Of a DNA stretch of 64,000 nucleotides, positions 1 through 64,000 are shown in pieces. The first letter of the stretch is position 1. Every line of letters starts with the position of its first letter. This DNA is from Planctomycetota bacterium. GTDB lineage: Bacteria; Planctomycetota; UBA1135; GCA-002686595. The notes under the pieces were generated by a model. The model had not been told where the DNA came from and made no database searches. It worked only from the letters and a program-made list of their open reading frames with translations. The stretch covers positions 33,935-97,934 of the forward strand of contig SIAI01000007.1 in NCBI GenBank assembly GCA_009691855.1. Reading direction: 5' to 3'. Position numbers and translations under genes: made by a program.

Positions 1-164
1 GCCGTGAGGAGATCGAGGACCACATCTACGGCGTGCACAAGCTGCCCTCCAGCAACGCGGTGGACTCGACCGTGTGTCTCTTGCGCGCGAAGCTCGGCGC
101 GGGCAAGGACCTGATCCGCACGCTGCGCGGGCGTGGCTACGTGCTCGACGGGCCGCGCGCGTGA
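1..164 (+). CDS. OmpR/PhoB-family response regulator, C-terminal winged-helix fragment (5' part outside window)
   Basis: Frame 3 reads REEIEDHIYGVHKLPSSNAVDSTVCLLRAKLGAGKDLIRTLRGRGYVLDGPRA*, the typical '..I.TVRG.GY' end of OmpR-type wHTH domains. Stop TGA 162-164 overlaps the GTG of the next gene (GTGA). Confidence 0.75.
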   Translation, partial: REEIEDHIYGVHKLPSSNAVDSTVCLLRAKLGAGKDLIRTLRGRGYVLDGPRA

Positions 165-1573
165 AGTCGATCCGGCGCACCCTGCTGACGAACCTCGTGG
201 CCAGCGCCGCGTGCGTGCTTACCCTGGCGGGTGGCGCGCTGTACGTCGCCGTCACGCGCGCGCTCGAGGCGCAGTTCGACCAGAACCTGGTCGACCGCGT
301 GCAGGGTTTCGGCTCGATCCTGTTCCAGGACAAGGAGCAGGTCGAGTTCGAGTTCTCCGAGCAGATCATGCCCGAGTACGCCGCGCCCGCAGACGAGACC
401 TCGCCGCGCCCGGACTACTTCGAGCTGTGGTTCGCCGACGGCGAGCTGCTGGAGCGCTCGGACTCGCTGGACGGCGCCGACCTCGCGCTGCCCGCCGAGC
501 CCGGGCCCACACCCGTGCAGTGGGACGCGCCGCTGCCGGACGGTCGCGCGGGACGCTTCGTCGCGCAGCTCATCGAGGTGCACCACGTGTACCCGGAGGA
601 GGGCCCGGACCGACCCCTGGCGGCGCGCGTGCGCGTCGTGATCGCGCGCGGGCGCGAGGAGCTGGTGGCCGCCGAGCGGCGCGTGCTGTTTGCCAGCGCG
701 GGTTCGTCGCTGCTGTTGATCGCGCTGATCGCGGGCTTCTCGTGGCTGGCGGTCGAGCGTGGGCTCGCGCCGGCCAAGCGCCTGGCCGCCGAGCTCGACG
801 CGATCGAGGTCGAGCGCTTGCCGGCGCGCTTCGAGGTCGGCGAGCTGCCGGCCGAGCTGACGCCCGTGGCCGCCAAGACGGACCTCTTGATCCGCCGCGT
901 GGACGCGGCGTTGGAGCGCGAGCGGCGCACCACCGCCGACATCGCGCACGAGCTGCGCACGCCGCTCAGCGAGCTCCTGACGGTGGCCGAGGTCGCGCTG
1001 CGCGACGGCAAGGATCCAGACGGCGCGCGGCGCGCGTTGGTGACCGTGCGCGATGTCGCTGCGCGCATGGGGCGCTCGGTGGCGATGCTGCTCGAGCTCG
1101 CGCGCCTGGAGATGGGCGCGGTGCGCGTCGAGAGCGCGCCGGTGGACCTCGGCGCGCTGCTGGCCGAGCTGTTGCGCGCGCAGGAGCCGACCGTGGCCGC
1201 GCGCGAGCTGCGCGTGCACAACGCCGTCGCCGCGCCCACGATCGTGCGCGGGGATCGCGAGGTGCTGCGCATCGTCGCCTCGAACCTGCTGGGCAACGCG
1301 CTGCACTACGCCACCCCGGCGAGCAGCGTGAGCTGCCGTCTCGAGCGCGAGGGCGAACGCTGGCGCCTGGTGGTCGAGAACCACACCGACGAGCTCGAAC
1401 CCGCCGACCTCTCCTCGCTGGCGCAACCCTTCTGGCGCAAGGACCGCGCGCGCTCCGACCGCAACCGCACCGGCCTCGGTCTGGCGCTCTCGCGCGCCCT
1501 GGCCGAGCGCGCGCAGTGGCGCCTGTCGTTCGAGCTGGTCGAGAAGACCTTCCGCGCGACGCTGGCGAGCTGA
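161..1573 (+). CDS. two-component sensor histidine kinase (TM, HAMP, HisKA, HATPase_c)
   Basis: Within ORF 74..1573. H-box ADIAHELRTPLSEL, N-box LLGNALHYA, G-box RTGLGLALSRALAE. Likely start is GTG 161 (VKSIRRTLLTNLVASAACVL = TM helix), coupled to the upstream regulator stop. Confidence 0.9.
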   Translation: MKSIRRTLLTNLVASAACVLTLAGGALYVAVTRALEAQFDQNLVDRVQGFGSILFQDKEQVEFEFSEQIMPEYAAPADETSPRPDYFELWFADGELLERSDSLDGADLALPAEPGPTPVQWDAPLPDGRAGRFVAQLIEVHHVYPEEGPDRPLAARVRVVIARGREELVAAERRVLFASAGSSLLLIALIAGFSWLAVERGLAPAKRLAAELDAIEVERLPARFEVGELPAELTPVAAKTDLLIRRVDAALERERRTTADIAHELRTPLSELLTVAEVALRDGKDPDGARRALVTVRDVAARMGRSVAMLLELARLEMGAVRVESAPVDLGALLAELLRAQEPTVAARELRVHNAVAAPTIVRGDREVLRIVASNLLGNALHYATPASSVSCRLEREGERWRLVVENHTDELEPADLSSLAQPFWRKDRARSDRNRTGLGLALSRALAERAQWRLSFELVEKTFRATLAS

Positions 1574-1625
1574 ACTTCTATTCGCCGGCCGCCTGCACGG
1601 CGAGCAAGACTCCTGGAGTGGCGGA

Positions 1626-1790
1626 AAGCGCAGCGCGGAGACGCAGAGAGCGCGGAGACTCGCGCAGAAGGAAGGAGCCTGGGCCTCCGCGGTTCAGCCT
1701 GCTGGAATCCGACGCTGCGCAGGTCTTCCGCCCCGCTCCCCGTTCTTCCTCCGTGGCGCTCCGCGCTCCGCGCGTCTCCGCGCTGCGTTT
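1626..1790. repeat. ~165-nt imperfect palindrome in a convergent intergenic gap (REP/MITE-like or oversized terminator)
   Basis: The left arm contains CGCAGCGCGGAGACGC...GCGCGGAG...GGAAGGA. The reverse complement of the right arm (1741-1790) contains the same 16-nt and 8-nt blocks in the same order. Confidence 0.55.
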
Positions 1791-1849
1791 GGGTTGCGGG
1801 CGGTGCACGCGCTGAACGACTTGTTCTTTGGAAGCGCGCGGCCGCTCGC

Positions 1850-2563
1850 TCAGCGATTCAGCCGCTCGATGGCGACCTCGCCCAGCGGTTCCGGGTGCTT
1901 CACGCGCAGGCTCTCGGCCCATTCGCGCTGGAAGTCGCGGTCGAGGCGGCGGTGCACGAGGGCCACGAGGGTGAGCGCGAGCGCGGCGCCGCAGCTGGCC
2001 ATGAGCATGTCCTTGTGCGCGTCCCACACGTCGCCCTGCGTGCCGAGGTAGGCGGCGCCGAGGTCGCCGCCGAAGGCCTCGGCCGCAGCCCACTCGATCA
2101 GCTCGTACAGCATCGAGGTGGACATGACCACGTCGAGCGGCAGGAAGTAGCCCCAGAACCCGCGCGCGTCGGCCACGCGCACGAACAGCTCGCGCATCGG
2201 GTAGGCCAAGAGGAAGCCGTAGCTGAAGTGCACCAGCCGGTCGTAGTTGTTGCGCTCGAAGCCGAGCAACGCGTTCAGGCGCCGGCCGGCCAAGACCTCG
2301 AACCAATCGTCGTAGGGCACCTCGGCGTAGGTGTAGTGCGCGCCGACCTCGTGCAGCACGAGGAAGGTGAAGATCAGCGAGTAGGAGAGGCGCGAGAAGG
2401 GGAAGCGCTTCCAGGTCAGCACCAATCCGGCCACGCCCGCGGCGGCCAGCAGGTTCTCCAGCAGCCAGTCGCTGCGATACAGCGGTGCGATGCCGAGCGC
2501 GACGCCGAGCGCGAGGATCACAGCCAGCAGCGTCAGTGGCAAGCGCGTGGAGTGCCGGTGCAT
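1850..2563 (-). CDS. DUF2238 (YjdF-like) inner-membrane protein
   Basis: 237-aa polytopic membrane ORF. LHEVGAHYTYAEVPY and NNYDRLVHFSYGFLL resemble the YjdF/DUF2238 family. Its start lies 4 nt after the OsmC stop. Confidence 0.75.
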   Translation of the reverse strand: MHRHSTRLPLTLLAVILALGVALGIAPLYRSDWLLENLLAAAGVAGLVLTWKRFPFSRLSYSLIFTFLVLHEVGAHYTYAEVPYDDWFEVLAGRRLNALLGFERNNYDRLVHFSYGFLLAYPMRELFVRVADARGFWGYFLPLDVVMSTSMLYELIEWAAAEAFGGDLGAAYLGTQGDVWDAHKDMLMASCGAALALTLVALVHRRLDRDFQREWAESLRVKHPEPLGEVAIERLNR

Positions 2564-2567
2564 CGCC

Positions 2568-3020
2568 TCAGCTCGCGCGCTCGTACAGCACCACGCCGTC
2601 GCTTACGACCCTCACGCCCACCGGCAGGCCCGCGCGCACGCTGGCGGTCACGCTGCAGAAGTCCTCGAACTGTTCCAGACACTTCTGCACCTTCGTCGGC
2701 TCGACGCCCGGCAGCTCGGGATGGAGCTCCACGGCGATGCGCCCGACGCGCAGGCGCTTCTGCTCGTTGCGTACCAGCGTGGCGCGCGCCGTGGTGCGCA
2801 GCTTGCCGACCTCCACGCGGCTGCGCGACAGGCAGAACAGGAAGCTCGCGCTCAGGCAGTTCGCCGGCGCGGTGGCCAGCATGCGCGTCGGGTTAGGGCC
2901 GCCGTTCTGGCCCAGCGGCGGGCCCTCGTCGGTGACCAGCGCCGGGATGCCGTCGCCGAACTCGGCGCGGAAGCGATAGCCGTCGAGACGTTCGAGCTCG
3001 ATCAGGAAGGAGTCGCTCAT
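2568..3020 (-). CDS. OsmC/Ohr-family peroxiredoxin-like protein
   Basis: 150 aa. Two conserved Cys contexts (PANCLSASFLFCL and EDFCSVTASV) are typical of the OsmC family. Confidence 0.8.
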   Translation of the reverse strand: MSDSFLIELERLDGYRFRAEFGDGIPALVTDEGPPLGQNGGPNPTRMLATAPANCLSASFLFCLSRSRVEVGKLRTTARATLVRNEQKRLRVGRIAVELHPELPGVEPTKVQKCLEQFEDFCSVTASVRAGLPVGVRVVSDGVVLYERAS

Positions 3021-3224
3021 GGCCGTGCGGGGAGCTCGGGGTGGCTGTTCGACGCGAGTCTAGTGTCCCGTCGCGCGACTATCGCGAACGATCCGCCGCG
3101 CTGGGCCGACGTCGAGCTGCCTGGGGTCTCCTCCGACCAGCGCAGCGAAAGCTCGTCGGCGCGCTTTGGCAGCCCTCGATCCATCACGCGCGCGGCGCGG
3201 TAGCCCGCGCGGCTCCCTGGATGC

Positions 3225-3554
3225 TCAGCGCTCCGCTTGCATCCGCGTTAGCCGCAGGCGCACGCGCCCGTCGGGGCTCAGCGGCTTTACCTGCGCGAAG
3301 AGCTGCAGCACGACCAGGATCCACTCGCCCTGCTCGGCGCTGAGCTCGGCGCGCGGGGCCACGGACAGGACGAAGGGTCCGGGACGCTCGAGGACCAGGC
3401 GCGCGCTCGCGTGGCGGCGATGACTCAGCGTCAGGCGCAGCTCGAGCGGGAAAATGCAGGCCTCGCTCAGCTCGCCGCTGAGCGCCAGCCCTCCGCGGCG
3501 CGTGGGCAGGAGCGTTGGCTCGAAACGAAAAACCCGTGGGCGAGGGGCGCCCAA
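3225..3554 (-). CDS. small hypothetical protein (start uncertain)
   Basis: On the minus strand, third codon positions are almost all G/C across ~90 codons. There is no recognisable family (weak PilZ-like RR...R pattern only). It lies in an otherwise empty 580-bp gap. Confidence 0.35.
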   Translation of the reverse strand: MGAPRPRVFRFEPTLLPTRRGGLALSGELSEACIFPLELRLTLSHRRHASARLVLERPGPFVLSVAPRAELSAEQGEWILVVLQLFAQVKPLSPDGRVRLRLTRMQAER

Positions 3555-3600
3555 CCCGCCCTATCCTTTGCGCCTCCCCGCCGTCCGGAACCCGACGACC

Positions 3601-5700
3601 ATGATTTCGACCCCCTTCCGCTGCCTGACCCTCGCGCTCGTCCTCACCGTGGCCACCCCGGCCCAGGAGCTGTCCGTGCTCGATCCCGCGGCGACGCGCT
3701 GGATCACGCAGGAGGTCTCGGGCGATGCGGCCTACGCGCACATCCGCTTCATGACCACGACCGTGCACCGTCCGCGCGGCGGCAGCGATGGGCTCATGAA
3801 GGTCGCACGCTACTTCGAGGAGCGTGCGCGGGAGATCGGGCTGGACGACGTGCAGCTCATCCTGCAGCCCGACGACACGCGCCCGTGGAACGCGAAGTTC
3901 GCCGACCTGTGGCTCATGACGCCGCAGCCCGAGCGCCTGGCGAGCACGCTGCAGACCGCCGTGCACCTGGCCGACTTCAGTCGCGCGGCGGACGTCACGG
4001 CCGAACTGGTCGACATCGGCGCCGGCGCGGAGGCCGACTACGCGGGCAAGGAGGTGAAGGCGAAGCTCGTGCTCACCTACGGCTCGCTCGGCGGCGTGAT
4101 GCGCGAGGCCGTGCAGAAGCGTGGTGCGGCGGGGGTGATCTGGTATCCATCGCCGTTCTCTCCGGGCAACGGCATCGACGGCGGCGGTATGACGCGTCCG
4201 GACCAGATCCGCTGGCAGTCGATCTCGAGCGAGGACGGCGACGGCGCGCCACCGACGTTCGCCTTCGTGCTCTCGCTGCGTCAGGGGCTGCTGCTACGCC
4301 AGAAGCTCGCCGGCGCGAAGGAACCGTTGAAGGCCCACGCCGTCGTCGAGGCGAGCTTCGACTCGACCAACGGCCCGAAGCCCTGGCAGGTGCTGGTCGA
4401 GGGCTTCATCCGCGGCAGCGACGCGAGCGCGCACCAGGACGTGGTCTTCACCGGCCACATGCAGGAGGAGGCCTACTCAGCCAACGACGACGCCAGCGGC
4501 TGCGCCTCGACCCTCGAGGTCGCGCGCGCGCTGAAGGCGCTCATCGACAGTGGCCGCATCGCTCGTCCCAAGCGCAACCTGCGCTTCTGGTGGACCACCG
4601 AGATCTCCAGCGAGCGCCAGTACTTCGCCGACCACCCCGAGGTCGCGCGCGAGCTTTGGGTCGATGTGAACCAGGACATGGTCGGCGCCGACCAGTCGCT
4701 CGACATCATGAGGAAGCAGTGCGTCACGAAGCTCCCGGCCGCGCGCTTCCACTTCCTGAACGACGTGACCGAGGCGGCGCTCGAGTACGTGGTCGCGGTT
4801 AACAACTTCGAGCTGGCGCAGCTCGAGAACGGCATCGCGCTCTATCCCGAGCCGCTGGTCGCGCACAAGGGCAGCTGGCAGCGCTTCAACGCCGAGGCGA
4901 TCTACTTCCACACCAGCACCGACCACATGACCTTCCTGGAGGCGCCGATCGGGATCCCGGCGATCACCTTCACTAACATGCCCGACCGCTACATCCACTC
5001 CAGCGACGACGACCTGTGGAACATCGACGCCACGCAGCTCGGGCGCTGCGCGGCCAGCGCGGCGCTGATCGGCTACACGATGGCGAGCGCGGAGGAGCGC
5101 ACGCTGCCGCGCCTCGCGCCCGAGGTCGTCGGCCGCGGCGCCGAGCGTCTCGCGCGCAACCTGCACGTCGCGCTCACCGCGCTCACGCCGAAGGCCGCGC
5201 CGAGCGCGTTCCACGAGGGCCTCGACCAGCTCGCCTTCGCCGCCGAGCGCGAGCGCCTGGCGCTGCGCTCGCTGAAGGACGCCGGCGCGAAGCCCGCCGA
5301 GCTCGACGGATGGCTGGCGGCGCTCGCGCAACGCGAGACGCAGGCGCGTACCGAGCTCGAATCCGCCTGGCGCCGCGTCTCGGGCACGGCGACCTCGCCC
5401 GCGCGCACGAGCTCGGAGGCCGAGACGCGCCTCGCCAAGCTGCACCCCGCGCTCGTCGGCGGACCGCGGGAGTTCCAGACGAAGCGCGACGCGATCGCCG
5501 GCGTCCCCGGGCTGCACGACCTGATGGCGTATGAGGTCATGAACGCGATCGACGGCACGCGCTCGGGCCTCGACCTCGCGCGCTTCGTGGCCGCCGAGGC
5601 GCGCGAGGCCGGCGCGCACTACTACGGCACGGTCACGCCCGAGGCGGTGCTCGCCTACCTCGAGAACGCGCAGAAGAGCGGGCTGGTGAGGCTGGAGTAG
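3601..5700 (+). CDS. secreted M28-family metallopeptidase (aminopeptidase-like)
   Basis: ATG 3601 gives the signal peptide MISTPFRCLTLALVLTVATPAQ. NDDASGCASTLEVARAL and HTSTDHMTF match M28 zinc-ligand motifs. The upstream 49 codons of the ORF look non-coding. Confidence 0.85.
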   Translation: MISTPFRCLTLALVLTVATPAQELSVLDPAATRWITQEVSGDAAYAHIRFMTTTVHRPRGGSDGLMKVARYFEERAREIGLDDVQLILQPDDTRPWNAKFADLWLMTPQPERLASTLQTAVHLADFSRAADVTAELVDIGAGAEADYAGKEVKAKLVLTYGSLGGVMREAVQKRGAAGVIWYPSPFSPGNGIDGGGMTRPDQIRWQSISSEDGDGAPPTFAFVLSLRQGLLLRQKLAGAKEPLKAHAVVEASFDSTNGPKPWQVLVEGFIRGSDASAHQDVVFTGHMQEEAYSANDDASGCASTLEVARALKALIDSGRIARPKRNLRFWWTTEISSERQYFADHPEVARELWVDVNQDMVGADQSLDIMRKQCVTKLPAARFHFLNDVTEAALEYVVAVNNFELAQLENGIALYPEPLVAHKGSWQRFNAEAIYFHTSTDHMTFLEAPIGIPAITFTNMPDRYIHSSDDDLWNIDATQLGRCAASAALIGYTMASAEERTLPRLAPEVVGRGAERLARNLHVALTALTPKAAPSAFHEGLDQLAFAAERERLALRSLKDAGAKPAELDGWLAALAQRETQARTELESAWRRVSGTATSPARTSSEAETRLAKLHPALVGGPREFQTKRDAIAGVPGLHDLMAYEVMNAIDGTRSGLDLARFVAAEAREAGAHYYGTVTPEAVLAYLENAQKSGLVRLE

Positions 5701-5742
5701 CGAAACGAAGGGGCCCGAAAGCCGTTGCGTGCCCTCGCGTGC

Positions 5743-7383
5743 TCAGCGGCGCGCGAAGAACAGGAGCTCCGTCTGGTGCCACACGTCGTCCAGCAGATCC
5801 CCGTCGCCGTTCAGGTCCCGGCCCTGGTCCGCCTCGGCCACCGAATAGAGGCTGTGGTCGCGGCCGTCCGGCGGAGTGGAGCGCACGGCCAGGCCCGTGT
5901 TCGTGAGCCGGCGCGTGGCTGATTCGTAGAGGTGGAGCACGCGGTCGAGGGTGTCGCCGTCGCCGTTCAGGTCGCGGCGCTGATCCTCGTCCAGCGCCAC
6001 CAGCACGATGTCCCCGCCCAGCATGCTCGCCGGTAGGGTCGCCGCGAGATGCGTGTTCACGAGCTCACCGCTGCCTTCGTCCCAGGTGAAGAGGACGGTG
6101 TCTTCCCGGTCGCCGTCGCCGTTCCAGTCGCGCCGGGCGAGGTCCTCGTCCGAGTGGATCAAGAGCCCGTGCTCGGCGGGCTGCACCCTGCCGGCGATTC
6201 CGAGGTTCAGCGTGTCGCCCGAGCGCGGGTCGTAGAGCAAGGGCACGTAGCCCGCGAGCACGCCGTTCCGGTCCAGGTCTTCGCCCTGGGCTTCTTCGTC
6301 GACCGAGATCACGAGCCGCTCGCCCAGCGCGCTCACGCCGATGGCCTCCAGCTCCGTGCTCTCCAAGAGGTCCTGTTCGGCGTCGTAGAGCCACACGACG
6401 CGCGTCGTGTCCGACCCGTCTTGGACGGCCACGACGAACGGCTCGATCCCCGGTAGGTCCACGAGCGGGAGGAATGGGCCGAGGTTGCGGCTCGTGCCGG
6501 TGCGGGGATCGTAGACGACGTGCTCGGTCCCACGGGTGTCGTCGTGCGCGAGGATCGACCAGCGCCCGCGGTGGGGCGCAGGCGCGCTCGGGCCGCCCCC
6601 GAATGCGGGCTCCAGGACGAAGCCGGTGAGCTGCAGCGTGCGCGCTCCGACGTCGTAGAACGCGGCGACGTAGTCGCCTTCGTCTCCGTCGCCATTGAGG
6701 TCGCCGAGCTCGTCCTCGTCGGCCGCCAGGGCCACGAACTCGCCGGACACCGCTCTGACCTGCAGCGCGCCTGGCGCGCCGAGGCTGCGCGTCTCGCCGG
6801 TGCGCCGGTCGTGCACGAAGGGCTCGGTCACGTAGGAATCGGTCCGGCCGTCGCCGTCGCGATCGACGGCTTCGCGCGCGACGTCGAACGCCAGCAGGTC
6901 CCTGGTCGTGACCACGAAGGTCACCGCCAGCCCGAGATTCGTGACGCTGGCGCTGTCGCGCTCGTAGAACGCCAGCACGATGTCGTCGGCGTCCCCGTCG
7001 CCGTTGCGATCGCGACCGCCGGTGGCGAGCTCGCTCACGCCGAAGGCGAGCGTCGGGCCCAGGCTCATGACCAGCGGCGACAGGCCGTAGCCGGACGAGG
7101 GCCCTTGGCCGAGCACGAGGCCGGTGTTGGTCACGCTGTGCTGGTACAGATCGAGGACGTGGACCACGGGGTCCACCGTATCGCCGTCCCCGTTCAGGTC
7201 GCGCCCCTCCTCGCGCTCGGACACAGTCAAGATGTGCACGCTGTCCCCGTCGAACGCGGTCCCCGTGAGACCGAGGTTGGTCGTGAACGTGCGATCGAGG
7301 GGAGCGCTCGACGAGCTCGGGTGGCAGGCCGCCGTGACGAGCGACAAGAGGAACGCGAGCGCAACCGGACGAAGTGAAGCCAT
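5743..7383 (-). CDS. lipoprotein with eight Ca-binding-like 'DLNGDGD' repeats (FG-GAP/beta-propeller-like)
   Basis: ATG at 7383 gives MASLRPVALAFLLSLVTAAC (lipobox). Repeats: RDLNGDGDTVD, RDRNGDGDADD, VDRDGDGRTD, GDLNGDGDEGD, EDLDRNGVLAG, RDWNGDGDRED, RDLNGDGDTLD, RDLNGDGDLLD, spaced ~60-70 aa apart. Confidence 0.8.
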   Translation of the reverse strand: MASLRPVALAFLLSLVTAACHPSSSSAPLDRTFTTNLGLTGTAFDGDSVHILTVSEREEGRDLNGDGDTVDPVVHVLDLYQHSVTNTGLVLGQGPSSGYGLSPLVMSLGPTLAFGVSELATGGRDRNGDGDADDIVLAFYERDSASVTNLGLAVTFVVTTRDLLAFDVAREAVDRDGDGRTDSYVTEPFVHDRRTGETRSLGAPGALQVRAVSGEFVALAADEDELGDLNGDGDEGDYVAAFYDVGARTLQLTGFVLEPAFGGGPSAPAPHRGRWSILAHDDTRGTEHVVYDPRTGTSRNLGPFLPLVDLPGIEPFVVAVQDGSDTTRVVWLYDAEQDLLESTELEAIGVSALGERLVISVDEEAQGEDLDRNGVLAGYVPLLYDPRSGDTLNLGIAGRVQPAEHGLLIHSDEDLARRDWNGDGDREDTVLFTWDEGSGELVNTHLAATLPASMLGGDIVLVALDEDQRRDLNGDGDTLDRVLHLYESATRRLTNTGLAVRSTPPDGRDHSLYSVAEADQGRDLNGDGDLLDDVWHQTELLFFARR

Positions 7384-7740
7384 GGGATTTTCCAAGGATG
7401 TGGGGCGCGCCTGTGCGGGCACCCCGAGGCCCAGGATTCCAGAGCGGTGCAAGGACAACATGGAGCCTCCTGATCCGCAGGACTTGCGCCGAAGGGCAAG
7501 GGGCGGGCCATTGTCGCCCGGCTGGAGAGGACCGAGTCTCTTCGAGACAGGCTGGGGGGTGCGCCTTTCCTCGCGTTGGCGAGCCCCCCGGAGAGAAGCC
7601 ACCTCGATCGACCGTGCGCGAGCGCACACTGCGAGTGCGGATCGGCGCACTCGACCGCCCCCGTCCGAGGCCGTGTTGGCGCACCTTCGAGCACGCGCAA
7701 ATGTGTGGGCCGGCAAAGATGGAGTCGCGCCGCCGGTACG

Positions 7741-8580
7741 ATGGGAGGCGTGACAATCGCTCGCTGGTTGTTGCTCGGTTGCCTCGGCGCGGGAGCGCTC
7801 GCGAGTGCTCCGCTCGCCGTGAGCGCTCAGGCCGACGTCGAAGCTCTCGTCCTGAGGCTGGGCTCGGAGGACGACGCCGTCCGCGCGCCGGCGATCGAGG
7901 AGCTCGCCAAGGGGGGCAAGAAGGTGGGCGAGCGCTTGCTCGCCGAGTTCGCCTCGCGGACAGCGAGCGAGCGCACCGTGACCGGCGTGGTCGAAGTCCT
8001 GGGCAAGATGAGGAGGACCGGCGCGCAGCTCCTCGGGGAGCAGGTCCTCCGGCCGATCGACTCCGGCTCCATCGAGCCGATCCTGAGCGCCCTGCGGGCG
8101 GTCGGCATCTGCGGACCGCCCGCGGCCTGGACGGCGCCTTCCCTGGTGAAGCTCATCGAGCGCAAGCCCCTGAAGGCCTACCTGCAGGCGTACCTCGAGG
8201 TGAAGGACACGGCGATCATCACCCTCGGCCGACTCGGGCCGACGACTCCCGCCGCCAGGGCACTGCTGAAGCGTGAGGTCGAGGCGCCCGAGCTTGGCAC
8301 GCGCGTGTCCAGCGCCTGCGCGCTGTGGTGGACGGGCAGCGCACCGGAGGACGTGTATCCCGTGTTCATCGAGGCGCTCGCCGCGAGCGACATGCCGCTG
8401 GAGCGCGCGATCTTCGGTCTCGGAGAGATGGGCCCGCACGCGAAAGAAGCGTTGCCCAAGCTCGCGAGCCTGAACGAGCGCGTCCAGCCGCAGACGCGGA
8501 TCACGATCGACGAGGCACGGCGCAAGATCGAGGGCTTCCTGGCGCCGAACGGCCCGCGGCCTGTCGAGACGGGCAAGTAA
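7741..8580 (+). CDS. secreted HEAT-repeat protein
   Basis: ATG 7741 gives the signal MGGVTIARWLLLGCLGAGALASAPLAVSAQA. Repeated helical units (AIEELAKGGKKVGERLL, ILSALRAVGICGPPA, IFGLGEMGPHAKEALPKL) are typical of HEAT/PBS-lyase repeats. Confidence 0.7.
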   Translation: MGGVTIARWLLLGCLGAGALASAPLAVSAQADVEALVLRLGSEDDAVRAPAIEELAKGGKKVGERLLAEFASRTASERTVTGVVEVLGKMRRTGAQLLGEQVLRPIDSGSIEPILSALRAVGICGPPAAWTAPSLVKLIERKPLKAYLQAYLEVKDTAIITLGRLGPTTPAARALLKREVEAPELGTRVSSACALWWTGSAPEDVYPVFIEALAASDMPLERAIFGLGEMGPHAKEALPKLASLNERVQPQTRITIDEARRKIEGFLAPNGPRPVETGK

Positions 8581-8681
8581 CCGCCCGCGCGCTTGCGCTG
8601 CGACGAGCCCGAGCTCGGCCGTGTTCGGCTCGTGTCGTTCCATGGATCAGGCTTGTGGACTCCCTCGTCGTCTGCTGAAAT

Positions 8682-8700
8682 ACGAATTGCATTCGCATTC
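8682..8700. promoter_or_regulatory. candidate TetR operator / promoter element
   Basis: AT-rich island ACGAATTGCATTCGCATTC 6 nt upstream of the TetR ATG. It contains the inverted repeat CGAAT-TGC-ATTCG and a tandem GCATTC GCATTC. Confidence 0.35.
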
Positions 8701-8705
8701 GACCC

Positions 8706-9374
8706 ATGCCCGAACCCACGCCCACCCACGCGCCCCTGCACCCGCAGCAGGAGCGCAGCCGCCAGACGGCCGAGCGCATCACCGCCGCGGCCCTGGCGCT
8801 GCTCGAGCGCAAGAGCTTCGCCGAGCTGTCGGTGGCCGAGATCGCGCGCAAGGCCGGGGTCAGCGTGGGCGGCTTCTACGCGCGCTTCCCCAGCAAGCAG
8901 GCGCTGCTGCAGTACTTCGACGCCACGATCGTCGAGGGCATCCTCGAGCGCGCGGCGCGCGAGCTCGACTCCGAACGTCTGGCCGACGCCGACGCGCGCA
9001 GCGTGGTGACGAGCTACATCCGCCTGGCGGTGACCATGTTTCGCCGCCACCGTCCGGTCTTGCAGCAGGTCGCGCTGCGCTCGCGCACCAGCACGGATCC
9101 CGCCTTCAAGCAGCGCATCCGCGACGCCAACGCCTTCCTGCACGGCCGCTTCCGCGCGCTGCTCGAGGAACGCCGCGCCGAGCTCGGCCATCCCGAACCG
9201 CGCGTGGCCATCGACCTCGGCCTCACCTTCGTCTCGGCCACGATGCGCGAGTACGTGCTGTTCGCCGAGTTCCGCCCCGACTTCGCGCCGCTCTCCGACG
9301 CGCGCCTCGTGCGCGAGCTCAGCGACGCCTTCTGCGCCTACCTGGGCATCGCCAACAAGAGGAACAAGTCATGA
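8706..9374 (+). CDS. TetR/AcrR-family transcriptional regulator
   Basis: N-terminal HTH FAELSVAEIARKAGVSVGGFYARFPSKQALL. The stop overlaps the next ATG (ATGA at 9371-9374). Confidence 0.9.
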   Translation: MPEPTPTHAPLHPQQERSRQTAERITAAALALLERKSFAELSVAEIARKAGVSVGGFYARFPSKQALLQYFDATIVEGILERAARELDSERLADADARSVVTSYIRLAVTMFRRHRPVLQQVALRSRTSTDPAFKQRIRDANAFLHGRFRALLEERRAELGHPEPRVAIDLGLTFVSATMREYVLFAEFRPDFAPLSDARLVRELSDAFCAYLGIANKRNKS

Positions 9375-11086
9375 GTCTCGTCGCCCGTCTGCTGCTGGGC
9401 CTCTCGTTCGTTGCGCTCGGCGCGTTCGCGCGGGGCCAGGACGCCGTCGAGCCGCTGGACGAGGCCAGCGCGGGCGAGCTGCGCGCGGCGCTGGCGCAGG
9501 CGACCCAGCCCGCCGCGCCCGGCGGGATCCTGGCCGTGCTGCGCCGCGGCGAGCCGTGCTTCGTGCAGCCCTTCGGTCTGGCCGAACTCGAGAGGCACGA
9601 GCCGATCACGCGCACGACGATCTTCTACCTCGCCAGCGTGGCCAAGCAGTTCACCGCCGCCTGCGTGTTGCACGCAGCCGCGGCGGGTAAGCTGGCGCTG
9701 GACGAGCCGATCACGAAGCGCGTCTCGGGCTTGCCCGCGAGCTACGGCGCGGTGCGCATCGTGAACCTCGTCGAGCACCGCGGCGGCGTGCCCGACATCT
9801 ACGACCTCGCCATCGGCCTCGACCTCGGGCGCGCGGCGCTGGCCTCGAACGCCAGCGCGCTGGCGTTGCTGCGCAAGCTGCCGCAGCTCGACTTCACCCC
9901 CGGCACGCGCTTCCGCTACTCGAACTCGGGCTACGTGCTGCTGGCCGAGGCGCTGGGCGTGGCCACGCAGAGTTCGCTCGCCGCCTACGCGCGCGCCAAC
10001 CTCTTCGCGCCGCTCGGCATGAAGAGCGCGCACTTCAACGGCGACGCCGAGCTCGCCAAGCTGCCGCGCGCGCGCAGCTACCACCGCGCGGGCGACGCCT
10101 GGGAGGCCCTCGAGATCACGACTGGACTCATCGGCCCCGGCGGGATGTGGGCCAGCCTTGACGACCTCGCGCGCTGGGAGCGCGCCGCCTTCGAGGGCGG
10201 CTTCGGCGACGCAGCGTTGCGCGCGCGTCTGGTGCAGCCGCCCGTGCTCGGCCCGCTCGCCTGGCTGCATCCGACGCTCGGAGCCTACGGTGCCGGCGTG
10301 ATGCTGAACACGGACCGCGGCCTGCCGGTCGTGCGCTCGGCCGGCGAGGCCTTCGGCTTCCAGGCCGAGATCCTGCGCTACCCCGAGCAGGAGCTGTCGA
10401 TCGTGGTGTTCGCCAACGCGGACCTCGAGCTCGACAACCTGGCCGAGGACACGGCGGGGGTCGTGCTGCGCGAGGAGTTCCGCGCGGCGCGCGAAGCCTC
10501 GGCCCGTGACGCCTCGAGCTCAGCGCGCGCCACGCCCGCGGATCTGGCGCGCTTCGGCCGCTTCTGGCGCGAGGAGGACTCGGGCGTCCTGTGGGTGCTC
10601 TCCTTGAAGCCGGAGCGCATGCTCGTGACCTCGCTGGGCGACTGGAAGTTCGAGCTCGCCTACGCCGGCCCCGCGCGCCTCGTGAGCCGAGACACACGTG
10701 CTCCCGCCGAGTTCGTGTTCGAGCCCGCCAGCGGTCCCGCCACGCGCATGCTCGTGCGCTCGGGCGGCGTCGAGGTCGCGCGCTGTCGCCCGCACCCGTT
10801 CCCGCCGGCGCAGCGCGCCGAGCTCGACGAGCTCGCCGGCGAGTACACGCTGACCGCGCTCGGCGTCACGATCCGCCTCCAGGCCGTGCAGGGTGGCCTG
10901 CAGCTCGCGCAGCCGCACGCGCTCGGCCCGAACTACGTGCTGCCTCCGTTCCAGGCGCTGGGCGAGGACTTCTTCGCCTGCGACGCCGGCGCGTGCCTGC
11001 AGTTCCACCGCGACGCGGCGGGCGAGCTCACGGGCCTGCGGATGGACGTGAACCGTGCCTCGGCGCTGGAACTCGTGCGCCGCTGA
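9371..11086 (+). CDS. secreted beta-lactamase-fold serine hydrolase with C-terminal extension
   Basis: Signal MSLVARLLLGLSFVALGAFARG. S-x-x-K motif LASVAKQF and Y-x-N motif YSNSGY. The ~200-aa C-terminal domain has no recognised family. Confidence 0.85.
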   Translation: MSLVARLLLGLSFVALGAFARGQDAVEPLDEASAGELRAALAQATQPAAPGGILAVLRRGEPCFVQPFGLAELERHEPITRTTIFYLASVAKQFTAACVLHAAAAGKLALDEPITKRVSGLPASYGAVRIVNLVEHRGGVPDIYDLAIGLDLGRAALASNASALALLRKLPQLDFTPGTRFRYSNSGYVLLAEALGVATQSSLAAYARANLFAPLGMKSAHFNGDAELAKLPRARSYHRAGDAWEALEITTGLIGPGGMWASLDDLARWERAAFEGGFGDAALRARLVQPPVLGPLAWLHPTLGAYGAGVMLNTDRGLPVVRSAGEAFGFQAEILRYPEQELSIVVFANADLELDNLAEDTAGVVLREEFRAAREASARDASSSARATPADLARFGRFWREEDSGVLWVLSLKPERMLVTSLGDWKFELAYAGPARLVSRDTRAPAEFVFEPASGPATRMLVRSGGVEVARCRPHPFPPAQRAELDELAGEYTLTALGVTIRLQAVQGGLQLAQPHALGPNYVLPPFQALGEDFFACDAGACLQFHRDAAGELTGLRMDVNRASALELVRR

Positions 11087-14000
11087 GCTCGATGCGCTGT
11101 GCCCGCTCCGCCAGCGCGCACAGGCCGTTGGCCAGGCGCATCTGTTCCGGCGTGCGGCACTCGGGCTCGAACAGCGCCGGCGAGGCGACGACGATGCACG
11201 CGCCGCGCGCGCGGCTGGTGGCAACGTTCAGGCGGTGCGGGTCGTAGAGGAACGGCAGACCGCGCGGCGCGTCGAGCGGGGTCGAGCTGGTGAGCGAGTA
11301 GAGCACCACCGGACGCTCCTGACCCTGGAACAGGTCCACGGTGCCGATGTGCAGGCCCTTCAGCGCGGTCGAGCGCGACAGCGCGGCGACCTGGGCGTTA
11401 TAGGGCGCGATGACGAGCAGATCGTCGCGCGTGAGCGCGCGCACTACGCCCTTCGCGTCGGTCCAGGTCACGCCGGGCTGCAGCAGGTCGGCCACGACGC
11501 GCTCGAGCATCGCCACTTCTTCGCTGGAGGAACTCTGGTTGCCGGCGTGCTCGACCTCGACCAGGAACAGACCGGAGCCGGCGAAGCGCGTCGGGCCGTC
11601 GAGGCGCTGGAGCTCGCAGCCGGCGTGCGCGCGCAGCCGCCCTTCGTAGTACAGCGTCGAGGTGAACGCGCACAGCGCCGGCGGAAGACGCCAGGTCTCG
11701 GCCAGGAACAGACCGCGCTCGGGGCGGATCGTGGGTTCGCCGCCGAGCAGATGAGCGAGCGCGGAGACGTCCGCGCCCTCGGGATGCGCGCCGCGCTGCG
11801 GTTGCTGGAGCTGCTGCGGATCGCCGAGCAAGACGAGGTTCTTCGCCGCGCGCGCGCAGGCCAGGACCTGTGCCAACGACATCTGCCCGGCCTCGTCGAT
11901 GAACAGGGTGTCGAGTTTCGCCTGCGCCGCCTCGGCGGCCCACAGCCAGGCGACGCCGCCGACGACGTGACCGCGGTCGAGCGCGGCGAGGGCCTCGTCC
12001 TTGTCCTCGCTCTCGAAGAGGCCCGGCGGCAGCGCCGCGACGGACAGCGCCTTGGGCTTGTGCGTGCAGGCGAGCTCGGCGCCGAGCTCGCGCGCTGCCG
12101 CGAGGCTCTCCAGCAGCAGCGTGCGCACGACCTTGTGCGAGACGGCGCTCACACCCACGCGCTGGCCCGCGCGCGCGAGCTCGACGACGAGGCGCGCGCC
12201 GCAGTAGGTCTTGCCCGCGCCCGGCGGGCCCTGGACGGCCAGCACGCCACCGTCGAGCGCGCGCGCGACGCGCCGCGCGGCCGCCAGGGGCTCCTCGCCT
12301 GGACGCTGCACGTCGCCGGTGTGCACCGGTCGCGTGCGCGGCCCTCGCGCCAGCAGGAGCTCACGGGCCGCGCGATGCTCGGGCCGCGCCGAATCGAGTC
12401 CGTGCTCGGCCACCCAGCGCCCGAGCTCCGCCACCGCGCCCGGCAACGGGCCGGGCGGCACGCGCTCCTGGACGTGCACGGCCCACGGATGGCGGTCCTT
12501 GGCCTTGAGTACCTTCTCGACGTCGACGAGGCCCTGACCAAGGTCGATGGCGTGCACCGTGCCGAGAGCGTCGGCGCCGTCCGCCGTCGGCGCGTGCACG
12601 TCGCGCAGCTCGTCACCGACGTCGAGCGCGACCTCCTGCGGCGGGAAGCGATAGCGGTGCAGCGGCTTGCGCTTGCCCTTCGCGAGCGGGAGCGCGCTGA
12701 CGAATTCGAGGCCCACGAGCGCCTTGCGCTCGCGGCGCAGCTCCTCGTCGTCGAGCTCGCGGCGCGCGAAGAACTCCCACCACGTGACGCGATCCTCGCG
12801 CTGGAAGTACTCGAGCAGATGCGCCAGCAGCCAGCGCGCGCGCTGCTCGTCCGTGCGTGCCTCGGCCTCGAGCGGGATGCCGGCGACGAGGCGCTCGAAC
12901 AGCGCCTTCAGCTCGGCGTCGCGCTCCTCGCGCTCTTCCGAGACCGCACCGTCCTTCAGCGGCGGGCGCTCGAGCGTGGCGCCGTCGGCTTCGAGTTCCG
13001 CACGCAGCTCCTCGAGCCAGCGCTGCAGCGCGATCAAGGACAGACAGTCGTCCTGGTTGTAGCCCTGCACCGCTTCGCGGTCGGCCGGCTCGATCAGGTG
13101 CCCGATGCCGTTCTCCAGCGCGGCGGAGACGCGCTCCAGCGCCGGGCGCGCCTCGTCGCGTAGATCGACCGCGCGCCGGTAGCCGAAGTGCGCCTCCAGC
13201 GGTTTGAGCGAGTAGCTTTCGACGCTCGCGCGCACGCCCTGACGCACGACGGCGTACAGATCGACGAAGCGCTCGGCGCGCAGCAACACATCGAGCTCGC
13301 GCTCGCGCGTCGCGTGCCGGCTGGCCAGACGCTTCAGCGCGGAGGGCTCGTAGGGCGCGTAGTGGTAGACGTGGAAGGCGGGGAAGCGCCGGACGCGCGC
13401 GCTCAGGAGATCGACGAAGCTCTCGAAGGCGCGCTTCTCGGCGTTGCGTTCGAGGGCCCACAGCGCTTCGTAGTGCGCCGCGCCGCCTTCGTCGCACCAC
13501 GCGTAGCCCAGCAGGTACTCGAGTCCGCCCGCGCCCGGCGCGCCCGCGAAGGGATCGCCCTCGAAGTCGAGGAACACGTCGCCCGCGTCGGGCTCGGGCA
13601 GGCGCGCGAGGCCGCGGCCGGGCTCGGGCGGCAGGAGCTCGTGCCGGGGCTGCTTCTCTTCACGCTCCTGGAGTTGCAGCCGCGCCTGGGCGTGCAATGC
13701 GTCGAAGGACTCGCGCTGACCGCGCAGCGGAGCCTCGTCCAGGGCCTGCGGCGCGCGCGCGAGCGCGGTGAGCGACGGGCGCTCCTGACGGCGCAGCTCG
13801 TCCGCCTGCGCGCGGCGCATGCCGGCGACCAGCGACAGGTGGTCGTCGGCGCGACGGCGCGTGTCGCAGCGCTGCCACCAGCGGCAGATCTCGCAGTGCT
13901 CGACGGGCTCCGGGTAGGGCTCGGTCTCGGCGCCGGCCACGAACGCGGCCAGGCGAGCCTTGATCTGGCGGTAATAGGCCGCGAAGGCGTCGAAGCGGAA

Positions 14001-14534
14001 CTCCTCGCCAGGGAAGCCGGCGCCGGGCTTGACCACGCGCAGCGTCGTGGCCGGTGAGCCCTGCAGCGTCGCGAGGAGGTCCGCGTACAGACACAACTGC
14101 AGCACCGTGCCGCCGCGCGTCTCCTGGGCGAGCTTGGTGTCCTGCACCTCGTACGACCAGGCGAGATCGCGACTCGGCGTGTTCGTGCGCACGAGCACGT
14201 CGGCCGAGCCCAGCCAGCGCCCATCTCGTAGCGCCGCCTGCACGATGACCTCGACGCCAGCTTGCACGGCTGCGCGCGTGCGCCGTTCGGCCTCGGGACG
14301 CGCGAGGCCGTTGAGCTCGAGCACCTCACGCTCCTGCGAGCGCAGCCAGGCGACGTAGGCGCGCTCGTGCTCCTCTCCGCGCTGCTTCAGCCGCTCGAGC
14401 GCCGGATCCTTCCAGCCGGGCTTGGCAAGCTCGCCGCGGGCCACCCGCCGATCCAGGAACGAGAGGTGCGCGCAGGCGAGGTGGTTGGCCAGGTCCGAGG
14501 CGGATAGCTCGAGCTCGCCGTTCTGGAGCCGCAC
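11028..14534 (-). CDS. RecB/Cas4-like Fe-S nuclease + RNase H-like domain + Upf1/DNA2-like SF1 helicase (TM0106-type)
   Basis: 1168 aa with GTG start at 14534. N-terminal Cys (LACAHL) plus EHCEICRWWQRC (C-x2-C-x5-C) as in Cas4/AddB nucleases. FLDFEGDPF exonuclease-like motif. Helicase Walker A GPPGAGKTY, motif II FIDEAGQ, and later LGDPQQLQQP, DLFQGQERPVV, NVATSRAR. Confidence 0.9.
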   Translation of the reverse strand: MRLQNGELELSASDLANHLACAHLSFLDRRVARGELAKPGWKDPALERLKQRGEEHERAYVAWLRSQEREVLELNGLARPEAERRTRAAVQAGVEVIVQAALRDGRWLGSADVLVRTNTPSRDLAWSYEVQDTKLAQETRGGTVLQLCLYADLLATLQGSPATTLRVVKPGAGFPGEEFRFDAFAAYYRQIKARLAAFVAGAETEPYPEPVEHCEICRWWQRCDTRRRADDHLSLVAGMRRAQADELRRQERPSLTALARAPQALDEAPLRGQRESFDALHAQARLQLQEREEKQPRHELLPPEPGRGLARLPEPDAGDVFLDFEGDPFAGAPGAGGLEYLLGYAWCDEGGAAHYEALWALERNAEKRAFESFVDLLSARVRRFPAFHVYHYAPYEPSALKRLASRHATRERELDVLLRAERFVDLYAVVRQGVRASVESYSLKPLEAHFGYRRAVDLRDEARPALERVSAALENGIGHLIEPADREAVQGYNQDDCLSLIALQRWLEELRAELEADGATLERPPLKDGAVSEEREERDAELKALFERLVAGIPLEAEARTDEQRARWLLAHLLEYFQREDRVTWWEFFARRELDDEELRRERKALVGLEFVSALPLAKGKRKPLHRYRFPPQEVALDVGDELRDVHAPTADGADALGTVHAIDLGQGLVDVEKVLKAKDRHPWAVHVQERVPPGPLPGAVAELGRWVAEHGLDSARPEHRAARELLLARGPRTRPVHTGDVQRPGEEPLAAARRVARALDGGVLAVQGPPGAGKTYCGARLVVELARAGQRVGVSAVSHKVVRTLLLESLAAARELGAELACTHKPKALSVAALPPGLFESEDKDEALAALDRGHVVGGVAWLWAAEAAQAKLDTLFIDEAGQMSLAQVLACARAAKNLVLLGDPQQLQQPQRGAHPEGADVSALAHLLGGEPTIRPERGLFLAETWRLPPALCAFTSTLYYEGRLRAHAGCELQRLDGPTRFAGSGLFLVEVEHAGNQSSSSEEVAMLERVVADLLQPGVTWTDAKGVVRALTRDDLLVIAPYNAQVAALSRSTALKGLHIGTVDLFQGQERPVVLYSLTSSTPLDAPRGLPFLYDPHRLNVATSRARGACIVVASPALFEPECRTPEQMRLANGLCALAERAQRIELSGARVPAPRHGSRPSAGP

Positions 14535-14537
14535 GCC

Positions 14538-14957
14538 CTAGAGCGCCCGCCCGCAGCCCTGACAGAAGCGCGCATCGGCCTCGTTGCGACGCTTGCAGTG
14601 CGCGCATTCGAGCATCACGACCTGCTTCGCCTGGCGCGCCAGGCCGGCCTCGTCGAGCGCGTCCTTGGCGAGGCCCCCGGCCATGCGCGCGTAGGGTTCG
14701 AGATCCTCGCGGGCTCGCTCGGGATCGAGCACCACGCCCGAACCCGCCAGCCCGCGCGCGCCGACGCGGCTCAGGACCTTCCCCCCGATCACCAGAGCAA
14801 TGCCGAGGAGCGGGCGCAGAAAGGGCGAGTCAGGACCGTTCGTGAACGGCTCGCGAGTTCGGAAGACGCTCAACACGAAGATCAGGAGGCCGAGCGCGAT
14901 CAGCGCGATGCCGCCGTAGTGGGCCGCCTTCCGCTCTGCTGAGACCGTGCGCACCAT
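14538..14957 (-). CDS. membrane protein with C-terminal zinc-ribbon
   Basis: Two hydrophobic helices (GGIALIALGLLIFVLSV, LLGIALVIGGKVL) and a C-terminal CAHCKRRNEADARFCQGCG (CxxC...CxxC). Its TAG stop is 3 nt before the GTG of the nuclease-helicase. Confidence 0.7.
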   Translation of the reverse strand: MVRTVSAERKAAHYGGIALIALGLLIFVLSVFRTREPFTNGPDSPFLRPLLGIALVIGGKVLSRVGARGLAGSGVVLDPERAREDLEPYARMAGGLAKDALDEAGLARQAKQVVMLECAHCKRRNEADARFCQGCGRAL

Positions 14958-15005
14958 GGGACTCCTCCGCGTCCCACTCTATCCGCGCGCAGCGCGGCGA
15001 CGGCG

Positions 15006-15656
15006 TTACTTCCCGTAGCGCAGCTCGACCACCGAGGGCTTCACCGGCGCGTCGTTGGGCGGCAGGTACAGCACGAACAGCCGGTCGTATTCGTCGTCGC
15101 CGAGCTGCGGACCCTGGGGCGTCTCGTTGAGGCCGGAGAGCGCGACGCCCAGGCGCGCGGCGAGGGCCGGCAGCGTGTTCGAGTGGCCGGAGACGACGAT
15201 CACGCTGCCCGGTTCGGCGCTGACGAGCTCGGTGGCTAGGGCCTCGAGCTCGGCCGCGGGGCGCACGTCCACGCCGAGCTTCAGCCGTTCGGAGAGCGGC
15301 GCGAGCGTGGCCTGCGTGCGCTGGTATTCGCTGGCGACCAGGCGCGTCGCGCCGCAGCGTGCCAGCGTGCGCGCGAGCTCCTCGGCGCGTTCCTTGCCCG
15401 CGGCGGAGAGCTCCGGGTCCTTGGGGTCGCCCTCGGTGCTCTTCTCCGCGTGCCGCACCAGGATCACCATGCGCGGCGCGAGGCGCATCTGCGCCGTGCC
15501 GCGCGCGTCGTGCCCACGCGCCAGCGCCAGCGGCAGCGCGGCGAACAGGGCGACGGGGAAGAACAGGACCAGGCGGCGGGGGAGGCTCATGCGCTCCATG
15601 GAACGGACCCGGCCTCCGTGCCGCAAGCCTCGCGCGCGCCGACGGGTGTTTTCCAT
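15006..15656 (-). CDS. exported histidine-phosphatase-family protein (SixA/PGAM-like)
   Basis: Signal SLPRRLVLFFPVALFAALPLALARG. Catalytic LVRHAEK (RH motif) and VVSGHSNTL. Confidence 0.8.
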   Translation of the reverse strand: MENTRRRARGLRHGGRVRSMERMSLPRRLVLFFPVALFAALPLALARGHDARGTAQMRLAPRMVILVRHAEKSTEGDPKDPELSAAGKERAEELARTLARCGATRLVASEYQRTQATLAPLSERLKLGVDVRPAAELEALATELVSAEPGSVIVVSGHSNTLPALAARLGVALSGLNETPQGPQLGDDEYDRLFVLYLPPNDAPVKPSVVELRYGK

Positions 15657-15714
15657 CCTCCAAGCGCGGAACGGCGGCCGGATTCGGGTCCCGCGCGGCG
15701 CGGTGCGCGTCGGG

Positions 15715-16584
15715 TCAGGCCACGCGCTGTGGCCGGGCGGAGCCGCGCTCGATTTCCCGCACCAGCTCGTGAGCGGCCGTCAGCGACGCGTTGCGCTCGT
15801 GCCGCACGAGCTCGATCGCGGCGAAGCGTTCGCCGCGCGCCAGGAAATCGCGCACGCGCTGCTCGAGCCCACGCCCATCCGGGAGGTCGAGGTCCACCTC
15901 GCGCGGCTCCTCCAGGCGCACTTGCTTGCCGAGCTCGCGCAGCAGCGCGCGCGACACGCGCTCGACGCGTACCAGCCCCTCGGCGGAGACGAGCACGGGC
16001 ACGTGGTTGCTGCGCGTGCGCCCGCGGATGCCCAGGCAGCGTCTCTCCGGGCCCTGGCGCGTGCGCTCGCGCTGGACGAGCTCGGCGAGTTCGCGCGTGT
16101 CGATGTCCAGCAAGCGCAGCTCGAGCCAGCCGAAGTTGTGCGTCGAGCGCTCGCCAGCGCGGCCGCGCTCGTAGGACTCGCGCACGGCGCGAACCGAGTC
16201 GATCTCGGCGTAGCGCAGGAACGCGACCGTCGGCGCGTCGTCGGGGAAGTGGCGGTTCTGGTACGAGCGCAGGTTCAGGTACAGGCCCTCGTCGGTGGTC
16301 TTCACGATCCAGTTCGTGGCGCGGAACGAGCTGCGCAAGGCGCCGGCGAGGGCGCAGAGACACAGCAGCCAGCTCCCGCCCACGATCAGCGCCACGGGCG
16401 CCACGGCCAGCCACACGTACCACGGCAACTCGCCCGCGATCGTCAGGAGGCGCGCGTGGTTCACGAGCGCCAGCGCCAGCGGCGCGGACAGGCTCGCCAG
16501 CAACACCAGGAGTCCGAACCACCCGTGGCGGAAGGTGCGCGTGACGCGTTCTCTTGTGACGTCGGCCGGGTGCAGGAGCTGCAT
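15715..16584 (-). CDS. membrane protein, bPH-like middle region and L7/L12-C-like tail
   Basis: ATG 16584 (MQLLHP...). TM helices WFGLLVLLASLSAPLALALV and VWLAVAPVALIVGGSWLLCLCALAG. The C-terminal RDFLARGERFAAIELVRHERNASLTAAHELVREIE resembles the L7/L12 C-terminal-like module. Confidence 0.55.
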   Translation of the reverse strand: MQLLHPADVTRERVTRTFRHGWFGLLVLLASLSAPLALALVNHARLLTIAGELPWYVWLAVAPVALIVGGSWLLCLCALAGALRSSFRATNWIVKTTDEGLYLNLRSYQNRHFPDDAPTVAFLRYAEIDSVRAVRESYERGRAGERSTHNFGWLELRLLDIDTRELAELVQRERTRQGPERRCLGIRGRTRSNHVPVLVSAEGLVRVERVSRALLRELGKQVRLEEPREVDLDLPDGRGLEQRVRDFLARGERFAAIELVRHERNASLTAAHELVREIERGSARPQRVA

Positions 16585-16663
16585 GGTCCTTGGTTCGTCC
16601 ACGCGGGCACCCACGCTGAACCCCGGGCCCGAGTTGACGCCGCGCGAGGCTATCCTTGGGTCC

Positions 16664-17299
16664 GTGGAGGACCCGCTCGTCGATGAACTGCTCTCCGACC
16701 TCGCCCCGCTGGGCGAGCTCCTCGCGCGGCGCATGTTCGGCGGCGTGGGCCTGTACTGCGACGGTGTCTTCTTCGGCTTGCTGGCCGAGGGCGCGCTGTA
16801 CTTCAAGGTCGACGAGGCGAACGTCGGCGCCTATCGCGCGGCGGGCATGGAGCCCTTCCGTCCGTACCCCGGGCAGGCGCCGAGCGTGCTGGGCTACTAC
16901 GAGGTGCCGCTCGAGGTGCAGGAACGGCGCGAGCGCTTGCTCGCGTGGGCCGAGGGCGCGCTGGCGGCGGCACGACGCCGTGATGCGGCGAAGACGAAGA
17001 CGAAGCGACCCGCGAAGAAGGGCGCGAAGCGCGTGGCGCGTGCCGTACCCCTCGAGAAGCTGCTCAACCTCGGTCCGCAGAGCGCCGCCTGGCTGCGCGA
17101 GGCGGGCATCACGACTGCGGCCGAGCTCGAGCGCCTCGGCGCAGTCGAAACCTACCGCCGCGTCCTGGCCACGGGCGTCGCGCCGACGCTCAACCTCCTG
17201 TATGCCCTCGAGGGCGCGCGCCTCGGCCTGCGCCACGATCGGCTGAGCGCGGAGGTGAAGGAGAACCTGCGCGCACGCCTGGGGCGCAAGTCGCGCTGA
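16664..17299 (+). CDS. TfoX/Sxy-family protein (N- and C-terminal TfoX domains)
   Basis: LARRMFGGVGLYCDGVFFGLLAEGALYFKVD (TfoX_N) and LLNLGPQSAAWLREAGITTAAELERLGAVETY (TfoX_C HhH). The start is uncertain: GTG 16664, TTG 16634 or ATG 16583. Confidence 0.75.
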   Translation: MEDPLVDELLSDLAPLGELLARRMFGGVGLYCDGVFFGLLAEGALYFKVDEANVGAYRAAGMEPFRPYPGQAPSVLGYYEVPLEVQERRERLLAWAEGALAAARRRDAAKTKTKRPAKKGAKRVARAVPLEKLLNLGPQSAAWLREAGITTAAELERLGAVETYRRVLATGVAPTLNLLYALEGARLGLRHDRLSAEVKENLRARLGRKSR

Positions 17300-17306
17300 G
17301 CCGGCC

Positions 17307-18236
17307 CTACAGCCCGAGCTGCTTGCGCAGTGACTCTTGGCCTTCGCCGTGGAGCTCCCAGTACTTCATGCGCTGGCTGCCCGTGAGCTGCGCCGAATCG
17401 AGCAGCTCGGCGCCGCGCGACCAGGACCAGGAGAGCAGCCGGTGGGGGTAGGCGCTCTCGATCGCCACCGAACCGGTGCGACCGTCCGAGGCCTCCAGGC
17501 GGTAGAACACGGCCGCGAACGCGCCCGCCGGGACCGTCACGTTCTGCGGCGCGGCCTCGCGCGTGACCTCGAGCTCGCCCCAGCTCGCCTCGCCGTGGCG
17601 CAGGCGGCGTTCGAAGGTGTCGGTGAGATACGGCAGCCTGCGCGTCTCGCCCGGCGCGAGCACATGACCGCGCAGGCCGCGCAGCCAGACGAAGAGCTGG
17701 TCGCCGAACAGCGCATCGGGCTTGGCGTCGAGCTTCTCCTGCACGGTCTCGCCCTGAAAATAGCTGTGCACGTCGAGGGCCACACCCTGCGGGCGCACGT
17801 CCAGCTCCTCGTAGACGTGGCCGCACCACTCGGCGCTCGAGAAGGTGAGCTTCAATGGCGCGAGCTCGTTCACCCCCACGAACACCGAGCTCATCGTGTT
17901 GTAGTCGTAGAGCCCCGTCTGGAAGTCGCGCACGAGGTTGAGCTTGAGCACGGTCAGGACCTCGCCCTTGTACTCGGCCGGACGATCGACCTTGACGTGC
18001 TCCTTCGCGCCCATGGACTCGGTGACGAAGATCGCCACGGCCTCGCCCGTGCGCAGCTCGCCGTAGCGCGTGCCCTGCCAGCGGTAGCCGTTCATCTCGG
18101 CCTGGCCGTCGTACCACAGCGCCTCGAACTCGCCGCCCACCAGCGGCTCGGCGGGCTTGGCCGTTCCCTGCGGCGCGGGCGAGCAAGAGCAGGCGAGGAG
18201 CAAAGGCAAGAGCTGGGCGAGCGAGTGAGCGAGCAT
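17307..18236 (-). CDS. hypothetical lipoprotein
   Basis: ATG 18236 gives MLAHSLAQLLPLLLACSC (lipobox). 309 aa with good GC3 and no family recognised. Confidence 0.6.
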   Translation of the reverse strand: MLAHSLAQLLPLLLACSCSPAPQGTAKPAEPLVGGEFEALWYDGQAEMNGYRWQGTRYGELRTGEAVAIFVTESMGAKEHVKVDRPAEYKGEVLTVLKLNLVRDFQTGLYDYNTMSSVFVGVNELAPLKLTFSSAEWCGHVYEELDVRPQGVALDVHSYFQGETVQEKLDAKPDALFGDQLFVWLRGLRGHVLAPGETRRLPYLTDTFERRLRHGEASWGELEVTREAAPQNVTVPAGAFAAVFYRLEASDGRTGSVAIESAYPHRLLSWSWSRGAELLDSAQLTGSQRMKYWELHGEGQESLRKQLGL

Positions 18237-18389
18237 GGGCGCAGGATACCCATGGAGCTCGAAGCTCGCGCGGAGAGAGGCGCGCGCGTTCGAACTCGTG
18301 CGCAGGTCACTCAGGCACGCGCCGCGCGTGCGTCGGGAGCGTACCCTGTTCGCCCACCGCACCTCCGCTTTTCGCCCCACGCACGCCCG

Positions 18390-18833
18390 ATGAGCACCAC
18401 CTCCCGCCCGCAGTCCTTCGCCAATCACCGCGCGATCCCGCCGCTGCCCTACCTGCTGGCCGGGCTCGTCTTGCTGGTCGAGACGATCCACCGCGCCCGG
18501 CTGGCCTTCGCGGCGCCGGACTTCTGGAGCGTGTGGGCCGTGCTGGTCGGCGTGGCGCTCCTGCTGGTGTTCGCGGCCAGCCGCCGGCGCGCGCAGATCG
18601 TGCAGGACCGCGTGATCCGGCTGGAGATGCAGCTGCGCCTCGAGCGCCTGCTGGGCGCGGGCCGCAAGGCCGACATCGAGCGCCTCACGCTGCCGCAGCG
18701 CATCGCCCTGCGCTTCGCGGGCGACGCCGAGCTGCCGGCGCTGTTCGAGCGCACGCTGAAGGGCGAGTTCGCGCGCGCGGACGACATCAAGCGCGCGGTG
18801 AAGGACTGGCAGGCCGACTGGCTGCGCGTGTGA
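18390..18833 (+). CDS. small membrane protein, DUF6526-like
   Basis: ATG 18390. Two TM helices followed by RVIRLEMQLRLERLL...LTLPQRIALRFAGDAEL...IKRAVKDWQADWLRV, as I recall for DUF6526. The stop overlaps the ABC gene start (GTGA 18830-18833). Confidence 0.6.
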   Translation: MSTTSRPQSFANHRAIPPLPYLLAGLVLLVETIHRARLAFAAPDFWSVWAVLVGVALLLVFAASRRRAQIVQDRVIRLEMQLRLERLLGAGRKADIERLTLPQRIALRFAGDAELPALFERTLKGEFARADDIKRAVKDWQADWLRV

Positions 18834-20644
18834 GCGCAGCCGTGGCCGAGCCCGAGAAGAAGAAGAAGCCCAAGCTCTCCGCGGGCTGGCGCGAGACGCG
18901 CGAGCTCCTCAGCCGCCACCGCGGGCGGCTGCTGCTCGGGCTGGTGCTGACGCTGTTCAACAGCCTGCTCGGCTTCGTGCTGCCGGCGACCTCGAAGTAC
19001 CTGATCGACGACGTGATCGGCGGGCGGCGGGTCGAGCTGCTCTTGCCGCTGGTGCTGATCGGCGGCGCGGCGACGCTGCTGCAGGCGGGCACGGGCTACG
19101 CGCTGAGCCAGATCCTGGGCGTGGCCGCGCAGCGCCTGATCAACGACATCCGCAAGGAGCTGCAGGCCCACGTCGGCCACCTGCCCGTGCGCTACTACGA
19201 CTCGACCCAGACCGGCGTCTTGATCTCGCGCGTGATGAACGACGCCGAGGGCGTGCGCAACCTGGTCGGCACGGGCCTGGTGCAGCTCGTCGGCGGCGTG
19301 ATCAAGGCCACGCTCGGCATCGGCGTACTCTTCTATCTGAACTGGCAGCTCACGCTGATGATCCTGGTGGTGCTGGCGGCCTTCGGCGTGTCCATGGCGG
19401 TCGCCTTCCAGAAGTTGCGCCCGCTGTTCCGCGAGCGCGGCAAGATCCAGGCGGAGATCACCGGGCGCCTGACGCAGACGCTGGGCGGCGTGCGCGTGGT
19501 CAAGGCCTACGTGGCCGAGCCGCAGGAGGAGCGCGTCTTCGCCGTCGGCGTCGAGCGCCTGTTCGACAACGTGCGCCGCTCGATGACCGGCGTCTCGGCC
19601 ACGACCGCGATCTCGATGGGCATCGTCGGGCTGATCGGCATGCTGCTGACCTACTTCGGCGGGCACGCGATCCTCGACGGCACGATGACGCAGGGCGAGT
19701 ACTTCATGTACTTCTTCTTCATCGCGCTGGTCACCTTCCCGGTCATCTCGATCGCTTCGATCGGCACGCAGATCACCGAGGCCTTCGCCGGCCTCGACCG
19801 CATCCGCGAGATCCGCGCGGTCGCGCGCGAGGACGACGGCGACGAGCAGCGCGAAGCCTGCGCCGAGCTGCGCGGCGACCTCGCCTTCGAGGGCGTGGGC
19901 TTCGAGTACGACGCCGGGAAGCCGGTGCTGCAGGAGCTCTCCTTCCGCGCTCCGGCCGGCTCGACCACCGCGCTGGTGGGCTCGAGCGGTTCGGGCAAGA
20001 GCACGCTGGTCAGCCTGGTGATGGCCTTCAACCGCCCGAAGAGCGGGCGCATCACCGTGGACGGCCGCGACCTCGAGCGCCTGCGCCTGCGCGACTACCG
20101 CGCGCACCTCGGGGTCGTGCTGCAGGACAACTTCCTGTTCGACGGCACGATCGCCGAGAACGTCGGCTTCTCACGCCCGGCGGCCACGCGCGCCGAGATC
20201 GAGGCCGCCTGCGCCACCGCGCACTGCGACGAGTTCGTGCAAAAGTTCGAGCAGGGCTACGACACCGTGGTGGGCGAGCGCGGCGTCAAGCTCTCCGGCG
20301 GCCAGCGCCAGCGCGTGGCCATCGCGCGCGCGCTGCTGGCGCGCCCGAAGATCCTGATCCTCGACGAGGCCACCTCCAGCCTCGACAGCGAGAGCGAGGC
20401 GCTGATCCAGGACGGCCTGGCGTCGCTGCGCAAGAGCCGCACGACGTTCGTGATCGCGCACCGCCTCTCGACCATCCGTTCGGCCGACCAGATCCTCGTC
20501 GTGGAGAGCGGCAAGATCGTCGAGCATGGCACGCACCGCGAGCTCCTGGCGCTCGCCGGGCGCTACAAGGAACTGCACGACCGCCAGTACAAGTTCGAGA
20601 GCGAGCGCTTCGTCAACCCGGGCGAAGAGCTGGCGCCGGGCTGA
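18830..20644 (+). CDS. ABC exporter, fused permease/ATPase (MsbA/ABCB-like)
   Basis: Six-TM domain, then Walker A GSSGSGKST, signature LSGGQRQRVAIARAL and Walker B ILILDEATSSLD. Confidence 0.9.
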   Translation: MSAAVAEPEKKKKPKLSAGWRETRELLSRHRGRLLLGLVLTLFNSLLGFVLPATSKYLIDDVIGGRRVELLLPLVLIGGAATLLQAGTGYALSQILGVAAQRLINDIRKELQAHVGHLPVRYYDSTQTGVLISRVMNDAEGVRNLVGTGLVQLVGGVIKATLGIGVLFYLNWQLTLMILVVLAAFGVSMAVAFQKLRPLFRERGKIQAEITGRLTQTLGGVRVVKAYVAEPQEERVFAVGVERLFDNVRRSMTGVSATTAISMGIVGLIGMLLTYFGGHAILDGTMTQGEYFMYFFFIALVTFPVISIASIGTQITEAFAGLDRIREIRAVAREDDGDEQREACAELRGDLAFEGVGFEYDAGKPVLQELSFRAPAGSTTALVGSSGSGKSTLVSLVMAFNRPKSGRITVDGRDLERLRLRDYRAHLGVVLQDNFLFDGTIAENVGFSRPAATRAEIEAACATAHCDEFVQKFEQGYDTVVGERGVKLSGGQRQRVAIARALLARPKILILDEATSSLDSESEALIQDGLASLRKSRTTFVIAHRLSTIRSADQILVVESGKIVEHGTHRELLALAGRYKELHDRQYKFESERFVNPGEELAPG

Positions 20645-20662
20645 TGCCGCCGTCCACGGCGC

Positions 20663-22051
20663 TCACTCGCCGAAGCGCTGCTTCACCGTCTCCAGGAACA
20701 CATCGGCGTGTGACTTCTCGCCGTCGCGGTGCGGGTGGCCCACGGCGGGGTTCGCGTTGCGCAAGTCCTCGAAGGACGTCAGGCGCGTGATCAGCTTGCC
20801 CTCGGGCGAGAGGAACACGAAGTCGAGCGGGTACTGGTGCTGCTCGAGCAGCATGGTCGCCAGGGCGAAGTGCTCCTTGCCCAGGCGCTTCTGGATGTCG
20901 TCGATGATGATCCAGGTGCTGACGAACTTCTGGTTGATCGTCTCGATCACCCGCGCGTCCGAGAGCAGACCTGCTCTCAAGTCGGTTCCACTGGGTCAAC
21001 AACTCTGGTCGTCGAGCGGGCTGGTCAACACCACCGCGAAGATCGGCTTGTGCAGCTCCTGCGCGAGGCCGAGCATCTCCTCGACCGGCACCCAGTCGAT
21101 GTCCATGAACTTGTAGAAGGCGCGCTTGAGCTGATCGTGCGCGTCGTCCAGCGCGAGCGCGCCCGCGGCGTCGGCCTGCGCCAGCCGCCCGGCGTCGCCG
21201 CCGACGAGCTCCATCGTCTCGACGTGCTCGAAGACGATGTTCGTGGCCTTGTTCTTGGGTTGGTCCGGGAGCTTGAAGGTCACCGTGAGGTTCACGTTGA
21301 CCGGCCGGTCCGTCGGCACGCGCAGCTGGAAGGCCTCGACCGTGCCGCTCTTCCGGTCGACGAGCATGCGCCCGAGGAAGCACGCCGGCGTGTACAGCAC
21401 CGCGCCCTCGGAGAGCACGAACTCGGCGTGCACGCGGAAGAGGATGTCGAGCGACTCGGGCGTGACCGCGCGCAGAATGGCGAAGGCCCCCGGCGGACCG
21501 GGCCGGCGGCCGTAGGGCTGGCGGTAGCGGTCGAAGTGCATCGACGTGCCCGCGTGGAACTGCCGCAGCAGCGCCTCCGCTTGCTCGAGGTCGATCTTCC
21601 ACATCTGCCCCACGCCCGTGATCTCCTGCGGCAGGAACGCGGACAGCTCGTGGGCGCCGTAAGTCGCGTGCTCGTGGGCCGGGACCGACTCGGTCAGCAG
21701 CGCGACGATGTCGTCGGGGATCGAGTACTCGGGTGCGGAGGTGCCGTCGATCACGCCGAGCTTGATGCCCGTGCGCTTCGACTCCATCAGGGTCGGCTTC
21801 CAGTGCGCGCTCACCGCGAGGGGACCCTGCCCGTGGAGTTCCGCATGCACATCCCCGTGGAATCCGTCCGGCACCGCCACGTCCGGGTTGGTTTGGACCG
21901 TCTCGTACTCGAACTTCTGCTTCCCGCCGGCCGTGTTCGCCTTCGGCGCCGCCGACGCGGACTCCGCGGGAGCCTTCGGCGCGGGGGCCTGCTCGCCGCA
22001 GCCGCCGAGGGCCGCCAGCAGGACGAGGGTCACGCCATGGAGCGTCTTCAT
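20663..22051 (-). CDS. candidate selenoprotein: lipoprotein with C-terminal thioredoxin/peroxiredoxin-like fold, in-frame UGA at 20998..20996
   Basis: ORFs 20996..22051 and 20663..20980 share one frame and are separated by a single TGA. Read-through gives KPIFAVVLTSPLDDQSC-U-PSGTDLRAGLLSDARVIETINQKFVSTWIIIDD. A SECIS-like hairpin lies 17 nt downstream. N-terminal lipobox LLAALGGC. Confidence 0.6.
20961..20998 (-). promoter_or_regulatory. UGA codon plus bacterial SECIS-like hairpin
   Basis: mRNA: UGA CCCAGUGGAACCGACUU GAGAGC-AGGUCU-GCUCUC. It forms a 6-bp perfect stem with a GGUC-containing loop. The apical GCAGGUCUGC equals the apex of the E. coli fdhF SECIS as I recall it. Confidence 0.55.
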
Positions 22052-22186
22052 CGGGTGTTGCCGGGACTCGAGGTCTGCGTTCTCTGTCGTGTTCTCTGCT
22101 GAATCGAGCCCGTCCTCATGCTACCCGCTCGGCCAGCGCTGCGGGAGGGCCGGCGCACGCCGGCAGGAGCTCGCTACCATCGCGCG

Positions 22187-22516
22187 ATGATCGCGCCCGG
22201 CATCCTGCGCTTCGACAGGCCCAGCGCGAGCCTGCGGGCCTTGGCGTTCCTCGAGGGGCTCTCCTACCTCGTGCTGCTGTTCGTGGCGATGCCGCTGAAG
22301 TACCTGGCGGATCAGCCGCCCGCGGTGCGCGTCGTCGGGTCGCTGCACGGCTTCCTGTTCGTCTGGCTCGCGCTCTCGATCCTGCAGGGCCTGCTGAAGC
22401 GCGGGAAGCCCTTCGCCTGGGGCCTGCGCATCGGCATCGCCTCGCTCGTGCCCTTCGGCACGTTCTTCCTCGACCGCGAGCTCTCGGCCGAGGACGAGGA
22501 GCAGCGTGCGCGCTAG
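22187..22516 (+). CDS. DUF3817-family membrane protein
   Basis: ATG 22187. LRALAFLEGLSYLVLLFVAMPLKYL...VGSLHGFLFVWLAL is typical of DUF3817. Confidence 0.7.
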   Translation: MIAPGILRFDRPSASLRALAFLEGLSYLVLLFVAMPLKYLADQPPAVRVVGSLHGFLFVWLALSILQGLLKRGKPFAWGLRIGIASLVPFGTFFLDRELSAEDEEQRAR

Positions 22517-24167
22517 CACGCTCGGGGCTGTCTTTCTGGGAGCGCTGCTCTTCGGCTGCGCGCTCGCCTGCGTCGCGTTGCAGGCGCCGACCGTCGTCGG
22601 CTCCGCTCTTGACTGGCCCCAGGGCCCAGGGCCGCGCGGGGACTGGAGCGTCCAGGGCGCGGCTCCACCGCTGCGCTTCAGCGCGCGCACGGGCGAGAAC
22701 CTGAGGTGGCGTGCAGCCCTACCCGAGACGGGGCAGGGGGGCATCACGGTCGTCGGCAACCGTCTGTACGTGGCCACGATGGCGCCCTGGGATCCGGCGC
22801 ACGCGCTGAGCGCGGCCGAGGCCGAGCGCTTCGCGCACGCGACCGAGGGCCGCAGCGTCGTCGGCACGGGCATCGACGCGCATGCCTTCGACGCCGAGAC
22901 CGGCAGGCTCCTGTGGACGCGTCGGATCACCGGCACCGTGCCCGCGATCTACTCCTATCCGTTCTCGGACGCGACCAGCGCCTCGCCGGTCGCCGACGCG
23001 ACGCACGTGTGGTTCACGAACGCGAGCGGCACGCTCGCGTGCTTCACGAGTGAGGGCGAGCTCGTGTGGCAGCGCCGCTTCACGCCGACTTCCGACGGGC
23101 CGTTCAACAAGCAGTTCGAGCCGTTCCTCGTCCAGGACGGCGCGCGCTCGGTACTCGTGCACATGGAGCCCTTCCCCGCGCCCGATGCCGATCCGAGCGA
23201 GCTCCACGGCCGCTGGCACCACCTCGTCGGCCTCGACGCCGAGACTGGCGAGCTGCTGTGGACGAGCGCCGACGCGCTCACGCAGTACAACGCGCCGACG
23301 CTGGTCGCGAGCGCGCAGGGTCCGTGCGCACTGCATGCGCGCGGCGGTCCCCACGACGTGCCCGAGCGGCCGGTGGGCGTCACGCTGACGCGCCTCACGG
23401 GCGAACGCGCGGGCACGGCCGTGTGGCGCTACGAGGACCCGCGCGGGAACCACGAGGGCGCGCTGCAGACGATGGCCCACGACGAGCGCTTCGCTTATTG
23501 GGCCCTGCGCGACCCGCGCAGCGCGCTGGTCGTGCTCGACCTCGCCACGGGCGCGGAGGTCGCCGAGATCTCGCTCGTGCACGGCGTGAGCGTGACCAGC
23601 CACGACGCCGCCAGCGGCGCCTGGACGACGCAGAGGGGTATCGACCTCGAGCTCGGCGTGTTCCCCGCGCGCTACTCGCTCATCGCCGCCCACGGCCACG
23701 TCTTCTTCCAGTGCTACGCCGCCGCCTTCGGCGCGACGACCGTCGGGCCGGCCTACTCCTTCGCGCGCGTCGATCCCGCGGCCCACACCGCCGAGTACCT
23801 CGAGGTCCCGACCGACGTCGTGCGCGGCACGCCCGACACGTTTCTCTGGCGCACGCCGCGCTCGGCGCGCGCGCTGAACAGCCGTGGCGTCGAGGTCACC
23901 GGCGACGAGCGCTCGCGCTGGGACGGCTGGGACTGGGTCTTCAACGGCTCGCCGACGCGCGTGAACGAGCGCCTGTACTTCACGCTGGCGAGCGGCGTCG
24001 TGTACGTGCTCGATTCCAGCCGCGAAGCCTTCGACGCGCAGTCGCTGCTGGCCCTCGACGACCTTGGACCGAGCGGCGCGGTGTGGAGCGCGAACTCCAT
24101 TTCGTACGCCACAGGCCGCCTCTACCACCGCACCGCCGCCGAGCTCTTCTGCTTCGGCGCGCGCTGA
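22506..24167 (+). CDS. exported PQQ-like beta-propeller repeat protein
   Basis: Lipoprotein-like signal VFLGALLFGCALAC. Repeated 'G.LLW...' blades (TGRLLWTRR, GELVWQRRF, GELLWTSAD, LYF..ASGVVYVLD). Confidence 0.65.
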   Translation: MRASTLGAVFLGALLFGCALACVALQAPTVVGSALDWPQGPGPRGDWSVQGAAPPLRFSARTGENLRWRAALPETGQGGITVVGNRLYVATMAPWDPAHALSAAEAERFAHATEGRSVVGTGIDAHAFDAETGRLLWTRRITGTVPAIYSYPFSDATSASPVADATHVWFTNASGTLACFTSEGELVWQRRFTPTSDGPFNKQFEPFLVQDGARSVLVHMEPFPAPDADPSELHGRWHHLVGLDAETGELLWTSADALTQYNAPTLVASAQGPCALHARGGPHDVPERPVGVTLTRLTGERAGTAVWRYEDPRGNHEGALQTMAHDERFAYWALRDPRSALVVLDLATGAEVAEISLVHGVSVTSHDAASGAWTTQRGIDLELGVFPARYSLIAAHGHVFFQCYAAAFGATTVGPAYSFARVDPAAHTAEYLEVPTDVVRGTPDTFLWRTPRSARALNSRGVEVTGDERSRWDGWDWVFNGSPTRVNERLYFTLASGVVYVLDSSREAFDAQSLLALDDLGPSGAVWSANSISYATGRLYHRTAAELFCFGAR

Positions 24168-24185
24168 GGCGGCTACACTTCCGCC

Positions 24186-25055
24186 GTGCGCGTGCACCTC
24201 GTCGACGGGACCTATGAGCTCTTCCGCGCTTGGTTCGGCGCTCCCAAGGCGAGCGCGCCCGACGGGGCCGAGGTCGGCGCCGCGCGCACGCTCGCACGCC
24301 AGCTGCTGAAGCACGTCCGCGAGCAGGAGATCACGCACCTCGGCGTGGCCTTCGACCATGTGATCGAGTCGTTCCGCAACGAGCTCTTCGCGGGCTACAA
24401 GACCGGCGCGGGGCTCGAGCCCGAGCTCTACGCGCAGTTCGAGCTGGCCGAGGACGTCACGCGCGCGCTGGGCTTCGTCACCTGGCCGATGGTCGCGTTC
24501 GAGGCCGACGACGCGCTGGCCACGGCCGCGACGATCTGCGCCAAGGATGCGCGCGTGACGCAGGTATGCCTGATGACCCCCGACAAGGACCTCGCGCAGT
24601 GCGTGAGCGGCACGCGCGTGGTCACGCAGTGGAAGGAGCGCGTGCTCGACGCGGACGGCGTGCGCGCGCGCTTCGGCGTGGCGCCGGCCTCGATCCCCGA
24701 CTACCTCGCGCTGGTGGGCGACGAGGCCGATGGCATCCCCGGTTTGCCGGGTTTCGGCGCGCGCACGGCGGCGACGCTGCTGGCCGCGTACGAGCACCTG
24801 GAGGCGATCCCTGCCGAGTCGAGTGTGTGGCGCGTCGAGCTGCGCGGCGCGGCGAAGCTCGCGCACACGCTCGTCGAGCGCCGTGACGACGCGCTGCTCT
24901 ACCGCCGACTGGCCACGCTGCGCACGGACGCACCGCTGGCGGAAGACGTGGACGCGCTCGAATGGCGCGGCGCCGAGCGCGCGGCGCTGGAGGCCGTGTG
25001 CGCGCGTCTCGGCGACCCGAAGCTCCTGGAGCGCGTCACGCGCTGGCGCGCCTGA
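24186..25055 (+). CDS. 5'-3' exonuclease / flap endonuclease (Pol I N-terminal-domain-like)
   Basis: VAFDHV, FEADDALATAA, TPDKDLAQC and the H3TH motif LVGDEADGIPGLPGFGARTAATLL. Confidence 0.85.
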   Translation: MRVHLVDGTYELFRAWFGAPKASAPDGAEVGAARTLARQLLKHVREQEITHLGVAFDHVIESFRNELFAGYKTGAGLEPELYAQFELAEDVTRALGFVTWPMVAFEADDALATAATICAKDARVTQVCLMTPDKDLAQCVSGTRVVTQWKERVLDADGVRARFGVAPASIPDYLALVGDEADGIPGLPGFGARTAATLLAAYEHLEAIPAESSVWRVELRGAAKLAHTLVERRDDALLYRRLATLRTDAPLAEDVDALEWRGAERAALEAVCARLGDPKLLERVTRWRA

Positions 25056-26480
25056 TCAGCGTGAGACCTTCGCCGGCGGCGGCGTGCCGACCGCCACGCT
25101 GAACGGCTTCACCCACGTCTTCCACGCGTCTTCGAGCGCTTCGACCTTGCCGCCGCCGAAGCCGTCGTCGAGGGCCTTGCTCGAGTGCGCCAGCGGGGTG
25201 CCGTAGACCTGGCGGAAGTAGTACCAGAGCCCGGCGCGGCCGTGGCCCACGACCTTGTCGCCCTTCAGGACCGGCGGATCGGCCTCGATCAGGAACGAGA
25301 CGAAGCTCGCGCAGCGCGCCTTGCACAGCGGGATGTTCGAGCTGTTGCCCACGAAGTAGTCGTAGGAGAGGCCGATCAGGTTGGTGAGCTCGTTGCGCAC
25401 GCTGAGCAGCGGGTGCGGCGGGCTGATCGTCTCGAACGTGCGCCGCGCGCTGTTCCAGTCGAGGCGGAACGTGCCGTCGAGCATCTCGCTGAACTCGGGG
25501 AAGCCGGGCTTGCCGCCGCAGTGCAGGGCCACGTAGTGTGCGAGGCCGGTCTCGACCCAGTGCGCGCTGCGGTGCAGCTCCGGGTCGGGCGCGCCGCCCT
25601 TGATCTTGCCCAGCACGAGCGTGCTGTAGATCAGCGCTTGCGTGGCGAGCTCGAAGAGCTCTTCCGGCCGCGCGCCCTCGCTGGTGTAGAAGGTGCGCGC
25701 GACGTTGTGGCCGCCCTTGCTCACGCTCTCGTCGCCGGAGGGATCGTAGTAGGGCTCCTTGCGCGACAGCGGCTGGAAGCTCTCCAGGTTGCGGTGCACC
25801 AGGAAGGTGATCTTCTCGTCGCGCGGATCGTCCACGTCCTCGGTGGCGGCGATCAGCTGGGCGAGGTTGCGCATCCACCACAGGTACAGACCCTCGAGGT
25901 CGTAGAGGACCTCGAGCGCGCGCTTCAGGCCGGCGTCGCTCTCGACCACGAAGTGCTCGCTCTCCAGGACCAGGCGGCTGTTCCACTCGTAGCTCAGCTC
26001 GGTGAACTTCTTGGGCGTGACGTTCTTGCCGTCGATGAACCAGCTCCAGCCGCTGTTCATCGGCTTGTGGCCGAGGAACTGGTGCGCGCCGGCGTGCTCC
26101 GGGTCGAGCAGCAGCACGCGATACGCCTGCAAGCGCGCCATGAACGGCAGGCGCGCGCGCGCCGCGTCCTCGACCAGCTGCCATTCCTTGTCAGCCGAGT
26201 TCCCGGCCGCGCGCACGCCCATGAAGCTCGCCAGGCGGTCGCGCAGCTTGTCCACGCGCTGCACCTCGGTCATGGGGAACGCGTGGCGGTGACCGCCGTC
26301 CACCAGCAGCACGACCTGAGCCGGATCCCAGGCCTCGATCACGACGCCCTTCTGCTCGGTGCCGTCCTTCAGCAGGATCGAGTCGCGCGTCCAGTCGAAC
26401 TCGCCGTCGCCCCAGGAGGCGCAGACGAGCGCCAGGCACAGCGGCAGGAGGCGCGACCCAGTTCGACTGCCGCTCTGCAT
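25056..26480 (-). CDS. hypothetical secreted protein
   Basis: ATG 26480 gives the signal MQSGSRTGSRLLPLCLALVCASWG. 474 aa with high GC3 and no confident family (possible DUF1570-like). Confidence 0.65.
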   Translation of the reverse strand: MQSGSRTGSRLLPLCLALVCASWGDGEFDWTRDSILLKDGTEQKGVVIEAWDPAQVVLLVDGGHRHAFPMTEVQRVDKLRDRLASFMGVRAAGNSADKEWQLVEDAARARLPFMARLQAYRVLLLDPEHAGAHQFLGHKPMNSGWSWFIDGKNVTPKKFTELSYEWNSRLVLESEHFVVESDAGLKRALEVLYDLEGLYLWWMRNLAQLIAATEDVDDPRDEKITFLVHRNLESFQPLSRKEPYYDPSGDESVSKGGHNVARTFYTSEGARPEELFELATQALIYSTLVLGKIKGGAPDPELHRSAHWVETGLAHYVALHCGGKPGFPEFSEMLDGTFRLDWNSARRTFETISPPHPLLSVRNELTNLIGLSYDYFVGNSSNIPLCKARCASFVSFLIEADPPVLKGDKVVGHGRAGLWYYFRQVYGTPLAHSSKALDDGFGGGKVEALEDAWKTWVKPFSVAVGTPPPAKVSR

Positions 26481-26604
26481 GGCGCGAGGATAGCAGAGGG
26501 GCAGCCTTACGCTCCTTTCGCGCAACCGCGGTCGGCCGGACGGAGCGGGCCACGCTGAGGGCGGATACGCTTCGCGCCCTCGAACCCCTGTGAGGAGCCC
26601 GATC

Positions 26605-28134
26605 ATGCGCGCAACGCCCACCCTCCTGTTCTTCGTCCTCGCCTGCAGCGCCCCGTCCGCCGCCATCCAGGACACGAAGCCTGACGAGAAGAAGGAAGAC
26701 GACAAGAAGGAGCCCGAGAAGAAGGACGCCGCCAGCGCGCCGAAGTCCTTCACGAGCTCCCACGTCGGCACCTTCCACGACAAGAAGGTCGCCTACACGG
26801 CGACGGTGAGCGAGACGATCCTCGAGAACGACAAGCACGAGCCCGAGGCTGCGCTGTGGTCCACCGCCTACGTCAAGGACGGTGTCGAGGATCCGGCCGA
26901 GCGCGCGGTGACCTTCCTGTGGAACGGTGGGCCGGGCTCGGCCTCGCTGTGGCTGCACATGGGCGCCTTCGGACCGAAGCGCGTGGACGTGCCCAGCGAC
27001 GCGCGCGACGACGGCGGGCCGCCCTACGGCCTGCTCGACAACACCGGCGCGTTCCTGGACGTGTCCGACATCGTCTTCATCGATCCCGTGGGCACGGGCT
27101 TCAGCCACGTGCTCGACAAGGGCGAGGGCAAGGACTTCTGGGGCGTGCAGCAGGACGCGCGCTCGATCGCGCGCTTCATCCGCCAGTGGATCAGCAAGGC
27201 GAACCGCTGGAACTCGCCCAAGTTCATCGGCGGCGAGAGCTACGGCACCACGCGCTCGGCCGCGGTCGTGCACGAGCTCGAGGGCAGCTTCGACGACATC
27301 GCCATCAACGGGATCCTGCTCATCTCGACGATCCTCGACTTCACGCTCGACTCGAACGCGACCGGCAACGAGCTCGGCTACGTGGCCATGCTGCCGACCA
27401 TGGCGGCGACCGCGCACTTCCACGAAAAGACCGGCAAGGGCGTGGAGCTCGAGGCATTCGTGCAGCAGGCGCGCGAGTTCGCGCTCAACGACTACGCGCA
27501 CGCGCTGTTGCAGGGCGAGTCGCTCAGCGCCGCCGAGCGCGCCAAGGTGCGCTCGGCGCTGGCGCGCTTCACCGGGCTCTCCGAGGGCTACCTCGAGCGC
27601 TCCAACCTGCGCGTGCGCCCCGACCGCTTCCAGAAGGAGCTCCTGCGCGAGCAGGGCCTCACCGTCGGGCGCCTCGACTCGCGCTACACCGGCAAGGACC
27701 TCGACGCCGCCGGCGAGTCGCCCGACGAGGATCCGTCCTTCTACGGCATCGACGGCGCCTATGCGACCGCGCTCAACGCCTACCTGCGCGGGCCGCTGAA
27801 GGTCGACGTGCCGGACCACTACAAGGTCATCGGCGGCCTCGGCGGTCCGTGGGATTGGGAGCTCAACGATCCCTTCTACTTCAACGTCGCGCCCTACATC
27901 GGCGAGGCCATGCGCCAGAACTCGGGCCTGCGCGTGTTCGTCGCCGCCGGCTACTACGACATGGCCACGCCCTTCTTCGGCGCCGAGTACAGCCTCAACC
28001 GCTCGGGCGTCGTGCCCGAGCGCGTCGCCTTCTCCTACTACCACGCCGGGCACATGATGTACGTGAACCACGAGGCGCTGGCAAAGCTGCAGGCCGACGT
28101 GCACGACTTCATCGTGAAGACGCTCGCGCGCTGA
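26605..28134 (+). CDS. secreted S10-family serine carboxypeptidase
   Basis: GAGGAG SD 8 nt before ATG 26605. Signal MRATPTLLFFVLACSAPSAA. WNGGPGSASLW and catalytic-Ser motif GGESYGTT. Confidence 0.85.
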   Translation: MRATPTLLFFVLACSAPSAAIQDTKPDEKKEDDKKEPEKKDAASAPKSFTSSHVGTFHDKKVAYTATVSETILENDKHEPEAALWSTAYVKDGVEDPAERAVTFLWNGGPGSASLWLHMGAFGPKRVDVPSDARDDGGPPYGLLDNTGAFLDVSDIVFIDPVGTGFSHVLDKGEGKDFWGVQQDARSIARFIRQWISKANRWNSPKFIGGESYGTTRSAAVVHELEGSFDDIAINGILLISTILDFTLDSNATGNELGYVAMLPTMAATAHFHEKTGKGVELEAFVQQAREFALNDYAHALLQGESLSAAERAKVRSALARFTGLSEGYLERSNLRVRPDRFQKELLREQGLTVGRLDSRYTGKDLDAAGESPDEDPSFYGIDGAYATALNAYLRGPLKVDVPDHYKVIGGLGGPWDWELNDPFYFNVAPYIGEAMRQNSGLRVFVAAGYYDMATPFFGAEYSLNRSGVVPERVAFSYYHAGHMMYVNHEALAKLQADVHDFIVKTLAR

Positions 28135-28240
28135 GCTCGTCGTCGGCGCGCAGGAACGGGCGCAGCTCGCGGTCGAACAGCAGCGCCGACACACGGTCGT
28201 GCCGGCATCGATGGCGAGGAGGGTGGCGCTCGAGGCGCCC
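28135..28240 (-). pseudogene. remnant of an FGGY-type carbohydrate kinase N-terminus (frameshifted, truncated)
   Basis: The minus strand reads ATLLAIDAGTTV (28227-28192). After a 1-nt frame change it reads VSALLFDRELRPFLRADDE. Both match the consecutive 'LAID.GTTS.RA.LFD..G' start of glycerol/xylulo-kinases. The remnant runs into the 3' end of the S10 gene. Confidence 0.35.
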
Positions 28241-28408
28241 CGAGCCTTGTGTCCAGCTGCCTTGGTTCGGCAGCAGATTCCGCCGCCATTGGCCGGCTGG
28301 CAAACGCGCTTCGACCACGGGTCCGCCGAGAGGAGCGGCGCGCTACGGGGGACCATGACACACCTAGCCCTTGCGCGATCCGGCCTGGGCGGCGATCCTC
28401 TCCCTCGA

Positions 28409-28493
28409 CATCCGGAGTGATCCACCCTGTGGTGGATCCGGCAACCTGGGAGGGCATCCCAAGGTGCCAGAGCCGTCCCTGAGGCGGCCGATG
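28409..28493 (+). promoter_or_regulatory. candidate SAM riboswitch aptamer (SAM-I / SAM-IV / SAM-I-IV clan)
   Basis: CAUC-CG-GAGUG-[AUCCACC CUGU GGUGGAU]-CCGGCAACC-[UGGGA GGGCA UCCCA]-AGGUGCCAGA-[GCCGUC..GCGGC]-C-GAUG. The junction strings GAGUG, CCGGCAACC and GGUGCC match the clan core. Met-pathway genes lie downstream. Confidence 0.5.
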
Positions 28494-28587
28494 GGGTCCG
28501 CGGCGCGTTGCCGCGGGCAACGAATTGCCTCGCGCGGCGGATGCCGCGCGCTCCGGCGGTCTCCAACCGAGAACCAAGGAGCCTGCC

Positions 28588-28926
28588 GTGACTCGAGCCC
28601 GAAACGAGCGTCCGTCCCCGACCGACCCCTCGAACAAGGACCACCACCTGTGGCGCAACGGGCGCCTGTGGTGGATCGCGTTCACGTTCCACACGCACGA
28701 GGGTAGGAAACACCGCGTGCGGCGCTCGCTCGGGACGGGCGCGGTGGAGCTGGCGCGCGAGCGGCGCGATGCGTTGCTGGCGCAATACGCGGCACGGCCG
28801 GGCTGGAGGCTCGCGCTACGTTTCGTCCCGCCCGGCGCGCACGAGCAAGAAACGAGCGAGCGTGAGCCCGCCCTCCACCCGTGCCGCGGAACGCCCGGCT
28901 TCCGTGTTCAACCCCTGAGCGCCTAG
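28588..28926 (+). pseudogene. tyrosine-integrase N-terminal (arm-binding) fragment, probably a remnant
   Basis: AAGGAG SD 6 nt before GTG 28588. HLWRNGRLWWIAFTFHTHEGRKHRVRRSLGTGAVELARERRDALL resembles integrase N-termini ('G.WW.r....GKr.R.SLGT.d...A...r'). No core-binding or catalytic domain follows, and the rest looks non-coding. Confidence 0.35.
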
Positions 28927-28940
28927 AGGAGAGCCCCGCC

Positions 28941-30137
28941 ATGAGCCCGCGCCTCGTTCCGTGCTCGAAGTCTGCCTTCGCGACCCGCGCCATCCACGGC
29001 GCGGGCGAAACGGATCCCGCGACAGGCGCGCTCGTCGCGCCGATCGTGCAATCGACTACCTATCGCCAGCTCGGGATCGGCCGCGACCTCGGGCACACCT
29101 ACAGCCGCGCCTCGAACCCGACCGTTGCGGCCCTCGAGCGCGCGCTCGGGAGCCTCGAGGGTTCGTTGCCGGCGCTGTGCACGTCGAGCGGCATGGCCGC
29201 GATCACGACCCTGTTCCTCGCCACCCTGCAGCACGGCCAGCGCGTCGTGTGCGGCGACGTCGTCTACGGCGGCACGGTGCGACTCCTGCGCCAAGTGCTG
29301 ACCGCGTTCGGAGTCGAAGCGGTCTTCGTCGACACCTCCGACGGGCCGGCGCTCGGGCGCGCGCTCGTCGGAGGCGCGCGCATCCTGTTCCTCGAGAGCC
29401 CGGCCAACCCGACGCTGAAGCTGACGGACCTCGCGGCGGCCTCGGCCGCGGCACGCGCGGCCGGCGCCCTGTGCGTGGTCGACAACACCTTCCTGACGCC
29501 AGCGCATCAGGATGCCTTCGCGCTCGGGGCGGACGTCGTCCTGCACTCGACCACGAAGTACCTCGAGGGACACAACGCGACGCTTGGCGGAGCGCTGCTG
29601 ACGAAGGATGCAAGGCTGCGCGAGCGGCTCGACCTCGTGCGCAAGTCGCTGGGCACGATCCAGGCCCCGTTCGAGGCCTGGCTGACGCTGCGCGGATTGA
29701 AGACGCTGGAGCTGCGGCTCGCGCGCCACGCAGCGAGCGCGCTCGCGCTCGCTCGGGCACTCGCCTCGCACCCGGCGGTCGCGCGCGTGCACTACCCGTG
29801 GCTCGACTCGTTCCCACAGCTCGAACTCGCGCGGCGACAGCAGAAGAGCGGCGGCGGGATCGTCGCCGTCGAGCTGGCGGGCGGACTCGCGGCCGCGAAG
29901 CGCTTCGTCGAAGCGCTCGAGCTCTGGTCGCTGGCCGAGAACCTGGGCGCCCCCGAAAGCATCGTCACGCACCCCGCGACGATGACGCACGCCGCCTACA
30001 CCTCCGAGGAGCGCGCGCGGCTCGCCATCACCGACGGGCTCGTGCGGCTCTCGGTCGGACTCGAGGATCCAGCCGATCTGCTTGCCGATCTGGAGCAGGC
30101 CCTGCGCGCCGTCGAAACGGCGGAGGTGAGCGCGTGA
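28941..30137 (+). CDS. PLP-dependent trans-sulfuration enzyme (cystathionine gamma-synthase / O-acylhomoserine sulfhydrylase-like)
   Basis: AGGAGAG SD before ATG 28941. FATRAIHGAGETDP...VAPIVQSTTY. PLP-lysine motif HSTTKYLEGHN. Confidence 0.85.
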   Translation: MSPRLVPCSKSAFATRAIHGAGETDPATGALVAPIVQSTTYRQLGIGRDLGHTYSRASNPTVAALERALGSLEGSLPALCTSSGMAAITTLFLATLQHGQRVVCGDVVYGGTVRLLRQVLTAFGVEAVFVDTSDGPALGRALVGGARILFLESPANPTLKLTDLAAASAAARAAGALCVVDNTFLTPAHQDAFALGADVVLHSTTKYLEGHNATLGGALLTKDARLRERLDLVRKSLGTIQAPFEAWLTLRGLKTLELRLARHAASALALARALASHPAVARVHYPWLDSFPQLELARRQQKSGGGIVAVELAGGLAAAKRFVEALELWSLAENLGAPESIVTHPATMTHAAYTSEERARLAITDGLVRLSVGLEDPADLLADLEQALRAVETAEVSA

Positions 30138-31867
30138 GCGCGCCTGTCGTCGTCCTGAAGTTCGGCAGCTCGGTCCTGCGCGGACTCGCGGACCTGCCCG
30201 AGGCCGTGAACGAAGTCTACCGCCACTATCGCGCGGGCGCGCGCGTCGTGGTGGTCGCCTCGGCGCTCGGCAGCACGACCGACGAGCTGCTGGAAAAAGC
30301 GCGCGCGCTCGCGGCGGACAGCGAGCACGCCGAACCCGAGCCCGAGGCCCTGGCCGCCCTGCTCGCGACGGGCGAGCGCGCCGCGGTCGAGTACCTGACG
30401 CTGGCACTGCAAGCGGCCGGCTTGCCGGCGCGCTCGCTCCCGCCGGAGCGAGCCGGGCTCTGCGTGGCTGGTACGACGCTCGACGCCGCGCCGGTCGCGG
30501 TCGATTCGGTCGCGCTCAAGCGCGAGCTCGCGCGCCACTCGATCCTGGTCCTGCCGGGCTTCGTCGGGCTCGACCAGGAGGGCCGCCTCGCGCTGCTCGG
30601 GCGCGGCGGTTCGGACCTCTCGGCCCTGGCCTTCGCCGCGGCGCTGGGGGCCGAGCGCTGCCTGCTCCTGAAGGATGTAGACGGTCTCTACGAGCGCGAC
30701 CCGGCGCTCCCGGGCCCGCCTCCGCGCCGCTTCGGCGCGCTGCCCTTCGCCAGGGCACTCGCGCTCGAGGAGGGCGTCGTGCAGCACAAGGCCATCCGCT
30801 ACGCGGCGCTGTGCGGGACGAGCTTCGAGGTCGGCGGCGTGGGCCACGACGAGACGACCCGCATCGGCCCCGCCGCGGCGCGCTTTGCCGCGCGCCCGGC
30901 TCCGCGCCCGCTGCGGGTCGCCCTGGCCGGGCTGGGCGTGGTCGGAGGCGGGGTCCTGACCGAACTGCGCCGCGCGCGCGCTCGCTTCGAGCTCGTGGGC
31001 GTCGCCAGCCGCTCCATGGAGCGCCTCGCGCCGTGGCCCGAGGCCCGCCTGCTGTGGACGGGCGAGCCCCTCGAACTCCTCGAACGCTCGCCCGACGTGT
31101 TCGTCGAGCTGACCGGTGCACACGAGGCAGAAGCCTGGATCCGCTGCGCCCTCGCGCGCGGGATCCACGTGGTCAGCGCGCACAAGGAGCTGCTCGCCCG
31201 GCGCGGCGTCGAGCTCGGAGTGCTGGCAAACGCGAGCCGCGTCACACTCGCGTGCTCGGCCGCAGTCGGCGGCGCCCTGCCGGCCCTCGAGTGCGTGCAG
31301 CGTCTCGCCACGCGCGGACCGCTGGCGCGCATCGAAGGCGTGCTGAACGCGACCACGAACTACCTCCTGACGCTGGCCGAGGACGGGCTCTCGCTCTCCG
31401 AGGCCCTTGCGCGCGCGCGCGCACGCGGGCTCGTCGAGCGCGAGCCCGCACGCGATCTCGACGGTCACGATGCCCTCGCCAAGCTCGTCCTGCTCGTACG
31501 CGCCGGCTTCGGCGTCGACCTCGATCCCGAGTCGCTCCCGCGCGCCCGCCTCGACGAAGGCCTCTTCGCCGCAGCCCGCCGGGCACACGCCGGCGGCGCC
31601 TGCCTCCGTCTCGTCGCGCGCGCGCACACCCTGGGCACGCGTGTCACGGCCGAGCTCATTGCCGTACGCCTGCCCGCGCGACACGCGCTTGCGGCGCGCG
31701 GGCTCGAGAATCGCCTGTGCGTGACGCACATCGACGGCACGAGCGAGAGCTTGCGCGCGGCCGGCGCCGGGCGTGGACCGACCACGGTGTCGGTGCTCGC
31801 GGATCTGCTGGATCTCTGGCGCGCGCAGCGGCCGGCCCAGAGCGCGGCGCGGAGGGTGCGCGCATGA
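30134..31867 (+). CDS. aspartokinase-homoserine dehydrogenase fusion without ACT domains
   Basis: GTG 30134 overlaps the upstream stop (GTGA). AK motifs VVVLKFGSSVL and LGRGGSDLSALAFAAALGAE...KDVDGLYERDP. HSDH motifs RVALAGLGVVGGGV, SAAVGGALP, GVLNATTNYLL, DLDGHDALAKLVLL. Only ~40 aa link the two halves. Confidence 0.8.
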   Translation: MSAPVVVLKFGSSVLRGLADLPEAVNEVYRHYRAGARVVVVASALGSTTDELLEKARALAADSEHAEPEPEALAALLATGERAAVEYLTLALQAAGLPARSLPPERAGLCVAGTTLDAAPVAVDSVALKRELARHSILVLPGFVGLDQEGRLALLGRGGSDLSALAFAAALGAERCLLLKDVDGLYERDPALPGPPPRRFGALPFARALALEEGVVQHKAIRYAALCGTSFEVGGVGHDETTRIGPAAARFAARPAPRPLRVALAGLGVVGGGVLTELRRARARFELVGVASRSMERLAPWPEARLLWTGEPLELLERSPDVFVELTGAHEAEAWIRCALARGIHVVSAHKELLARRGVELGVLANASRVTLACSAAVGGALPALECVQRLATRGPLARIEGVLNATTNYLLTLAEDGLSLSEALARARARGLVEREPARDLDGHDALAKLVLLVRAGFGVDLDPESLPRARLDEGLFAAARRAHAGGACLRLVARAHTLGTRVTAELIAVRLPARHALAARGLENRLCVTHIDGTSESLRAAGAGRGPTTVSVLADLLDLWRAQRPAQSAARRVRA

Positions 31868-33030
31868 GGCCCGCCACGCGGCTCGTGCGCTTCGAGGCGG
31901 CCCCGGGTGACCCCTGGCGGCCGCTCTCGACCCCGATCTACCAGACGGCGGCGTTCGAGCAGGAATCGGCCACCGAGTTCGGCGCCTACGACTACACCCG
32001 CAGCGGCAACCCGACGCGGCACGTGCTCGAGCGCGAGCTCGCGGCCCTCGAGGACGGTGCTCACGCCGTTGCCTTCACGAGCGGCATGGCGGCGCTCTCG
32101 GCCGTCACGCGCCTCGCCGCGCGCGGGCGCATCGTGGCCGGGCTCGACTTGTACGGCGGCACGCACCGGTTGCTGGCACACGTGTGCGAGCCGCTGGGGA
32201 TCGAGGTCGAGCGCGTCGACCTCGCCGACGCGCTCGCAAGCGCGCGCGCGCTCGCTCGCCGGACCGACCTCGTGCTTGTCGAGTCTCCCAGCAACCCCCT
32301 GCTCGGAGTCGTCGATGTGCGCGCCCTCGCCGAGCTCTGCCGCGCGCACGGCGCGCTGCTGTGTGTCGACGGCAGCCTGTGTCCGCCGGCCTATCAGCAG
32401 CCGCTCGCCCTCGGCGCCGATCTCGTCGTCCACAGCGCCACCAAGTACCTGTGCGGCCACGGCGACGTGACCGCCGGCGTCGTCAGCACGCGCTCGCGCC
32501 CGCTGTTCGAACGCCTTGCCTTCACTCAGAACGCCGAGGGCGCCGGTCTCGCCCCGTTCGAGTGCTGGCTGCTTCTGCGCGGACTCAAGACTCTCCCCCT
32601 GCGCTTCACCGCGCAGCAGCGCCACGCCCGCCACCTCGCGAGATTCCTCGCCGCCCATCCGCTCGTCACGCGCGTCCACTACCCAGGCCTGGTCACGCAC
32701 CCCGGCCACGCTCTGCACCGCGCCCAGTCGAGCGGCGACGGAGCCGTGCTCTCCTTCGAGACCGGCGACGTCGAGTTCTCGCGCCGCCTCGTCGAAGCGC
32801 TCGAGCTCTTCTCGATCGCAGTCAGCTTCGGCAGCGTCCACTCTCAGGCCACACTCCCTTGCCACATGTCCCACCGCTCCATCCCGGCCCGCGAACGCCA
32901 CGGTCTGCCCCCCGATCTCGTGCGTTTGAGCGTCGGCATCGAGGACCTGCGCGATCTGCGCGCCGATCTGGAGCAGGCCTTGCTCTGCCGCCCTGCCGAG
33001 CAGGAGACGATCGGCGTCCGCGGACCTTGA
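31864..33030 (+). CDS. PLP-dependent cystathionine beta-lyase/gamma-synthase family enzyme
   Basis: ATG 31864 overlaps the upstream stop (ATGA). PIYQTAAFE, YTRSGNPT. PLP-lysine motif HSATKYLCGHGD. Confidence 0.85.
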   Translation: MRPATRLVRFEAAPGDPWRPLSTPIYQTAAFEQESATEFGAYDYTRSGNPTRHVLERELAALEDGAHAVAFTSGMAALSAVTRLAARGRIVAGLDLYGGTHRLLAHVCEPLGIEVERVDLADALASARALARRTDLVLVESPSNPLLGVVDVRALAELCRAHGALLCVDGSLCPPAYQQPLALGADLVVHSATKYLCGHGDVTAGVVSTRSRPLFERLAFTQNAEGAGLAPFECWLLLRGLKTLPLRFTAQQRHARHLARFLAAHPLVTRVHYPGLVTHPGHALHRAQSSGDGAVLSFETGDVEFSRRLVEALELFSIAVSFGSVHSQATLPCHMSHRSIPARERHGLPPDLVRLSVGIEDLRDLRADLEQALLCRPAEQETIGVRGP

Positions 33031-33359
33031 GCCGTACGCACGGACAGGTGGACTGGTTGCTGGAGGAGCGCCTTCTCCGTCGGCTCGCAGAACTCGGCTT
33101 CCAGGTCGACCCCCGAAGGGGGCGCTTCTCTCGCTTGACCGTCGCGCGCACGCGCGAGGCGGGACGCCAGCGCTTCGGGTAGGTACCGAGTCACGGCACA
33201 GCTCGCCGTTTCCTCGCCGCCGAGCAGAATCGCCGAAGCCTGGCGCGCCTCGGTACTCGCGAGCCTTCATCGGGACGGAGGTTGCCCATGGCGCGACGGA
33301 ATCGCTGCGAGTTGCTGCTCGAGGTGGAACCGCGCCTGGCCGCGGATACCATCCGCGGG

Positions 33360-33983
33360 ATGCGTAGCGACCAGGCACGAGCTCGCGCCGCACGCGGCCT
33401 CGGCCCCCTCCTGGCGTGCCTGCTGTCGTGCTGCGTCTCGATCGGGACGATCGAGGGCTATCGGGCGAGCGGGCCGGGCGCTCGGTACTGCGGGCCGCTC
33501 CCGCCGCTGTGCGACGACACCTGGGAGATTCCCCTGCCCGCAGGAGCGGCCGTGATCGTCCTGGCCACGCGCGGCTCCGTGTATCCGACGCCCTTCGAGC
33601 AGCTCCTCCTGGACGTGCGTCTGCTGATCCCCGACGGCGTGACCGTGCAGATGCTGTCGAACGATCTCGTGCTCAGCTCCGCCGAGTGGTCGCGGCCGCG
33701 AGTCGTTCCCGTGCTGCGCATCGAGGACTGGACGACCACGGATCCAGCGGCGCGCACGCTCGCGGCGGGCGCCGCCCTACGAGGCTCGGCGCGGACAGCC
33801 GTGCATCCGGGGTTCGGTCTGTCCCTGGTGACGGAGGGACCGCGCGCGCAGACCGGGATTCCCTGGGTCGGCGAGTTCCAGCTCCAGCTTCCGACTCTGC
33901 GCGTGGATGGAAGAACGCTCGTGCTCGAGCCGCTGCGCTTCGAGGGCTACGCGAGCTCCGGCGTCCGGCTCGCGCCGGATTGA
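33360..33983 (+). CDS. hypothetical lipoprotein
   Basis: ATG 33360 gives MRSDQARARAARGLGPLLACLLSCC (lipobox-like). No family recognised. Confidence 0.45.
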   Translation: MRSDQARARAARGLGPLLACLLSCCVSIGTIEGYRASGPGARYCGPLPPLCDDTWEIPLPAGAAVIVLATRGSVYPTPFEQLLLDVRLLIPDGVTVQMLSNDLVLSSAEWSRPRVVPVLRIEDWTTTDPAARTLAAGAALRGSARTAVHPGFGLSLVTEGPRAQTGIPWVGEFQLQLPTLRVDGRTLVLEPLRFEGYASSGVRLAPD

Positions 33984-34121
33984 GCGGCGCGAGCGGCGCC
34001 GGGTGGTGAGAGCCCGTGGGCCGGGTGCGGCGCCCTGCTTCCACCCGCGCGTTCGGGTTGCGCTCGATCCCCTGAACCACCCGCGTCGAGGGCGGGCATG
34101 ATGGGGTGAGGAACCTGGACG

Positions 34122-35519
34122 ATGGCCCCCGACCACTGGCTCGAGCTGTACCGCGACGCCGTGGACCTCGACGGCGACGGGGACGAGGATCTGGTCTGGT
34201 TCAGCGCGGGCGTGCGCTGGACGGAGAACGTGACCGGGAACGGGCCGGAGTTCGACGATCATCCGCTCTACGGCGCTCCCGCCTTGTTTCTCGGACGCGC
34301 CCTCCTCGTGCAGGACCTGGATCGTGACGGAGATCTCGACGTGATCTCGGCCGCCTCCACGAGCTCAGCGACCTATCCGCACGTCATCCTCTGGCACGAG
34401 AACTCGAACGGCGACGCGAGCGCCTGGCGGACGCGCGCGATCCAGGTGCCTGACGGTCCGGTCGGGACGCTATCCGCGGGGGAAGTCGATGGCGATGGGG
34501 ATGTCGATCTCATGGCAGGCCTGAGCTCGTCGCCGGCCCTGCCCTCCGTCGTCGGCTCGTATTCCTGGTACGAGAACCGCCTGTCCAGCGGGCGCTCCTG
34601 GAAGGCGCACCTCATGGACGTCGGGATCCGTGCGAGTCACCGGGAGATCCACGTCGCGGACGTGGATGGGGACGGTGATGTCGATGCCCTGTTCTCCACG
34701 ACCCCGGAGGCAACCTCGCAGCCGAACCCGGTCGGTTGGCTCGAGAACCTGGCCGGGGACGGCTCGGTCTGGGGGCACCACCTGCTCGGCTCGGTCGGTT
34801 CCCTCGGTCCGTCACGAGAGCTCCTCGCGGCCGTCGAGCTGGACCGAGACGGGGACACCGACGTGCTGCGGGCTTCGCCGCTCGGGCTGGTCTGGTCCGA
34901 GAACCTCGACGGCAGCGGCACGAGCTGGATCGAGGAGACTCTGTTCCTCGGCTCGCCAGGCGAGCTCTGCTCCTTCGCCGACGTGGATGCGGACGGCGAC
35001 CGGGACGTGCTGGTCCAGCGCCGGATCCTCGGTCCTTCCTCGCAGGTCAGGCTGAGCTGGTACGAGAACGAGACTGCGGTCACGCCCTACGGCAGCGACG
35101 TGAATCCGCCGCGCAGCCTGAGGTTGCTCTCCGGCACGCCGTCGATCGGTCAGGCGCTGACCTTCGGCCTCGACAGTCCGCTCGACACCCAGGCGAGCGG
35201 CGCGTGGACCTATCTCTCCATCGCCACCGAGCCCGAGGATGAGTTCCCGGCCGGCGACCTGCCGAACTGGGGCATGGCCGGGCCCGGAGCCGCGGGCGAG
35301 CTGCTGATCGCTTACTCGGGCGGCAACCCGGTGAAGATCGTCGCCGGTCCGCCGTGGCCCGGCCCGGGCACGCCTGCCTCGATCGCGGTCGCCGTGCCGA
35401 ACGATCCGAGCCTCGTTGGCCGGCGCGTGTACTTCCAGGGCGCGCTGATCGACCCCGGCGCGTCGCTCGGAGTGCGCTTCGGACTGACGAACGCGCTGCG
35501 CGTCGAGCTCGGGCCGTGA
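34122..35519 (+). CDS. FG-GAP/VCBS-repeat beta-propeller protein, paralogue 1 (no signal peptide, probably 5'-truncated copy)
   Basis: Repeats DLDGDGDEDLV, DLDRDGDLDVI, EVDGDGDVDLM, DVDGDGDVDAL, ELDRDGDTDVL, DVDADGDRDVL, each followed by W.EN motifs. The C-terminal ~150 aa are highly similar to 37999..39564. Confidence 0.75.
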   Translation: MAPDHWLELYRDAVDLDGDGDEDLVWFSAGVRWTENVTGNGPEFDDHPLYGAPALFLGRALLVQDLDRDGDLDVISAASTSSATYPHVILWHENSNGDASAWRTRAIQVPDGPVGTLSAGEVDGDGDVDLMAGLSSSPALPSVVGSYSWYENRLSSGRSWKAHLMDVGIRASHREIHVADVDGDGDVDALFSTTPEATSQPNPVGWLENLAGDGSVWGHHLLGSVGSLGPSRELLAAVELDRDGDTDVLRASPLGLVWSENLDGSGTSWIEETLFLGSPGELCSFADVDADGDRDVLVQRRILGPSSQVRLSWYENETAVTPYGSDVNPPRSLRLLSGTPSIGQALTFGLDSPLDTQASGAWTYLSIATEPEDEFPAGDLPNWGMAGPGAAGELLIAYSGGNPVKIVAGPPWPGPGTPASIAVAVPNDPSLVGRRVYFQGALIDPGASLGVRFGLTNALRVELGP

Positions 35520-35525
35520 GCGGGA

Positions 35526-36899
35526 TCAGCGCATGTCGACGCGAGTTCCGGTGAGTGCGCCGCGCGGGGTGCTCAGGCGCGCAGTTTGCGCGCGGCCGGT
35601 GGCGTCGCGCTCAAACTCGATCTCGTAGGCATTCGAGAACAGGGCGTAGCGCATCTCGGAGAGCGGCAAGAGCTCCTCTTCCTCGCCGTCGTCGCGGTGC
35701 GCGAAGAGGCGTCCCTCGTGGACGAAGACGCGCACGCGGAAGCCCGGGTAGGCGTACTCGGCGGCGAGCGTGGCGAAGACTTCCGGCGCAACGGCAACGG
35801 GCGCGTGGTCGGGGCGCGCGGGCAGGGGATGGGTGAAGCGCTCGACGCGCAGCTCGCCCAGGCGCGGCGCCTCGCGCGCGGCACCCGTCTGCGCGGCCAG
35901 GACCTGCTCGGCGAGCCCCCAGCAGTCGGGCCCGTTCACCTCGCGCTCGTTGTCCGTGTCGCCGCGGTGAACGAAGACGAGCTCGGCTCCGGGCGCGACC
36001 AGCAGGAACTGGCCGCCCGTGCCGCGCGCGGCGAATAGGTCGTGCGCATTCAAGTGCGGGTAGGCGGCGAGCGAACCGGCGCGGTAGGTCCACCACAGGA
36101 AGCCGTAGCCTCGGCCTTCGGCGGAGTCCTCGTGCGGAGTCGTGCTGCGTTCGATCCAGCTCGCGGGCAGGAGCTCGCGTCCGTTCCAGGCGCCGTGCTT
36201 GCGGTACAGCTCGCCGAAGCGCGCCAGGTCGCGCGCGGACATGCGGAACGCGTGGGCCGGAAAGCGCGAGTACGAGGGCGTGAGCTCGGCGAACACGTCC
36301 TGCGCGCGGAAGTCCTGCATGCCGAGGGGTCGGGCGAGGCGCTCGAGGAAGGCCGTGGCCACGGTGCTCTTCGTCGCCCGCTCGAAGAGCGTGCCGAGCA
36401 CGTTGAAGTCCCAGTTGTTGTAGTGGAAGAACTCGCCCGGTGCGTGGCTGCCGCGGGCCGGACGCTCGGCGCGCATGTCGGACGGTTCTTTGGCCGCGGG
36501 ATGGTAGACGCCCGAGCGCGCGCCCAGCAGATCGGTGACGGTGGCGCGCTTCTCGACCTCGCTCAGCGGCTGCAGGTCGTCGATGCCCAGCTCTGCAAGC
36601 GTGTCGTCCAGCGCCAGCGCCCCCTGCGCGACGGCCAGGCCGACCAGCGCGTTCATCAGGGACTTGCGCACCGAGTGGCACTCGTAGCGCCGTTCGACCT
36701 CGCCCCAGGCGAGCAGCGCGTATCCCCGGTACACCGCGAACACAGCCGCCGAACCGGCCTGGTCGGCGAACTCCCACGCGGCGGCCAGGCGCTCGGCGGA
36801 GAAGCCGGCTTCCTCCGGCGTCGCGTACTGACGCCAGCCGGCGGAGTCTTGGGTCAGGACGAGGGCGCTACATAGGGCGGCGAGGAACATGTGCGGCAC
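35526..36899 (-). CDS. beta-lactamase-fold serine hydrolase
   Basis: Signal-like MPHMFLAALCSALVLTQD. S-x-x-K motif CHSVRKSL. Y-x-N motif HYNNWDF. Confidence 0.85.
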   Translation of the reverse strand: MPHMFLAALCSALVLTQDSAGWRQYATPEEAGFSAERLAAAWEFADQAGSAAVFAVYRGYALLAWGEVERRYECHSVRKSLMNALVGLAVAQGALALDDTLAELGIDDLQPLSEVEKRATVTDLLGARSGVYHPAAKEPSDMRAERPARGSHAPGEFFHYNNWDFNVLGTLFERATKSTVATAFLERLARPLGMQDFRAQDVFAELTPSYSRFPAHAFRMSARDLARFGELYRKHGAWNGRELLPASWIERSTTPHEDSAEGRGYGFLWWTYRAGSLAAYPHLNAHDLFAARGTGGQFLLVAPGAELVFVHRGDTDNEREVNGPDCWGLAEQVLAAQTGAAREAPRLGELRVERFTHPLPARPDHAPVAVAPEVFATLAAEYAYPGFRVRVFVHEGRLFAHRDDGEEEELLPLSEMRYALFSNAYEIEFERDATGRAQTARLSTPRGALTGTRVDMR

Positions 36900-36935
36900 C
36901 CTATCCGCCGCCGGGAGACGACGCCTTGATCGCGG

Positions 36936-37544
36936 TCAAGATCGCGGAGTCGAGACGGAGCCCGAACCCATGCGCGCGCGGATGCGGCTCAGCGTCTCGG
37001 GCGCGATGCCAAGGTACGAGGCGAGGTGGTACTGCGGCACGCGACGCACCAGGTAGGAGTTCGTGGCCACGAGCTCGGCGTAACGCTCCTCGGCCGAGCG
37101 CGCACGGATGCGCAGCTCCTTGTCGATCTTGTGGGCGAGCTCGCGCTCGACCAGGCGCCGGAACAGCTCGCGCCAGGCGGCGTGGCGCGCCTCGAGCTCC
37201 TCCAGCAGCGCGCGCTCGAAGCGTACCAGCGTGCTCGCCTCGAGTGCTTCGATGCCGTAGCGCGCCCGCGTGCGCGCGCGGTAGGCGTCGTAGGCGCCGA
37301 CGAAGCGTTCCTCGCAGTCGAAGCCCAGCGTCACCTCGCGCTCCTCGAGCGTGAGGAAGATTCGCACCAAGCCGCGCGTCAGGAAGCCGAGCCACTCGAC
37401 CGACTCGCCCTCGCGCAGGAGCGTGGCCCCGCGCGGTACGTCACGGAACTCGACGCGCGCCGACAGGTAGATCCACTCGCCGTCGGGGATCGGCGCGAGG
37501 GCCGCGAACGCGCGGTGCAGCGCAGTCAGCTCGTCGGTGGACAC
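36936..37544 (-). CDS. Crp/Fnr-family transcriptional regulator
   Basis: cNMP-binding-like N-terminal domain (LLREGESVEWLGFLTRGLVRIF) and C-terminal HTH VPQYHLASYLGIAPETLSRIR. Confidence 0.85.
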   Translation of the reverse strand: MSTDELTALHRAFAALAPIPDGEWIYLSARVEFRDVPRGATLLREGESVEWLGFLTRGLVRIFLTLEEREVTLGFDCEERFVGAYDAYRARTRARYGIEALEASTLVRFERALLEELEARHAAWRELFRRLVERELAHKIDKELRIRARSAEERYAELVATNSYLVRRVPQYHLASYLGIAPETLSRIRARMGSGSVSTPRS

Positions 37545-37998
37545 CTCGCCAGGTTAACGCGCCCGGTCGCGGCCGCCAGATGTCCCCGCGTTCGGGATCG
37601 CGTGCGTCGGGAGTGCAGCCTTCAGCGTGGGCGCGAGCTCGAGCAGCACGCGCTTTCTCGGGGACGAGCTCGGGCTCGCGTGCCACGAGCCTGAGCGCAA
37701 GTCGGCCCAGCTCGGAGCTGCGCGCGAAAAGGCCGGAAAATAAGGCCCAAACGATTCGCGCGGCTTCTTCCAATCAGCTCAACCGTTCTTGCGAATCGAG
37801 GGCATGATACGGATGAGGAACTTCGAGGATGGGCGCCAAAGTTTGGTCGAGCCCTGCCGCAATGTCGCCTCCGCGCGGAGGAGCATTGTCGGACGGGCAG
37901 ACGAGTCGTCGGGCGAGGACGCCTGGCGAGCGTACCCGCGTCAACAGTCGATGCGCGGCTCGCCCCACGGCCCGTCGCCAGAACCCCAAGAGGTTGTC

Positions 37999-39564
37999 GT
38001 GAACGAAGAACACATTTGGATTCGGCCGGGCCGGGACGCACTGACGCTCGCCGGCCTCATGCTGGCCTTCTCGGCGTTGTCAGAAGCTCAGGCGGGTCCG
38101 TGGAGCGATCACGTGATCGCCCCTTCGACGGGCGGCGCGCTCGCCGCCGCGGACCTCGACGGCGACGACGACCCGGACCTCGTTGCCGGGGGCCTGTGGT
38201 ACGAGAACCTCGGCTCCGGAGCGAGCTGGCTGGCTCACCCGAACGGACTCGTGAGCGCGGATCGGGCCGTCGACCTGGACGGGGATGGCGACGTGGATGT
38301 CCTGGGCACGGGCCTTGGCAGCGGCGTCCTCTACCCGTTCTCCTGGGGTGAGAACGCGACGGGCAACGGGGCCAGCATGGTTGCGCACGCGATCGCCGAG
38401 CTTGCAGCCGGCTCCCTGGCGCTAGGCAGCGCGGCCGCAGACGCGGACGGCGACGGCGATCTGGACGCGCTCGTCCTGGACTCCGCGGGCCAGCTCGCTT
38501 GGCACGAGAACACGCAGGGCACCGCGTCGGTCTGGCTCGCGCATGCGCTCACGGCGCTGGGTTCCCTGCAGTCGTTGGACGTCGGCGACATCGATGGTGA
38601 CGGCGATGTGGACGTCCTCACCGGTGGCGCGAGTGATTTTTCCTGGCACGAGAATGCGCTCGGCGACGGCTCGAGCTGGGTCCCGCACTCGATCCATCGC
38701 GCGAGCTCGTACCACCAGCGCAGCGTACGCGCAACGGACGTCGACGGCGACGGCGCCCTCGATGCGCTGTTCTCGACTCACGAGGGCTCTGCGGCCGGCC
38801 TCTATCGAATGGGATGGCTGCGCAACGTGGGCGGCGGCAGCTCCTGGGTGCTGAACGTCGTGCGCGCCGAAGCCTCCGCGCCTCCGTCGCGGGTGCCCAC
38901 CGTCATCGGGGCCGATCTCGACCGGGATGGGGATACGGATCTGGTCGAGCTCCTCGGGCAGCAGACGGTCTGGTACGAACAAGCCGCTGGCGCCTGGTCG
39001 AGGCATGTCCCTCCCGGCCTGGCCTGGAACGTGGAAGCCGTGCTCGACGTCGATCTCGACGGCGACCGCGACCTCGTGGGCCGCAGCGGGGACATCCACT
39101 GGCGCGAAAACCTGACGACCGTCTCACCCTACGGGAGCGACGTGAACCCGCCGCGCAGCCTGACGCTCGTCGCCGGCACGGCGGCCATCGGTCAGACGTT
39201 CACCTTCGGCCTCGACAATCCGCTGGGGACCCAGACGAGCGGGACGCGCACTCTCCTGAACATCGCGACCGCGCCCGACGAGGAATTCCCGGGCGGGGAT
39301 CTGCTACCGAGCTGGGGCATGGCCGGGCGCGGCGCGGCCGGCGAGCTCTTGCTCTCCTATTCTCACGGGAATCCCGTGGCGCACCTGGCCGGGCCCGACT
39401 GGGCCGGACCGGGCACACTCGCCCTCATCCCGGTCGCCGTTCCGGCGGACCCACGCCTGATCGGGTTGACGGTGTACCTCCAGGGGGTGCTGGTGGATCC
39501 GAGCGCGTCCCTGGGAGTGAAGTTCGGGCTGACGAACGCGCTGCGTATCGAGCTGGGTCCCTGA
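37999..39564 (+). CDS. secreted FG-GAP/VCBS-repeat beta-propeller protein, paralogue 2
   Basis: AAGAGG SD 6 nt before GTG 37999. Signal ...ALTLAGLMLAFSALSEAQA. Repeats DLDGDDDPDLV, DLDGDGDVDVL, DADGDGDLDAL, DIDGDGDVDVL, DVDGDGALDAL, DLDRDGDTDLV, DLDGDRDLV. The C-terminal module is shared with 34122..35519. Confidence 0.8.
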   Translation: MNEEHIWIRPGRDALTLAGLMLAFSALSEAQAGPWSDHVIAPSTGGALAAADLDGDDDPDLVAGGLWYENLGSGASWLAHPNGLVSADRAVDLDGDGDVDVLGTGLGSGVLYPFSWGENATGNGASMVAHAIAELAAGSLALGSAAADADGDGDLDALVLDSAGQLAWHENTQGTASVWLAHALTALGSLQSLDVGDIDGDGDVDVLTGGASDFSWHENALGDGSSWVPHSIHRASSYHQRSVRATDVDGDGALDALFSTHEGSAAGLYRMGWLRNVGGGSSWVLNVVRAEASAPPSRVPTVIGADLDRDGDTDLVELLGQQTVWYEQAAGAWSRHVPPGLAWNVEAVLDVDLDGDRDLVGRSGDIHWRENLTTVSPYGSDVNPPRSLTLVAGTAAIGQTFTFGLDNPLGTQTSGTRTLLNIATAPDEEFPGGDLLPSWGMAGRGAAGELLLSYSHGNPVAHLAGPDWAGPGTLALIPVAVPADPRLIGLTVYLQGVLVDPSASLGVKFGLTNALRIELGP

Positions 39565-39565
39565 G

Positions 39566-39589
39566 GCTCGCGCTCCACGGAGCGCGAGC
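39566..39589. terminator. GC-rich hairpin between convergent genes (bidirectional terminator candidate)
   Basis: GCTCGCGCTC-CACG-GAGCGCGAGC, a 10-11 bp perfect stem. It starts 2 nt after the FG-GAP stop and ends 4 nt before the SGNH gene stop. There is no U tract. Confidence 0.5.
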
Positions 39590-39592
39590 TGT

Positions 39593-40765
39593 TCAGCGGC
39601 CGGCGGGCGGGAGAGGCACGAGGCCCAGCCGTCCGAGTTCCGCGGCCGCGCGCGCGGCGAAGAGCTCCGCGCCGGCGGCATTGGGATGGAGGAAATCGAC
39701 CGCGCAGCGCTGGCAAGCGCCGAGCGCCGGCGCGAGATCGACGACCGCGAAGCCGCGCGCGCGCGCTTCGTCGGCCACGAGCGTGTGCACGTCGGCGAGC
39801 GGGTAGGCTCCGGCGCGCGGGTCGAGCAGGAGCGGGAAGATCAGCAGCGCGAGTGGCACCCCGGCGGCTCGCGTGGATTCCGCCAGCGCGTCGAGGCCCG
39901 CGCCGAGGCGCGCACGGGCAGCGGGGTCGTCGTGCAGCGCGCGGAAGTACTGGCCGCGCGTGTCGCCGCCCTGGAAGGCTTCGAAGGCGGGATCGCGTTT
40001 GTGCGTGAACTCCACCGCGCCGCTCTTGGGGGGCGTGGCCGTGCTCACGCGGCTCGCCAACCACAGGAAGAGGCGAGAGTTCGCCAGCAGGCGCAGCGCG
40101 CCGCGTTCGAGCCCCTCGTGGAACTGGCGCTCACTGGCTCGCTCGAGGTCACGCAGCGCCTCGAGCTCGATCGAAAGCTCCTGCGGATCGTTGAGCACGT
40201 AGCCGTAGAGCACGAGGTCCGGCTGGTAGGCGAGGCCGAGGATGCGTAGGCGCTCGGCGACCTGCAGCACGTTGTAGCCGGTGACGCCGAGGTTGAGGAC
40301 TTCAAAGCTCGCTGTGCCCACGCGCTCGTTCAGCAGCCGCTCGAGCGCCTTCGGCCAGCTCTCCTCGGACTTCTTCGGCTGTCCGAAGGTGACCGAGTCG
40401 CCGACGCACACGATGCGGAAGACGCCCGCGGGTTTCGCGAGCGCGAACTCGCGGTCGCGGAAGCCGGCCGAATTGATCGTCGTCGCGCCGTCGCTCGCGC
40501 CGGGGTGCAGCTCGTAGCCGAGCACGGGGTTCGCCGAGAGCTGGAAGAGTTCGCGGTGCAGCACCTGGAAGCTCGGGCCCAGCTCGAGCGCGCGCACGAG
40601 GAGCTCGGCCGCGACGAGCGCCAGCACGACGCCGGCGAGCACAACGCCCGTCCGGGCCAGGATCCGCTGCGCGCTCACCGCGCCGATTCTAGAACGCGAC
40701 GCGACGAGGCGCAGGGTTTGAGTGCGCAAGACGTCCTCGGTCGGGGCCAGGGATCTCGCGGCCAT
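39593..40765 (-). CDS. SGNH/GDSL-family hydrolase, membrane-anchored
   Basis: Block I FRIVCVGDSVTFG. Block V VDFLHPNAAG. N-terminal TM VVLAGVVLALVAAELLV. The true start may be internal to the ORF. Confidence 0.75.
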   Translation of the reverse strand: MAARSLAPTEDVLRTQTLRLVASRSRIGAVSAQRILARTGVVLAGVVLALVAAELLVRALELGPSFQVLHRELFQLSANPVLGYELHPGASDGATTINSAGFRDREFALAKPAGVFRIVCVGDSVTFGQPKKSEESWPKALERLLNERVGTASFEVLNLGVTGYNVLQVAERLRILGLAYQPDLVLYGYVLNDPQELSIELEALRDLERASERQFHEGLERGALRLLANSRLFLWLASRVSTATPPKSGAVEFTHKRDPAFEAFQGGDTRGQYFRALHDDPAARARLGAGLDALAESTRAAGVPLALLIFPLLLDPRAGAYPLADVHTLVADEARARGFAVVDLAPALGACQRCAVDFLHPNAAGAELFAARAAAELGRLGLVPLPPAGR

Positions 40766-40857
40766 GCAACGCGAACCGCGGCGACGCGCAGGACTTGCCG
40801 AGCTCGACGCGCTGCCCTGAGCCGCGCGCGCTACGTTCGGAGCAGGAGATCCGAACC

Positions 40858-41598
40858 ATGACCTTTCCGCCTCTGTTGCCCGCCCTTTCCGTCACCCCGC
40901 TGGCCGCCATCGAGGTCGAACGACGCCACCTGCTGGCCGCGAGCGCGCTGGTGCTCGCCTGGCCGCGGGCCCTGCGTCGCTGCGCGGATGTGCCGAGCTG
41001 GGAGCAGTTCCTGGTCGAGGCGCCGAAACGAGTGGGGGAGTTGGCGCAGGGCAAGAGCGCCGCGGAGCAGGATGCCTACCTGTACACGCTCGCCTCGCTG
41101 GCGGCGCAGATCGAGAGCGTGCCAGGCGGGAAGCTCAGCGCGTTCGCGAGGCTCGACCCCAAGGTGCTGTTCGGCATGCTGCACCGCGGCACGCCGTTCT
41201 TCGTGGTCGAGTGGCGCCTGGAGCCGAACGCCGTGCTGCCGGCGCACTGCCATCCGGGGGCGAGCGTGTGCACACTGGCGCTCGAGGGCGCGGCGGAGAT
41301 CCGCCACTACGAGGTCGAGCCAGGCGCGCCGGCCTACGACTCGAAATCGGAGGATGCCTTCACGCTGCGCGAGACGCGCCGCCAGCGCCTACGCCCGGGC
41401 GCGCTGAGCACGCTCTCGGCCACGCGCGACAACGTGCACGGGTTCCGCGCCGGCGCGGAGGGCGCACGCGGGATCGACATCACCACCATGCACGGCGGCG
41501 ACGGCAGCTTCTCGTTCGTCGACTTCGACCCGGAGACGCCGCTGGATCCCAAGCTCGGCTCGTACGAGGCCCTATGGATCGGCCAGGAGCCGCGCTGA
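40858..41598 (+). CDS. exported cupin-like protein with Tat-type signal
   Basis: ATG 40858 preceded by AGGAG. ERRHLLAASALVLAWP looks twin-arginine-like. The cupin-like His cluster is VLPAHCHPGASVCTLALEGAAEI. Confidence 0.6.
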   Translation: MTFPPLLPALSVTPLAAIEVERRHLLAASALVLAWPRALRRCADVPSWEQFLVEAPKRVGELAQGKSAAEQDAYLYTLASLAAQIESVPGGKLSAFARLDPKVLFGMLHRGTPFFVVEWRLEPNAVLPAHCHPGASVCTLALEGAAEIRHYEVEPGAPAYDSKSEDAFTLRETRRQRLRPGALSTLSATRDNVHGFRAGAEGARGIDITTMHGGDGSFSFVDFDPETPLDPKLGSYEALWIGQEPR

Positions 41599-41632
41599 GC
41601 TCGCCGAGCAAGCAGTGGAGTCCAAAAGGCCC

Positions 41633-41660
41633 TTGACAACACTTTAGTAAGCGCTACAGT
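41633..41660 (+). promoter_or_regulatory. sigma70-like promoter giving a near-leaderless arsR-family transcript
   Basis: TTGACA (41633-38), a 16-nt spacer, then TACAGT (41655-60). ATG 41668 lies 8 nt after the -10 and has no SD. The inverted repeat ACACT-N14-AGTGT overlaps the spacer and the -10. Confidence 0.45.
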
Positions 41661-41667
41661 GTGGCCC

Positions 41668-42033
41668 ATGAGCGCCGTACTGCGAGCCCTGAACACGCCC
41701 CGCCGGCGCGAGCTCTTGCGCCTGGTGTGGGACCAGGAGCAAGCGGCCGGCGACCTGCACCGCGCCTTCGGCGACGTCACCTTCGGGGCCGTGTCCCAGC
41801 ACCTGCGCGTGCTCGAGGACGCCGGTCTCGTCGTCAGCCGTCGCGAGGGCCGCAACCGCTACTACCTGGCGCGCAAGTCGGGGCTCGGTCCGCTGCGCGA
41901 CTGGCTCGAGTCCATGTGGGACTCGGGGCTCGACCGGCTCGCGCTGGAGGCCGAGCTGGAGGCCGCGCGCCGCGGCCCGCGCGGCTCGCGGCGCACGAAG
42001 GCCGTCACCAAGAAGAAGAGGAAACGCACATGA
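41668..42033 (+). CDS. ArsR/SmtB-family transcriptional regulator
   Basis: LNTPRRRELLRLV...VSQHLRVLEDAGLVVSRREGRNRYY. Basic tail KKKRKRT. The stop overlaps the next ATG (ATGA). Confidence 0.85.
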   Translation: MSAVLRALNTPRRRELLRLVWDQEQAAGDLHRAFGDVTFGAVSQHLRVLEDAGLVVSRREGRNRYYLARKSGLGPLRDWLESMWDSGLDRLALEAELEAARRGPRGSRRTKAVTKKKRKRT

Positions 42034-42809
42034 AGGGCATCCTGGGCAGGCTCGAGTTCGCGCTCGAGCGCGAGATCGTCATCCGCGCGCCGCGCGCGAC
42101 GGTGTTCCGCTTCTTCACGGACTCGGCGCGCTGGGCGAAGTGGTGGGGCGAGGGCTCGACCATCGATGGGCGGGTCGGTGGCGCGCTGAGCATCGCCTAT
42201 CCCGGCGGCACGCACGCCTCCGGCGAGGTGCTCGAGCTGCGCCCGAACGAGCGCATCGTCTTCAGCTACGGCTACGAGGGCGAGGGCAAACCGATCGCGC
42301 CGGGCGGCTCGCGCGTGACGGTCACGCTGAGCGAGCATCCTCACGGCACGGCGCTGCACTTCCGCCACGAGCTCGCCGACGCCGCCACGCGCGACAACCA
42401 CGTGCAGGGCTGGCGCTACCACCTGGCGGTGTTCGCCAACGCCGTCGCCAACGAGGTCTTCGCCGACGTCCCGGCCTTGGTCGAGCGCTGGGTCACGGCC
42501 TGGAACGAGCCCGACGACGGCCTGCGCCGGACGGCGTTCCGCGCGCTGGTGAGCGACGACGTCGTTCTGCAGGACGCCTACAGCTGCACGCGCGGCTTCG
42601 ACGACCTCGTGGCCCACGTGGCGGGCGGCAAGGTGCACATGCGCGGCATCACCATCGAGTGCACGGGGGCGCCACGCCAGTGCCAGGGCACGGCGCTCGC
42701 CGACTTCGTCGTGAAGCTGCCCGACGGCAAGCCGATGTCCAAGGGCACGAACGTGTTCGAGCTCGCGCCCGACGGGCGCATCGAGCGCGTGGTCGGGTTG
42801 TGGGGGTAG
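42030..42809 (+). CDS. SRPBCC (AHSA1/START-like) domain fused to a SnoaL/NTF2-like domain
   Basis: The N-terminal half (REIVIRAPRATVFRFFTDSARWAKWWG...VTVTLSEHPHGTAL) is typical of the AHSA1-like partners of ArsR regulators. The C-terminal ~115 aa (VERWVTAWNEPD...) look NTF2-like. Confidence 0.75.
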   Translation: MKGILGRLEFALEREIVIRAPRATVFRFFTDSARWAKWWGEGSTIDGRVGGALSIAYPGGTHASGEVLELRPNERIVFSYGYEGEGKPIAPGGSRVTVTLSEHPHGTALHFRHELADAATRDNHVQGWRYHLAVFANAVANEVFADVPALVERWVTAWNEPDDGLRRTAFRALVSDDVVLQDAYSCTRGFDDLVAHVAGGKVHMRGITIECTGAPRQCQGTALADFVVKLPDGKPMSKGTNVFELAPDGRIERVVGLWG

Positions 42810-42845
42810 TGACACCTGACGAGCGCCGAGCGGTATCCTGCCGGC

Positions 42846-43733
42846 ATGCTTCGCATGTTGCGCTGGCTGGTGCCTCTCGCGTTCTGCCTGGCCTCGTGCG
42901 CCTCGTTCGAAGTCCAGAAGCGGCAGATCTTCCTCCGCTACCTGCCCCAGGCGGATGTGCTCGACGTGTTGCTCGTCCACGAGGGGCTCGATTCGGGGCG
43001 TGAGAATGCCGAGCGCGCTTGGGAACTCATCGCGAGCCTCGCTCACGGGAAGCGCTTCCTGGCGCTCTGGGGCATGCTCGAGGTGGACTTCGACGAGCTC
43101 ACCGAGCGCGCGAAGCAGCCGGCCGCCGATCCGGACGGGGCCTTCGCACGGCTCGCGCGCGATTACCTCGCGTACGAGCGGAACATCACCGTCGTCGAGG
43201 CGCGCCTCTTCTACGACAAGGAGGGGAAGCGATACTGCCTCGCCCAGCGCGTGCGTTTCGCCGCAGCCTCGCGGGGGCTCGCCCTCATCGATCGAGCGAT
43301 GAACGCGAACACGATCGAGGGCGTGAGCGACGGCAACAAGAATACGTCCGGAGATCCCGGCACGGACGTGCTCCAGCTCGCGCGTGCGAGGGCGGGCGGC
43401 AGCTGGGCGCGCTTCGAGGGAACGGCGGTCGAGCTATCCGTGCCGATGACTTCCGAGTTCGCCGCGCAAGTGCTCAAGCAATGGCTGAGCGATGCCGCTG
43501 CGCCGCGCGCGGGGGACCGCGTCATGTCGCGGCTCCTCGAGTCGCTGACCTCGTTCGCCGTGACCGGGGAGGAGTTGCGCCTGCGCTTCGCCCCGGCGGC
43601 GGATGGCTGGATCGCCCTGCGCTTCCCGGAGGGCGACGTCCACCGCCAGCCGTACGAGAGCGACGGTCCGGACGGGCCGGTGGCCAAGGGCCGGCTCTCC
43701 TCAGAGATCGAGCGCCTGAAGGCGCTGCCCTAG
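42846..43733 (+). CDS. hypothetical lipoprotein
   Basis: MLRMLRWLVPLAFCLASCAS (lipobox). 295 aa, no family recognised. Confidence 0.6.
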   Translation: MLRMLRWLVPLAFCLASCASFEVQKRQIFLRYLPQADVLDVLLVHEGLDSGRENAERAWELIASLAHGKRFLALWGMLEVDFDELTERAKQPAADPDGAFARLARDYLAYERNITVVEARLFYDKEGKRYCLAQRVRFAAASRGLALIDRAMNANTIEGVSDGNKNTSGDPGTDVLQLARARAGGSWARFEGTAVELSVPMTSEFAAQVLKQWLSDAAAPRAGDRVMSRLLESLTSFAVTGEELRLRFAPAADGWIALRFPEGDVHRQPYESDGPDGPVAKGRLSSEIERLKALP

Positions 43734-43742
43734 TCGGTCCTC

Positions 43743-44282
43743 TCAGCGCCCAGCGGCACCGGCTCGTCGCTCCGGCACGAGCAGCGTCCCCCAGCGCTCG
43801 TCGTAGGGATGCACGAGTTCGGCGCGCTCCTCGCCGCTCGCACCCGTCTTGAAGGTGGGCAGCCCGCGGTTCGCCCAGGCGAAGATGCCGCCTTCGAGGT
43901 TGGCGACGCGCGTGTAGCCGCGCGCGGCGAGCGTCTCGGCCAGGGCGGAGGAGCGCATGCCGACGGAGCAGTAGACGACGACCTCGCGCTCGCGCGGCAC
44001 GTCGCGCAGCGCGGCCAGCGCCGCCGATTCATCGGGAGTCCAGCGCGCGTCGCGCAGGTGGCTCAGCGCGAACTCCTCGGTCGCGCGCGCATCGAGTAGC
44101 AGCGGGCCCGGATCGGCCTCGGCCGCCAGCAGCTCCTCCACCGTGAGCTGGCGCACGCTCGGGTACTTTGCGCGCACGTCGGCCAGCAGCGCGGGCCACT
44201 CCGGGGCCGAGCGGAAGGAGCACGCGGCCGCCAACCCGAGGGTGGGCAGGAACCCGAGGAGCCGGCGCGAGGGAGCGGTCAT
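43743..44282 (-). CDS. rhodanese-domain sulfurtransferase-like lipoprotein
   Basis: ATG 44282 gives MTAPSRRLLGFLPTLGLAAAC. Active-site loop VVVYCSVGMRSS. GGIFAWAN. Confidence 0.8.
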   Translation of the reverse strand: MTAPSRRLLGFLPTLGLAAACSFRSAPEWPALLADVRAKYPSVRQLTVEELLAAEADPGPLLLDARATEEFALSHLRDARWTPDESAALAALRDVPREREVVVYCSVGMRSSALAETLAARGYTRVANLEGGIFAWANRGLPTFKTGASGEERAELVHPYDERWGTLLVPERRAGAAGR

Positions 44283-44588
44283 GGCCCCGGTTGTACCTCC
44301 GGGGGCGTGCTCACCCCTTGGCGCGCTGCGCGAAAAAAAATGTGCAGCGTGCGTGCAGCGGACCGCGAGCGGGTCCCTGGGTCTCTGGAGGCTCGCGCTC
44401 TCCTCCTCTGGAGCCGGGCCACCTTCCTCTCTTTCTCTCTTCTGCCGCGACCAGTCCGGCCGGCCCGATCCGGAGCTGGGCGTTCCAATCGGCTGAAAAA
44501 GCCGAACGCCCTCCGTCTTCATGCTCCGCACGAATCGGGCGGCCGGGCTGGAAGCGGTCTTGTCCGCCCCGTCCCGTTCGCGCGCACG

Positions 44589-45278
44589 CTAACGGGCGAG
44601 GTCTTCGTACAGCTTCGCCAGGCGCGCGACCTCGGCCTCGAGCACGGCCACGCGCTTCTCGAGCGGATTCGCGGCGAGCGGTGCGGATTCAGGCCGCGCG
44701 GCGAGCGGCGCGGGAGCCGTCGCGGCCGCGGACGTCGTCGGCGTCGATGTCGGATGGGACACCGGCCGCAGCAGCGGCGCGGCCTCGCGCCCGGCGACGA
44801 TCTGGTCCCACTGCGGCGCGCGCGCGCCGGGCAGCGGCTCGAGGCGCTGCACGAAACCCTTCTGACGCAGCGCCTCGAGCGTGGTCGAGAGCGCCTCGAG
44901 CGTCTCGAAGCGACTCATGCGGTCCGCGCGTCCGCGTAGCTCGCCCGGCATCTGCGCGCCGCGCAGGAAGAGCTCGGCCAGCACCGCCAGCTCGCCCGGC
45001 GTCAGCGACCACACGACCCCGGCGGCGTGCTTGTAGCGCTCCGTGCGCGAACCGCTCGCGTGCGACGCTCCCACCAGCGATTTCCTGCGCAGGCGCTCGA
45101 TCGCGGCCGCGATCTCGGCCTCCCCGAGCTCCAGCACCGGCGCGCGGTTCGACTTCTGGTTCGCGCCCGCCAGCAGGGCGTTGAGCGAGAGCGGGTACTG
45201 CTCGGGAGTCGTGAACTCCTTCTCGATCAGCACACCGAGGAGACGCGCTTCGATTCCGTCGAGTTCTAGGGCGGGCAT
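44589..45278 (-). CDS. yceH: YceH-like DUF480 protein
   Basis: LGVLIEKEFTTPEQYPLSLNALLAGANQKSNRAPV and LAELFLRGAQMPGELRGRADRM are hallmark DUF480 blocks. There is a C-terminal coiled coil. Confidence 0.85.
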   Translation of the reverse strand: MPALELDGIEARLLGVLIEKEFTTPEQYPLSLNALLAGANQKSNRAPVLELGEAEIAAAIERLRRKSLVGASHASGSRTERYKHAAGVVWSLTPGELAVLAELFLRGAQMPGELRGRADRMSRFETLEALSTTLEALRQKGFVQRLEPLPGARAPQWDQIVAGREAAPLLRPVSHPTSTPTTSAAATAPAPLAARPESAPLAANPLEKRVAVLEAEVARLAKLYEDLAR

Positions 45279-45375
45279 GGCTGGGATCCGAGGGACTGGG
45301 GCGGGAGTCTATCCAGCGCGGGCCGCCGACGCCTCGCCCGCCATCACCAGCCCGGGCCGCGGGCCGCTGGAATGC

Positions 45376-45681
45376 TCAGGCCACGCGCCCAGGCCGCAGC
45401 GGCTTCAGCGTCACGCTCACGCCGATCCCGACGCGCGCCAGGAGCTCGATCAGCGCGTCGGCGCTGAAGAGGTCGAGCTGGCCGCTCAGCAGGTTGCTCA
45501 CGCGCGGCTGGCTGACGCCGAGGAGCTTCGCGGCGGCGGACTGCGTGAGCTCGCGCTTGCGGACGTTCTCCTGCAGCGCCACGAGGAGCTCGGCTCGCAC
45601 GCGCAGGTGCTCGGCCTCCGCGGGGGCGAAGCCGAGAGTCTCGAACACGTTGGGTTGCTTCTTGGAGCGTTGCGTTCTCAT
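45376..45681 (-). CDS. XRE-family HTH antitoxin (HigA-like)
   Basis: 101 aa. LTQSAAAKLLGVSQPRVSNLLSG HTH. The ATG overlaps the toxin stop (ATGA 45678-45681). Confidence 0.8.
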   Translation of the reverse strand: MRTQRSKKQPNVFETLGFAPAEAEHLRVRAELLVALQENVRKRELTQSAAAKLLGVSQPRVSNLLSGQLDLFSADALIELLARVGIGVSVTLKPLRPGRVA

Positions 45682-46073
45682 GATTCGACCTGCGGACGCC
45701 GTTCCCTCGTCAAGGCGCCAAGGCGCTGACGTGCTTTCTGCACATCCCGCGACGCCGTCCTTCGCGTGCGCTTCTCGAAGGCGTGCAGGACGCAGAGTCC
45801 CTCGGCAGAGCGCGTGACGTAGATCACGCGCTGCTCCTGGCGAGTGTGGATACGGATCTCGCGCACGCATGGACCGATGCTCGGCATGGGCTTCCAGTCG
45901 TCGGGGTCCAGGCCCTGCTGGAGTCGCCAGAGCTGGTACCCGGCCATCTTCCGGGCGCCCGGCGGGAAGCGCCGGAGAGCGGCGAGCGCCGAACCCGGCC
46001 ATCGGATCGGCCGTTCTTCATCGCCCGGACTATACTGAATCTTGTATGGACTGAATCTTGTCTGGATGGTCAA
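45678..46073 (-). CDS. RelE/HigB-superfamily toxin (Gp49/DUF891-like); 5' end ambiguous, possibly frameshifted
   Basis: IRWPGSALAALRRFPPGARKMAGYQLWRLQQGLDPDDWKPMPSIGPCVREIRIH...VIYVTR..GLCVLHAFEKRTRRT matches the Gp49-like toxin pattern. The only in-frame canonical start upstream is TTG 46073. The natural-looking ATG (46021) is 1 nt out of frame. Confidence 0.65.
   Translation of the reverse strand: MTIQTRFSPYKIQYSPGDEERPIRWPGSALAALRRFPPGARKMAGYQLWRLQQGLDPDDWKPMPSIGPCVREIRIHTRQEQRVIYVTRSAEGLCVLHAFEKRTRRTASRDVQKARQRLGALTRERRPQVES
46034..46061. repeat. two 12-bp direct repeats ACTGAATCTTGT (16-bp period) at the TA promoter, candidate operator
   Basis: Exact copies at 46034-46045 and 46050-46061, in the only AT-rich patch of the region. 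On the minus strand a TATAGT -10-like hexamer (46034-46029) abuts them. Confidence 0.45.
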
Positions 46074-46226
46074 GCGGCCCTCCCGGCCTCGGTGCGAGGC
46101 CCGTGGGGCGATGACTCCCCTGCGGCGTACGGGTTTCACGTGCTTGCTCGTCGCCGAGCTCGCTCCCCGCGGTGGTCGCGGGCGGGTTGAGGTCATCCAC
46201 TCGCGGCCGGCATCTATGCTCCTGAC

Positions 46227-49200
46227 GTGGGCACGAGCGATCCCCTCATCGATTCGGCGTTGCAGGAGGCTGGCTGGCTGCGGCGGCTGGCGCGCTCGTT
46301 GGTGAAGGACGCGGGGCGCGCCGAGGATGCGTTGCAGGAGACGTGGGTCGCCGCGCTCGAGCACGCGGAGGAGCCGCGTTCGTCGCCGCGTGGGTGGCTG
46401 AGCATCACGCTGCGCAACAAGCTGCGTCAGGAGGCGCGGGCGCGCGGTCGCCGCGCGGCGCACGAGCAGCGCGTCGAGCTCGCCCGCTCCGAGCCCTCGG
46501 CGCACGACGTGAGCGAGCGTCTGGAGGTGCAGGCGCTCTTGCTCGAGGCCGTGCGCGGGCTGGAGGAGCCGTATCGAGCCACGATCGTGGCGCGCTTCTT
46601 CGACGGGCTCCCGCCGCGCGCGATCGCGCGCCGCGACGGCGTGCCGGTGCGCACGGTGAACACGCGCCTCGAGCGCGGGCTCGCGCAGCTGCGCGCGCGG
46701 CTCGACGGGAGGTTCGGCGGCGAGCGTTCGGCGTGGCTGGCGGCGCTGTTGCCGTTCGCGGGGTCGGAGTGGAGCGGGCCCTGGAGGCTCGGGGAGGGTC
46801 TGGCCGTGGGAGCGACGCTGAAGGTGACGTTGGTCGTCGTCGTGGTCGCGGGGGCGATCTGGTTTGGAAGGGCGCTGTTCGTGACGGGAGACGAGTCGAG
46901 CAAGTCGGCGGCCGCCGCGGGGGCGACCTCGAGCCCCGATGAGCGCGCGACCGCGCGAGTCGCGGGCTCGCTCGACGATGCGGGCGCGGAGATCTCCAGC
47001 GTCTCGGTGGACGCCGGTCGCGCAGCGATCGTGACGCCGGACGCGTCCACGACGTGCCGCATCCGCGTCGTGAGCGCGAACTCGCACGCTCCCGTGCCCG
47101 GCGCACGAGTGTGGCTGCAGCGCGAGGACGTGGACTACGACTCGCCGGCCTGGAAGCTCGCCATGCGCCGCTTCAACGACGTCGAGCCGGTGTTGCAGAG
47201 TGGCCTCGGCATCGAGCTCGTCCTCGACGAGCGCGGCGAGGTCCTCGTGCCGCGGCCGGCGCGCGAGCTCACGCTCGCGGCGGTGCTCGGTGAGCTGCAC
47301 GGCGAAGGGGACCTCGCGCCCCAGGCCGCGGAGTGCGTCATCGAGGTGAAGCCGTATCGCTCGCTCGCCGTCGAGGTCGTCGATCGCTCCGGCCGACCCG
47401 TGCCGGGCGCGTACGTGGCGCTTTACTCGGGCGAATTCGATCCGTTCGCTTCTTTCTGGACGTGGCCGACGGACGCGGATGGACGAGCCTGGATCCCGAA
47501 GCTCGAGGAGCAGGTCGGGGAGCGGGAGCGCATCGTTCTCGCCCTGACCGGCGGGGTCCCGAGCGAGCCCGAGCTCGTGCGGTTCACGCTGGAGTCCGCG
47601 CCCCGTGAGCCCGTGCGCTTCGTCGTGGGCGACTTCGGTCGTATCGTCGTCCAGCTCTCCGACGCGCGCGGCGAAGCGCTGTCCGCGAACGGCACGGCGA
47701 ACATCGGCGTCGTTTGGGAGCGGCTGCTCGAACCCTCCGGCTCGCAGCGGAAAAACACCGAAGTCTTCGTGCCGGTCTTCGATGGCCGCGCCGCGGCCGT
47801 GTGCGTCGGTCTCGACCTTCCGCTCGCGATCATGGGTGCGGCCGACGGCTACGACAGCGTTTGGCGCGAGGTGCCGGGGCCCACGGAGCCGGGTCAGGAG
47901 CTACGAGTCCTGGTTCCAGTCCAGAGTCGCAAGCCGGTCGCTCGTGGACGCGTGCACGGGATCCCGGCGCTGCTCGGCGCTGCACCAGAAGGAGAAGTCA
48001 CGCTTTGCGGCACAGTCCACGGGCTCGGCTCCTTCTACGCGCGCGTCCGTGAGGGCACATCCTTCGAAGCCTGGCTCCCCACTTCTTACGAGCGCGCGAA
48101 CCTCGCCGTGCCCTGGTTCATCACGCTCTCGTGCGTCGACCGCCCGGCGGTTCACACGCGGGCCGTACCGACGCTCATCGAGGGCGGCATCGACTTCGGC
48201 GACGTCGTGTTCGCTCCCGTACAAGAGCTCGCGCGCGTGCGCGTGGTCGATGAAACGGGCGCAACCGCCGCTTCGGCCGGGGTCGAGACGCGCTCGACCC
48301 TTGGCGTGAGTACGTGGCAAGCCGATGCTTCGGGCGCGTGCATCCTCGTGGGCTCGCTCGCCGAGCTTCCGATCGAGGCACGGGCGTACCGGAACGGGTT
48401 CCTGAAGAGCGCCTGGACGACCCTCGCCACGCCGGGTGCAGAGTCGACGCTCGTCCTGCGCGGCAGCGCGACACTCGAGACGAGCCTGCTCCTGCCGGAG
48501 CGCGTGCGCCTCGAGGAGCTCGAGATCGAGCTCTCCAGCGAGGCCGGCCCTGACGATCCAAAACCCATGCGCGAAGAAGGCCTCGAAGGCGGGCAAGTGC
48601 GCATCCTGAATTGCGAGCCCGGCCACGCGACGCTGTCCGTGACCGACTGGGAGCACAAGCTCCTCTTCGAGCGCACCGGCATCGAGCTCGTCGCCGGCCA
48701 GACGACAGTCCTTGACCCAATCGACCTGCGCGACCTCCTGCACTCCTTCACGCTGAGCTTCGAACATGCGAGCGGCGAGCCCTGGCGTCGCGGGCACGTC
48801 GAGCTACGCCAGCCCGACGGCTCGCTCACGACCTCGACCAACATCGACTCCTCCGGCCGCGCGACGTTCCTCACGCTCCAGACGAGCGTCGATCTGTGGG
48901 CCGTCGGCCGCGGCACGCGTGCACGGCTCTTCGAAGGTGTCCACGACGGCGACCGCTTCGTCCTTCCGGCCTCACCCGCGATCGTGCTCCAGCTCGCCAG
49001 GATCATTCCCCTTCCCGCGCCGCCGCTCGAGCTGATGCTCCGCGCGGATCGCGTTCGTCCCGCCGAGGTGGAGTTCGAGACCTACGACGACGTGGACATC
49101 GAGGATCCCGTCGTCCACGACGACGGCAGCGTGCGCCTCGAGCAGTCCTGGCCCGGCGACTACGCGCTCACCTGGTTCGTGCGCCACACGGGCACGGGCG

Positions 49201-49328
49201 TCGACTTCCCGGTGACGCAGGCGGAACGCCAGACGGTCTCCATCCCGGACACCGCCGTCGCTCCGCTCGTCGAGGCGCGCCTCAAGGCCGAAGAGCTCGC
49301 CCGCGCCGTGCTCGACGCCGGCGGGTGA
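46227..49328 (+). CDS. ECF sigma factor fused via one TM helix to an ~800-aa extracytoplasmic region
   Basis: Sigma region 2 (RAEDALQETWVAAL, WLSITLRNKLRQEARARGRR) and region 4 (YRATIVARFFDGLPPRAIARRDGVPVRTVNTRLERGLAQLR). Then TM LKVTLVVVVVAGAIWFG. Then repeated carboxypeptidase-regulatory-like strands (CRIRVVSANSHAPVPGARVWL, LAVEVVDRSGRPVPGAYVAL, ARVRVVDETGATAASAGV). One uninterrupted frame. Confidence 0.8.
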   Translation: MGTSDPLIDSALQEAGWLRRLARSLVKDAGRAEDALQETWVAALEHAEEPRSSPRGWLSITLRNKLRQEARARGRRAAHEQRVELARSEPSAHDVSERLEVQALLLEAVRGLEEPYRATIVARFFDGLPPRAIARRDGVPVRTVNTRLERGLAQLRARLDGRFGGERSAWLAALLPFAGSEWSGPWRLGEGLAVGATLKVTLVVVVVAGAIWFGRALFVTGDESSKSAAAAGATSSPDERATARVAGSLDDAGAEISSVSVDAGRAAIVTPDASTTCRIRVVSANSHAPVPGARVWLQREDVDYDSPAWKLAMRRFNDVEPVLQSGLGIELVLDERGEVLVPRPARELTLAAVLGELHGEGDLAPQAAECVIEVKPYRSLAVEVVDRSGRPVPGAYVALYSGEFDPFASFWTWPTDADGRAWIPKLEEQVGERERIVLALTGGVPSEPELVRFTLESAPREPVRFVVGDFGRIVVQLSDARGEALSANGTANIGVVWERLLEPSGSQRKNTEVFVPVFDGRAAAVCVGLDLPLAIMGAADGYDSVWREVPGPTEPGQELRVLVPVQSRKPVARGRVHGIPALLGAAPEGEVTLCGTVHGLGSFYARVREGTSFEAWLPTSYERANLAVPWFITLSCVDRPAVHTRAVPTLIEGGIDFGDVVFAPVQELARVRVVDETGATAASAGVETRSTLGVSTWQADASGACILVGSLAELPIEARAYRNGFLKSAWTTLATPGAESTLVLRGSATLETSLLLPERVRLEELEIELSSEAGPDDPKPMREEGLEGGQVRILNCEPGHATLSVTDWEHKLLFERTGIELVAGQTTVLDPIDLRDLLHSFTLSFEHASGEPWRRGHVELRQPDGSLTTSTNIDSSGRATFLTLQTSVDLWAVGRGTRARLFEGVHDGDRFVLPASPAIVLQLARIIPLPAPPLELMLRADRVRPAEVEFETYDDVDIEDPVVHDDGSVRLEQSWPGDYALTWFVRHTGTGVDFPVTQAERQTVSIPDTAVAPLVEARLKAEELARAVLDAGG

Positions 49329-49423
49329 TGAGCGGCGAGCTCAAGGTGTGAGAATCAGTCCGACCTGCGCCGCTGGCGCGCGCCTCTGGGCGCGAGAGGA
49401 ATCGCGCCCCGTAGGTTCGAGAG

Positions 49424-49466
49424 TGAGCAAGGATCCCGCGCCGTTCCGGCGCGGGATCCTTGCTCA
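49424..49466. terminator. 20-bp perfect hairpin between convergent genes
   Basis: TGAGCAAGGATCCCGCGCCG-TTC-CGGCGCGGGATCCTTGCTCA, checked base by base. It lies between the sigma-fusion stop (49328) and the S9 peptidase stop (49472). Confidence 0.7.
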
Positions 49467-49471
49467 AGCCC

Positions 49472-51415
49472 TCACTCCGTCCGCTTCCCGCGCAGGTGCT
49501 CGTCCAGGAAGTCGAGATAGGCTTCCGAGGCGCGGATGCGGTTCTCCTTGTTGCGGAAGCCGTGGCCCTCGTCGGGGAAGAGCACGTACTCGACCGGCAC
49601 GCCGTTGGCGCGCACGGCGGCGACGAGCTCGTCGCTCTCGGCTTGCAGCACGCGCGGGTCGTTCTTGCCCTGCACGACGAGCAATGGCTTGGTGATCGAT
49701 TTGGCGTGCAGGAGCGGTGAGCGCGCTTCGAGGCTGGTGCGATCGACGGCGGGGTCGCCCATCTCGGCGAACAGGCCGTCGCGGAAGCTCGCCCACCAGG
49801 CGGGGATGCTCTCCAGCGTGCGGATCCAGTTGGTGACGCCGAAGATGTCGATGCCGACGTCGAACTCGTCGGGCGCGAAGGCGAGCGCGGCGCAGACCAT
49901 GTACCCGCCGTAGCTGCCGCCGACGATGCCGACGCGCTGGCCATCGACCCAGTCGAGCGACTCGAGGTAGCGCCGGCCGAAGATGCAGTCCTTCAGATCG
50001 ACGTCGCCGTGGCGGCGGTCGTCCTGGTGGAAGAAGGTCTTGCCGTAGCCCGAGCTGCCGCGGTTGTTCACCGCCAGCACCGCGTAGCCGTGATTCACGA
50101 GGTGCTGGATCGCGGCGTTGTAGCCGCGCCGGTTCTGGCCGCCCGGACCGCCGTGGACCCACACCAACGCCGGCGCGCGCTGTGTGCTCGAGGCGTTGCG
50201 CGGCTTGTAGAGCAGCGCGGGGATCCCGAGCTCGTCGAAGCTCGGGTAGCGCACGACCTCGGACTCGACCAGGTCGCTCTCCTGGATCGCCGGCGGCAGC
50301 GCGTCGGTCAGGCGCTGGCTGAGGCCCGTGTCGAGGTCCACCATGAAGAGGTTGGCCGGCGCGGCGTCGCTGTTCACGAAGCAGGCCAGGCGATGGCCGC
50401 CAGCCTCGAAGGCCAGGCCGGTGATGTCGCCGGCGGGCAGCTTCGAGAGCAGCGCCTCGCGCCCCGTCGCCGCCTCGAGCACGCGCACGATCGTGCGCGC
50501 GTCGGCGTTCACGGCGGTGGCGATCCAGCGCCCGTCGTCGGAGAAGGAGTAATCGACCACGTCCCAGTCGGCGGCGAAGACCAGCTTGCGCTTCTGCGTG
50601 GCGAGCTCGTAGGACCAAACCGTGTCGAACTCGCTGCCCTCGTTGGTCGTGTAGTAGAGCGTCGAGCCGTCCGGGGCGAAGTCGGCGAAGCCGTGCAGCA
50701 CCGCGCCCTGGTGGGGCGTCACGGGGAGGCGCTCGCCCGGCGTCTTCGGCGACACCAGGTAGAGGTCGCTGTCGGCGTTGTTGTTCTCCTTGCGCAGCGC
50801 GACCCACTTGCCGTCCTTGCTCACCCCCGAGATGTCGAAGCCGCCCGGGTTCTGCAGCAGGAGCTCGCGCTGGTAGCCAGGCGCGACTTCTTCGGTCGCT
50901 GCGGCCTCGATCGGGCGCGGGCCGAAGTGGTAGCGGTAGAGGTCGAAGAACTGCGGGTCGCGCTCGTTCGTCTGCACGAAGAAGGAGCGCTTGTCGGCCG
51001 CCCAACCCGCGAACTGCGCCTTCAGGTTCGCGCCCGGCGTGAGGTCGGCGACGGTGCCGTCCGGGTCGTGCACGTAGAGGTGGTTGAGCTCGTTCCCGCC
51101 TTGGTCGGCGGTGTACAGGAAGCGCCGGTCTTCGGGGAAGAAGCCCACCGAGTAGGTCGCGTCGGTGGTGGAGTGCGTGAGCTGCTCCAGCGCACCGCCC
51201 TCGATCGCCAGCGTGTAGGCGTTGAAGATCCCGCTCTTGTCGCTGGTCACGAGCAGCGCCTTCCCGTCCGGCGAGAACGACGCGCCGGCGTAGGAGGTCG
51301 TGGCGTAGAGCGTCTCGGCGTCGTAGATGCCGCGCCCACCGGCGCCGGAGAGGGCGCTGCAGGCGGCGAGGAACGGCAGGGCGAGGAACGCGAGGAAGGA
51401 GCGGCGTGAAAGCAT
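49472..51415 (-). CDS. secreted S9-family serine peptidase (prolyl oligopeptidase/DPP-like)
   Basis: Signal MLSRRSFLAFLALPFLAAC. N-terminal propeller (FSPDGK, APDGS). Catalytic GGSYGGYM. C-terminal ...FPDEGHGF. Confidence 0.9.
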   Translation of the reverse strand: MLSRRSFLAFLALPFLAACSALSGAGGRGIYDAETLYATTSYAGASFSPDGKALLVTSDKSGIFNAYTLAIEGGALEQLTHSTTDATYSVGFFPEDRRFLYTADQGGNELNHLYVHDPDGTVADLTPGANLKAQFAGWAADKRSFFVQTNERDPQFFDLYRYHFGPRPIEAAATEEVAPGYQRELLLQNPGGFDISGVSKDGKWVALRKENNNADSDLYLVSPKTPGERLPVTPHQGAVLHGFADFAPDGSTLYYTTNEGSEFDTVWSYELATQKRKLVFAADWDVVDYSFSDDGRWIATAVNADARTIVRVLEAATGREALLSKLPAGDITGLAFEAGGHRLACFVNSDAAPANLFMVDLDTGLSQRLTDALPPAIQESDLVESEVVRYPSFDELGIPALLYKPRNASSTQRAPALVWVHGGPGGQNRRGYNAAIQHLVNHGYAVLAVNNRGSSGYGKTFFHQDDRRHGDVDLKDCIFGRRYLESLDWVDGQRVGIVGGSYGGYMVCAALAFAPDEFDVGIDIFGVTNWIRTLESIPAWWASFRDGLFAEMGDPAVDRTSLEARSPLLHAKSITKPLLVVQGKNDPRVLQAESDELVAAVRANGVPVEYVLFPDEGHGFRNKENRIRASEAYLDFLDEHLRGKRTE

Positions 51416-51664
51416 GGATGGAGCCTCCGGGGGCGCTCAGTGTCGTCGCTGCGCGGGGCTTGTGCCAGCCTCGAGCAGGGCGTGATTTTGCTGGCCCCGG
51501 ACCGCCGGGCGTCTTCGCGCACATGCGAGTCCGATCGGGTGAGGGACGAGGAAGCGTGTTCGCCTTCCTACCCACTCTGCGTGCGGCTCCTGCCCAGTTC
51601 TCCGGAGGGTTCGAGCCATGCCGAGGGACGACAATCAGCGGAGTTCTCGTCGCGAGGTATCGCC

Positions 51665-53416
51665 ATGCTCGAATCACGCTCGCTCCGCCTGCTGCGTCCC
51701 CTTGCGCTCCTGCTCGCCCTGACGGCATTGGCGCGAGTGGGCCAGGCACAATGTCAGACCGCGTCCTTCACGGGTGCGGCCGGGCCGGTCGGAGGCTTGG
51801 TCGCCTTCGACGGCGACACGCTGGCCTTCTCTACATGGGGGCACATCGAGATCTTCCGGCGCCAGGGGGCCGTGTGGAACTCGGAGCAGGTCATGGATTT
51901 TTCGTCAGCGCGGGCCATCGCGCTGAGCGGTGACACGCTGGTGCTCTCCAACCCCTACGAGGATCAGGCCGGGGAGGCCTGGGTCGGGAAGGCGCAGATC
52001 TACGAGCGCAACGCCGGCGTGTGGAACCTCGTGCAGGAGCTCCTGCCCAGTTCACCCGTGAGCTACTCCTTCTTCGGCACGGGCGTGGCGCTCGAGGGCG
52101 ATACGCTCGCGGTCGCCCAGGACGCCTGGTACAGCGACGTCGGCTACGGCAGCGTGCACGTCTTCGTGCGCGCGGGCGGAGTGTGGACGCGCCAGGCCGA
52201 GTGGCCCTGCCCCCTCGTTTGGAGCGATATCGCGACCTGCATGGCTCTCGATGGAGAGCGCCTGCTCGTCGGGGTACCGGGCTTCCTTACGAATCCCGGC
52301 CAGGCATTCCTGTACGAACGCACCGGCTCGACGTGGAACCAGATCCAGCGCTTCGCCCAGGGCGACGGGACGCAGTGGGACATCTTCGGTTGGTTCCTCG
52401 CCCTCGACGGGGGCACGGTCGTGATCTCTTCGGGGTTGTCCAGCACGTACCCGTACGCCAGCCTCTACGTCTATGAGGAAGCGGCAGGCTCGTGGCCCCT
52501 GGTCGCACACTTGCCGGGCAATCCCTCCAACGACTGGGGCATGCAGCCCTCGCTCCAGGGTGAGCGCCTGCTCGCCGGTGAATGGAAAAACGCCGACGCC
52601 GGGACGAACGCCGGCGCGGTCCGCGTGTACCGACGTCTGGCGGGCGTCTGGACGGCGACGGACAAGCTCTACGGTGCCGACACGCGGGCCGACGACCAGT
52701 TCGGAAGAACGCTGGCGCAGAGCCAGGGGTACCTGGCCGTCGGCTCCTGGGCGCGCGGTCAAGCCTACGTCTTCGCGCTCGACGATCCCGCTTGCCCGGA
52801 CGCCGCCTTCTCCGCCGCGCCGACCAGCGGTCCCGCGCCGCTCCCGGTCGCCTTCACGGACGAGTCGGGCGGCGGCGTCACCGACTGGAGCTGGGACTTC
52901 GGTGACGGCGGCAGCTCGTTCGCGCAGCATCCGGGGCACACCTACGCCGCCGCCGGGCGCTACAGGGTCGAGCTCCTCGCCACCGGACTCGCGGGGACCG
53001 ATCGCGAGATCCAGCCCGGACTGGTGTTCGTCGGACACGCGGCCAGCGCGACGAGCCGGAACGGTTCGGGCGTGAATCCTCCGTGCCTGGTGAGCACGAG
53101 CTTGCCGCAGATCGGCGGCACCTGGACGGCCGAGATCGACACGAGCGCGCACGCCGGAGCGACCGCGACCCTGCTCCTCGGATGGACGCGCCCGAGCCCG
53201 GGCTGGCTCACGCGCTATGGCGAGTTCCTGATCGACCTCCGTTCGCGCAAGCTGTTCTCGAGCCCGGCCGTGCCCGACGCCAGCGGTGTGGCCCACTATT
53301 CCTTCCCGATCCCCAACGACCTCGCGCTGGACGGGTTCACCCTCTCGACGCAGGGCGGAGCCCTCGGCGGCTTGCCGGAGCTGTGCAACGCCGTCGATCT
53401 CGTGACCGGGTTCTGA
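51665..53416 (+). CDS. secreted FG-GAP-like beta-propeller + PKD domain + C-terminal module protein
   Basis: ATG 51665, signal LRPLALLLALTALARVGQAQ. Repeated 'GDTL.V.....G.V.VF.R.GG.W' blades. PKD WSWDFGDGGSSFAQHPGHTYAAAGRY. The C-terminal GSGVNPP...IPNDLALDG module is related to the FG-GAP paralogues. Confidence 0.8.
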   Translation: MLESRSLRLLRPLALLLALTALARVGQAQCQTASFTGAAGPVGGLVAFDGDTLAFSTWGHIEIFRRQGAVWNSEQVMDFSSARAIALSGDTLVLSNPYEDQAGEAWVGKAQIYERNAGVWNLVQELLPSSPVSYSFFGTGVALEGDTLAVAQDAWYSDVGYGSVHVFVRAGGVWTRQAEWPCPLVWSDIATCMALDGERLLVGVPGFLTNPGQAFLYERTGSTWNQIQRFAQGDGTQWDIFGWFLALDGGTVVISSGLSSTYPYASLYVYEEAAGSWPLVAHLPGNPSNDWGMQPSLQGERLLAGEWKNADAGTNAGAVRVYRRLAGVWTATDKLYGADTRADDQFGRTLAQSQGYLAVGSWARGQAYVFALDDPACPDAAFSAAPTSGPAPLPVAFTDESGGGVTDWSWDFGDGGSSFAQHPGHTYAAAGRYRVELLATGLAGTDREIQPGLVFVGHAASATSRNGSGVNPPCLVSTSLPQIGGTWTAEIDTSAHAGATATLLLGWTRPSPGWLTRYGEFLIDLRSRKLFSSPAVPDASGVAHYSFPIPNDLALDGFTLSTQGGALGGLPELCNAVDLVTGF

Positions 53417-53446
53417 CCGGCGCACGGCCGGCGGCGAGCGCTCCAC

Positions 53447-53468
53447 GGGTCACGGCTCGCCGTGGCCC
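53447..53468. terminator. hairpin between convergent genes
   Basis: GGGTCACGG-CTCG-CCGTGGCCC (9 bp including one G.U), 31 nt after the stop at 53416. Confidence 0.4.
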
Positions 53469-53546
53469 GCTGGGATGCATGGGGCGCGAGCTGACGATCG
53501 AAGAGGAAGAAGGTCTCGGTGGAGTTGTGAGCTTGCTTCGCGACTG

Positions 53547-55673
<2,127 letters not shown>

Positions 55674-55810
55674 GCCCGGTGCTGAAGGCTCAGCGGGGGA
55701 ACGTTACCGGATTCCCAAGGCTTTCACGCGCCGATGTGAGCGGGTTCGAGCGCGGCGCGCTCCTCACGTCCGGGCGGCGCTAGGATGGCGGCCCACCGGA
55801 GGGGACAACC

Positions 55811-56407
55811 TTGCTGATTCGAGTCTTGTTACGAGTCTTGTTCGTGGTGCTCGCGCTCACGACCGCGGGGATGCTCTTCAGCGCGCCGCCTGCGGAGTTC
55901 GACGCGGCCGAGAGGCTGCAGCGCGCCTTCGTCCTCGGCGGGTGGGCCGTGGGCAGCGCGGGGCTCGCGGTCCCGTGGGGGCGCTGGCTGAGGCTCGTCT
56001 CGCCCGGGGGGAACCTCGGCTTCGCCTCGAAGTTTCTGGGCTGGGCCGGCGCGTGCGCGGTGCCGGCCGCGCTCGCCTCCGGCCGGGTCGCGGTGGCGCT
56101 CGTCGGCGTGTTCCTCGTCGTCGCCGCGAGCGCGCTGTGGAAGGGCAAGCTCTGGGCCGCCTGGGCCTGGTATCCGATCGCCCTGGCCGCTTTCGTCGGG
56201 AGTATGTGGAGTCTTCTGCGCTTGTTCGGCTTCTTCCAGACGGACACGGCCGCCGAGAGCGCCTTCGCACAGGGACAGAGAGTGGGCGGGGTGCTGGGCG
56301 TCGTGCTTTGGGGTGCCATCGGCCTTGCCCTCTGGCGCGAGATCACGGCATGGCGCCGCGCGCGCAGTGCACCCGACTCCGCACCCGCCGAGCCTTCGGC
56401 TCGCTGA
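55811..56407 (+). CDS. hypothetical polytopic membrane protein
   Basis: TTG start. Five hydrophobic helices, Trp-rich, high GC3. It sits between the kinase and the ECF sigma on the opposite strand. Confidence 0.6.
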   Translation: MLIRVLLRVLFVVLALTTAGMLFSAPPAEFDAAERLQRAFVLGGWAVGSAGLAVPWGRWLRLVSPGGNLGFASKFLGWAGACAVPAALASGRVAVALVGVFLVVAASALWKGKLWAAWAWYPIALAAFVGSMWSLLRLFGFFQTDTAAESAFAQGQRVGGVLGVVLWGAIGLALWREITAWRRARSAPDSAPAEPSAR

Positions 56408-56411
56408 GCGC

Positions 56412-57110
56412 TCACTCCAGCGCGCGCCGCAGCACGTCCACCTCGTCCTCGACCTCGCCCGGCGCGACGGTCTCGCGTACCTCGTCGCGCACCAGCTCGC
56501 CGAAGCGCCGGCGCAGGCGGTGGAGCGCGACGCGCACGGCGTTCTCGCTGCAGGCGAGCGTGGCGGCGAGCTGCGCGCCGTGGCCGCGCTCGTCGGTGAC
56601 GGCGAGGTAGGGCTCGAGCGCGCGCCACTGGGCGAGCTTGCCGATCGATTCCTGTTCCATTGCCAGACGCTCCCGCGCGCGCTCGAGCACGGCCGCGGCC
56701 CAGGCGCGCTCGAACTCGCGCTCGGGCGTGAGCGCGGTGGCCGGCTCGAAGGCGCGCTCGAGCTCCGCCAGCGCCGCCGAATCGAGCGAGAGCGGGCGCG
56801 GGCCACGCTTCGCGGCGTTCTCGCGCGCGTGCTCGTTGGCGAGGTAATGCCGCAGCGCGCCCAGCAAGAACGAACGGAAGCGCCCGCGCTCGGGATCCGC
56901 CTGGGCGAAGTCGTCCTTCTCCAGCAGGCGCGCGAAGAAGCCCTGCGTGAGGTCCTCGGCTAGAACCGGATGTGCGCCCTGGCGCCGCACGAAGGCGTAG
57001 ACCGGAGGCCAATACGCGCGACACAGCGTATCGAGCGCCGCGCGACGCTCGGGCGCGCTCGCGTGACTCGCCGCGCGCACCAGAGTCCAGCGCGTCGTCT
57101 GGAAGGGCAT
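56412..57110 (-). CDS. ECF sigma factor of the Ser/Thr-kinase-associated type (ECF43-like)
   Basis: N-terminus MPFQTTRWTLVRAA...LCRAYWPPVYAFVRRQG...EDLTQGFFARLLEKD. GRFRSFLLGALRHYLANE. Region 4 LAATLACSENAVRVALHRLRRRF. Confidence 0.85.
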   Translation of the reverse strand: MPFQTTRWTLVRAASHASAPERRAALDTLCRAYWPPVYAFVRRQGAHPVLAEDLTQGFFARLLEKDDFAQADPERGRFRSFLLGALRHYLANEHARENAAKRGPRPLSLDSAALAELERAFEPATALTPEREFERAWAAAVLERARERLAMEQESIGKLAQWRALEPYLAVTDERGHGAQLAATLACSENAVRVALHRLRRRFGELVRDEVRETVAPGEVEDEVDVLRRALE

Positions 57111-57301
57111 CGCAGGAGCTTAGCGGATCCCTTGCTCGCTGCGCCGAGGCGCGCCGCGGCTCGGCGCTTAGACTGGACGCGCCGGGGCGTCCTCGCTTTT
57201 CTTCGTAACGATCGTCGGCGAGCGCTTCAGGGACGTCCAAAGCCCGCGCGCCTCGCGCGCTCGACACACGCGCTCCGCGCGCATCCAGCACCACGCGTCG
57301 C

Positions 57302-58720
57302 GTGCACAAACCCATGAGCCGAATCCTCGCCGTCAGCCTCCTCGCCGCCCTCACGACCACGCTCGTTCACGCGCAACAAGCCGCGGCCACGCCCGTGCGC
57401 CCCTGGACGCTGCTCGTCTACGGCGGCGCCGACAACAACGCCGACGGGCCGATCCTCGAGTTCCTCGACCAGGTGCGCGTGGCGATCGACGACGACCCGG
57501 GTATCGAGCTCTTGCTGCTCCTCGATCGCAGCGACAAGTTCTCGGACGACGCCACGATGCTGGGCTCGGACTTCAGCGGGGTGCAGCTCTTCCGCCTGCA
57601 CAAGATGACGGCCGAGCGCCTGTCCGGCGGCGCGGAGTTTCCCGAGCTCACGCTGGATTCCGAGGCCGAGCTCGACTCGGCCGACGCCGACAACCTGCGC
57701 CGCTTCATCGACTGGGGCAAGGCGCACTACCCGGCCCAGCACTACGGCGTGATGATCTACAGCCACGCCAGCGGGCGCTCGATGTGCCCCGACCAGGAGA
57801 GCGGACACGACATGGGCATCCCCGAGCTCAGCCAGGTGCTGAGCGCGAAGCAGTCGGTCGACTTCCTGGCGCTCGAGCTGTGCAACATGGGCGGGATCGA
57901 GATCAGCTACCAGTGGCGCCCGGCCGCCGACAAGGAGGCGCCGCGCTTCGGCGCCGACGTGCTCGTCGCGATCCCCAATGCCGGCCCGCCGCTCGACTGG
58001 GACCGCGCCTTCGCGCGCATCCGCTCCAAGGGGCACACGGCGAGCCCGTTGAAGGCGCCGTTCCTCGATCCCGCAACGATGACCGCGGCCGACTTCGGCA
58101 AGCTGGTGATGGAGGAGGGCCAGCGCGGGCGCGAGCTCGCCAAGGAGCGGCGCCCCGAGCGCGTCGCGCACGAGGCCGCCGGCTGCTACGACCTGCGCCA
58201 GGCGAAGGCCGTGAAGCAGGGGCTCGACGCGCTCGCCGTGACGCTCGCCGCGCACCCCGACGAGAAGGACATGTTCATGGAGATGCGCGGGCCCGGGCCG
58301 ATCGGCGACGCGCTCACCTACGACGAGGGCGGCCCGTTCATCGACCTCTACGACCTGACACGGCGCGCGGCCGAGTGCGATGGCTTGAGCGACGCGACGC
58401 GCGCGGCGGCCAAGAAGGTGATGGAGAGCTGCGACGCCTTCGTGCTCGCCTCCTTCGGCATGTCCGGCTACCCCGGCTTCGCCGGCGGCAAGAACGGCGT
58501 GTTCGTGATCCTGCCCGTGGACGAGCCGGGCCGCTGGAAGAACTTCACCTGGTACACGCCGCTCGCGCACGACGAGGGCGGCAAGGACATCGGCCACTGG
58601 TCGTTCCTCGCGGACGGCGCCACGCCGAACAACGGCAAGGTCGAGAACTGGTTCGAGCTGCTCGACTGTTGGTTCGACGCCGCCGACGACGCGGGCGGGG
58701 TGAACGGCTACCGCTACTGA
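57302..58720 (+). CDS. secreted clostripain-family (C11) cysteine peptidase
   Basis: Signal SRILAVSLLAALTTTLVHAQQ (start GTG 57302 or ATG 57314). TLLVYGGADNN, MIYSHASGR (His), LALELCNMGG (Cys). Confidence 0.8.
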   Translation: MHKPMSRILAVSLLAALTTTLVHAQQAAATPVRPWTLLVYGGADNNADGPILEFLDQVRVAIDDDPGIELLLLLDRSDKFSDDATMLGSDFSGVQLFRLHKMTAERLSGGAEFPELTLDSEAELDSADADNLRRFIDWGKAHYPAQHYGVMIYSHASGRSMCPDQESGHDMGIPELSQVLSAKQSVDFLALELCNMGGIEISYQWRPAADKEAPRFGADVLVAIPNAGPPLDWDRAFARIRSKGHTASPLKAPFLDPATMTAADFGKLVMEEGQRGRELAKERRPERVAHEAAGCYDLRQAKAVKQGLDALAVTLAAHPDEKDMFMEMRGPGPIGDALTYDEGGPFIDLYDLTRRAAECDGLSDATRAAAKKVMESCDAFVLASFGMSGYPGFAGGKNGVFVILPVDEPGRWKNFTWYTPLAHDEGGKDIGHWSFLADGATPNNGKVENWFELLDCWFDAADDAGGVNGYRY

Positions 58721-58782
58721 AGCGGCGAATCCTCGAACCCTGTGGGGCTCGTACGGCATCCTGGGGGCATGGAGACGCACGC

Positions 58783-59706
58783 TTGAAGAACCTCGCCTTC
58801 GCCCTGTCGACCTTCCTCGCCCTGCCCTGCGCTCTCGCCGCCCAGGCGCCCACCGCGCGCGCAGCCGAGGACGCGCTGCTCGCCAAGCACGTCGCCACGC
58901 TGCGCGAGCTCGTCGCCGGTCCGCCCGAGGCGCCGCGTCCGCAGGTGCTGCTCCTCGGCACGTTCCACCTCGACAATCCCGGGCTCGATACGCACAAGCC
59001 GAAGTACACCTTCGACGTGTTCGGCGAGGAGGGGCAGCGCCAGCTCGCCGAGCTGCTCGCGCGCCTGGCCGAGTTCCGCCCGACGAAGATCCTGGTGGAG
59101 CAGCCGAGCGACGCACAAGGGAGCCTCGATCGCTGGTACGCGAGCTACAAGGCCGGCAATAGCACGAAGACCGCCAACGAGGTCGTCACCGTCGGCTTCG
59201 CGCTCGCCCAGCGCCTCACGCACGAGCGCGTCTACGCCTTCGACGCGCGTCCGGAGTGGCTGCCGACGGCGCCCGACACGGACGAAGCCATGCGCGAGGA
59301 AGCCGAGCGCATGGGCAAGCTCGAGTTCCTCGAAGACCCGGTGAGCGCGCTCTACTCGCGCGCCTATGCGCAGGGCGACGAGATCGAGGAGACGCTGAGC
59401 CTGCGTCAACGCCTGCGCCTCTTGAACCACCCCGACATGCTGCGCGCGAGCCACGGCGCGTACTTCTTCTTCGCCGGCTTCCGCGTCAACGACGGCGAGA
59501 ACTTCCCCGGACCGGACGGCTTCGCCAGCGCCTGGCACAACCGCAACCTGCGCATGTTCAGCAACATCCAGCGCCTGGCGAGCGCGCCCGACGAGCGCCT
59601 GCTGGTGATCGTCGGCGCCGGGCACGTGCCGATCCTGCAGCAGTGCGTGCAGTGCTGCCCGACCCTGGCGTGGGTCTCGGCCTACGACTTCCTCGCGCCC
59701 CGCTGA
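58783..59706 (+). CDS. secreted TraB/GumN-like (DUF5694-type) protein
   Basis: TTG 58783 with GGAGA 8 nt upstream. Signal LKNLAFALSTFLALPCALAAQA. VLLLGTFHLDNPGLD, FRPTKILVEQ, NEVVTVGFALAQRL, VIVGAGHVPIL. Confidence 0.55.
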   Translation: MKNLAFALSTFLALPCALAAQAPTARAAEDALLAKHVATLRELVAGPPEAPRPQVLLLGTFHLDNPGLDTHKPKYTFDVFGEEGQRQLAELLARLAEFRPTKILVEQPSDAQGSLDRWYASYKAGNSTKTANEVVTVGFALAQRLTHERVYAFDARPEWLPTAPDTDEAMREEAERMGKLEFLEDPVSALYSRAYAQGDEIEETLSLRQRLRLLNHPDMLRASHGAYFFFAGFRVNDGENFPGPDGFASAWHNRNLRMFSNIQRLASAPDERLLVIVGAGHVPILQQCVQCCPTLAWVSAYDFLAPR

Positions 59707-59719
59707 GCGCGCTCCGCCG

Positions 59720-60502
59720 ATGCCGCGCATCCGCCTCGTCCACTGGAAGGAAGCCGAGGGCAACGCGCGCGCGCGCGAGCTGCGCGCTGCCGGTCTGCGG
59801 GTCGAGTACGAACTCGACGCGCCCGCCGCGCTGCGCGCGAGCAAAGAGGAGCCGCCGGACGCGCTCGTGATCGACCTCACGCGCTTGCCCTCGCACGGCC
59901 GCGAGATGGCCTGGGCGCTGCGCACGAGCAAGAAGACACGTCACGTGCCGCTGGTGTTCGTGGGCGGCGAGCCGGCCAAGGTCGCGCGCATCCACAAGGA
60001 GCTGCCGGATGCGAGCTACTGCGAGTGGAAGGACGCTGCACGCGCGATCGAACGCGCGCTTGCCGCTCCGCCGCGCGAGCCGGTCGTGCCCGAATCGAAG
60101 CACTTCTACGCCGACAAGCCGCTGGCCGGGAAGCTCGGCTGGAAGGCTGGCGCGACGCTGGCGCTGGTCGACGCGCCGGACGGTTGCGAGCGCTTGCTCG
60201 GCGCGCAGCCCGAGGGCGCGAAGCTCGTGCGCGGCCTGCGCGGGAAGCCGGAGCTCGTGCTGTGGTTCGTGCGCAGCGAGAAGGAGCTGCGCGCCGCGCT
60301 GCCGAAGTGGAAGAAGGCCGCCGCGGCCGGCACGCGCGTGTGGGTCTGCTGGCCGAAGAAGGGCTCGGCGCTCGCGACCGACCTGACGGGCGAGCGCGTG
60401 CGCACCGCTCCGCACGCGCTGGGTCTCGTGGACTTCAAGATCTGCGCGCTCGACGCGGACTGGTCGGGGATGTGCTTCGCGCTGCGCAAGGCGGGCGCGT
60501 GA
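59720..60502 (+). CDS. receiver-like domain fused to a DUF3052-like domain
   Basis: The N-terminal CheY-like pattern (RIRLVHW..., PDALVIDLTRLPSHGRE, PLVFVGG) lacks the usual acidic pair. The C-terminal part is LGWKAGATLALVDAPDG...VWVCWPKKGS. Confidence 0.5.
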   Translation: MPRIRLVHWKEAEGNARARELRAAGLRVEYELDAPAALRASKEEPPDALVIDLTRLPSHGREMAWALRTSKKTRHVPLVFVGGEPAKVARIHKELPDASYCEWKDAARAIERALAAPPREPVVPESKHFYADKPLAGKLGWKAGATLALVDAPDGCERLLGAQPEGAKLVRGLRGKPELVLWFVRSEKELRAALPKWKKAAAAGTRVWVCWPKKGSALATDLTGERVRTAPHALGLVDFKICALDADWSGMCFALRKAGA

Positions 60503-60524
60503 GCCAGAAGCGGAGCTGAGGCGT

Positions 60525-61244
60525 TTGCTGGACACCCCGTGGCAGCCAGTCGGTCCGCTGGGCGCCGTCTACCTACTCTTGATCGGGCTCCTCTTGCCTA
60601 GGGCGGTGTGGAAGTCGGGCCGGCGCGCTCGGGACCTGCCGGCGCCGCCGCGCACGACGTACATCCTGAGCGCGCTGCAGACGGCCGCTGTCCTGGGCGG
60701 CCTGGGCCTGTGGGTCGCGCGCGTCGAGGGCCTCGCGCTCTTCCCCGGCGCCTTGCCGCTGCCGCGCGACATCGGTCTCGGGCTCCTGGCCACGGTCGTG
60801 CTCGTGCTGGTGCTGGCGCCCTATCGCGCGAGGATCGCACGCAGGCGCGACCGGAGCATGCAGCACTTCTGCGAGCCGACGCGCACGGACCGCGCGCTGT
60901 GGGTGGTGCTGTCGCTCTCGGCGGGCTTCTGGGAGGAGCTCGTCTACCGGGGCGTGCTGTGCACACTGCTGGCGCGGGTCACGGGCAGCGCGCCGCTCGC
61001 CGTCGCGCTGGCGCTGCTCGCTTTCACGCTCGGGCACCTCCATCGGAGTTGGAGCGCGCTGATACCGGTGGCCGTGATCGGCCTCGTGCTGCACGCGTTC
61101 GTGTTCCTCACTGGCACGCTGTACGTCGCGATGGGGGTTCACTTGCTCTACGACGTGGCCACCGGCTTCGCCTACATGCGCCTGGCGGCGAAGCACGGGA
61201 TCACGCGCGAGGTGCCGCCGGCCGGAGGGCCCGCGCCATCCTGA
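60525..61244 (+). CDS. CPBP-family intramembrane glutamic endopeptidase (CAAX protease-like)
   Basis: Motif 1 FWEELVYRG. Motif 2 FTLGHL. Motif 3 H(A/L)..(D/N) region VHLLYDV. Polytopic. Confidence 0.8.
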   Translation: MLDTPWQPVGPLGAVYLLLIGLLLPRAVWKSGRRARDLPAPPRTTYILSALQTAAVLGGLGLWVARVEGLALFPGALPLPRDIGLGLLATVVLVLVLAPYRARIARRRDRSMQHFCEPTRTDRALWVVLSLSAGFWEELVYRGVLCTLLARVTGSAPLAVALALLAFTLGHLHRSWSALIPVAVIGLVLHAFVFLTGTLYVAMGVHLLYDVATGFAYMRLAAKHGITREVPPAGGPAPS

Positions 61245-61369
61245 ATCCGGCGGGCCGCTCTCGCGCGTAGAGAGCCCGGATGAGGAACGCACACCGTACA
61301 TCGCACCGGCGGCGAGGCCCGCCGACGTGCCCAGGCGCATCGAGGCGCTCACGCGCTGACGCGGCTCTC

Positions 61370-62647
61370 CTACTCGTGCCGCAGTGCCGTGATCGGATTC
61401 ATCTGCGCGGCGCGCCGCGCCGGGTAGATGCCGAACAGGATGCCGACGGCGCACGAGATGCCCAGCGCGACGAGCACGTAGTGCGGCTCGACGATCGCCG
61501 TCCACGCGGTGTAGCGCGCGATGCCCTGGATGCCGAGCAGGCCCAGGAGGCAGCCGATCAGGCCGCCGACGACCGCGATCGAGGTCGTCTCGGTCAGGAA
61601 CTGGATCGAGATGTCGCGCCGGCGCGCACCCAGCGCCCGGCGCACGCCGATCTCACGGGTGCGCTCGGTGATCGTGGCCAGCATGATGTTGGCGATGCCG
61701 ATGCCGCCGACGAGCAGCGAGATCGAGGCGATCAGGATCATCACCAGGTTGAAGGTCTTCTGCGTGGCCTCGCTCTGCTGCAGGAGCTCGAGCGGCACGA
61801 CGATCTCGTAGTCCTTCTTCTTGTGCAGCTGCGCGAGCGCGGAGGACAGCATCTGCGCGGTCTGGAACACCTGCTCGGCCGTGGTGGTCGAGACGATGAT
61901 CTGGTCGAGCTCGACCTGGGTGGCTTCGTTGCTGCCGGCGCGCTGGATGACGGTCATCGTGCCCAGCGTGCTCATCGAGGTCTGGTAGGGGATGTAGATC
62001 TCCTGCGCCAGGCCGTCGAGGTTGAGCGCCTTGGCGGTGTGCGAGCGGAAGCCCGCGTCCTCCAGCACACCGATGATCTCGAAGGGGAAGCCGCCGATGT
62101 AGATCCACTGTCCGAGCGGGTCGTCGACGCTCTCCAGCTGCTTGACGAAGCCCGGGCGCACCAGCGCGACCTTGGCGCGACTCTGGTCGTCGAGCGCGGT
62201 GAAGGTACGCCCGCGGCGCACGGAGAGGCCGAACATCGTCAGGTGTTCGGGCTGCACGCCCAGCACCGAGGCCTCGATGCGCCTCGAGCCGTACCAGGCG
62301 CGCTGCGTCACGCGGTTGACGCGCAGGAGGCTGGCCACGGTGGGCACGATCGCCTGGATGTAGTCCGCGTCGGCGAAGGTCAGGCCGTAGCGCAGCAGGT
62401 ACTGGTTTGTGTTCTCGGGCTTCGTCTCCTCGGGCGGCTTGACCGAGTTCAGGATGATGTTGCGCACGCCCAGCTCGCCGATGCGCGCCAGGATCTCGGC
62501 GCGCGCGCCGGCGCCGACCGAGAGCATCGTGATCACCGAGCCGACGCCGAAGATCATGCCCAGCATGGTCAGGAACGAGCGCAGCTTGTTGCGGCGCAGA
62601 CCGCGCAGGCCCTGACCGAGGATCTCGAGCGCGCGCTCCGGGCTCAT
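61370..62647 (-). CDS. MacB/FtsX-type ABC transporter permease
   Basis: ATG 62647 overlaps the ATPase stop (ATGA). RRNKLRSFLTMLGMIFGVGSVI (MacB_PCD N-terminus). The C-terminal FtsX block is ITERTREIGVRRALGARRRDI. Confidence 0.9.
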   Translation of the reverse strand: MSPERALEILGQGLRGLRRNKLRSFLTMLGMIFGVGSVITMLSVGAGARAEILARIGELGVRNIILNSVKPPEETKPENTNQYLLRYGLTFADADYIQAIVPTVASLLRVNRVTQRAWYGSRRIEASVLGVQPEHLTMFGLSVRRGRTFTALDDQSRAKVALVRPGFVKQLESVDDPLGQWIYIGGFPFEIIGVLEDAGFRSHTAKALNLDGLAQEIYIPYQTSMSTLGTMTVIQRAGSNEATQVELDQIIVSTTTAEQVFQTAQMLSSALAQLHKKKDYEIVVPLELLQQSEATQKTFNLVMILIASISLLVGGIGIANIMLATITERTREIGVRRALGARRRDISIQFLTETTSIAVVGGLIGCLLGLLGIQGIARYTAWTAIVEPHYVLVALGISCAVGILFGIYPARRAAQMNPITALRHE

Positions 62648-63387
62648 GCGTGCGCTCCGGCGTTCGCGTGGTCGCCGATGTGCGCGCGCTTGGTCGGCGC
62701 TCCGTCGCGCACGATGCGGCCGTCGTGCATCTCGACCACGCGCGGGAGCTCGGCGGCGATGTCCGGGTTGTGCGTGACCATCACGATCGTGCGCCCCTGA
62801 CGATGGAGCTCGCGGAAGAGCTGCATGACTTCGGCGCCGTTCTTCGAGTCCAGGTTGCCGGTGGGCTCGTCGGCCAGGAGTAGCGCCGGCTTGTTGACCA
62901 GCGCGCGCGCGATGGCCACGCGCTGGCACTCGCCGCCCGAGAGCTGCGTCGGGTTCGACTGCAGGCGGTGCATCATGCCCACCGACTCGAGCAGCTCCTC
63001 GCAGCGCGCGCGCCGCGTCTTGCGTGGCGCGCCGTCGTAGAACAGCGGCAACTCGACGTTCTCCAGCACCGTCAGCTGCGGGATGAGCTGGAACGACTGG
63101 AACACGAAGCCGATCGAGCGGTTGCGCACGCGCGCGAGCTCGTCGTCGTCGAGCTGGGCCACGTCGCGTCCGTCCAGGCGGTACGAGCCGCCCGTCGGCC
63201 GGTCCAGGCAGCCCAGGATGTTGAGCAGCGTGGTCTTGCCCGAGCCCGAGGCGCCCACGATGCCCAGCAGCTCGCCCTGGCTCACCAGGCAGTCGAGACC
63301 GTGCAGCACGCGCAGGAGGCTGTCGCCGGAGCCGAACTCCTTGGTCAGCGCGGCGAGCTCGAGGACGGGCGCGGGCACGGATTTCAC
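62644..63387 (-). CDS. ABC transporter ATP-binding protein (MacB/LolD-like)
   Basis: Walker A GASGSGKTTL, signature LSGGECQRVAIARAL, Walker B LLLADEPTGNLD. Confidence 0.9.
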   Translation of the reverse strand: MKSVPAPVLELAALTKEFGSGDSLLRVLHGLDCLVSQGELLGIVGASGSGKTTLLNILGCLDRPTGGSYRLDGRDVAQLDDDELARVRNRSIGFVFQSFQLIPQLTVLENVELPLFYDGAPRKTRRARCEELLESVGMMHRLQSNPTQLSGGECQRVAIARALVNKPALLLADEPTGNLDSKNGAEVMQLFRELHRQGRTIVMVTHNPDIAAELPRVVEMHDGRIVRDGAPTKRAHIGDHANAGAHA

Positions 63388-63397
63388 TCTGCTGGGT

Positions 63398-64000
63398 TCA
63401 CTCGACCGGCGCGCCGGGGAGTTGCTTGGCCGGCTCGGCTTCGTCCTTGGACTGGCCGTCGGTGGCCTGACCCTCGCTGCGCGGATCGTAGAGCAGCACC
63501 TGCTCGCCCTCGCTCAGGCCACCGAGCACCTGCACGTGGTGCGCGTTGTTCTTGCCGATCTTGACCTCGCGCTCGACGGGTTTGCCATCCACGACCACGA
63601 AGGCGAGGTGCTTGCCCCCCTCGGGCACGATGGCGTGGATCGGCACGTAGAGCGCGTCCTTCACGGTCTCGATCTCGATCTCGGCCTTGGCCGTCACGCC
63701 GGCGCGCAGGTCGCTCTGCTTCGAGTCCAGCGTGATCTCGATCTTGAAGGTCTTGTTGGCCTGGTCGGCCCAGTTGCCGGAACTCGCGACCGAGGCGATC
63801 TCGGTGATCTTGCCGCTGAAGGACTCGCCCTTGCGCGAATCGACCGTCACCACCGCGGGCATGTCGAGCTTCAGCTTGTCGATGTCGGCCTCGTGCACCT
63901 GCAGGATCACTTGCATCGTGGTGCAGTCGGGGATCGTGATCAGCGTCTGGCCCTGATAGACCGAGTTGCCGACCTTGACCTCCTGGCGCCACCAGGTGTG
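63398..64000 (-). CDS. HlyD/MacA-type periplasmic adaptor, C-terminal part (5' end outside window)
   Basis: The frame stays open to the window edge (...VKVGNSVYQGQTLITIPDCTTMQVILQVHEADIDKLKLDMPAVVTVD...). This is the beta-barrel/MP-domain pattern of RND/ABC adaptor proteins. Confidence 0.8.
   Translation of the reverse strand, partial: HTWWRQEVKVGNSVYQGQTLITIPDCTTMQVILQVHEADIDKLKLDMPAVVTVDSRKGESFSGKITEIASVASSGNWADQANKTFKIEITLDSKQSDLRAGVTAKAEIEIETVKDALYVPIHAIVPEGGKHLAFVVVDGKPVEREVKIGKNNAHHVQVLGGLSEGEQVLLYDPRSEGQATDGQSKDEAEPAKQLPGAPVE

Follow-up and report, generated by a model that had tools for sequence, protein, structure and literature searches.

An in-frame UGA and a SECIS-type hairpin in a bacterial homologue of selenoprotein N

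Two adjacent minus-strand open reading frames of a Planctomycetota bacterium are separated by a single TGA. We asked whether this TGA ends a gene or encodes selenocysteine (Sec), and what the product would be. The window analysed is the whole 64-kb stretch of DNA that contains the locus. The TGA almost certainly encodes Sec, with a probability of about 0.88 for the reading given below. The product is a homologue of animal selenoprotein N (SELENON, SelenoN), a human muscle-disease protein of unclear biochemistry. It is predicted to be membrane anchored. We found no description of bacterial members of this family.

Reading frame across the UGA

The observation made in a preliminary description of this locus was confirmed. 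Both ORFs, the shared frame, the single TGA and the downstream hairpin are present (Table 1). The read-through product is ...LTSPLDDQSC-U-PSGTDLRAGLLSDARVIETINQKFVSTW.... GC3 is 0.95 upstream and 0.94 downstream of the TGA in the same frame, and coding continues. This is the only in-frame TGA in the window with coding-like composition on both sides.

Table 1. Coordinates of the features of the locus in the 64-kb window (all on the minus strand)
Position	Feature	Description	Evidence
20663..22051	Complete read-through coding sequence	462 codons including Sec352, plus the terminal TGA; encodes a bacterial SelenoN-like protein, putatively a prolipoprotein	One frame; BLASTP against animal selenoprotein N, E = 5e-27 and 3e-28 over residues 183-446
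20996..22051	Upstream ORF	351 aa, ATG start	
20663..20980	Downstream ORF	105 aa, TTG start	
21998..22051	Putative signal peptide with lipobox	MKTLHGVTLVLLAALGG-C18	By inspection: K2, a hydrophobic stretch and L-G-G-C18; close homologues have LVGC, VSGC, LAGC or LASC at the same place; more distant ones have an N-terminal transmembrane helix or an ordinary signal peptide
21152..21916	N-terminal beta-rich domain shared with SelenoN	About residues 46-300; motifs include SAFLP, VGQxW, QFH, GRRPGPxGAF, FRVHAEF, YTPAxFxGR and VPTD	Conserved alignment columns; residues 183 onward align to animal SelenoN; pLDDT mostly above 90 in the AlphaFold2 model of relative P0023; no sequence or fold relative in the PDB
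20666..21151	C-terminal predicted thioredoxin-fold domain, split by the UGA	About residues 301-462	beta-alpha-beta-alpha-beta-alpha-beta-beta-alpha order in the P0023 model; Foldseek matches to 7TKV (Thioredox_DsbH), 3IRA, 2LST, ERp19 and AGR2, probability 0.97-1.00; a profile places Sec on the first Cys of CPYC in 2LST
20999..21001	Cys351 codon (TGT)	Cys directly before Sec	Invariant in three family alignments
20996..20998	Sec352 codon (UGA)		TGA in 146 of 147 family copies in the fetched loci, TGC in one; a clade of Cys forms exists
20961..20978	Bacterial SECIS hairpin	GAGAGC-AGGUCU-GCUCUC; stem extends to 7 bp, GAGAGCA/UGCUCUC (nt 21-27 and 32-38 counted from the U of UGA); loop GGUC (nt 28-31, 20971..20968)	-9.4 kcal/mol; 99% of cells paired in 27-28 relatives, with A-U to G-C and C-G to U-A swaps and an invariant loop
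20951..20998	Full recoding cassette	UGA plus 45 nt	Recognised by the family covariance model; cluster of rare codons (AGT, GGA, TTG, AGA, GCA, GGT)
20663..20665	True terminator (TGA)		TGA ends 27 of 34 coding-like ORFs in the window and is the normal stop codon here

Conservation of the UGA column

Related gene copies were fetched from Planctomycetota, Poribacteria and one deltaproteobacterial MAG. Each TGA copy is followed by 105 to 420 further in-frame codons with conserved motifs. The copies extend down to about 30% identity. Of 61 database homologues, 60 were called as ORFs that end exactly at ...QSC. The single TGC copy is at one fetched locus (L019). At least 17 protein clusters also carry Cys and read ...DESC-C-GSGK.... 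Some family members have lost the Sec column. It is TTA (Leu) in relative P0023, TGG (Trp) in P0118 and Ala in P0105. MAFFT alignments that mixed N-terminal ORFs with C-terminal fragments misaligned, and full-length Cys forms were added as anchors.

The downstream hairpin

The published bacterial SECIS model requires a 3-9 nt loop, a 4-16 bp stem, a G in the first two loop positions, 16-37 nt of spacing and a free energy of -7.5 kcal/mol or lower (PMC13188914). The hairpin in the window meets these criteria, with 24 nt of spacing. Of 130 family hairpins, 119 are at or below -7.5 kcal/mol. Folding energy alone is not exceptional in this 71%-GC sequence, as 24% of synonymous recodings fold as stably. 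The hairpin is written in rare codons. Eight of the gene's 26 A/T-ending codons lie in codons 350-361. TTG-AGA-GCA-GGT have usage frequencies of 0.052, 0.010, 0.044 and 0.093 in the window.

A single structure register imposed on all 130 hairpins gave muddled counts. The family uses two registers offset by 2 nt, and these were analysed separately. In the window-type register, 98.9% of cells are paired. Pair 27-32 is G-C (21) or A-U (6), and pair 26-33 is C-G, U-A or U.G. None of 500 shuffles reached the score. In the Poribacteria register, 99.7% of cells are paired, and A never faces C. These compensatory changes indicate that the hairpin is maintained by selection, although the sequences are related and the region also encodes a conserved peptide. 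A covariance model built from 27 relatives, without the window, gave one strong hit in the window (47.6 bits, E = 4.2e-13). The next best hit scored 10.3 bits. An Rfam scan of the region gave no SECIS hit and nothing else relevant.

The preliminary description had stated that the apex is identical to that of the E. coli fdhF SECIS, and this holds. The E. coli fdhF sequence after its TGA, TGACACGGCCCATCGGTTGCAGGTCTGCACC..., contains the same GCAGGTCTGC. That 47-mer occurs in 5,420 of 5,426 complete E. coli genomes under the fdhF annotation.

Protein family and predicted fold

Pfam and NCBIfam scans of the read-through protein gave no hit. This is uninformative, because Pfam has no model for animal SelenoN either. 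A phmmer search with P0023 reached proteins that their sources name selenoprotein N, from hagfish and Tasmanian devil, at E = 1e-17 to 1e-27. The window protein aligns to these collinearly across both domains, with Sec on the SC-U-G column. S-C-U is present and aligned. The fourth residue is Pro in the clade of the window (SCUP) and Gly or Ala in Poribacteria. No EF-hand was found, and the homology starts after the EF-hand region of the animal protein.

The AlphaFold2 model of P0023 had a pLDDT of 88 and a pTM of 0.84. P0023 is 39% identical and has Leu at the Sec position. The C-terminal domain of the model is of the DsbH/Thioredoxin_7 type, with the redox residue at the N-terminus of the first long helix. 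Foldseek probability was 1.00 to 7TKV, 3IRA and 2LST. PF03190 matches were only weak (13 of 30 relatives, best E = 3.6e-4).

Most family members, including the gene in the window, have no signalling module. A search of 11 loci found no conserved gene neighbour, and no substrate or reductant was found. One Poribacteria subfamily fuses the domain pair to an N-terminal ECF sigma factor and a transmembrane helix. Tandem arrays and LRR fusions also occur in the bacterial family.

Sec machinery

No selA, selB, selC or selD was found in the window, as the preliminary description had noted, or in the 1.4 Mb of fetched flanks. ARAGORN found no tRNA-Sec in the window or in 79 flanking loci. Searches (tblastn) of the window and loci with approximate E. 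coli SelD and SelA sequences returned nothing. This was expected by chance and is not informative about the genomes. The ability of the source genome to decode Sec is thus inferred, with support only at the level of lineage. Complete Sec machinery is reported in several Planctomycetes (PMC4807772), and Sec-containing hydrogenases are reported in Poribacteria (PMC13582414).

Interpretation

The locus is best explained as one gene for a 462-residue selenoprotein homologous to SelenoN. The analysis itself shows the open frame, the conserved UGA column with its Cys forms, the covarying hairpin and the homology to SelenoN, while the architecture rests on homology and on a model of a relative. Sec insertion, export, lipid anchoring and catalysis are inferred. 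By the established SelB mechanism, the hairpin 17 nt downstream of UGA352 would recruit SelB carrying Sec-tRNA(Sec). Sec would be inserted, and translation would run 110 more codons to the TGA stop. From the signal peptide and lipobox, the product would be exported and lipid anchored at Cys18, facing the periplasm. In this view Sec352 occupies the position of the nucleophilic Cys of the usual CxxC motif, at the start of an alpha helix. The usual resolving Cys is a Gly, and the invariant neighbour Cys351 replaces it. By analogy with the GCUG end of thioredoxin reductase and the SCUG motif of SelenoN, the selenolate may attack an oxidised thiol, such as a disulfide or sulfenic acid, on an envelope protein. 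Cys351 would then resolve the adduct into a vicinal selenenylsulfide, which an unidentified periplasmic reductant would recycle.

The earlier interpretation was therefore supported in part. It had proposed a recoded Sec codon at the redox position of a thioredoxin fold, next to a Cys, a bacterial SECIS and a lipoprotein N-terminus, and these proposals were supported, the last by inspection. It had also compared the active site with the peroxiredoxin signature. This was not upheld, as no Prx or Redoxin family appeared in the Pfam, NCBIfam or PDB profile searches or among the Foldseek top hits. It had further stated that the N-terminal region of about 340 aa matches no family and that the architecture looks undescribed. 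This is wrong, because the whole protein, including the Cys-Sec dyad, is homologous to animal SelenoN. What appears undescribed is the bacterial branch.

It is very unlikely that the TGA is a genuine stop, whether between two genes or in a gene recently broken by a nonsense mutation or sequencing error. Gene callers and NCBI do annotate a 351-aa ORF plus a 105-aa "hypothetical protein EXS08_04050", and no Sec machinery is visible in the window. However, the same break recurs in three phyla as TGA and never as TAA or TAG. The two halves together form one predicted thioredoxin fold, and the Cys forms and animal SelenoN read straight through. The codon is followed by a conserved, covarying hairpin, and the downstream ORF has only a TTG start inside the hairpin region. 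Read-through without Sec is also unlikely, either by near-cognate insertion of Trp, Cys or Arg stimulated by the hairpin or by lineage-wide reassignment of UGA. A downstream hairpin can stimulate non-Sec read-through, as the eukaryotic Sec redefinition element (SRE) does (PMC12936836). No Sec machinery was seen for the source genome, and one relative has TGG in this column, but that copy has a degenerate hairpin and motif. TGA is the ordinary stop codon of the window and ends this gene itself. The sense codon that replaces it repeatedly is Cys, the hallmark of Sec/Cys pairs. The loop and closing pairs equal the SelB-binding apex of fdhF, and the homologous codon in animal SelenoN is an established Sec (PMC12839072).

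A selenoprotein whose dyad acts not as a reductase but as a redox or metal sensing site, or as a peroxidase, is less likely but less easily set aside. The ECF sigma fusion has the layout of a signal-transducing sensor. Animal SelenoN is described as a sensor-regulator (PMC12839072), and CU motifs also occur in metal-handling selenoproteins (PMC13188914). Against this, most members lack such a module, and the fold and active-site position are those of thiol-disulfide oxidoreductases. None of the present results distinguishes these chemistries. A further, tentative hypothesis is that SelenoN was exchanged between bacteria and an early eukaryotic or animal lineage. The SRE hairpin of eukaryotic SELENON mRNAs, where human disease mutations map, would then be the evolutionary remnant of the bacterial SECIS. 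Three eukaryotic SelenoN mRNAs (two transcripts and a spliced rotifer gene) have the apical loop at nt 27-31 after the UGA, the same nucleotides as in the bacterial hairpins. In a rough neighbour-joining tree, the eukaryotes form one clade that sits among bacterial groups under midpoint rooting, which is unreliable. Covariance models of the bacterial hairpins did not detect the eukaryotic ones, and the spacing could be convergent because of ribosome geometry. An Rfam scan of three eukaryotic SelenoN contigs gave no SECIS at E <= 0.01.

Significance

SELENON is a human disease gene (SELENON-related myopathy). Its catalytic activity and structure remain poorly defined, and no SelenoN structure was found in the PDB copy searched. 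The bacterial branch spans 344 clusters at 50% identity, includes natural Cys forms and occurs in Planctomycetota, Poribacteria and others. It offers simple, soluble, single-gene models for structure and enzymology. It adds a family that is missing from a 2026 inventory of 119 prokaryotic selenoprotein families. No paper that we could search mentions a bacterial or prokaryotic SelenoN, although a Poribacteria homologue may have been mentioned previously. Every UGA copy seen in the protein searches is split into two hypothetical proteins, a systematic misannotation. The branch also gives a testable origin for the SRE hairpin. The tandem arrays and ECF-sigma fusions in sponge-symbiont Poribacteria suggest an unexplored selenium-dependent layer of envelope redox biology.

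Comparison with known systems

Animal selenoprotein N is homologous over the beta-rich and thioredoxin-like domains (27-30% identity). Shared motifs include FRxHAEF, (Y/F)TPAxFxG, VPxxxxxNV, LDDQSC-U, xxLRxxxLxS and NxxF(V/I)STW. Both have one Sec codon directly after an invariant Cys, and an RNA hairpin directly follows the UGA. Both proteins are placed on the non-cytoplasmic, oxidising side of a membrane, the bacterial one by inference. The bacterial protein has no EF-hand and no type II ER anchor and instead has a lipoprotein-type signal. Its Sec insertion would depend on a bacterial SECIS within the ORF and not on a 3'-UTR SECIS. Its clade has SCUP rather than SCUG. Cys forms, tandem arrays and sigma-factor or LRR fusions also occur in the bacterial family.

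The E. coli fdhF SECIS is the prototype bacterial SECIS bound by SelB. It is also a hairpin just 3' of the UGA inside the ORF, with an identical apex, GCA-GGUC-UGC. The loop in the window is 6 nt further from the UGA (nt 28-31 against 22-25). The window stem has no bulged U, and the lower stem is unrelated. SelB binding in the window is inferred from this similarity.

The Thioredox_DsbH/Thioredoxin_7 proteins (PF03190, PF13899; PDB 7TKV, 3IRA, 2LST; ERp18/19, AGR2) are the best structural and profile matches of the C-terminal domain. The Sec aligns with the first Cys of CxxC at the helix N-terminus. The window protein has no CxxC but C-U-P-S-G, in which the resolving Cys is Gly and a vicinal Cys precedes the Sec. 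Its sequence similarity is below Pfam thresholds, and it is fused to a domain with no match in the PDB.

The C-terminal GCUG redox centre of mammalian thioredoxin reductase also has a vicinal Cys-Sec pair, expected to cycle through an eight-membered selenenylsulfide ring. This parallel is drawn for SelenoN in PMC12839072. There is no homology. In thioredoxin reductase the dyad is on a flexible C-terminal tail of a flavoenzyme, and here it is internal, at the active-site position of a predicted thioredoxin fold.

Reading frame and hairpin

The preliminary description of this locus held. It had reported two minus-strand ORFs in one frame, separated by a single TGA and followed by a hairpin. The upstream ORF encodes 351 aa from an ATG start, and the downstream ORF encodes 105 aa from a TTG start. 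Translation of the whole region in one frame gave a single internal stop within ...AVVLTSPLDDQSC*PSGTDLRAGLLSDARVIETINQKFVSTW... The window is 71% G+C. The third-position G+C content was 0.95 before the TGA and 0.94 after it in this frame. A scan of all six frames showed that this is the only in-frame TGA flanked on both sides by coding-like composition. A second candidate has high GC3 on both sides, but it is the stop of a PQQ_2-repeat gene that is immediately followed in the same frame by a 5'-3' exonuclease gene. It is not a recoding site.

The hairpin is GAGAGCA-GGUC-UGCUCUC, with a free energy of -9.4 kcal/mol. The preliminary description had claimed that its apex is identical to that of the Escherichia coli fdhF SECIS, and this is right. 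The 47-mer TGACACGGCCCATCGGTTGCAGGTCTGCACCAATCGGTCGGTAATGG was found in 5420 of 5426 complete E. coli genomes under the fdhF annotation. It contains the same GCAGGTCTGC, 6 nt closer to the TGA.

Coordinates of features in the window and in fetched loci (locus handles, L; homologous proteins, P)
Sequence	Feature	Coordinates	Strand
Window	Upstream ORF	20996..22051	minus
Window	Downstream ORF, annotated separately	20663..20980	minus
Window	Read-through frame	22051..20663	minus
Window	In-frame TGA	20998..20996	minus
Window	Hairpin	20978..20961	minus
Window	Covariance model hit	20998..20951	minus
Window	Similar segments before and after the Sec (protein level)	21040-21110 and 20900-20960	
Window	TGA between two abutting genes	24165-24167	plus
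L070, Candidatus Poribacteria	Tandem paralogue array	4468-15780	
L075, Candidatus Poribacteria	Tandem paralogue array	1305-12818	
L055, Candidatus Poribacteria	Tandem paralogue array	4774-13742	
L016	ECF sigma factor fusion	8945-11053 region	
L018, Poribacteria	Copy with C-terminal extension	14760	
L070, Poribacteria	Copy with C-terminal extension	10691	
L012, Poribacteria	Copy with C-terminal extension	10775	
L002, Planctomycetota	Leucine-rich-repeat fusion	2267-3925	
L080, eukaryote-type SelenoN transcript	Hairpin after the UGA	1349-1414	
L083, eukaryote-type SelenoN transcript	Hairpin after the UGA	1833-1898	
L086, Rotaria socialis gene	Hairpin after the UGA, split by an intron	2361 plus the next exon at 2445	
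L081	Copy with TTA (P0023)	1860-3230	
L082	Copy with TGG (P0118)	97-1677	
L051, Poribacteria	Copy with stops shortly after the hairpin	5919	

Conservation of the TGA

A search of 5.8 billion proteins returned 61 homologues at 33-78% identity. Sixty of them were called as ORFs ending exactly at ...[DN]Q[ST]C. A scan of one genome per GTDB species found 324 relatives, and 79 loci were fetched. These loci come from Planctomycetota, one "Deltaproteobacteria" MAG, and many Candidatus Poribacteria. We located 147 family copies in them. The column contains TGA in 146 copies and TGC in one (locus L019). In every case the frame continues for 105-420 codons with conserved motifs. These are PSGTDLRAGLLS or [AG][ST]GK.LR...LS, followed by ..LN..F[VI].[TV]W.

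An exhaustive phmmer search of 1.84 billion cluster representatives found 344 clusters. Most matches stop at the Cys before the UGA, and a subset reads through with Cys. A profile search recovered at least 17 such Cys forms reading ...DESC-C-G[ST]GK..LRAGPLS. Other replacements are rare and look secondary. The relative P0023 contains TTA (Leu). Its hairpin is intact, and it sits next to a normal TGA paralogue. The relative P0118 contains TGG (Trp), with a degenerate hairpin and motif. The relative P0105 contains Ala. One Poribacteria copy, in locus L051, has stops shortly after the hairpin.

TGA is the usual terminator in the window. It ends 27 of 34 coding-like ORFs, including this gene, so the codon is not reassigned genome-wide. 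Conserved UGA, a conserved downstream frame, and Cys homologues together are the standard comparative signature of a selenoprotein.

Public annotation splits the gene. The downstream third is deposited as separate ~95-112-aa hypothetical proteins, both for the window and for homologues P0062-P0078, and the upstream part is deposited as ~340-370-aa ones. The nearest database entry to the downstream ORF is "hypothetical protein EXS08_04050 [Planctomycetes bacterium]" at 99% identity. The 351-aa ORF is also on record in ENA assembly ERZ1305449.

The hairpin behaves as a bacterial SECIS

The published consensus asks for a 3-9 nt loop, a 4-16 bp stem, a G in the first two loop positions, 16-37 nt between UGA and loop, and a free energy of -7.5 kcal/mol or lower (PMC13188914). 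The window hairpin has a GGUC loop, a 7-bp stem, and 24 nt of spacing, and its free energy is also within the limit.

Across the family the hairpin uses two registers. The window type (28 distinct sequences) pairs nt 21-27 with nt 32-38. The GGUC loop is invariant, and 99% of cells are paired. The closing pair is A-U in 7 sequences and G-C in 21, with no mismatch. The next pair is C-G (21), U-A (3), U.G (3) or, in one sequence, mismatched. The main Poribacteria type (102 sequences) pairs nt 21-26 with nt 31-36. It has an AGGU or AGUU loop, and 98-99.7% of cells are paired. In this type the synonymous AGA Arg codon, and the Ala-to-Thr change GCA to ACA, occur only when the partner base is U and never when it is C. 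Several of these swaps change the encoded amino acid (Leu to Pro, Ala to Val). The RNA pairing is therefore being preserved at the expense of the peptide.

A covariance model was built from 27 relatives, without the window. It scored the window site at 47.6 bits (E = 4.2e-13). Nothing else in the 64 kb scored above 10.3 bits. Folding energy alone is not discriminating at this G+C content, and an Rfam scan returned no matching family. In a gene with 95% GC3, the cassette is written in rare codons: AGT, GGA, TTG (5%), AGA (1%), GCA (4%), and GGT (9%). Eight of the gene's 26 A/T-ending codons fall in codons 350-361.

Protein family

Pfam and NCBIfam scans of the read-through protein returned no hit. 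The phmmer search also hit EF-hand-containing eukaryotic proteins with ...LVHSIILWGALDDQSC[UG]SGRTLRE..L.S..IL.LL...FISTW. Two of them, from Eptatretus burgeri and Sarcophilus harrisii, are named "Selenoprotein N" by their sources. The window read-through aligns collinearly with these two over residues 183-446, at 27-30% identity and E = 5e-27 and 3e-28. Its Sec falls on the SC-U-G column. Animal SelenoN itself has no Pfam model, which explains the empty scans.

The family varies in architecture. Three Candidatus Poribacteria loci (L070, L075, and L055) contain tandem arrays of six to eight UGA-containing SelenoN-like paralogues within about 12 kb of a 20-kb locus. Several separate loci occur per genome, a large expansion of the family in sponge symbionts. 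One Poribacteria subfamily (L016, L019, L027, L033, and protein P0129) is a single ORF of an ECF sigma factor (Sigma70_r2, r4_2, ECF), a transmembrane helix, and the SelenoN-like module. The only TGC copy among the fetched loci belongs to this subfamily. Many Poribacteria copies, including those in L018, L070, and L012, continue for ~245-290 or ~380-420 residues after the Sec. The extensions contain a repeated module (...FRTPEAGYQDYTVVEIDATAFENGG...KLGATG.W.SEKG..NAF.AKISVE). The one extension scanned, from L018, has no Pfam match. A Planctomycetota copy (L002) carries an N-terminal leucine-rich-repeat domain (LRR_6, LRR_4, LRR_8) in front of the SelenoN-like module. In the window protein, the segment FYKFMDIDWVPVEE before the Sec resembles INQKFVSTWIIIDD after it, closely enough to mislead MAFFT when fragments are aligned. 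This may be chance or an internal repeat of beta-strand motifs.

Predicted fold

The fold was modelled for P0023, a full-length relative with 39% identity to the window protein, using a checked 55-row alignment. The model is confident, with a pLDDT of 88 and a pTM of 0.84. Residues 61-271 form a beta-rich domain with no credible match in the PDB. Its Foldseek probability was 0.06 or lower, and a sequence profile found nothing. Residues ~305-451 form a thioredoxin fold. The best matches were Thioredox_DsbH from Brucella (7TKV), 3IRA, Thermus thioredoxin 2LST, ERp19/ERp18, and AGR2, at probability 0.97-1.00. A profile of this domain from 30 relatives aligns Sec with the first Cys of CPYC in 2LST and a Gly with the second Cys. 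Thirteen of the 30 relatives weakly match PF03190. In the model the Sec column sits at the start of helix 339-346. The preliminary description had compared the site with a peroxiredoxin active site, but this is not a peroxiredoxin.

Proposed mechanism and alternatives

The interpretation offered in the preliminary description, a candidate novel selenocysteine lipoprotein whose N-terminal region matches no recognized family, was partly supported. The analysis itself establishes the recoding signals, the family membership, the fold, and an invariant Cys-Sec dyad. Arg at Sec+7 and Asn are also invariant. What we propose beyond this is inference, namely, SelB-dependent Sec insertion at UGA352, export and lipidation, and a redox cycle. 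In this cycle Sec352 would attack an oxidized thiol on an envelope protein. Cys351 would then resolve the adduct into a vicinal selenenylsulfide, which a periplasmic reductant yet to be identified would recycle.

A sensing role is a live alternative to this redox cycle. The fusion of the module to an ECF sigma factor plus a transmembrane helix in one Poribacteria subfamily is in keeping with it. No conserved neighboring gene points to a partner. The window and all fetched flanks contain no selA, selB, selC, or selD, and support for Sec decoding is only at the level of the lineage. Complete Sec machinery is reported in several Planctomycetes (PMC4807772), and Sec-containing hydrogenases are reported in Poribacteria (PMC13582414).

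Relation to described selenoproteins

The 2026 inventory of prokaryotic selenoproteins lists 119 families and subfamilies. None is SelenoN, and none fits this protein (PMC13188914). All families carrying NCBIfam models are excluded by the empty NCBIfam scan. A 2026 SelenoN review does not mention bacteria (PMC12839072). No paper mentioning a bacterial or prokaryotic SelenoN, SelN, or selenoprotein N was found in the literature searched, which lacked most subscription journals, and a Poribacteria homologue may have been noted before. We therefore regard the gene as a bacterial form of the known selenoprotein N family and not as categorically new.

Eukaryotic SELENON mRNAs carry a "Sec redefinition element" (SRE) hairpin just after the UGA, in which disease mutations occur (PMC12936836). 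We examined two eukaryote-type SelenoN transcripts (L080 and L083) and the spliced Rotaria socialis gene (L086). All three form a long hairpin right after the UGA. Its apical loop falls at nt 27-31 after the U of UGA, the same nucleotides as the bacterial SECIS loop. In the rotifer the hairpin forms only after splicing. The bacterial covariance models do not detect the eukaryotic hairpins, so common descent of the SRE and the bacterial SECIS remains a tentative hypothesis. A rough neighbor-joining tree makes the eukaryotes one clade (100% bootstrap) that sits among bacterial groups under midpoint rooting.

SelenoN is an ER-membrane protein. Its lumenal part carries an EF-hand, a thioredoxin-like region, and the SCUG redox motif, which is likened to the GCUG of thioredoxin reductase (PMC12839072). 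The bacterial proteins lack the EF-hand. They begin instead with a putative lipoprotein signal (LLAALGG-C18 in the window), an ordinary signal peptide, or a transmembrane helix. They too should therefore face the oxidizing, non-cytoplasmic compartment.

Follow-up and report, generated by a model that had tools for sequence, protein, structure and literature searches.

A complete open reading frame (ORF) of 1033 amino acids with a GTG start is located at 46227..49328 on the plus strand (GenBank MSR61631.1) of the window, i.e. the whole stretch of 64,000 nucleotides of planctomycetal DNA that was analysed. Along its product follow regions 2 and 4 of an ECF sigma factor, a tether of about 35 residues, one transmembrane (TM) helix, a spacer and an ectodomain. 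A sequence-only reading of this DNA had described the same anatomy, in which a sigma factor passes via a short linker and one TM helix into a large domain beyond the cytoplasm, and this was borne out by Pfam, hydropathy and AlphaFold2. The N-terminus agrees with that of the orthologues, which are already aligned at residue 1. The gene is monocistronic, with a divergent Gp49/HTH_37 toxin-antitoxin pair on one side and a convergent S9 peptidase gene on the other. No anti-sigma partner gene was found at this locus or at the orthologue loci, no TonB-dependent transducer gene adjoins the ORF, and no protease gene could be attributed to the locus. M50 site-2 proteases were absent among the window genes scanned, and tblastn revealed no paralogues of the protein within the window.

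The ORF is a genuine one-polypeptide fusion of an ECF sigma factor to a TM helix and a large outside domain. Since the source is a metagenome-assembled genome, an assembly or sequencing error could mask a frameshift or a stop codon in the stretch from region 4 to the TM helix, the true arrangement being an ordinary sigma/anti-sigma pair; the sequence-only reading had named this as one of two findings that would refute its claim. GC3 was 0.88-0.97 in each 180-nt segment spanning the sigma/TM junction (46620-46979) in the frame of the ORF, and codon position 3 was the richest in GC over nearly the entire ORF. Because this periodicity runs on unbroken through the junction, there is no sign of a hidden frameshift. 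The same unbroken ORF was found in independent assemblies (40-70% identity), and as the fusion is kept in three orthologues, in more than 100 other relatives and in the complete genome of the cultured strain Saltatorellus ferox, it is no sequencing artefact. GC3 periodicity together with the conserved orthologues rules out an error of this kind, and its probability is practically negligible.

Sigma region 2 (aa 15-76; 46269..46454, plus strand) matched Pfam Sigma70_r2 (3.6e-10) and was modelled with pLDDT above 90 using a deep alignment, while region 4 (aa 104-155; 46536..46691, plus strand) matched Sigma70_r4_2 (4.4e-9) and superposed on region-4 structures with a TM-score of ~0.8 and an rmsd of 1-2 Å. 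By Pfam, the protein contains sigma2 and sigma4 only, without sigma3 or sigma1.1, as is characteristic of ECF (group 4) sigma-70 factors. At 57.4 bits, the match to NCBIfam TIGR02937 (sigma70-ECF) lies above the cutoff (42.9), and the planctomycetal NCBIfam subfamilies stayed below their cutoffs (TIGR02989, 43.8 vs 124.55; TIGR02984, 27.2 vs 183.75). In a search of solved structures, a profile of the sigma-linker-TM part matched Mtb SigL, SigE and SigH and Bsu SigW, with the matches ending at profile position ~161, and Foldseek likewise matched the sigma model to ECF sigma structures. The rmsd of the model was 7.5-11 Å to holoenzyme-bound ECF sigmas vs 18-21 Å to compact anti-sigma-bound ones. 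Being nearer to the holoenzyme-bound forms, the model gives no hint of built-in occlusion, and with regions 2 and 4 intact in an extended, holoenzyme-like predicted arrangement the sigma domain looks functional.

An anti-sigma domain in the linker, TM helix and spacer was searched for and rejected. Anti-sigma families matched neither the full protein nor aa 157-272 alone (Pfam), and no anti-sigma chain was matched by the sigma-linker-TM profile in the PDB search. Furthermore, zf-HC2, RskA or similar families gave no match in the full protein or its segments, FecR and related Pfam families were absent from the full protein and from all 8 ectodomain segments, and WD40 was matched by neither the protein nor its segments. 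The earlier statement that no anti-sigma domain is recognisable is therefore correct according to both Pfam and the PDB profile search, and the three Pfam families that the sequence-only reading had named for a search (Sigma70_r2, Sigma70_r4_2 and CarboxypepD_reg) were each detected.

The tether carries the conserved motif GGxRxAWxxALxPLA (aa 164-178; 46716..46760, plus strand), which contains a helix at 167-177, modelled at block means of 95 and 84 in pLDDT. Across 238 proteins of the family, conservation is 97% for W170, 90% for R167, 87% for G165 and 84% each for L174 and P176. A stretch predicted to be disordered (aa ~178-195) separates sigma4 from the membrane, and the conserved pre-membrane segment GxxMxxKxK (aa 191-199; 46797..46823, plus strand; G191 81%, K199 71% and K197 39% in the same 238 proteins) probably marks the cytoplasmic face. 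The single TM helix (aa ~193-218; 46803..46880, plus strand) is Ala/Gly-rich with Trp212 at its end, and was recognised by hydropathy, AlphaFold2, conservation and dN/dS. The protein has one strong hydrophobic segment (aa ~190-222; Kyte-Doolittle 19-residue maximum 2.24), for which AlphaFold2 gave a single long helix at aa 193-217 or 196-218, so the helix on which the sequence-only reading depended is present. With a relative dN/dS of 0.24-0.36 it is the most constrained segment, the value for the sigma part being 0.34-0.48. The hydrophobic linker motif was also considered as a possible second TM helix, with the large domain then in the cytoplasm, and was rejected as too short: its uncharged run has a median of 7 residues (maximum 13) vs 18 for the TM helix. 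The topology appears to be N-in and C-out, with the sigma part cytoplasmic and the ectodomain outside, since standalone homologues of the ectodomain have a short MRx N-terminus running directly into the TM helix, all 7 Cys of the protein sit in the ectodomain with none in aa 1-276, and a conserved KxK lies immediately on the N-side of the only TM helix. The positive-inside count in the 15-residue flanks of this helix did not discriminate between the orientations (1.35 vs 1.65 K+R), the KxK being the one informative charge feature, and 99 of the 150 best relatives also have no Cys in their first 170 aa.

The TM helix is followed by a Ser/Ala-rich extracytoplasmic spacer predicted to be disordered (aa 219-272; 46881..47042, plus strand; pLDDT 25-30), which is 17-24% identical to the orthologues and evolves near neutrality (relative dN/dS 0.83-0.95). 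The ectodomain (aa 273-1033; 47043..49325, plus strand) is all-beta, with about 8 beta-sandwich units and a C-terminal helix according to AlphaFold2 and Foldseek. Its model over ~745 residues (aa 273-1016) has pLDDT mostly of 80-95 and matches tandem Ig/CnaB/MG arrays. Several carboxypeptidase-regulatory signatures had been claimed for this region; by sequence there is one (aa ~377-458), a CarboxypepD_reg unit at aa 380-428 (47364..47510, plus strand; Pfam 3.8e-11), and the ~7 further beta-sandwich units are visible in the AlphaFold2 model and by Foldseek only. Against the PDB, the ectodomain sequence gave a chance-level match only. An alpha-2-macroglobulin-like thioester was rejected by inspection, there being no CxEQ and the conserved Cys796 lying within 'CEPG'. 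Standalone homologues of the ectodomain (P0005-P0010; 39-49% identity) begin at the TM helix and are encoded in genomic contexts of their own with no ECF gene adjoining, and fused and standalone forms are interleaved in the ectodomain tree. Since the same ectodomain is found as a standalone gene, its origin was not that of a purpose-built sensor.

A total of 1,332 clusters (50% identity; representatives) matched the protein at E <= 1e-30. Among the 150 best cluster representatives of these 1,332, the fusion is kept in 117 (at least 600 aa), the tether motif occurs in 123, and of the 145 that are long enough to assess (at least 240 aa), 135 have a TM helix at ~aa 200. In nearly all of 112 fused relatives a single hydrophobic segment starts at aa 185-215; L003, another relative, has either a frameshift or a truncation. 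The orthologues P0002-P0004 are full-length fusions with 51-54% identity, the sigma part (77-80%) being better conserved than the ectodomain (46%), while P0011-P0020 share 60-70% identity with it in the sigma module and have different ectodomains. In the genome scan, every long Planctomycetota locus carried the fusion, including that on the complete chromosome of S. ferox Poly30, and the survey of orthologues which the sequence-only reading had proposed thus returned the same fusion in P0002-P0004, in S. ferox and in most of the best representatives. The fused orthologues are not syntenic and lie in other contexts, likewise without an anti-sigma gene. This very large Planctomycetota family consists of a portable sigma-tether-TM module joined to interchangeable beta-sandwich ectodomains.

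Upstream of the gene, TGAGGT-15 nt-GGCAT (46188..46213, plus strand) ends 13 nt 5' of the start codon and is probably a family-specific, autoregulatory ECF-type promoter. The consensus of this element in the closest relatives is YGAGKN-15 nt-GGSAH. The degenerate pattern [TC]GAG[GT]N-15-GG[CG]A[ATC] was spotted by eye, defined post hoc and then tested: of 41 upstream regions from the family, 10 contain it at positions -36 to -51, vs 0.18 expected. When the spacing was scanned from 11 to 20 nt, 10 matches were obtained at 15 nt and 0-1 at all others, and the reverse strand gave 1 match. An exact 5-mer/4-mer dyad search returned GC-rich background only, and a scan for sigma-70 promoters and intrinsic terminators around the gene gave none above chance. 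The usual ECF promoter hallmarks 'AAC ... CGT' (PMC8103513) are not present in the element. The copy at 46188..46213 is the sole intergenic occurrence of the pattern in the window, in which a search for further copies as regulon candidates gave intragenic, chance-like matches only.

The protein differs in several respects from described types of extended or membrane-linked sigma factors. B. subtilis pro-sigmaK is membrane-associated and inactive until it is cleaved by the S2P-family protease SpoIVFB; this group-3 sigma bears a short pro-sequence at its N-terminus, whereas here a C-terminal TM helix and ectodomain are found. Among the planctomycetal ECFs that carry a large C-terminal extension, ECF01-Gob proteins reportedly have a TM helix and WD40 repeats. 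In ECF57, which also belongs there, WD40-like repeats are combined with a conserved pair of Cys that connects sigma2 to sigma4, and membership of this group was rejected, as the protein has no WD40 match, no Cys in aa 1-276 and a beta-sandwich array in the model. The ECF41 and ECF42 types carry SnoaL_2 or TPR after sigma4 and no TM helix, and match the present protein in neither trait. The sequence-only reading took the well-studied C-terminal ECF extensions to be cytoplasmic, which is right for those types and too strong in general, since membrane-spanning extensions were described for ECF48/52/53, of which SCO4117 was studied genetically and for which proteolytic activation was predicted in Actinobacteria (PMC8999054; PMC5826349). 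In these, as here, an ECF sigma is joined through a TM helix to an extracytoplasmic C-terminal part, but they have a zinc-finger (ZAS-like) domain between sigma and TM helix and Pro-rich and carbohydrate-binding regions, while the linker here is ~35 residues, Cys-free and without a zf-HC2 match. For planctomycetal ECFs, the capture of large extensions at the C-terminus was described bioinformatically under the term 'gene sequestration' (Pinto and da Fonseca 2020, PMC7671368), and the resemblance is close: the phylum is the same, there are several copies per genome, sigma2/sigma4 are conserved and the extensions are divergent and interchangeable. As in that description, relatives by sigma (P0011-P0020) bear unrelated ectodomains, the extension has homologues that are genes in their own right without a sigma part (P0005-P0010), and the genomic context is not conserved.

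The closest precedent is P. putida IutY (ECF243 / FecI-like), the sigma/anti-sigma hybrid of a cell-surface signalling system. Its single chain joins a cytosolic sigma domain (aa 1-168) via one TM helix to a periplasmic domain, and experiments showed that the sigma stays inactive as long as it is anchored and is set free by Prc, followed by the site-2 protease RseP (PMC5411451). IutY variants that keep any periplasmic residues all remain RseP-dependent (PMC5411451; PMC8999054). Both proteins have sigma, TM helix and extracytoplasmic domain in one chain and no separate cytosolic sigma-binding N-tail. IutY is a proteobacterial protein of 374 aa with a FecR-type periplasmic domain, encoded beside the TonB-dependent transducer IutA, whereas the planctomycetal protein has an unrelated beta-sandwich ectodomain of ~800 aa, a gene with no transducer adjoining and a distinct conserved tether motif. 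The claim that neither release nor membrane-bound transcription had been established for such an architecture is too strong, as proteolytic release of a covalently anchored sigma is established in principle by IutY, and may by analogy extend to the planctomycetal family. With IutY, ECF48/52/53 and planctomycetal extended ECFs already described, the novelty had been overstated; new here are the family size, the conserved tether, the standalone ectodomain gene and the fixed-spacing upstream element.

We consider an IutY-like activation through regulated proteolysis moderately likely, and the release proposed in the sequence-only reading is the mechanism best supported by the IutY precedent with its same topology. 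As long as it is anchored, the sigma would drive no productive transcription. A signal received by the ectodomain would permit cleavage at site 1, either in the ectodomain or in the exposed spacer, the shortened stub would become a substrate of a site-2 (RseP/M50-type) intramembrane protease, and the freed sigma of ~20-23 kDa would bind RNA polymerase and transcribe a regulon, probably including its own gene via the conserved upstream element. Since no anti-sigma domain is present and RNA polymerase binding is not visibly blocked, inactivity while tethered is proposed by analogy with IutY. The canonical pairs sigmaE-RseA, sigmaW-RsiW and sigmaV-RsiV also include a membrane protein that spans the membrane once and has its sensor outside the cytoplasm, and site-1 followed by site-2 proteolysis liberates the sigma (PMC8999054); there, the sigma is a separate protein bound to a cytoplasmic anti-sigma domain, which has to be degraded later, whereas here the link is covalent and no such domain is detectable. 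ECF sigma biology is mostly framed around a separate anti-sigma partner, and here more than 1,000 clusters of sequences instead rely on a covalent membrane anchor with no anti-sigma domain, with several members in each genome of a clade known for its unusual wealth of ECFs. If the IutY-like mechanism is true, IutY would turn from a 'unique hybrid' into the proteobacterial case of a widespread signalling design, and a simple annotation rule would follow for 'sigma-70 family' proteins of ~850-1000 aa. No concept is overturned, and a specialist would find this expected rather than surprising. The tether motif, the candidate promoter and the cultured host S. ferox Poly30, which carries family members, make the system testable.

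A bolder reading, which we regard as rather doubtful, sees here a distinct and dominant one-component transmembrane sigma system of Saltatorellus-like planctomycetes, in which a portable sigma-tether-TM cassette with its invariant Trp helix docked on sigma4 is controlled by covalent anchoring only, with no anti-sigma domain, and is plugged onto many different beta-sandwich surface proteins; the Ig-like arrays would serve as envelope-spacing, mechanical or protease-bait sensors, and their damage or cleavage would directly free the sigma. It is unlikely that the sigma is active while tethered, recruiting RNA polymerase to the membrane and transcribing membrane-proximal DNA in the manner of the membrane-integrated transcription activators ToxR and CadC, with the ectodomain modulating it by conformation or oligomerisation instead of cleavage. 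The lack of an anti-sigma domain and the extended, holoenzyme-like model are consistent with this, the disordered aa ~178-195 would leave some slack between sigma4 and the membrane, and the small-xxx-small spacing of A201/A205/G209 could mediate dimerisation of the TM helix. However, that slack is only ~15-20 residues, no example of a sigma that functions in holoenzyme while anchored to the membrane was found in the literature searched, and IutY, the sole characterised protein of such topology, is inactive until cleaved by RseP. Quite unlikely, too, is a role of the tether helix (aa 167-177) as a minimal built-in anti-sigma element that occludes a core- or promoter-binding surface like CnrY, a short class II anti-sigma. 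The strong conservation of W170, R167, G165, L174 and P176 (84-97% in the 238 proteins) would fit, and the very high prediction confidence for so short a helix suggests packing on folded sigma domains, but its ~11 residues are far below any known anti-sigma domain and match no anti-sigma family or structure, and sigma2-sigma4 in the model are extended, not clamped. Inhibition would in this case stem from occlusion and not just from anchoring, and release would even then require proteolysis or a conformational signal.

Another alternative to the IutY-like mechanism is release coupled to export, in which the TM helix is an internal signal sequence and signal peptidase, which makes the site-1 cut in RsiV, cleaves outside the membrane; the ectodomain would be liberated to the periplasm or surface and one sigma freed per export event via a site-2 protease. 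The N-terminus of the standalone homologues, starting exactly at the TM helix, resembles a signal peptide or anchor, the helix is followed by an Ala/Ser-rich region in which a Pro is often conserved, and the hydrophobic run (median 18 residues) is short for a stable anchor. We hold this improbable, as AxA-like motifs arise by chance in Ala/Ser-rich spacers, and unregulated cleavage combined with positive autoregulation would run away. An evolutionary accident, i.e. a duplicated sigma gene read through into its neighbour with one half functionless, is highly improbable. Fortuitous insertion with 'gene sequestration' was proposed for planctomycetal extensions (Pinto and da Fonseca), standalone ectodomains interleaved with fused forms do exist, and L003 is a damaged copy. 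Nevertheless, the accident is largely refuted by the conservation data: the sigma-tether-TM spacing and motif are constant over more than 1,300 clusters, the sigma part is better conserved than the ectodomain (70% vs ~50% identity) and has with the TM helix the lowest dN/dS, and the ectodomain itself evolves with a dN/dS below 1.

The ORF at 46227..49328 on the forward strand (GTG start, 1,033 aa; GenBank MSR61631.1, from a Planctomycetota MAG) encodes an ECF sigma factor. Sigma70_r2 (aa 15–76), Sigma70_r4_2 (aa 104–155) and one copy of CarboxypepD_reg (aa 380–428) were each detected by Pfam over the gathering score, and the sequence contains a single strong hydrophobic segment at aa ~190–222. 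No anti-sigma family was found by the Pfam scan of the full protein. Sigma regions 2 and 4, a TM helix and the lack of an anti-sigma domain, as proposed in the sequence-only reading, were borne out. NCBIfam assigned the protein to the general sigma70-ECF superfamily, far under the cutoff of each specific subfamily including both planctomycetal ones. The G+C content is ~70% across the whole window, and GC3 in the frame of the ORF was 0.88–0.97 in every window across the sigma/TM junction; this continuity argues that no frameshift is hidden there. A stop or frameshift before the TM helix, which had been named as a possible refutation, was thus not found on GC3 or in the uninterrupted ORFs of relatives, and a sequencing or assembly artefact is effectively excluded on the same two grounds.

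The fusion of sigma factor, TM helix and ectodomain is real and conserved. The fused orthologues P0002–P0004 aligned over the full length with 51–54% identity and the same unbroken architecture, and almost all of 112 further fused relatives had one hydrophobic segment beginning at aa 185–215. In the scan of species-representative genomes, essentially all Planctomycetota matches were long fused ORFs (570–1290 aa), while the distant matches in Chloroflexia and Actinomycetota were ordinary ECFs of 160–200 aa with the sigma core only. Several scanned genomes hold at least two copies of the fused family. Saltatorellus ferox Poly30, a cultured strain with a completely assembled chromosome (NZ_CP036434.1), carries two fused loci, L019 and L021, near 2,555,800 and 4,643,000; its clade is reportedly particularly ECF-rich (bioRxiv 10.1101/817700). 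The sigma-tether-TM module was also searched against 1.84 billion cluster representatives, giving 1,332 matches at E ≤ 1e-30. Among the best 150 of these, 117 were at least 600 aa long (median 861 aa), the TM helix was at about aa 200 in 135 of the 145 assessable (≥240 aa), and the tether motif was present in 123. Among the scanned genomes, the locus whose sigma is most identical (71%; L003, 790–2330) was frameshifted or truncated directly after 'APAGVP' when compared with the near-identical full-length P0011, and represents a pseudogene or else an assembly error in its MAG. MAG contigs assigned to Myxococcales, Paracoccaceae and Deltaproteobacteria also carried fused members (L011, L028 and L029), which could reflect mis-binning or horizontal transfer.

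The full-length protein was modelled with AlphaFold2 (16-sequence alignment, mean pLDDT 77). In the model, the sigma helices extend to aa 162 and are followed by a short helix (167–177), disorder (178–192), one long TM helix (193–217), a disordered spacer (218–272), a confidently predicted all-beta region of about eight beta-sandwich units (273–1016) and a terminal helix. Several CarboxypepD_reg signatures had been claimed for the ectodomain; in a segment-by-segment scan the family was recognisable by sequence in only one unit, the other beta-sandwich units appearing only in the model. Foldseek matched the ectodomain model solely to tandem Ig/CnaB/MG-type arrays (B. anthracis TIE protein, Gram-positive pilins, adhesins and alpha-2-macroglobulins) with low global TM-scores, and no enzyme fold was among the matches. 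Conservation in the ectodomain peaks in a helical insertion within the first beta-sandwich (aa 307–327, nt ~47145–47207; '..RFNDVEPVLQSGLG..'), whose residues W309, M313, R315, D318, E320, L323 and G326 are invariant in fused and standalone ectodomains; this insertion may bind a ligand or partner.

Standalone ectodomain genes (P0005–P0010, ~845 aa) showed 39–49% identity to the ectodomain of the fused protein, and no ECF gene was adjacent in their neighbourhoods. A conserved HrpB-helicase context is common to two of them, and one comes after a flagellar cluster whose sigma factor is of the FliA type. Fused and standalone forms were interleaved in the ectodomain NJ tree, and the closest relatives by sigma (60–70% identity) bear different ectodomains. 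On one contig (L084), ~2.7 kb separate standalone P0008 from another fused sigma-CarboxypepD_reg gene of 704 aa (coordinates 228–2342 and 5001–7535), therefore both forms coexist in one genome. Planctomycetal ECFs were described by Pinto and da Fonseca to arise by sigma2-sigma4 duplication and 'sequestration' of a neighbouring gene (PMC7671368), and the present family shows the features of these 'gene-sequestration' ECFs, with varied ectodomains on a similar sigma factor and ectodomain homologues encoded as independent genes. By the Nei-Gojobori estimate, dN/dS was lowest in the TM helix (0.24–0.36) and sigma factor (0.34–0.48), intermediate in the ectodomain (0.67–0.71) and near neutral in the spacer (0.83–0.95), the absolute values being inflated since extreme GC3 bias lowers dS. 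This pattern of sequence divergence argues against the fusion as a meaningless accident, and a functionless fusion is effectively excluded.

About 45 nt right before the start codon are conserved among the three orthologues. The pattern [TC]GAG[GT]N-15 nt-GG[CG]A[ATC] was defined post hoc from these orthologues and other relatives. Of the 41 upstream windows of the family, ten carried it at −36 to −51, whereas 0.18 were expected (P ~2e-15), and all ten loci are those with the sigma closest to the one studied here. When spacings of 11–20 nt were scanned, ten matches were obtained at 15 nt and 0–1 at each other spacing; the reverse strand of the same windows gave one match. Some of the pattern-bearing loci are mutually orthologous, with at least five independent lineages by inspection of sequences. 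The copy directly 5' of the fused gene (46188–46213, +) is the sole intergenic one in the window, and the element is without the usual ECF AAC/CGT hallmarks. As the simplest reading, we infer a putative autoregulatory ECF promoter that is specific to the family and has a very short leader. Between the GGCAT element and the start codon (46214–46226) lies a pyrimidine-rich tract (e.g. CTATGCTCCTGAC, CCCCCCTCGG), with an equivalent in seven relatives' loci (L002, L005–L007, L009, L010 and L085); no Shine-Dalgarno sequence was found in this tract, pointing to a leader that is very short or unusual.

Among characterised systems, IutY of Pseudomonas putida is the closest: in one polypeptide, a single TM segment joins a cytosolic sigma factor (aa 1–168) to a periplasmic domain (PMC5411451). 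IutY becomes active once Prc has shortened its periplasmic part and RseP has cleaved within or close to the membrane, freeing a sigma factor of ~23 kDa (PMC5411451; reviewed in PMC8999054). The earlier claim that proteolytic release and membrane anchoring were both unestablished was therefore too strong, the principle having been shown for IutY (PMC5411451). By analogy, the fused protein is probably controlled by IutY-like regulated proteolysis, in which site-1 cleavage would likely fall in the disordered spacer, the large ectodomain would keep the site-2 protease away from the protein, and the upstream element would mediate autoregulation.

Other modes of control were also weighed. Over 238 family members, the tether reads GG(D/E)RxAWxxALxPLA (W170 97%, R167 90%, G165 87%, L174 and P176 84%), a variable loop and GxxMxxKxK (G191 81%, K199 71%), followed by a TM helix that is rich in Ala/Gly and terminates in Trp; the hydrophobic motif was rejected as a second TM helix because it is too short. 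In a second AlphaFold2 model (aa 1–228, 31-sequence alignment), sigma2 and sigma4 reached pLDDT >90 and helix 167–177 had block means of 95 and 84. That this helix serves as a minimal built-in anti-sigma is quite unlikely: the linker-TM-spacer segment scanned alone gave no match to anti-sigma families, a PDB profile search with the sigma-linker-TM module matched no anti-sigma chain, and the match to PDB sigma factors stopped at profile position ~161. The sigma part of the model matched ECF sigma structures and superposed better on the holoenzyme-bound class (rmsd 7.5–11 Å) than on the compact anti-sigma-bound class (18–21 Å). Transcription by the sigma factor while still tethered is unlikely: IutY variants keeping any periplasmic residues required RseP in every case, therefore tethering by itself keeps IutY inactive (PMC5411451). 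Release coupled to export or signal peptidase has a similarly low probability. An N-in, C-out topology is supported, since standalone homologues open with a short MRx N-terminus and then directly the TM helix, the conserved Lys sit on the N-terminal side of this helix, all seven Cys are in the ectodomain with none in aa 1–276, and sigma factors must be cytoplasmic to function.

The family is ordinary in concept; its scale, conserved tether module, lack of an anti-sigma domain and ready testability are noteworthy. The protein was set apart from ECF groups by their described defining features. Unlike the IutY type (ECF243), it has neither a FecR domain nor an adjacent transducer gene. ECF48/52/53, predicted to act similarly to IutY, carry a zinc-finger anti-sigma domain (PMC8999054, PMC5826349), which it lacks, as it does the WD40 repeats and conserved Cys pair of ECF57; the extension of ECF41/42 is cytoplasmic, whereas that of the fused protein is not.

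The fused gene is monocistronic, with a secreted S9 peptidase gene downstream and convergent to it. No anti-sigma gene was found next to it or at the orthologues' loci, whose contexts are unrelated. The surroundings (26590–28134, 34122–35519, 37789–39564, 49472–53416 and 57302–61244) encode Peptidase_S10, two FG-GAP proteins, Peptidase_S9, an FG-GAP/PKD protein, a clostripain-like Peptidase_C11 and an Rce1-like CAAX membrane protease; none of these genes in the window could be tied to the sigma gene. A second ECF-type sigma factor of ordinary length (56412–57110, −; N-terminus 'TTRWTLV') lies near a Ser/Thr kinase gene (53547–55673, −; 708 aa, with a membrane region), with a hydrophobic ORF of 198 aa between them (55811–56407, +). 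These form the known planctomycetal ECF-kinase pairing, and the window therefore holds two different non-canonical types of ECF control. Long antisense ORFs were the usual high-GC artefacts, except for a real Gp49/HigB-like toxin gene (45678–45953, −), upstream of and divergent from the fused gene and partnered by an HTH_37/XRE antitoxin (45376–45687, −). Read from its ATG, the toxin begins at Pfam profile position 12, so translation may in fact start at a non-canonical codon upstream of it. The divergent intergenic region, which is relatively AT-rich, holds a perfect tandem direct repeat, CTGAATCTTGT(A/C)TGGA x2 (46035–46066, +; 0 expected by chance). This repeat overlaps what may be the 5' end of the toxin gene and is possibly the antitoxin operator or the toxin-antitoxin promoter.
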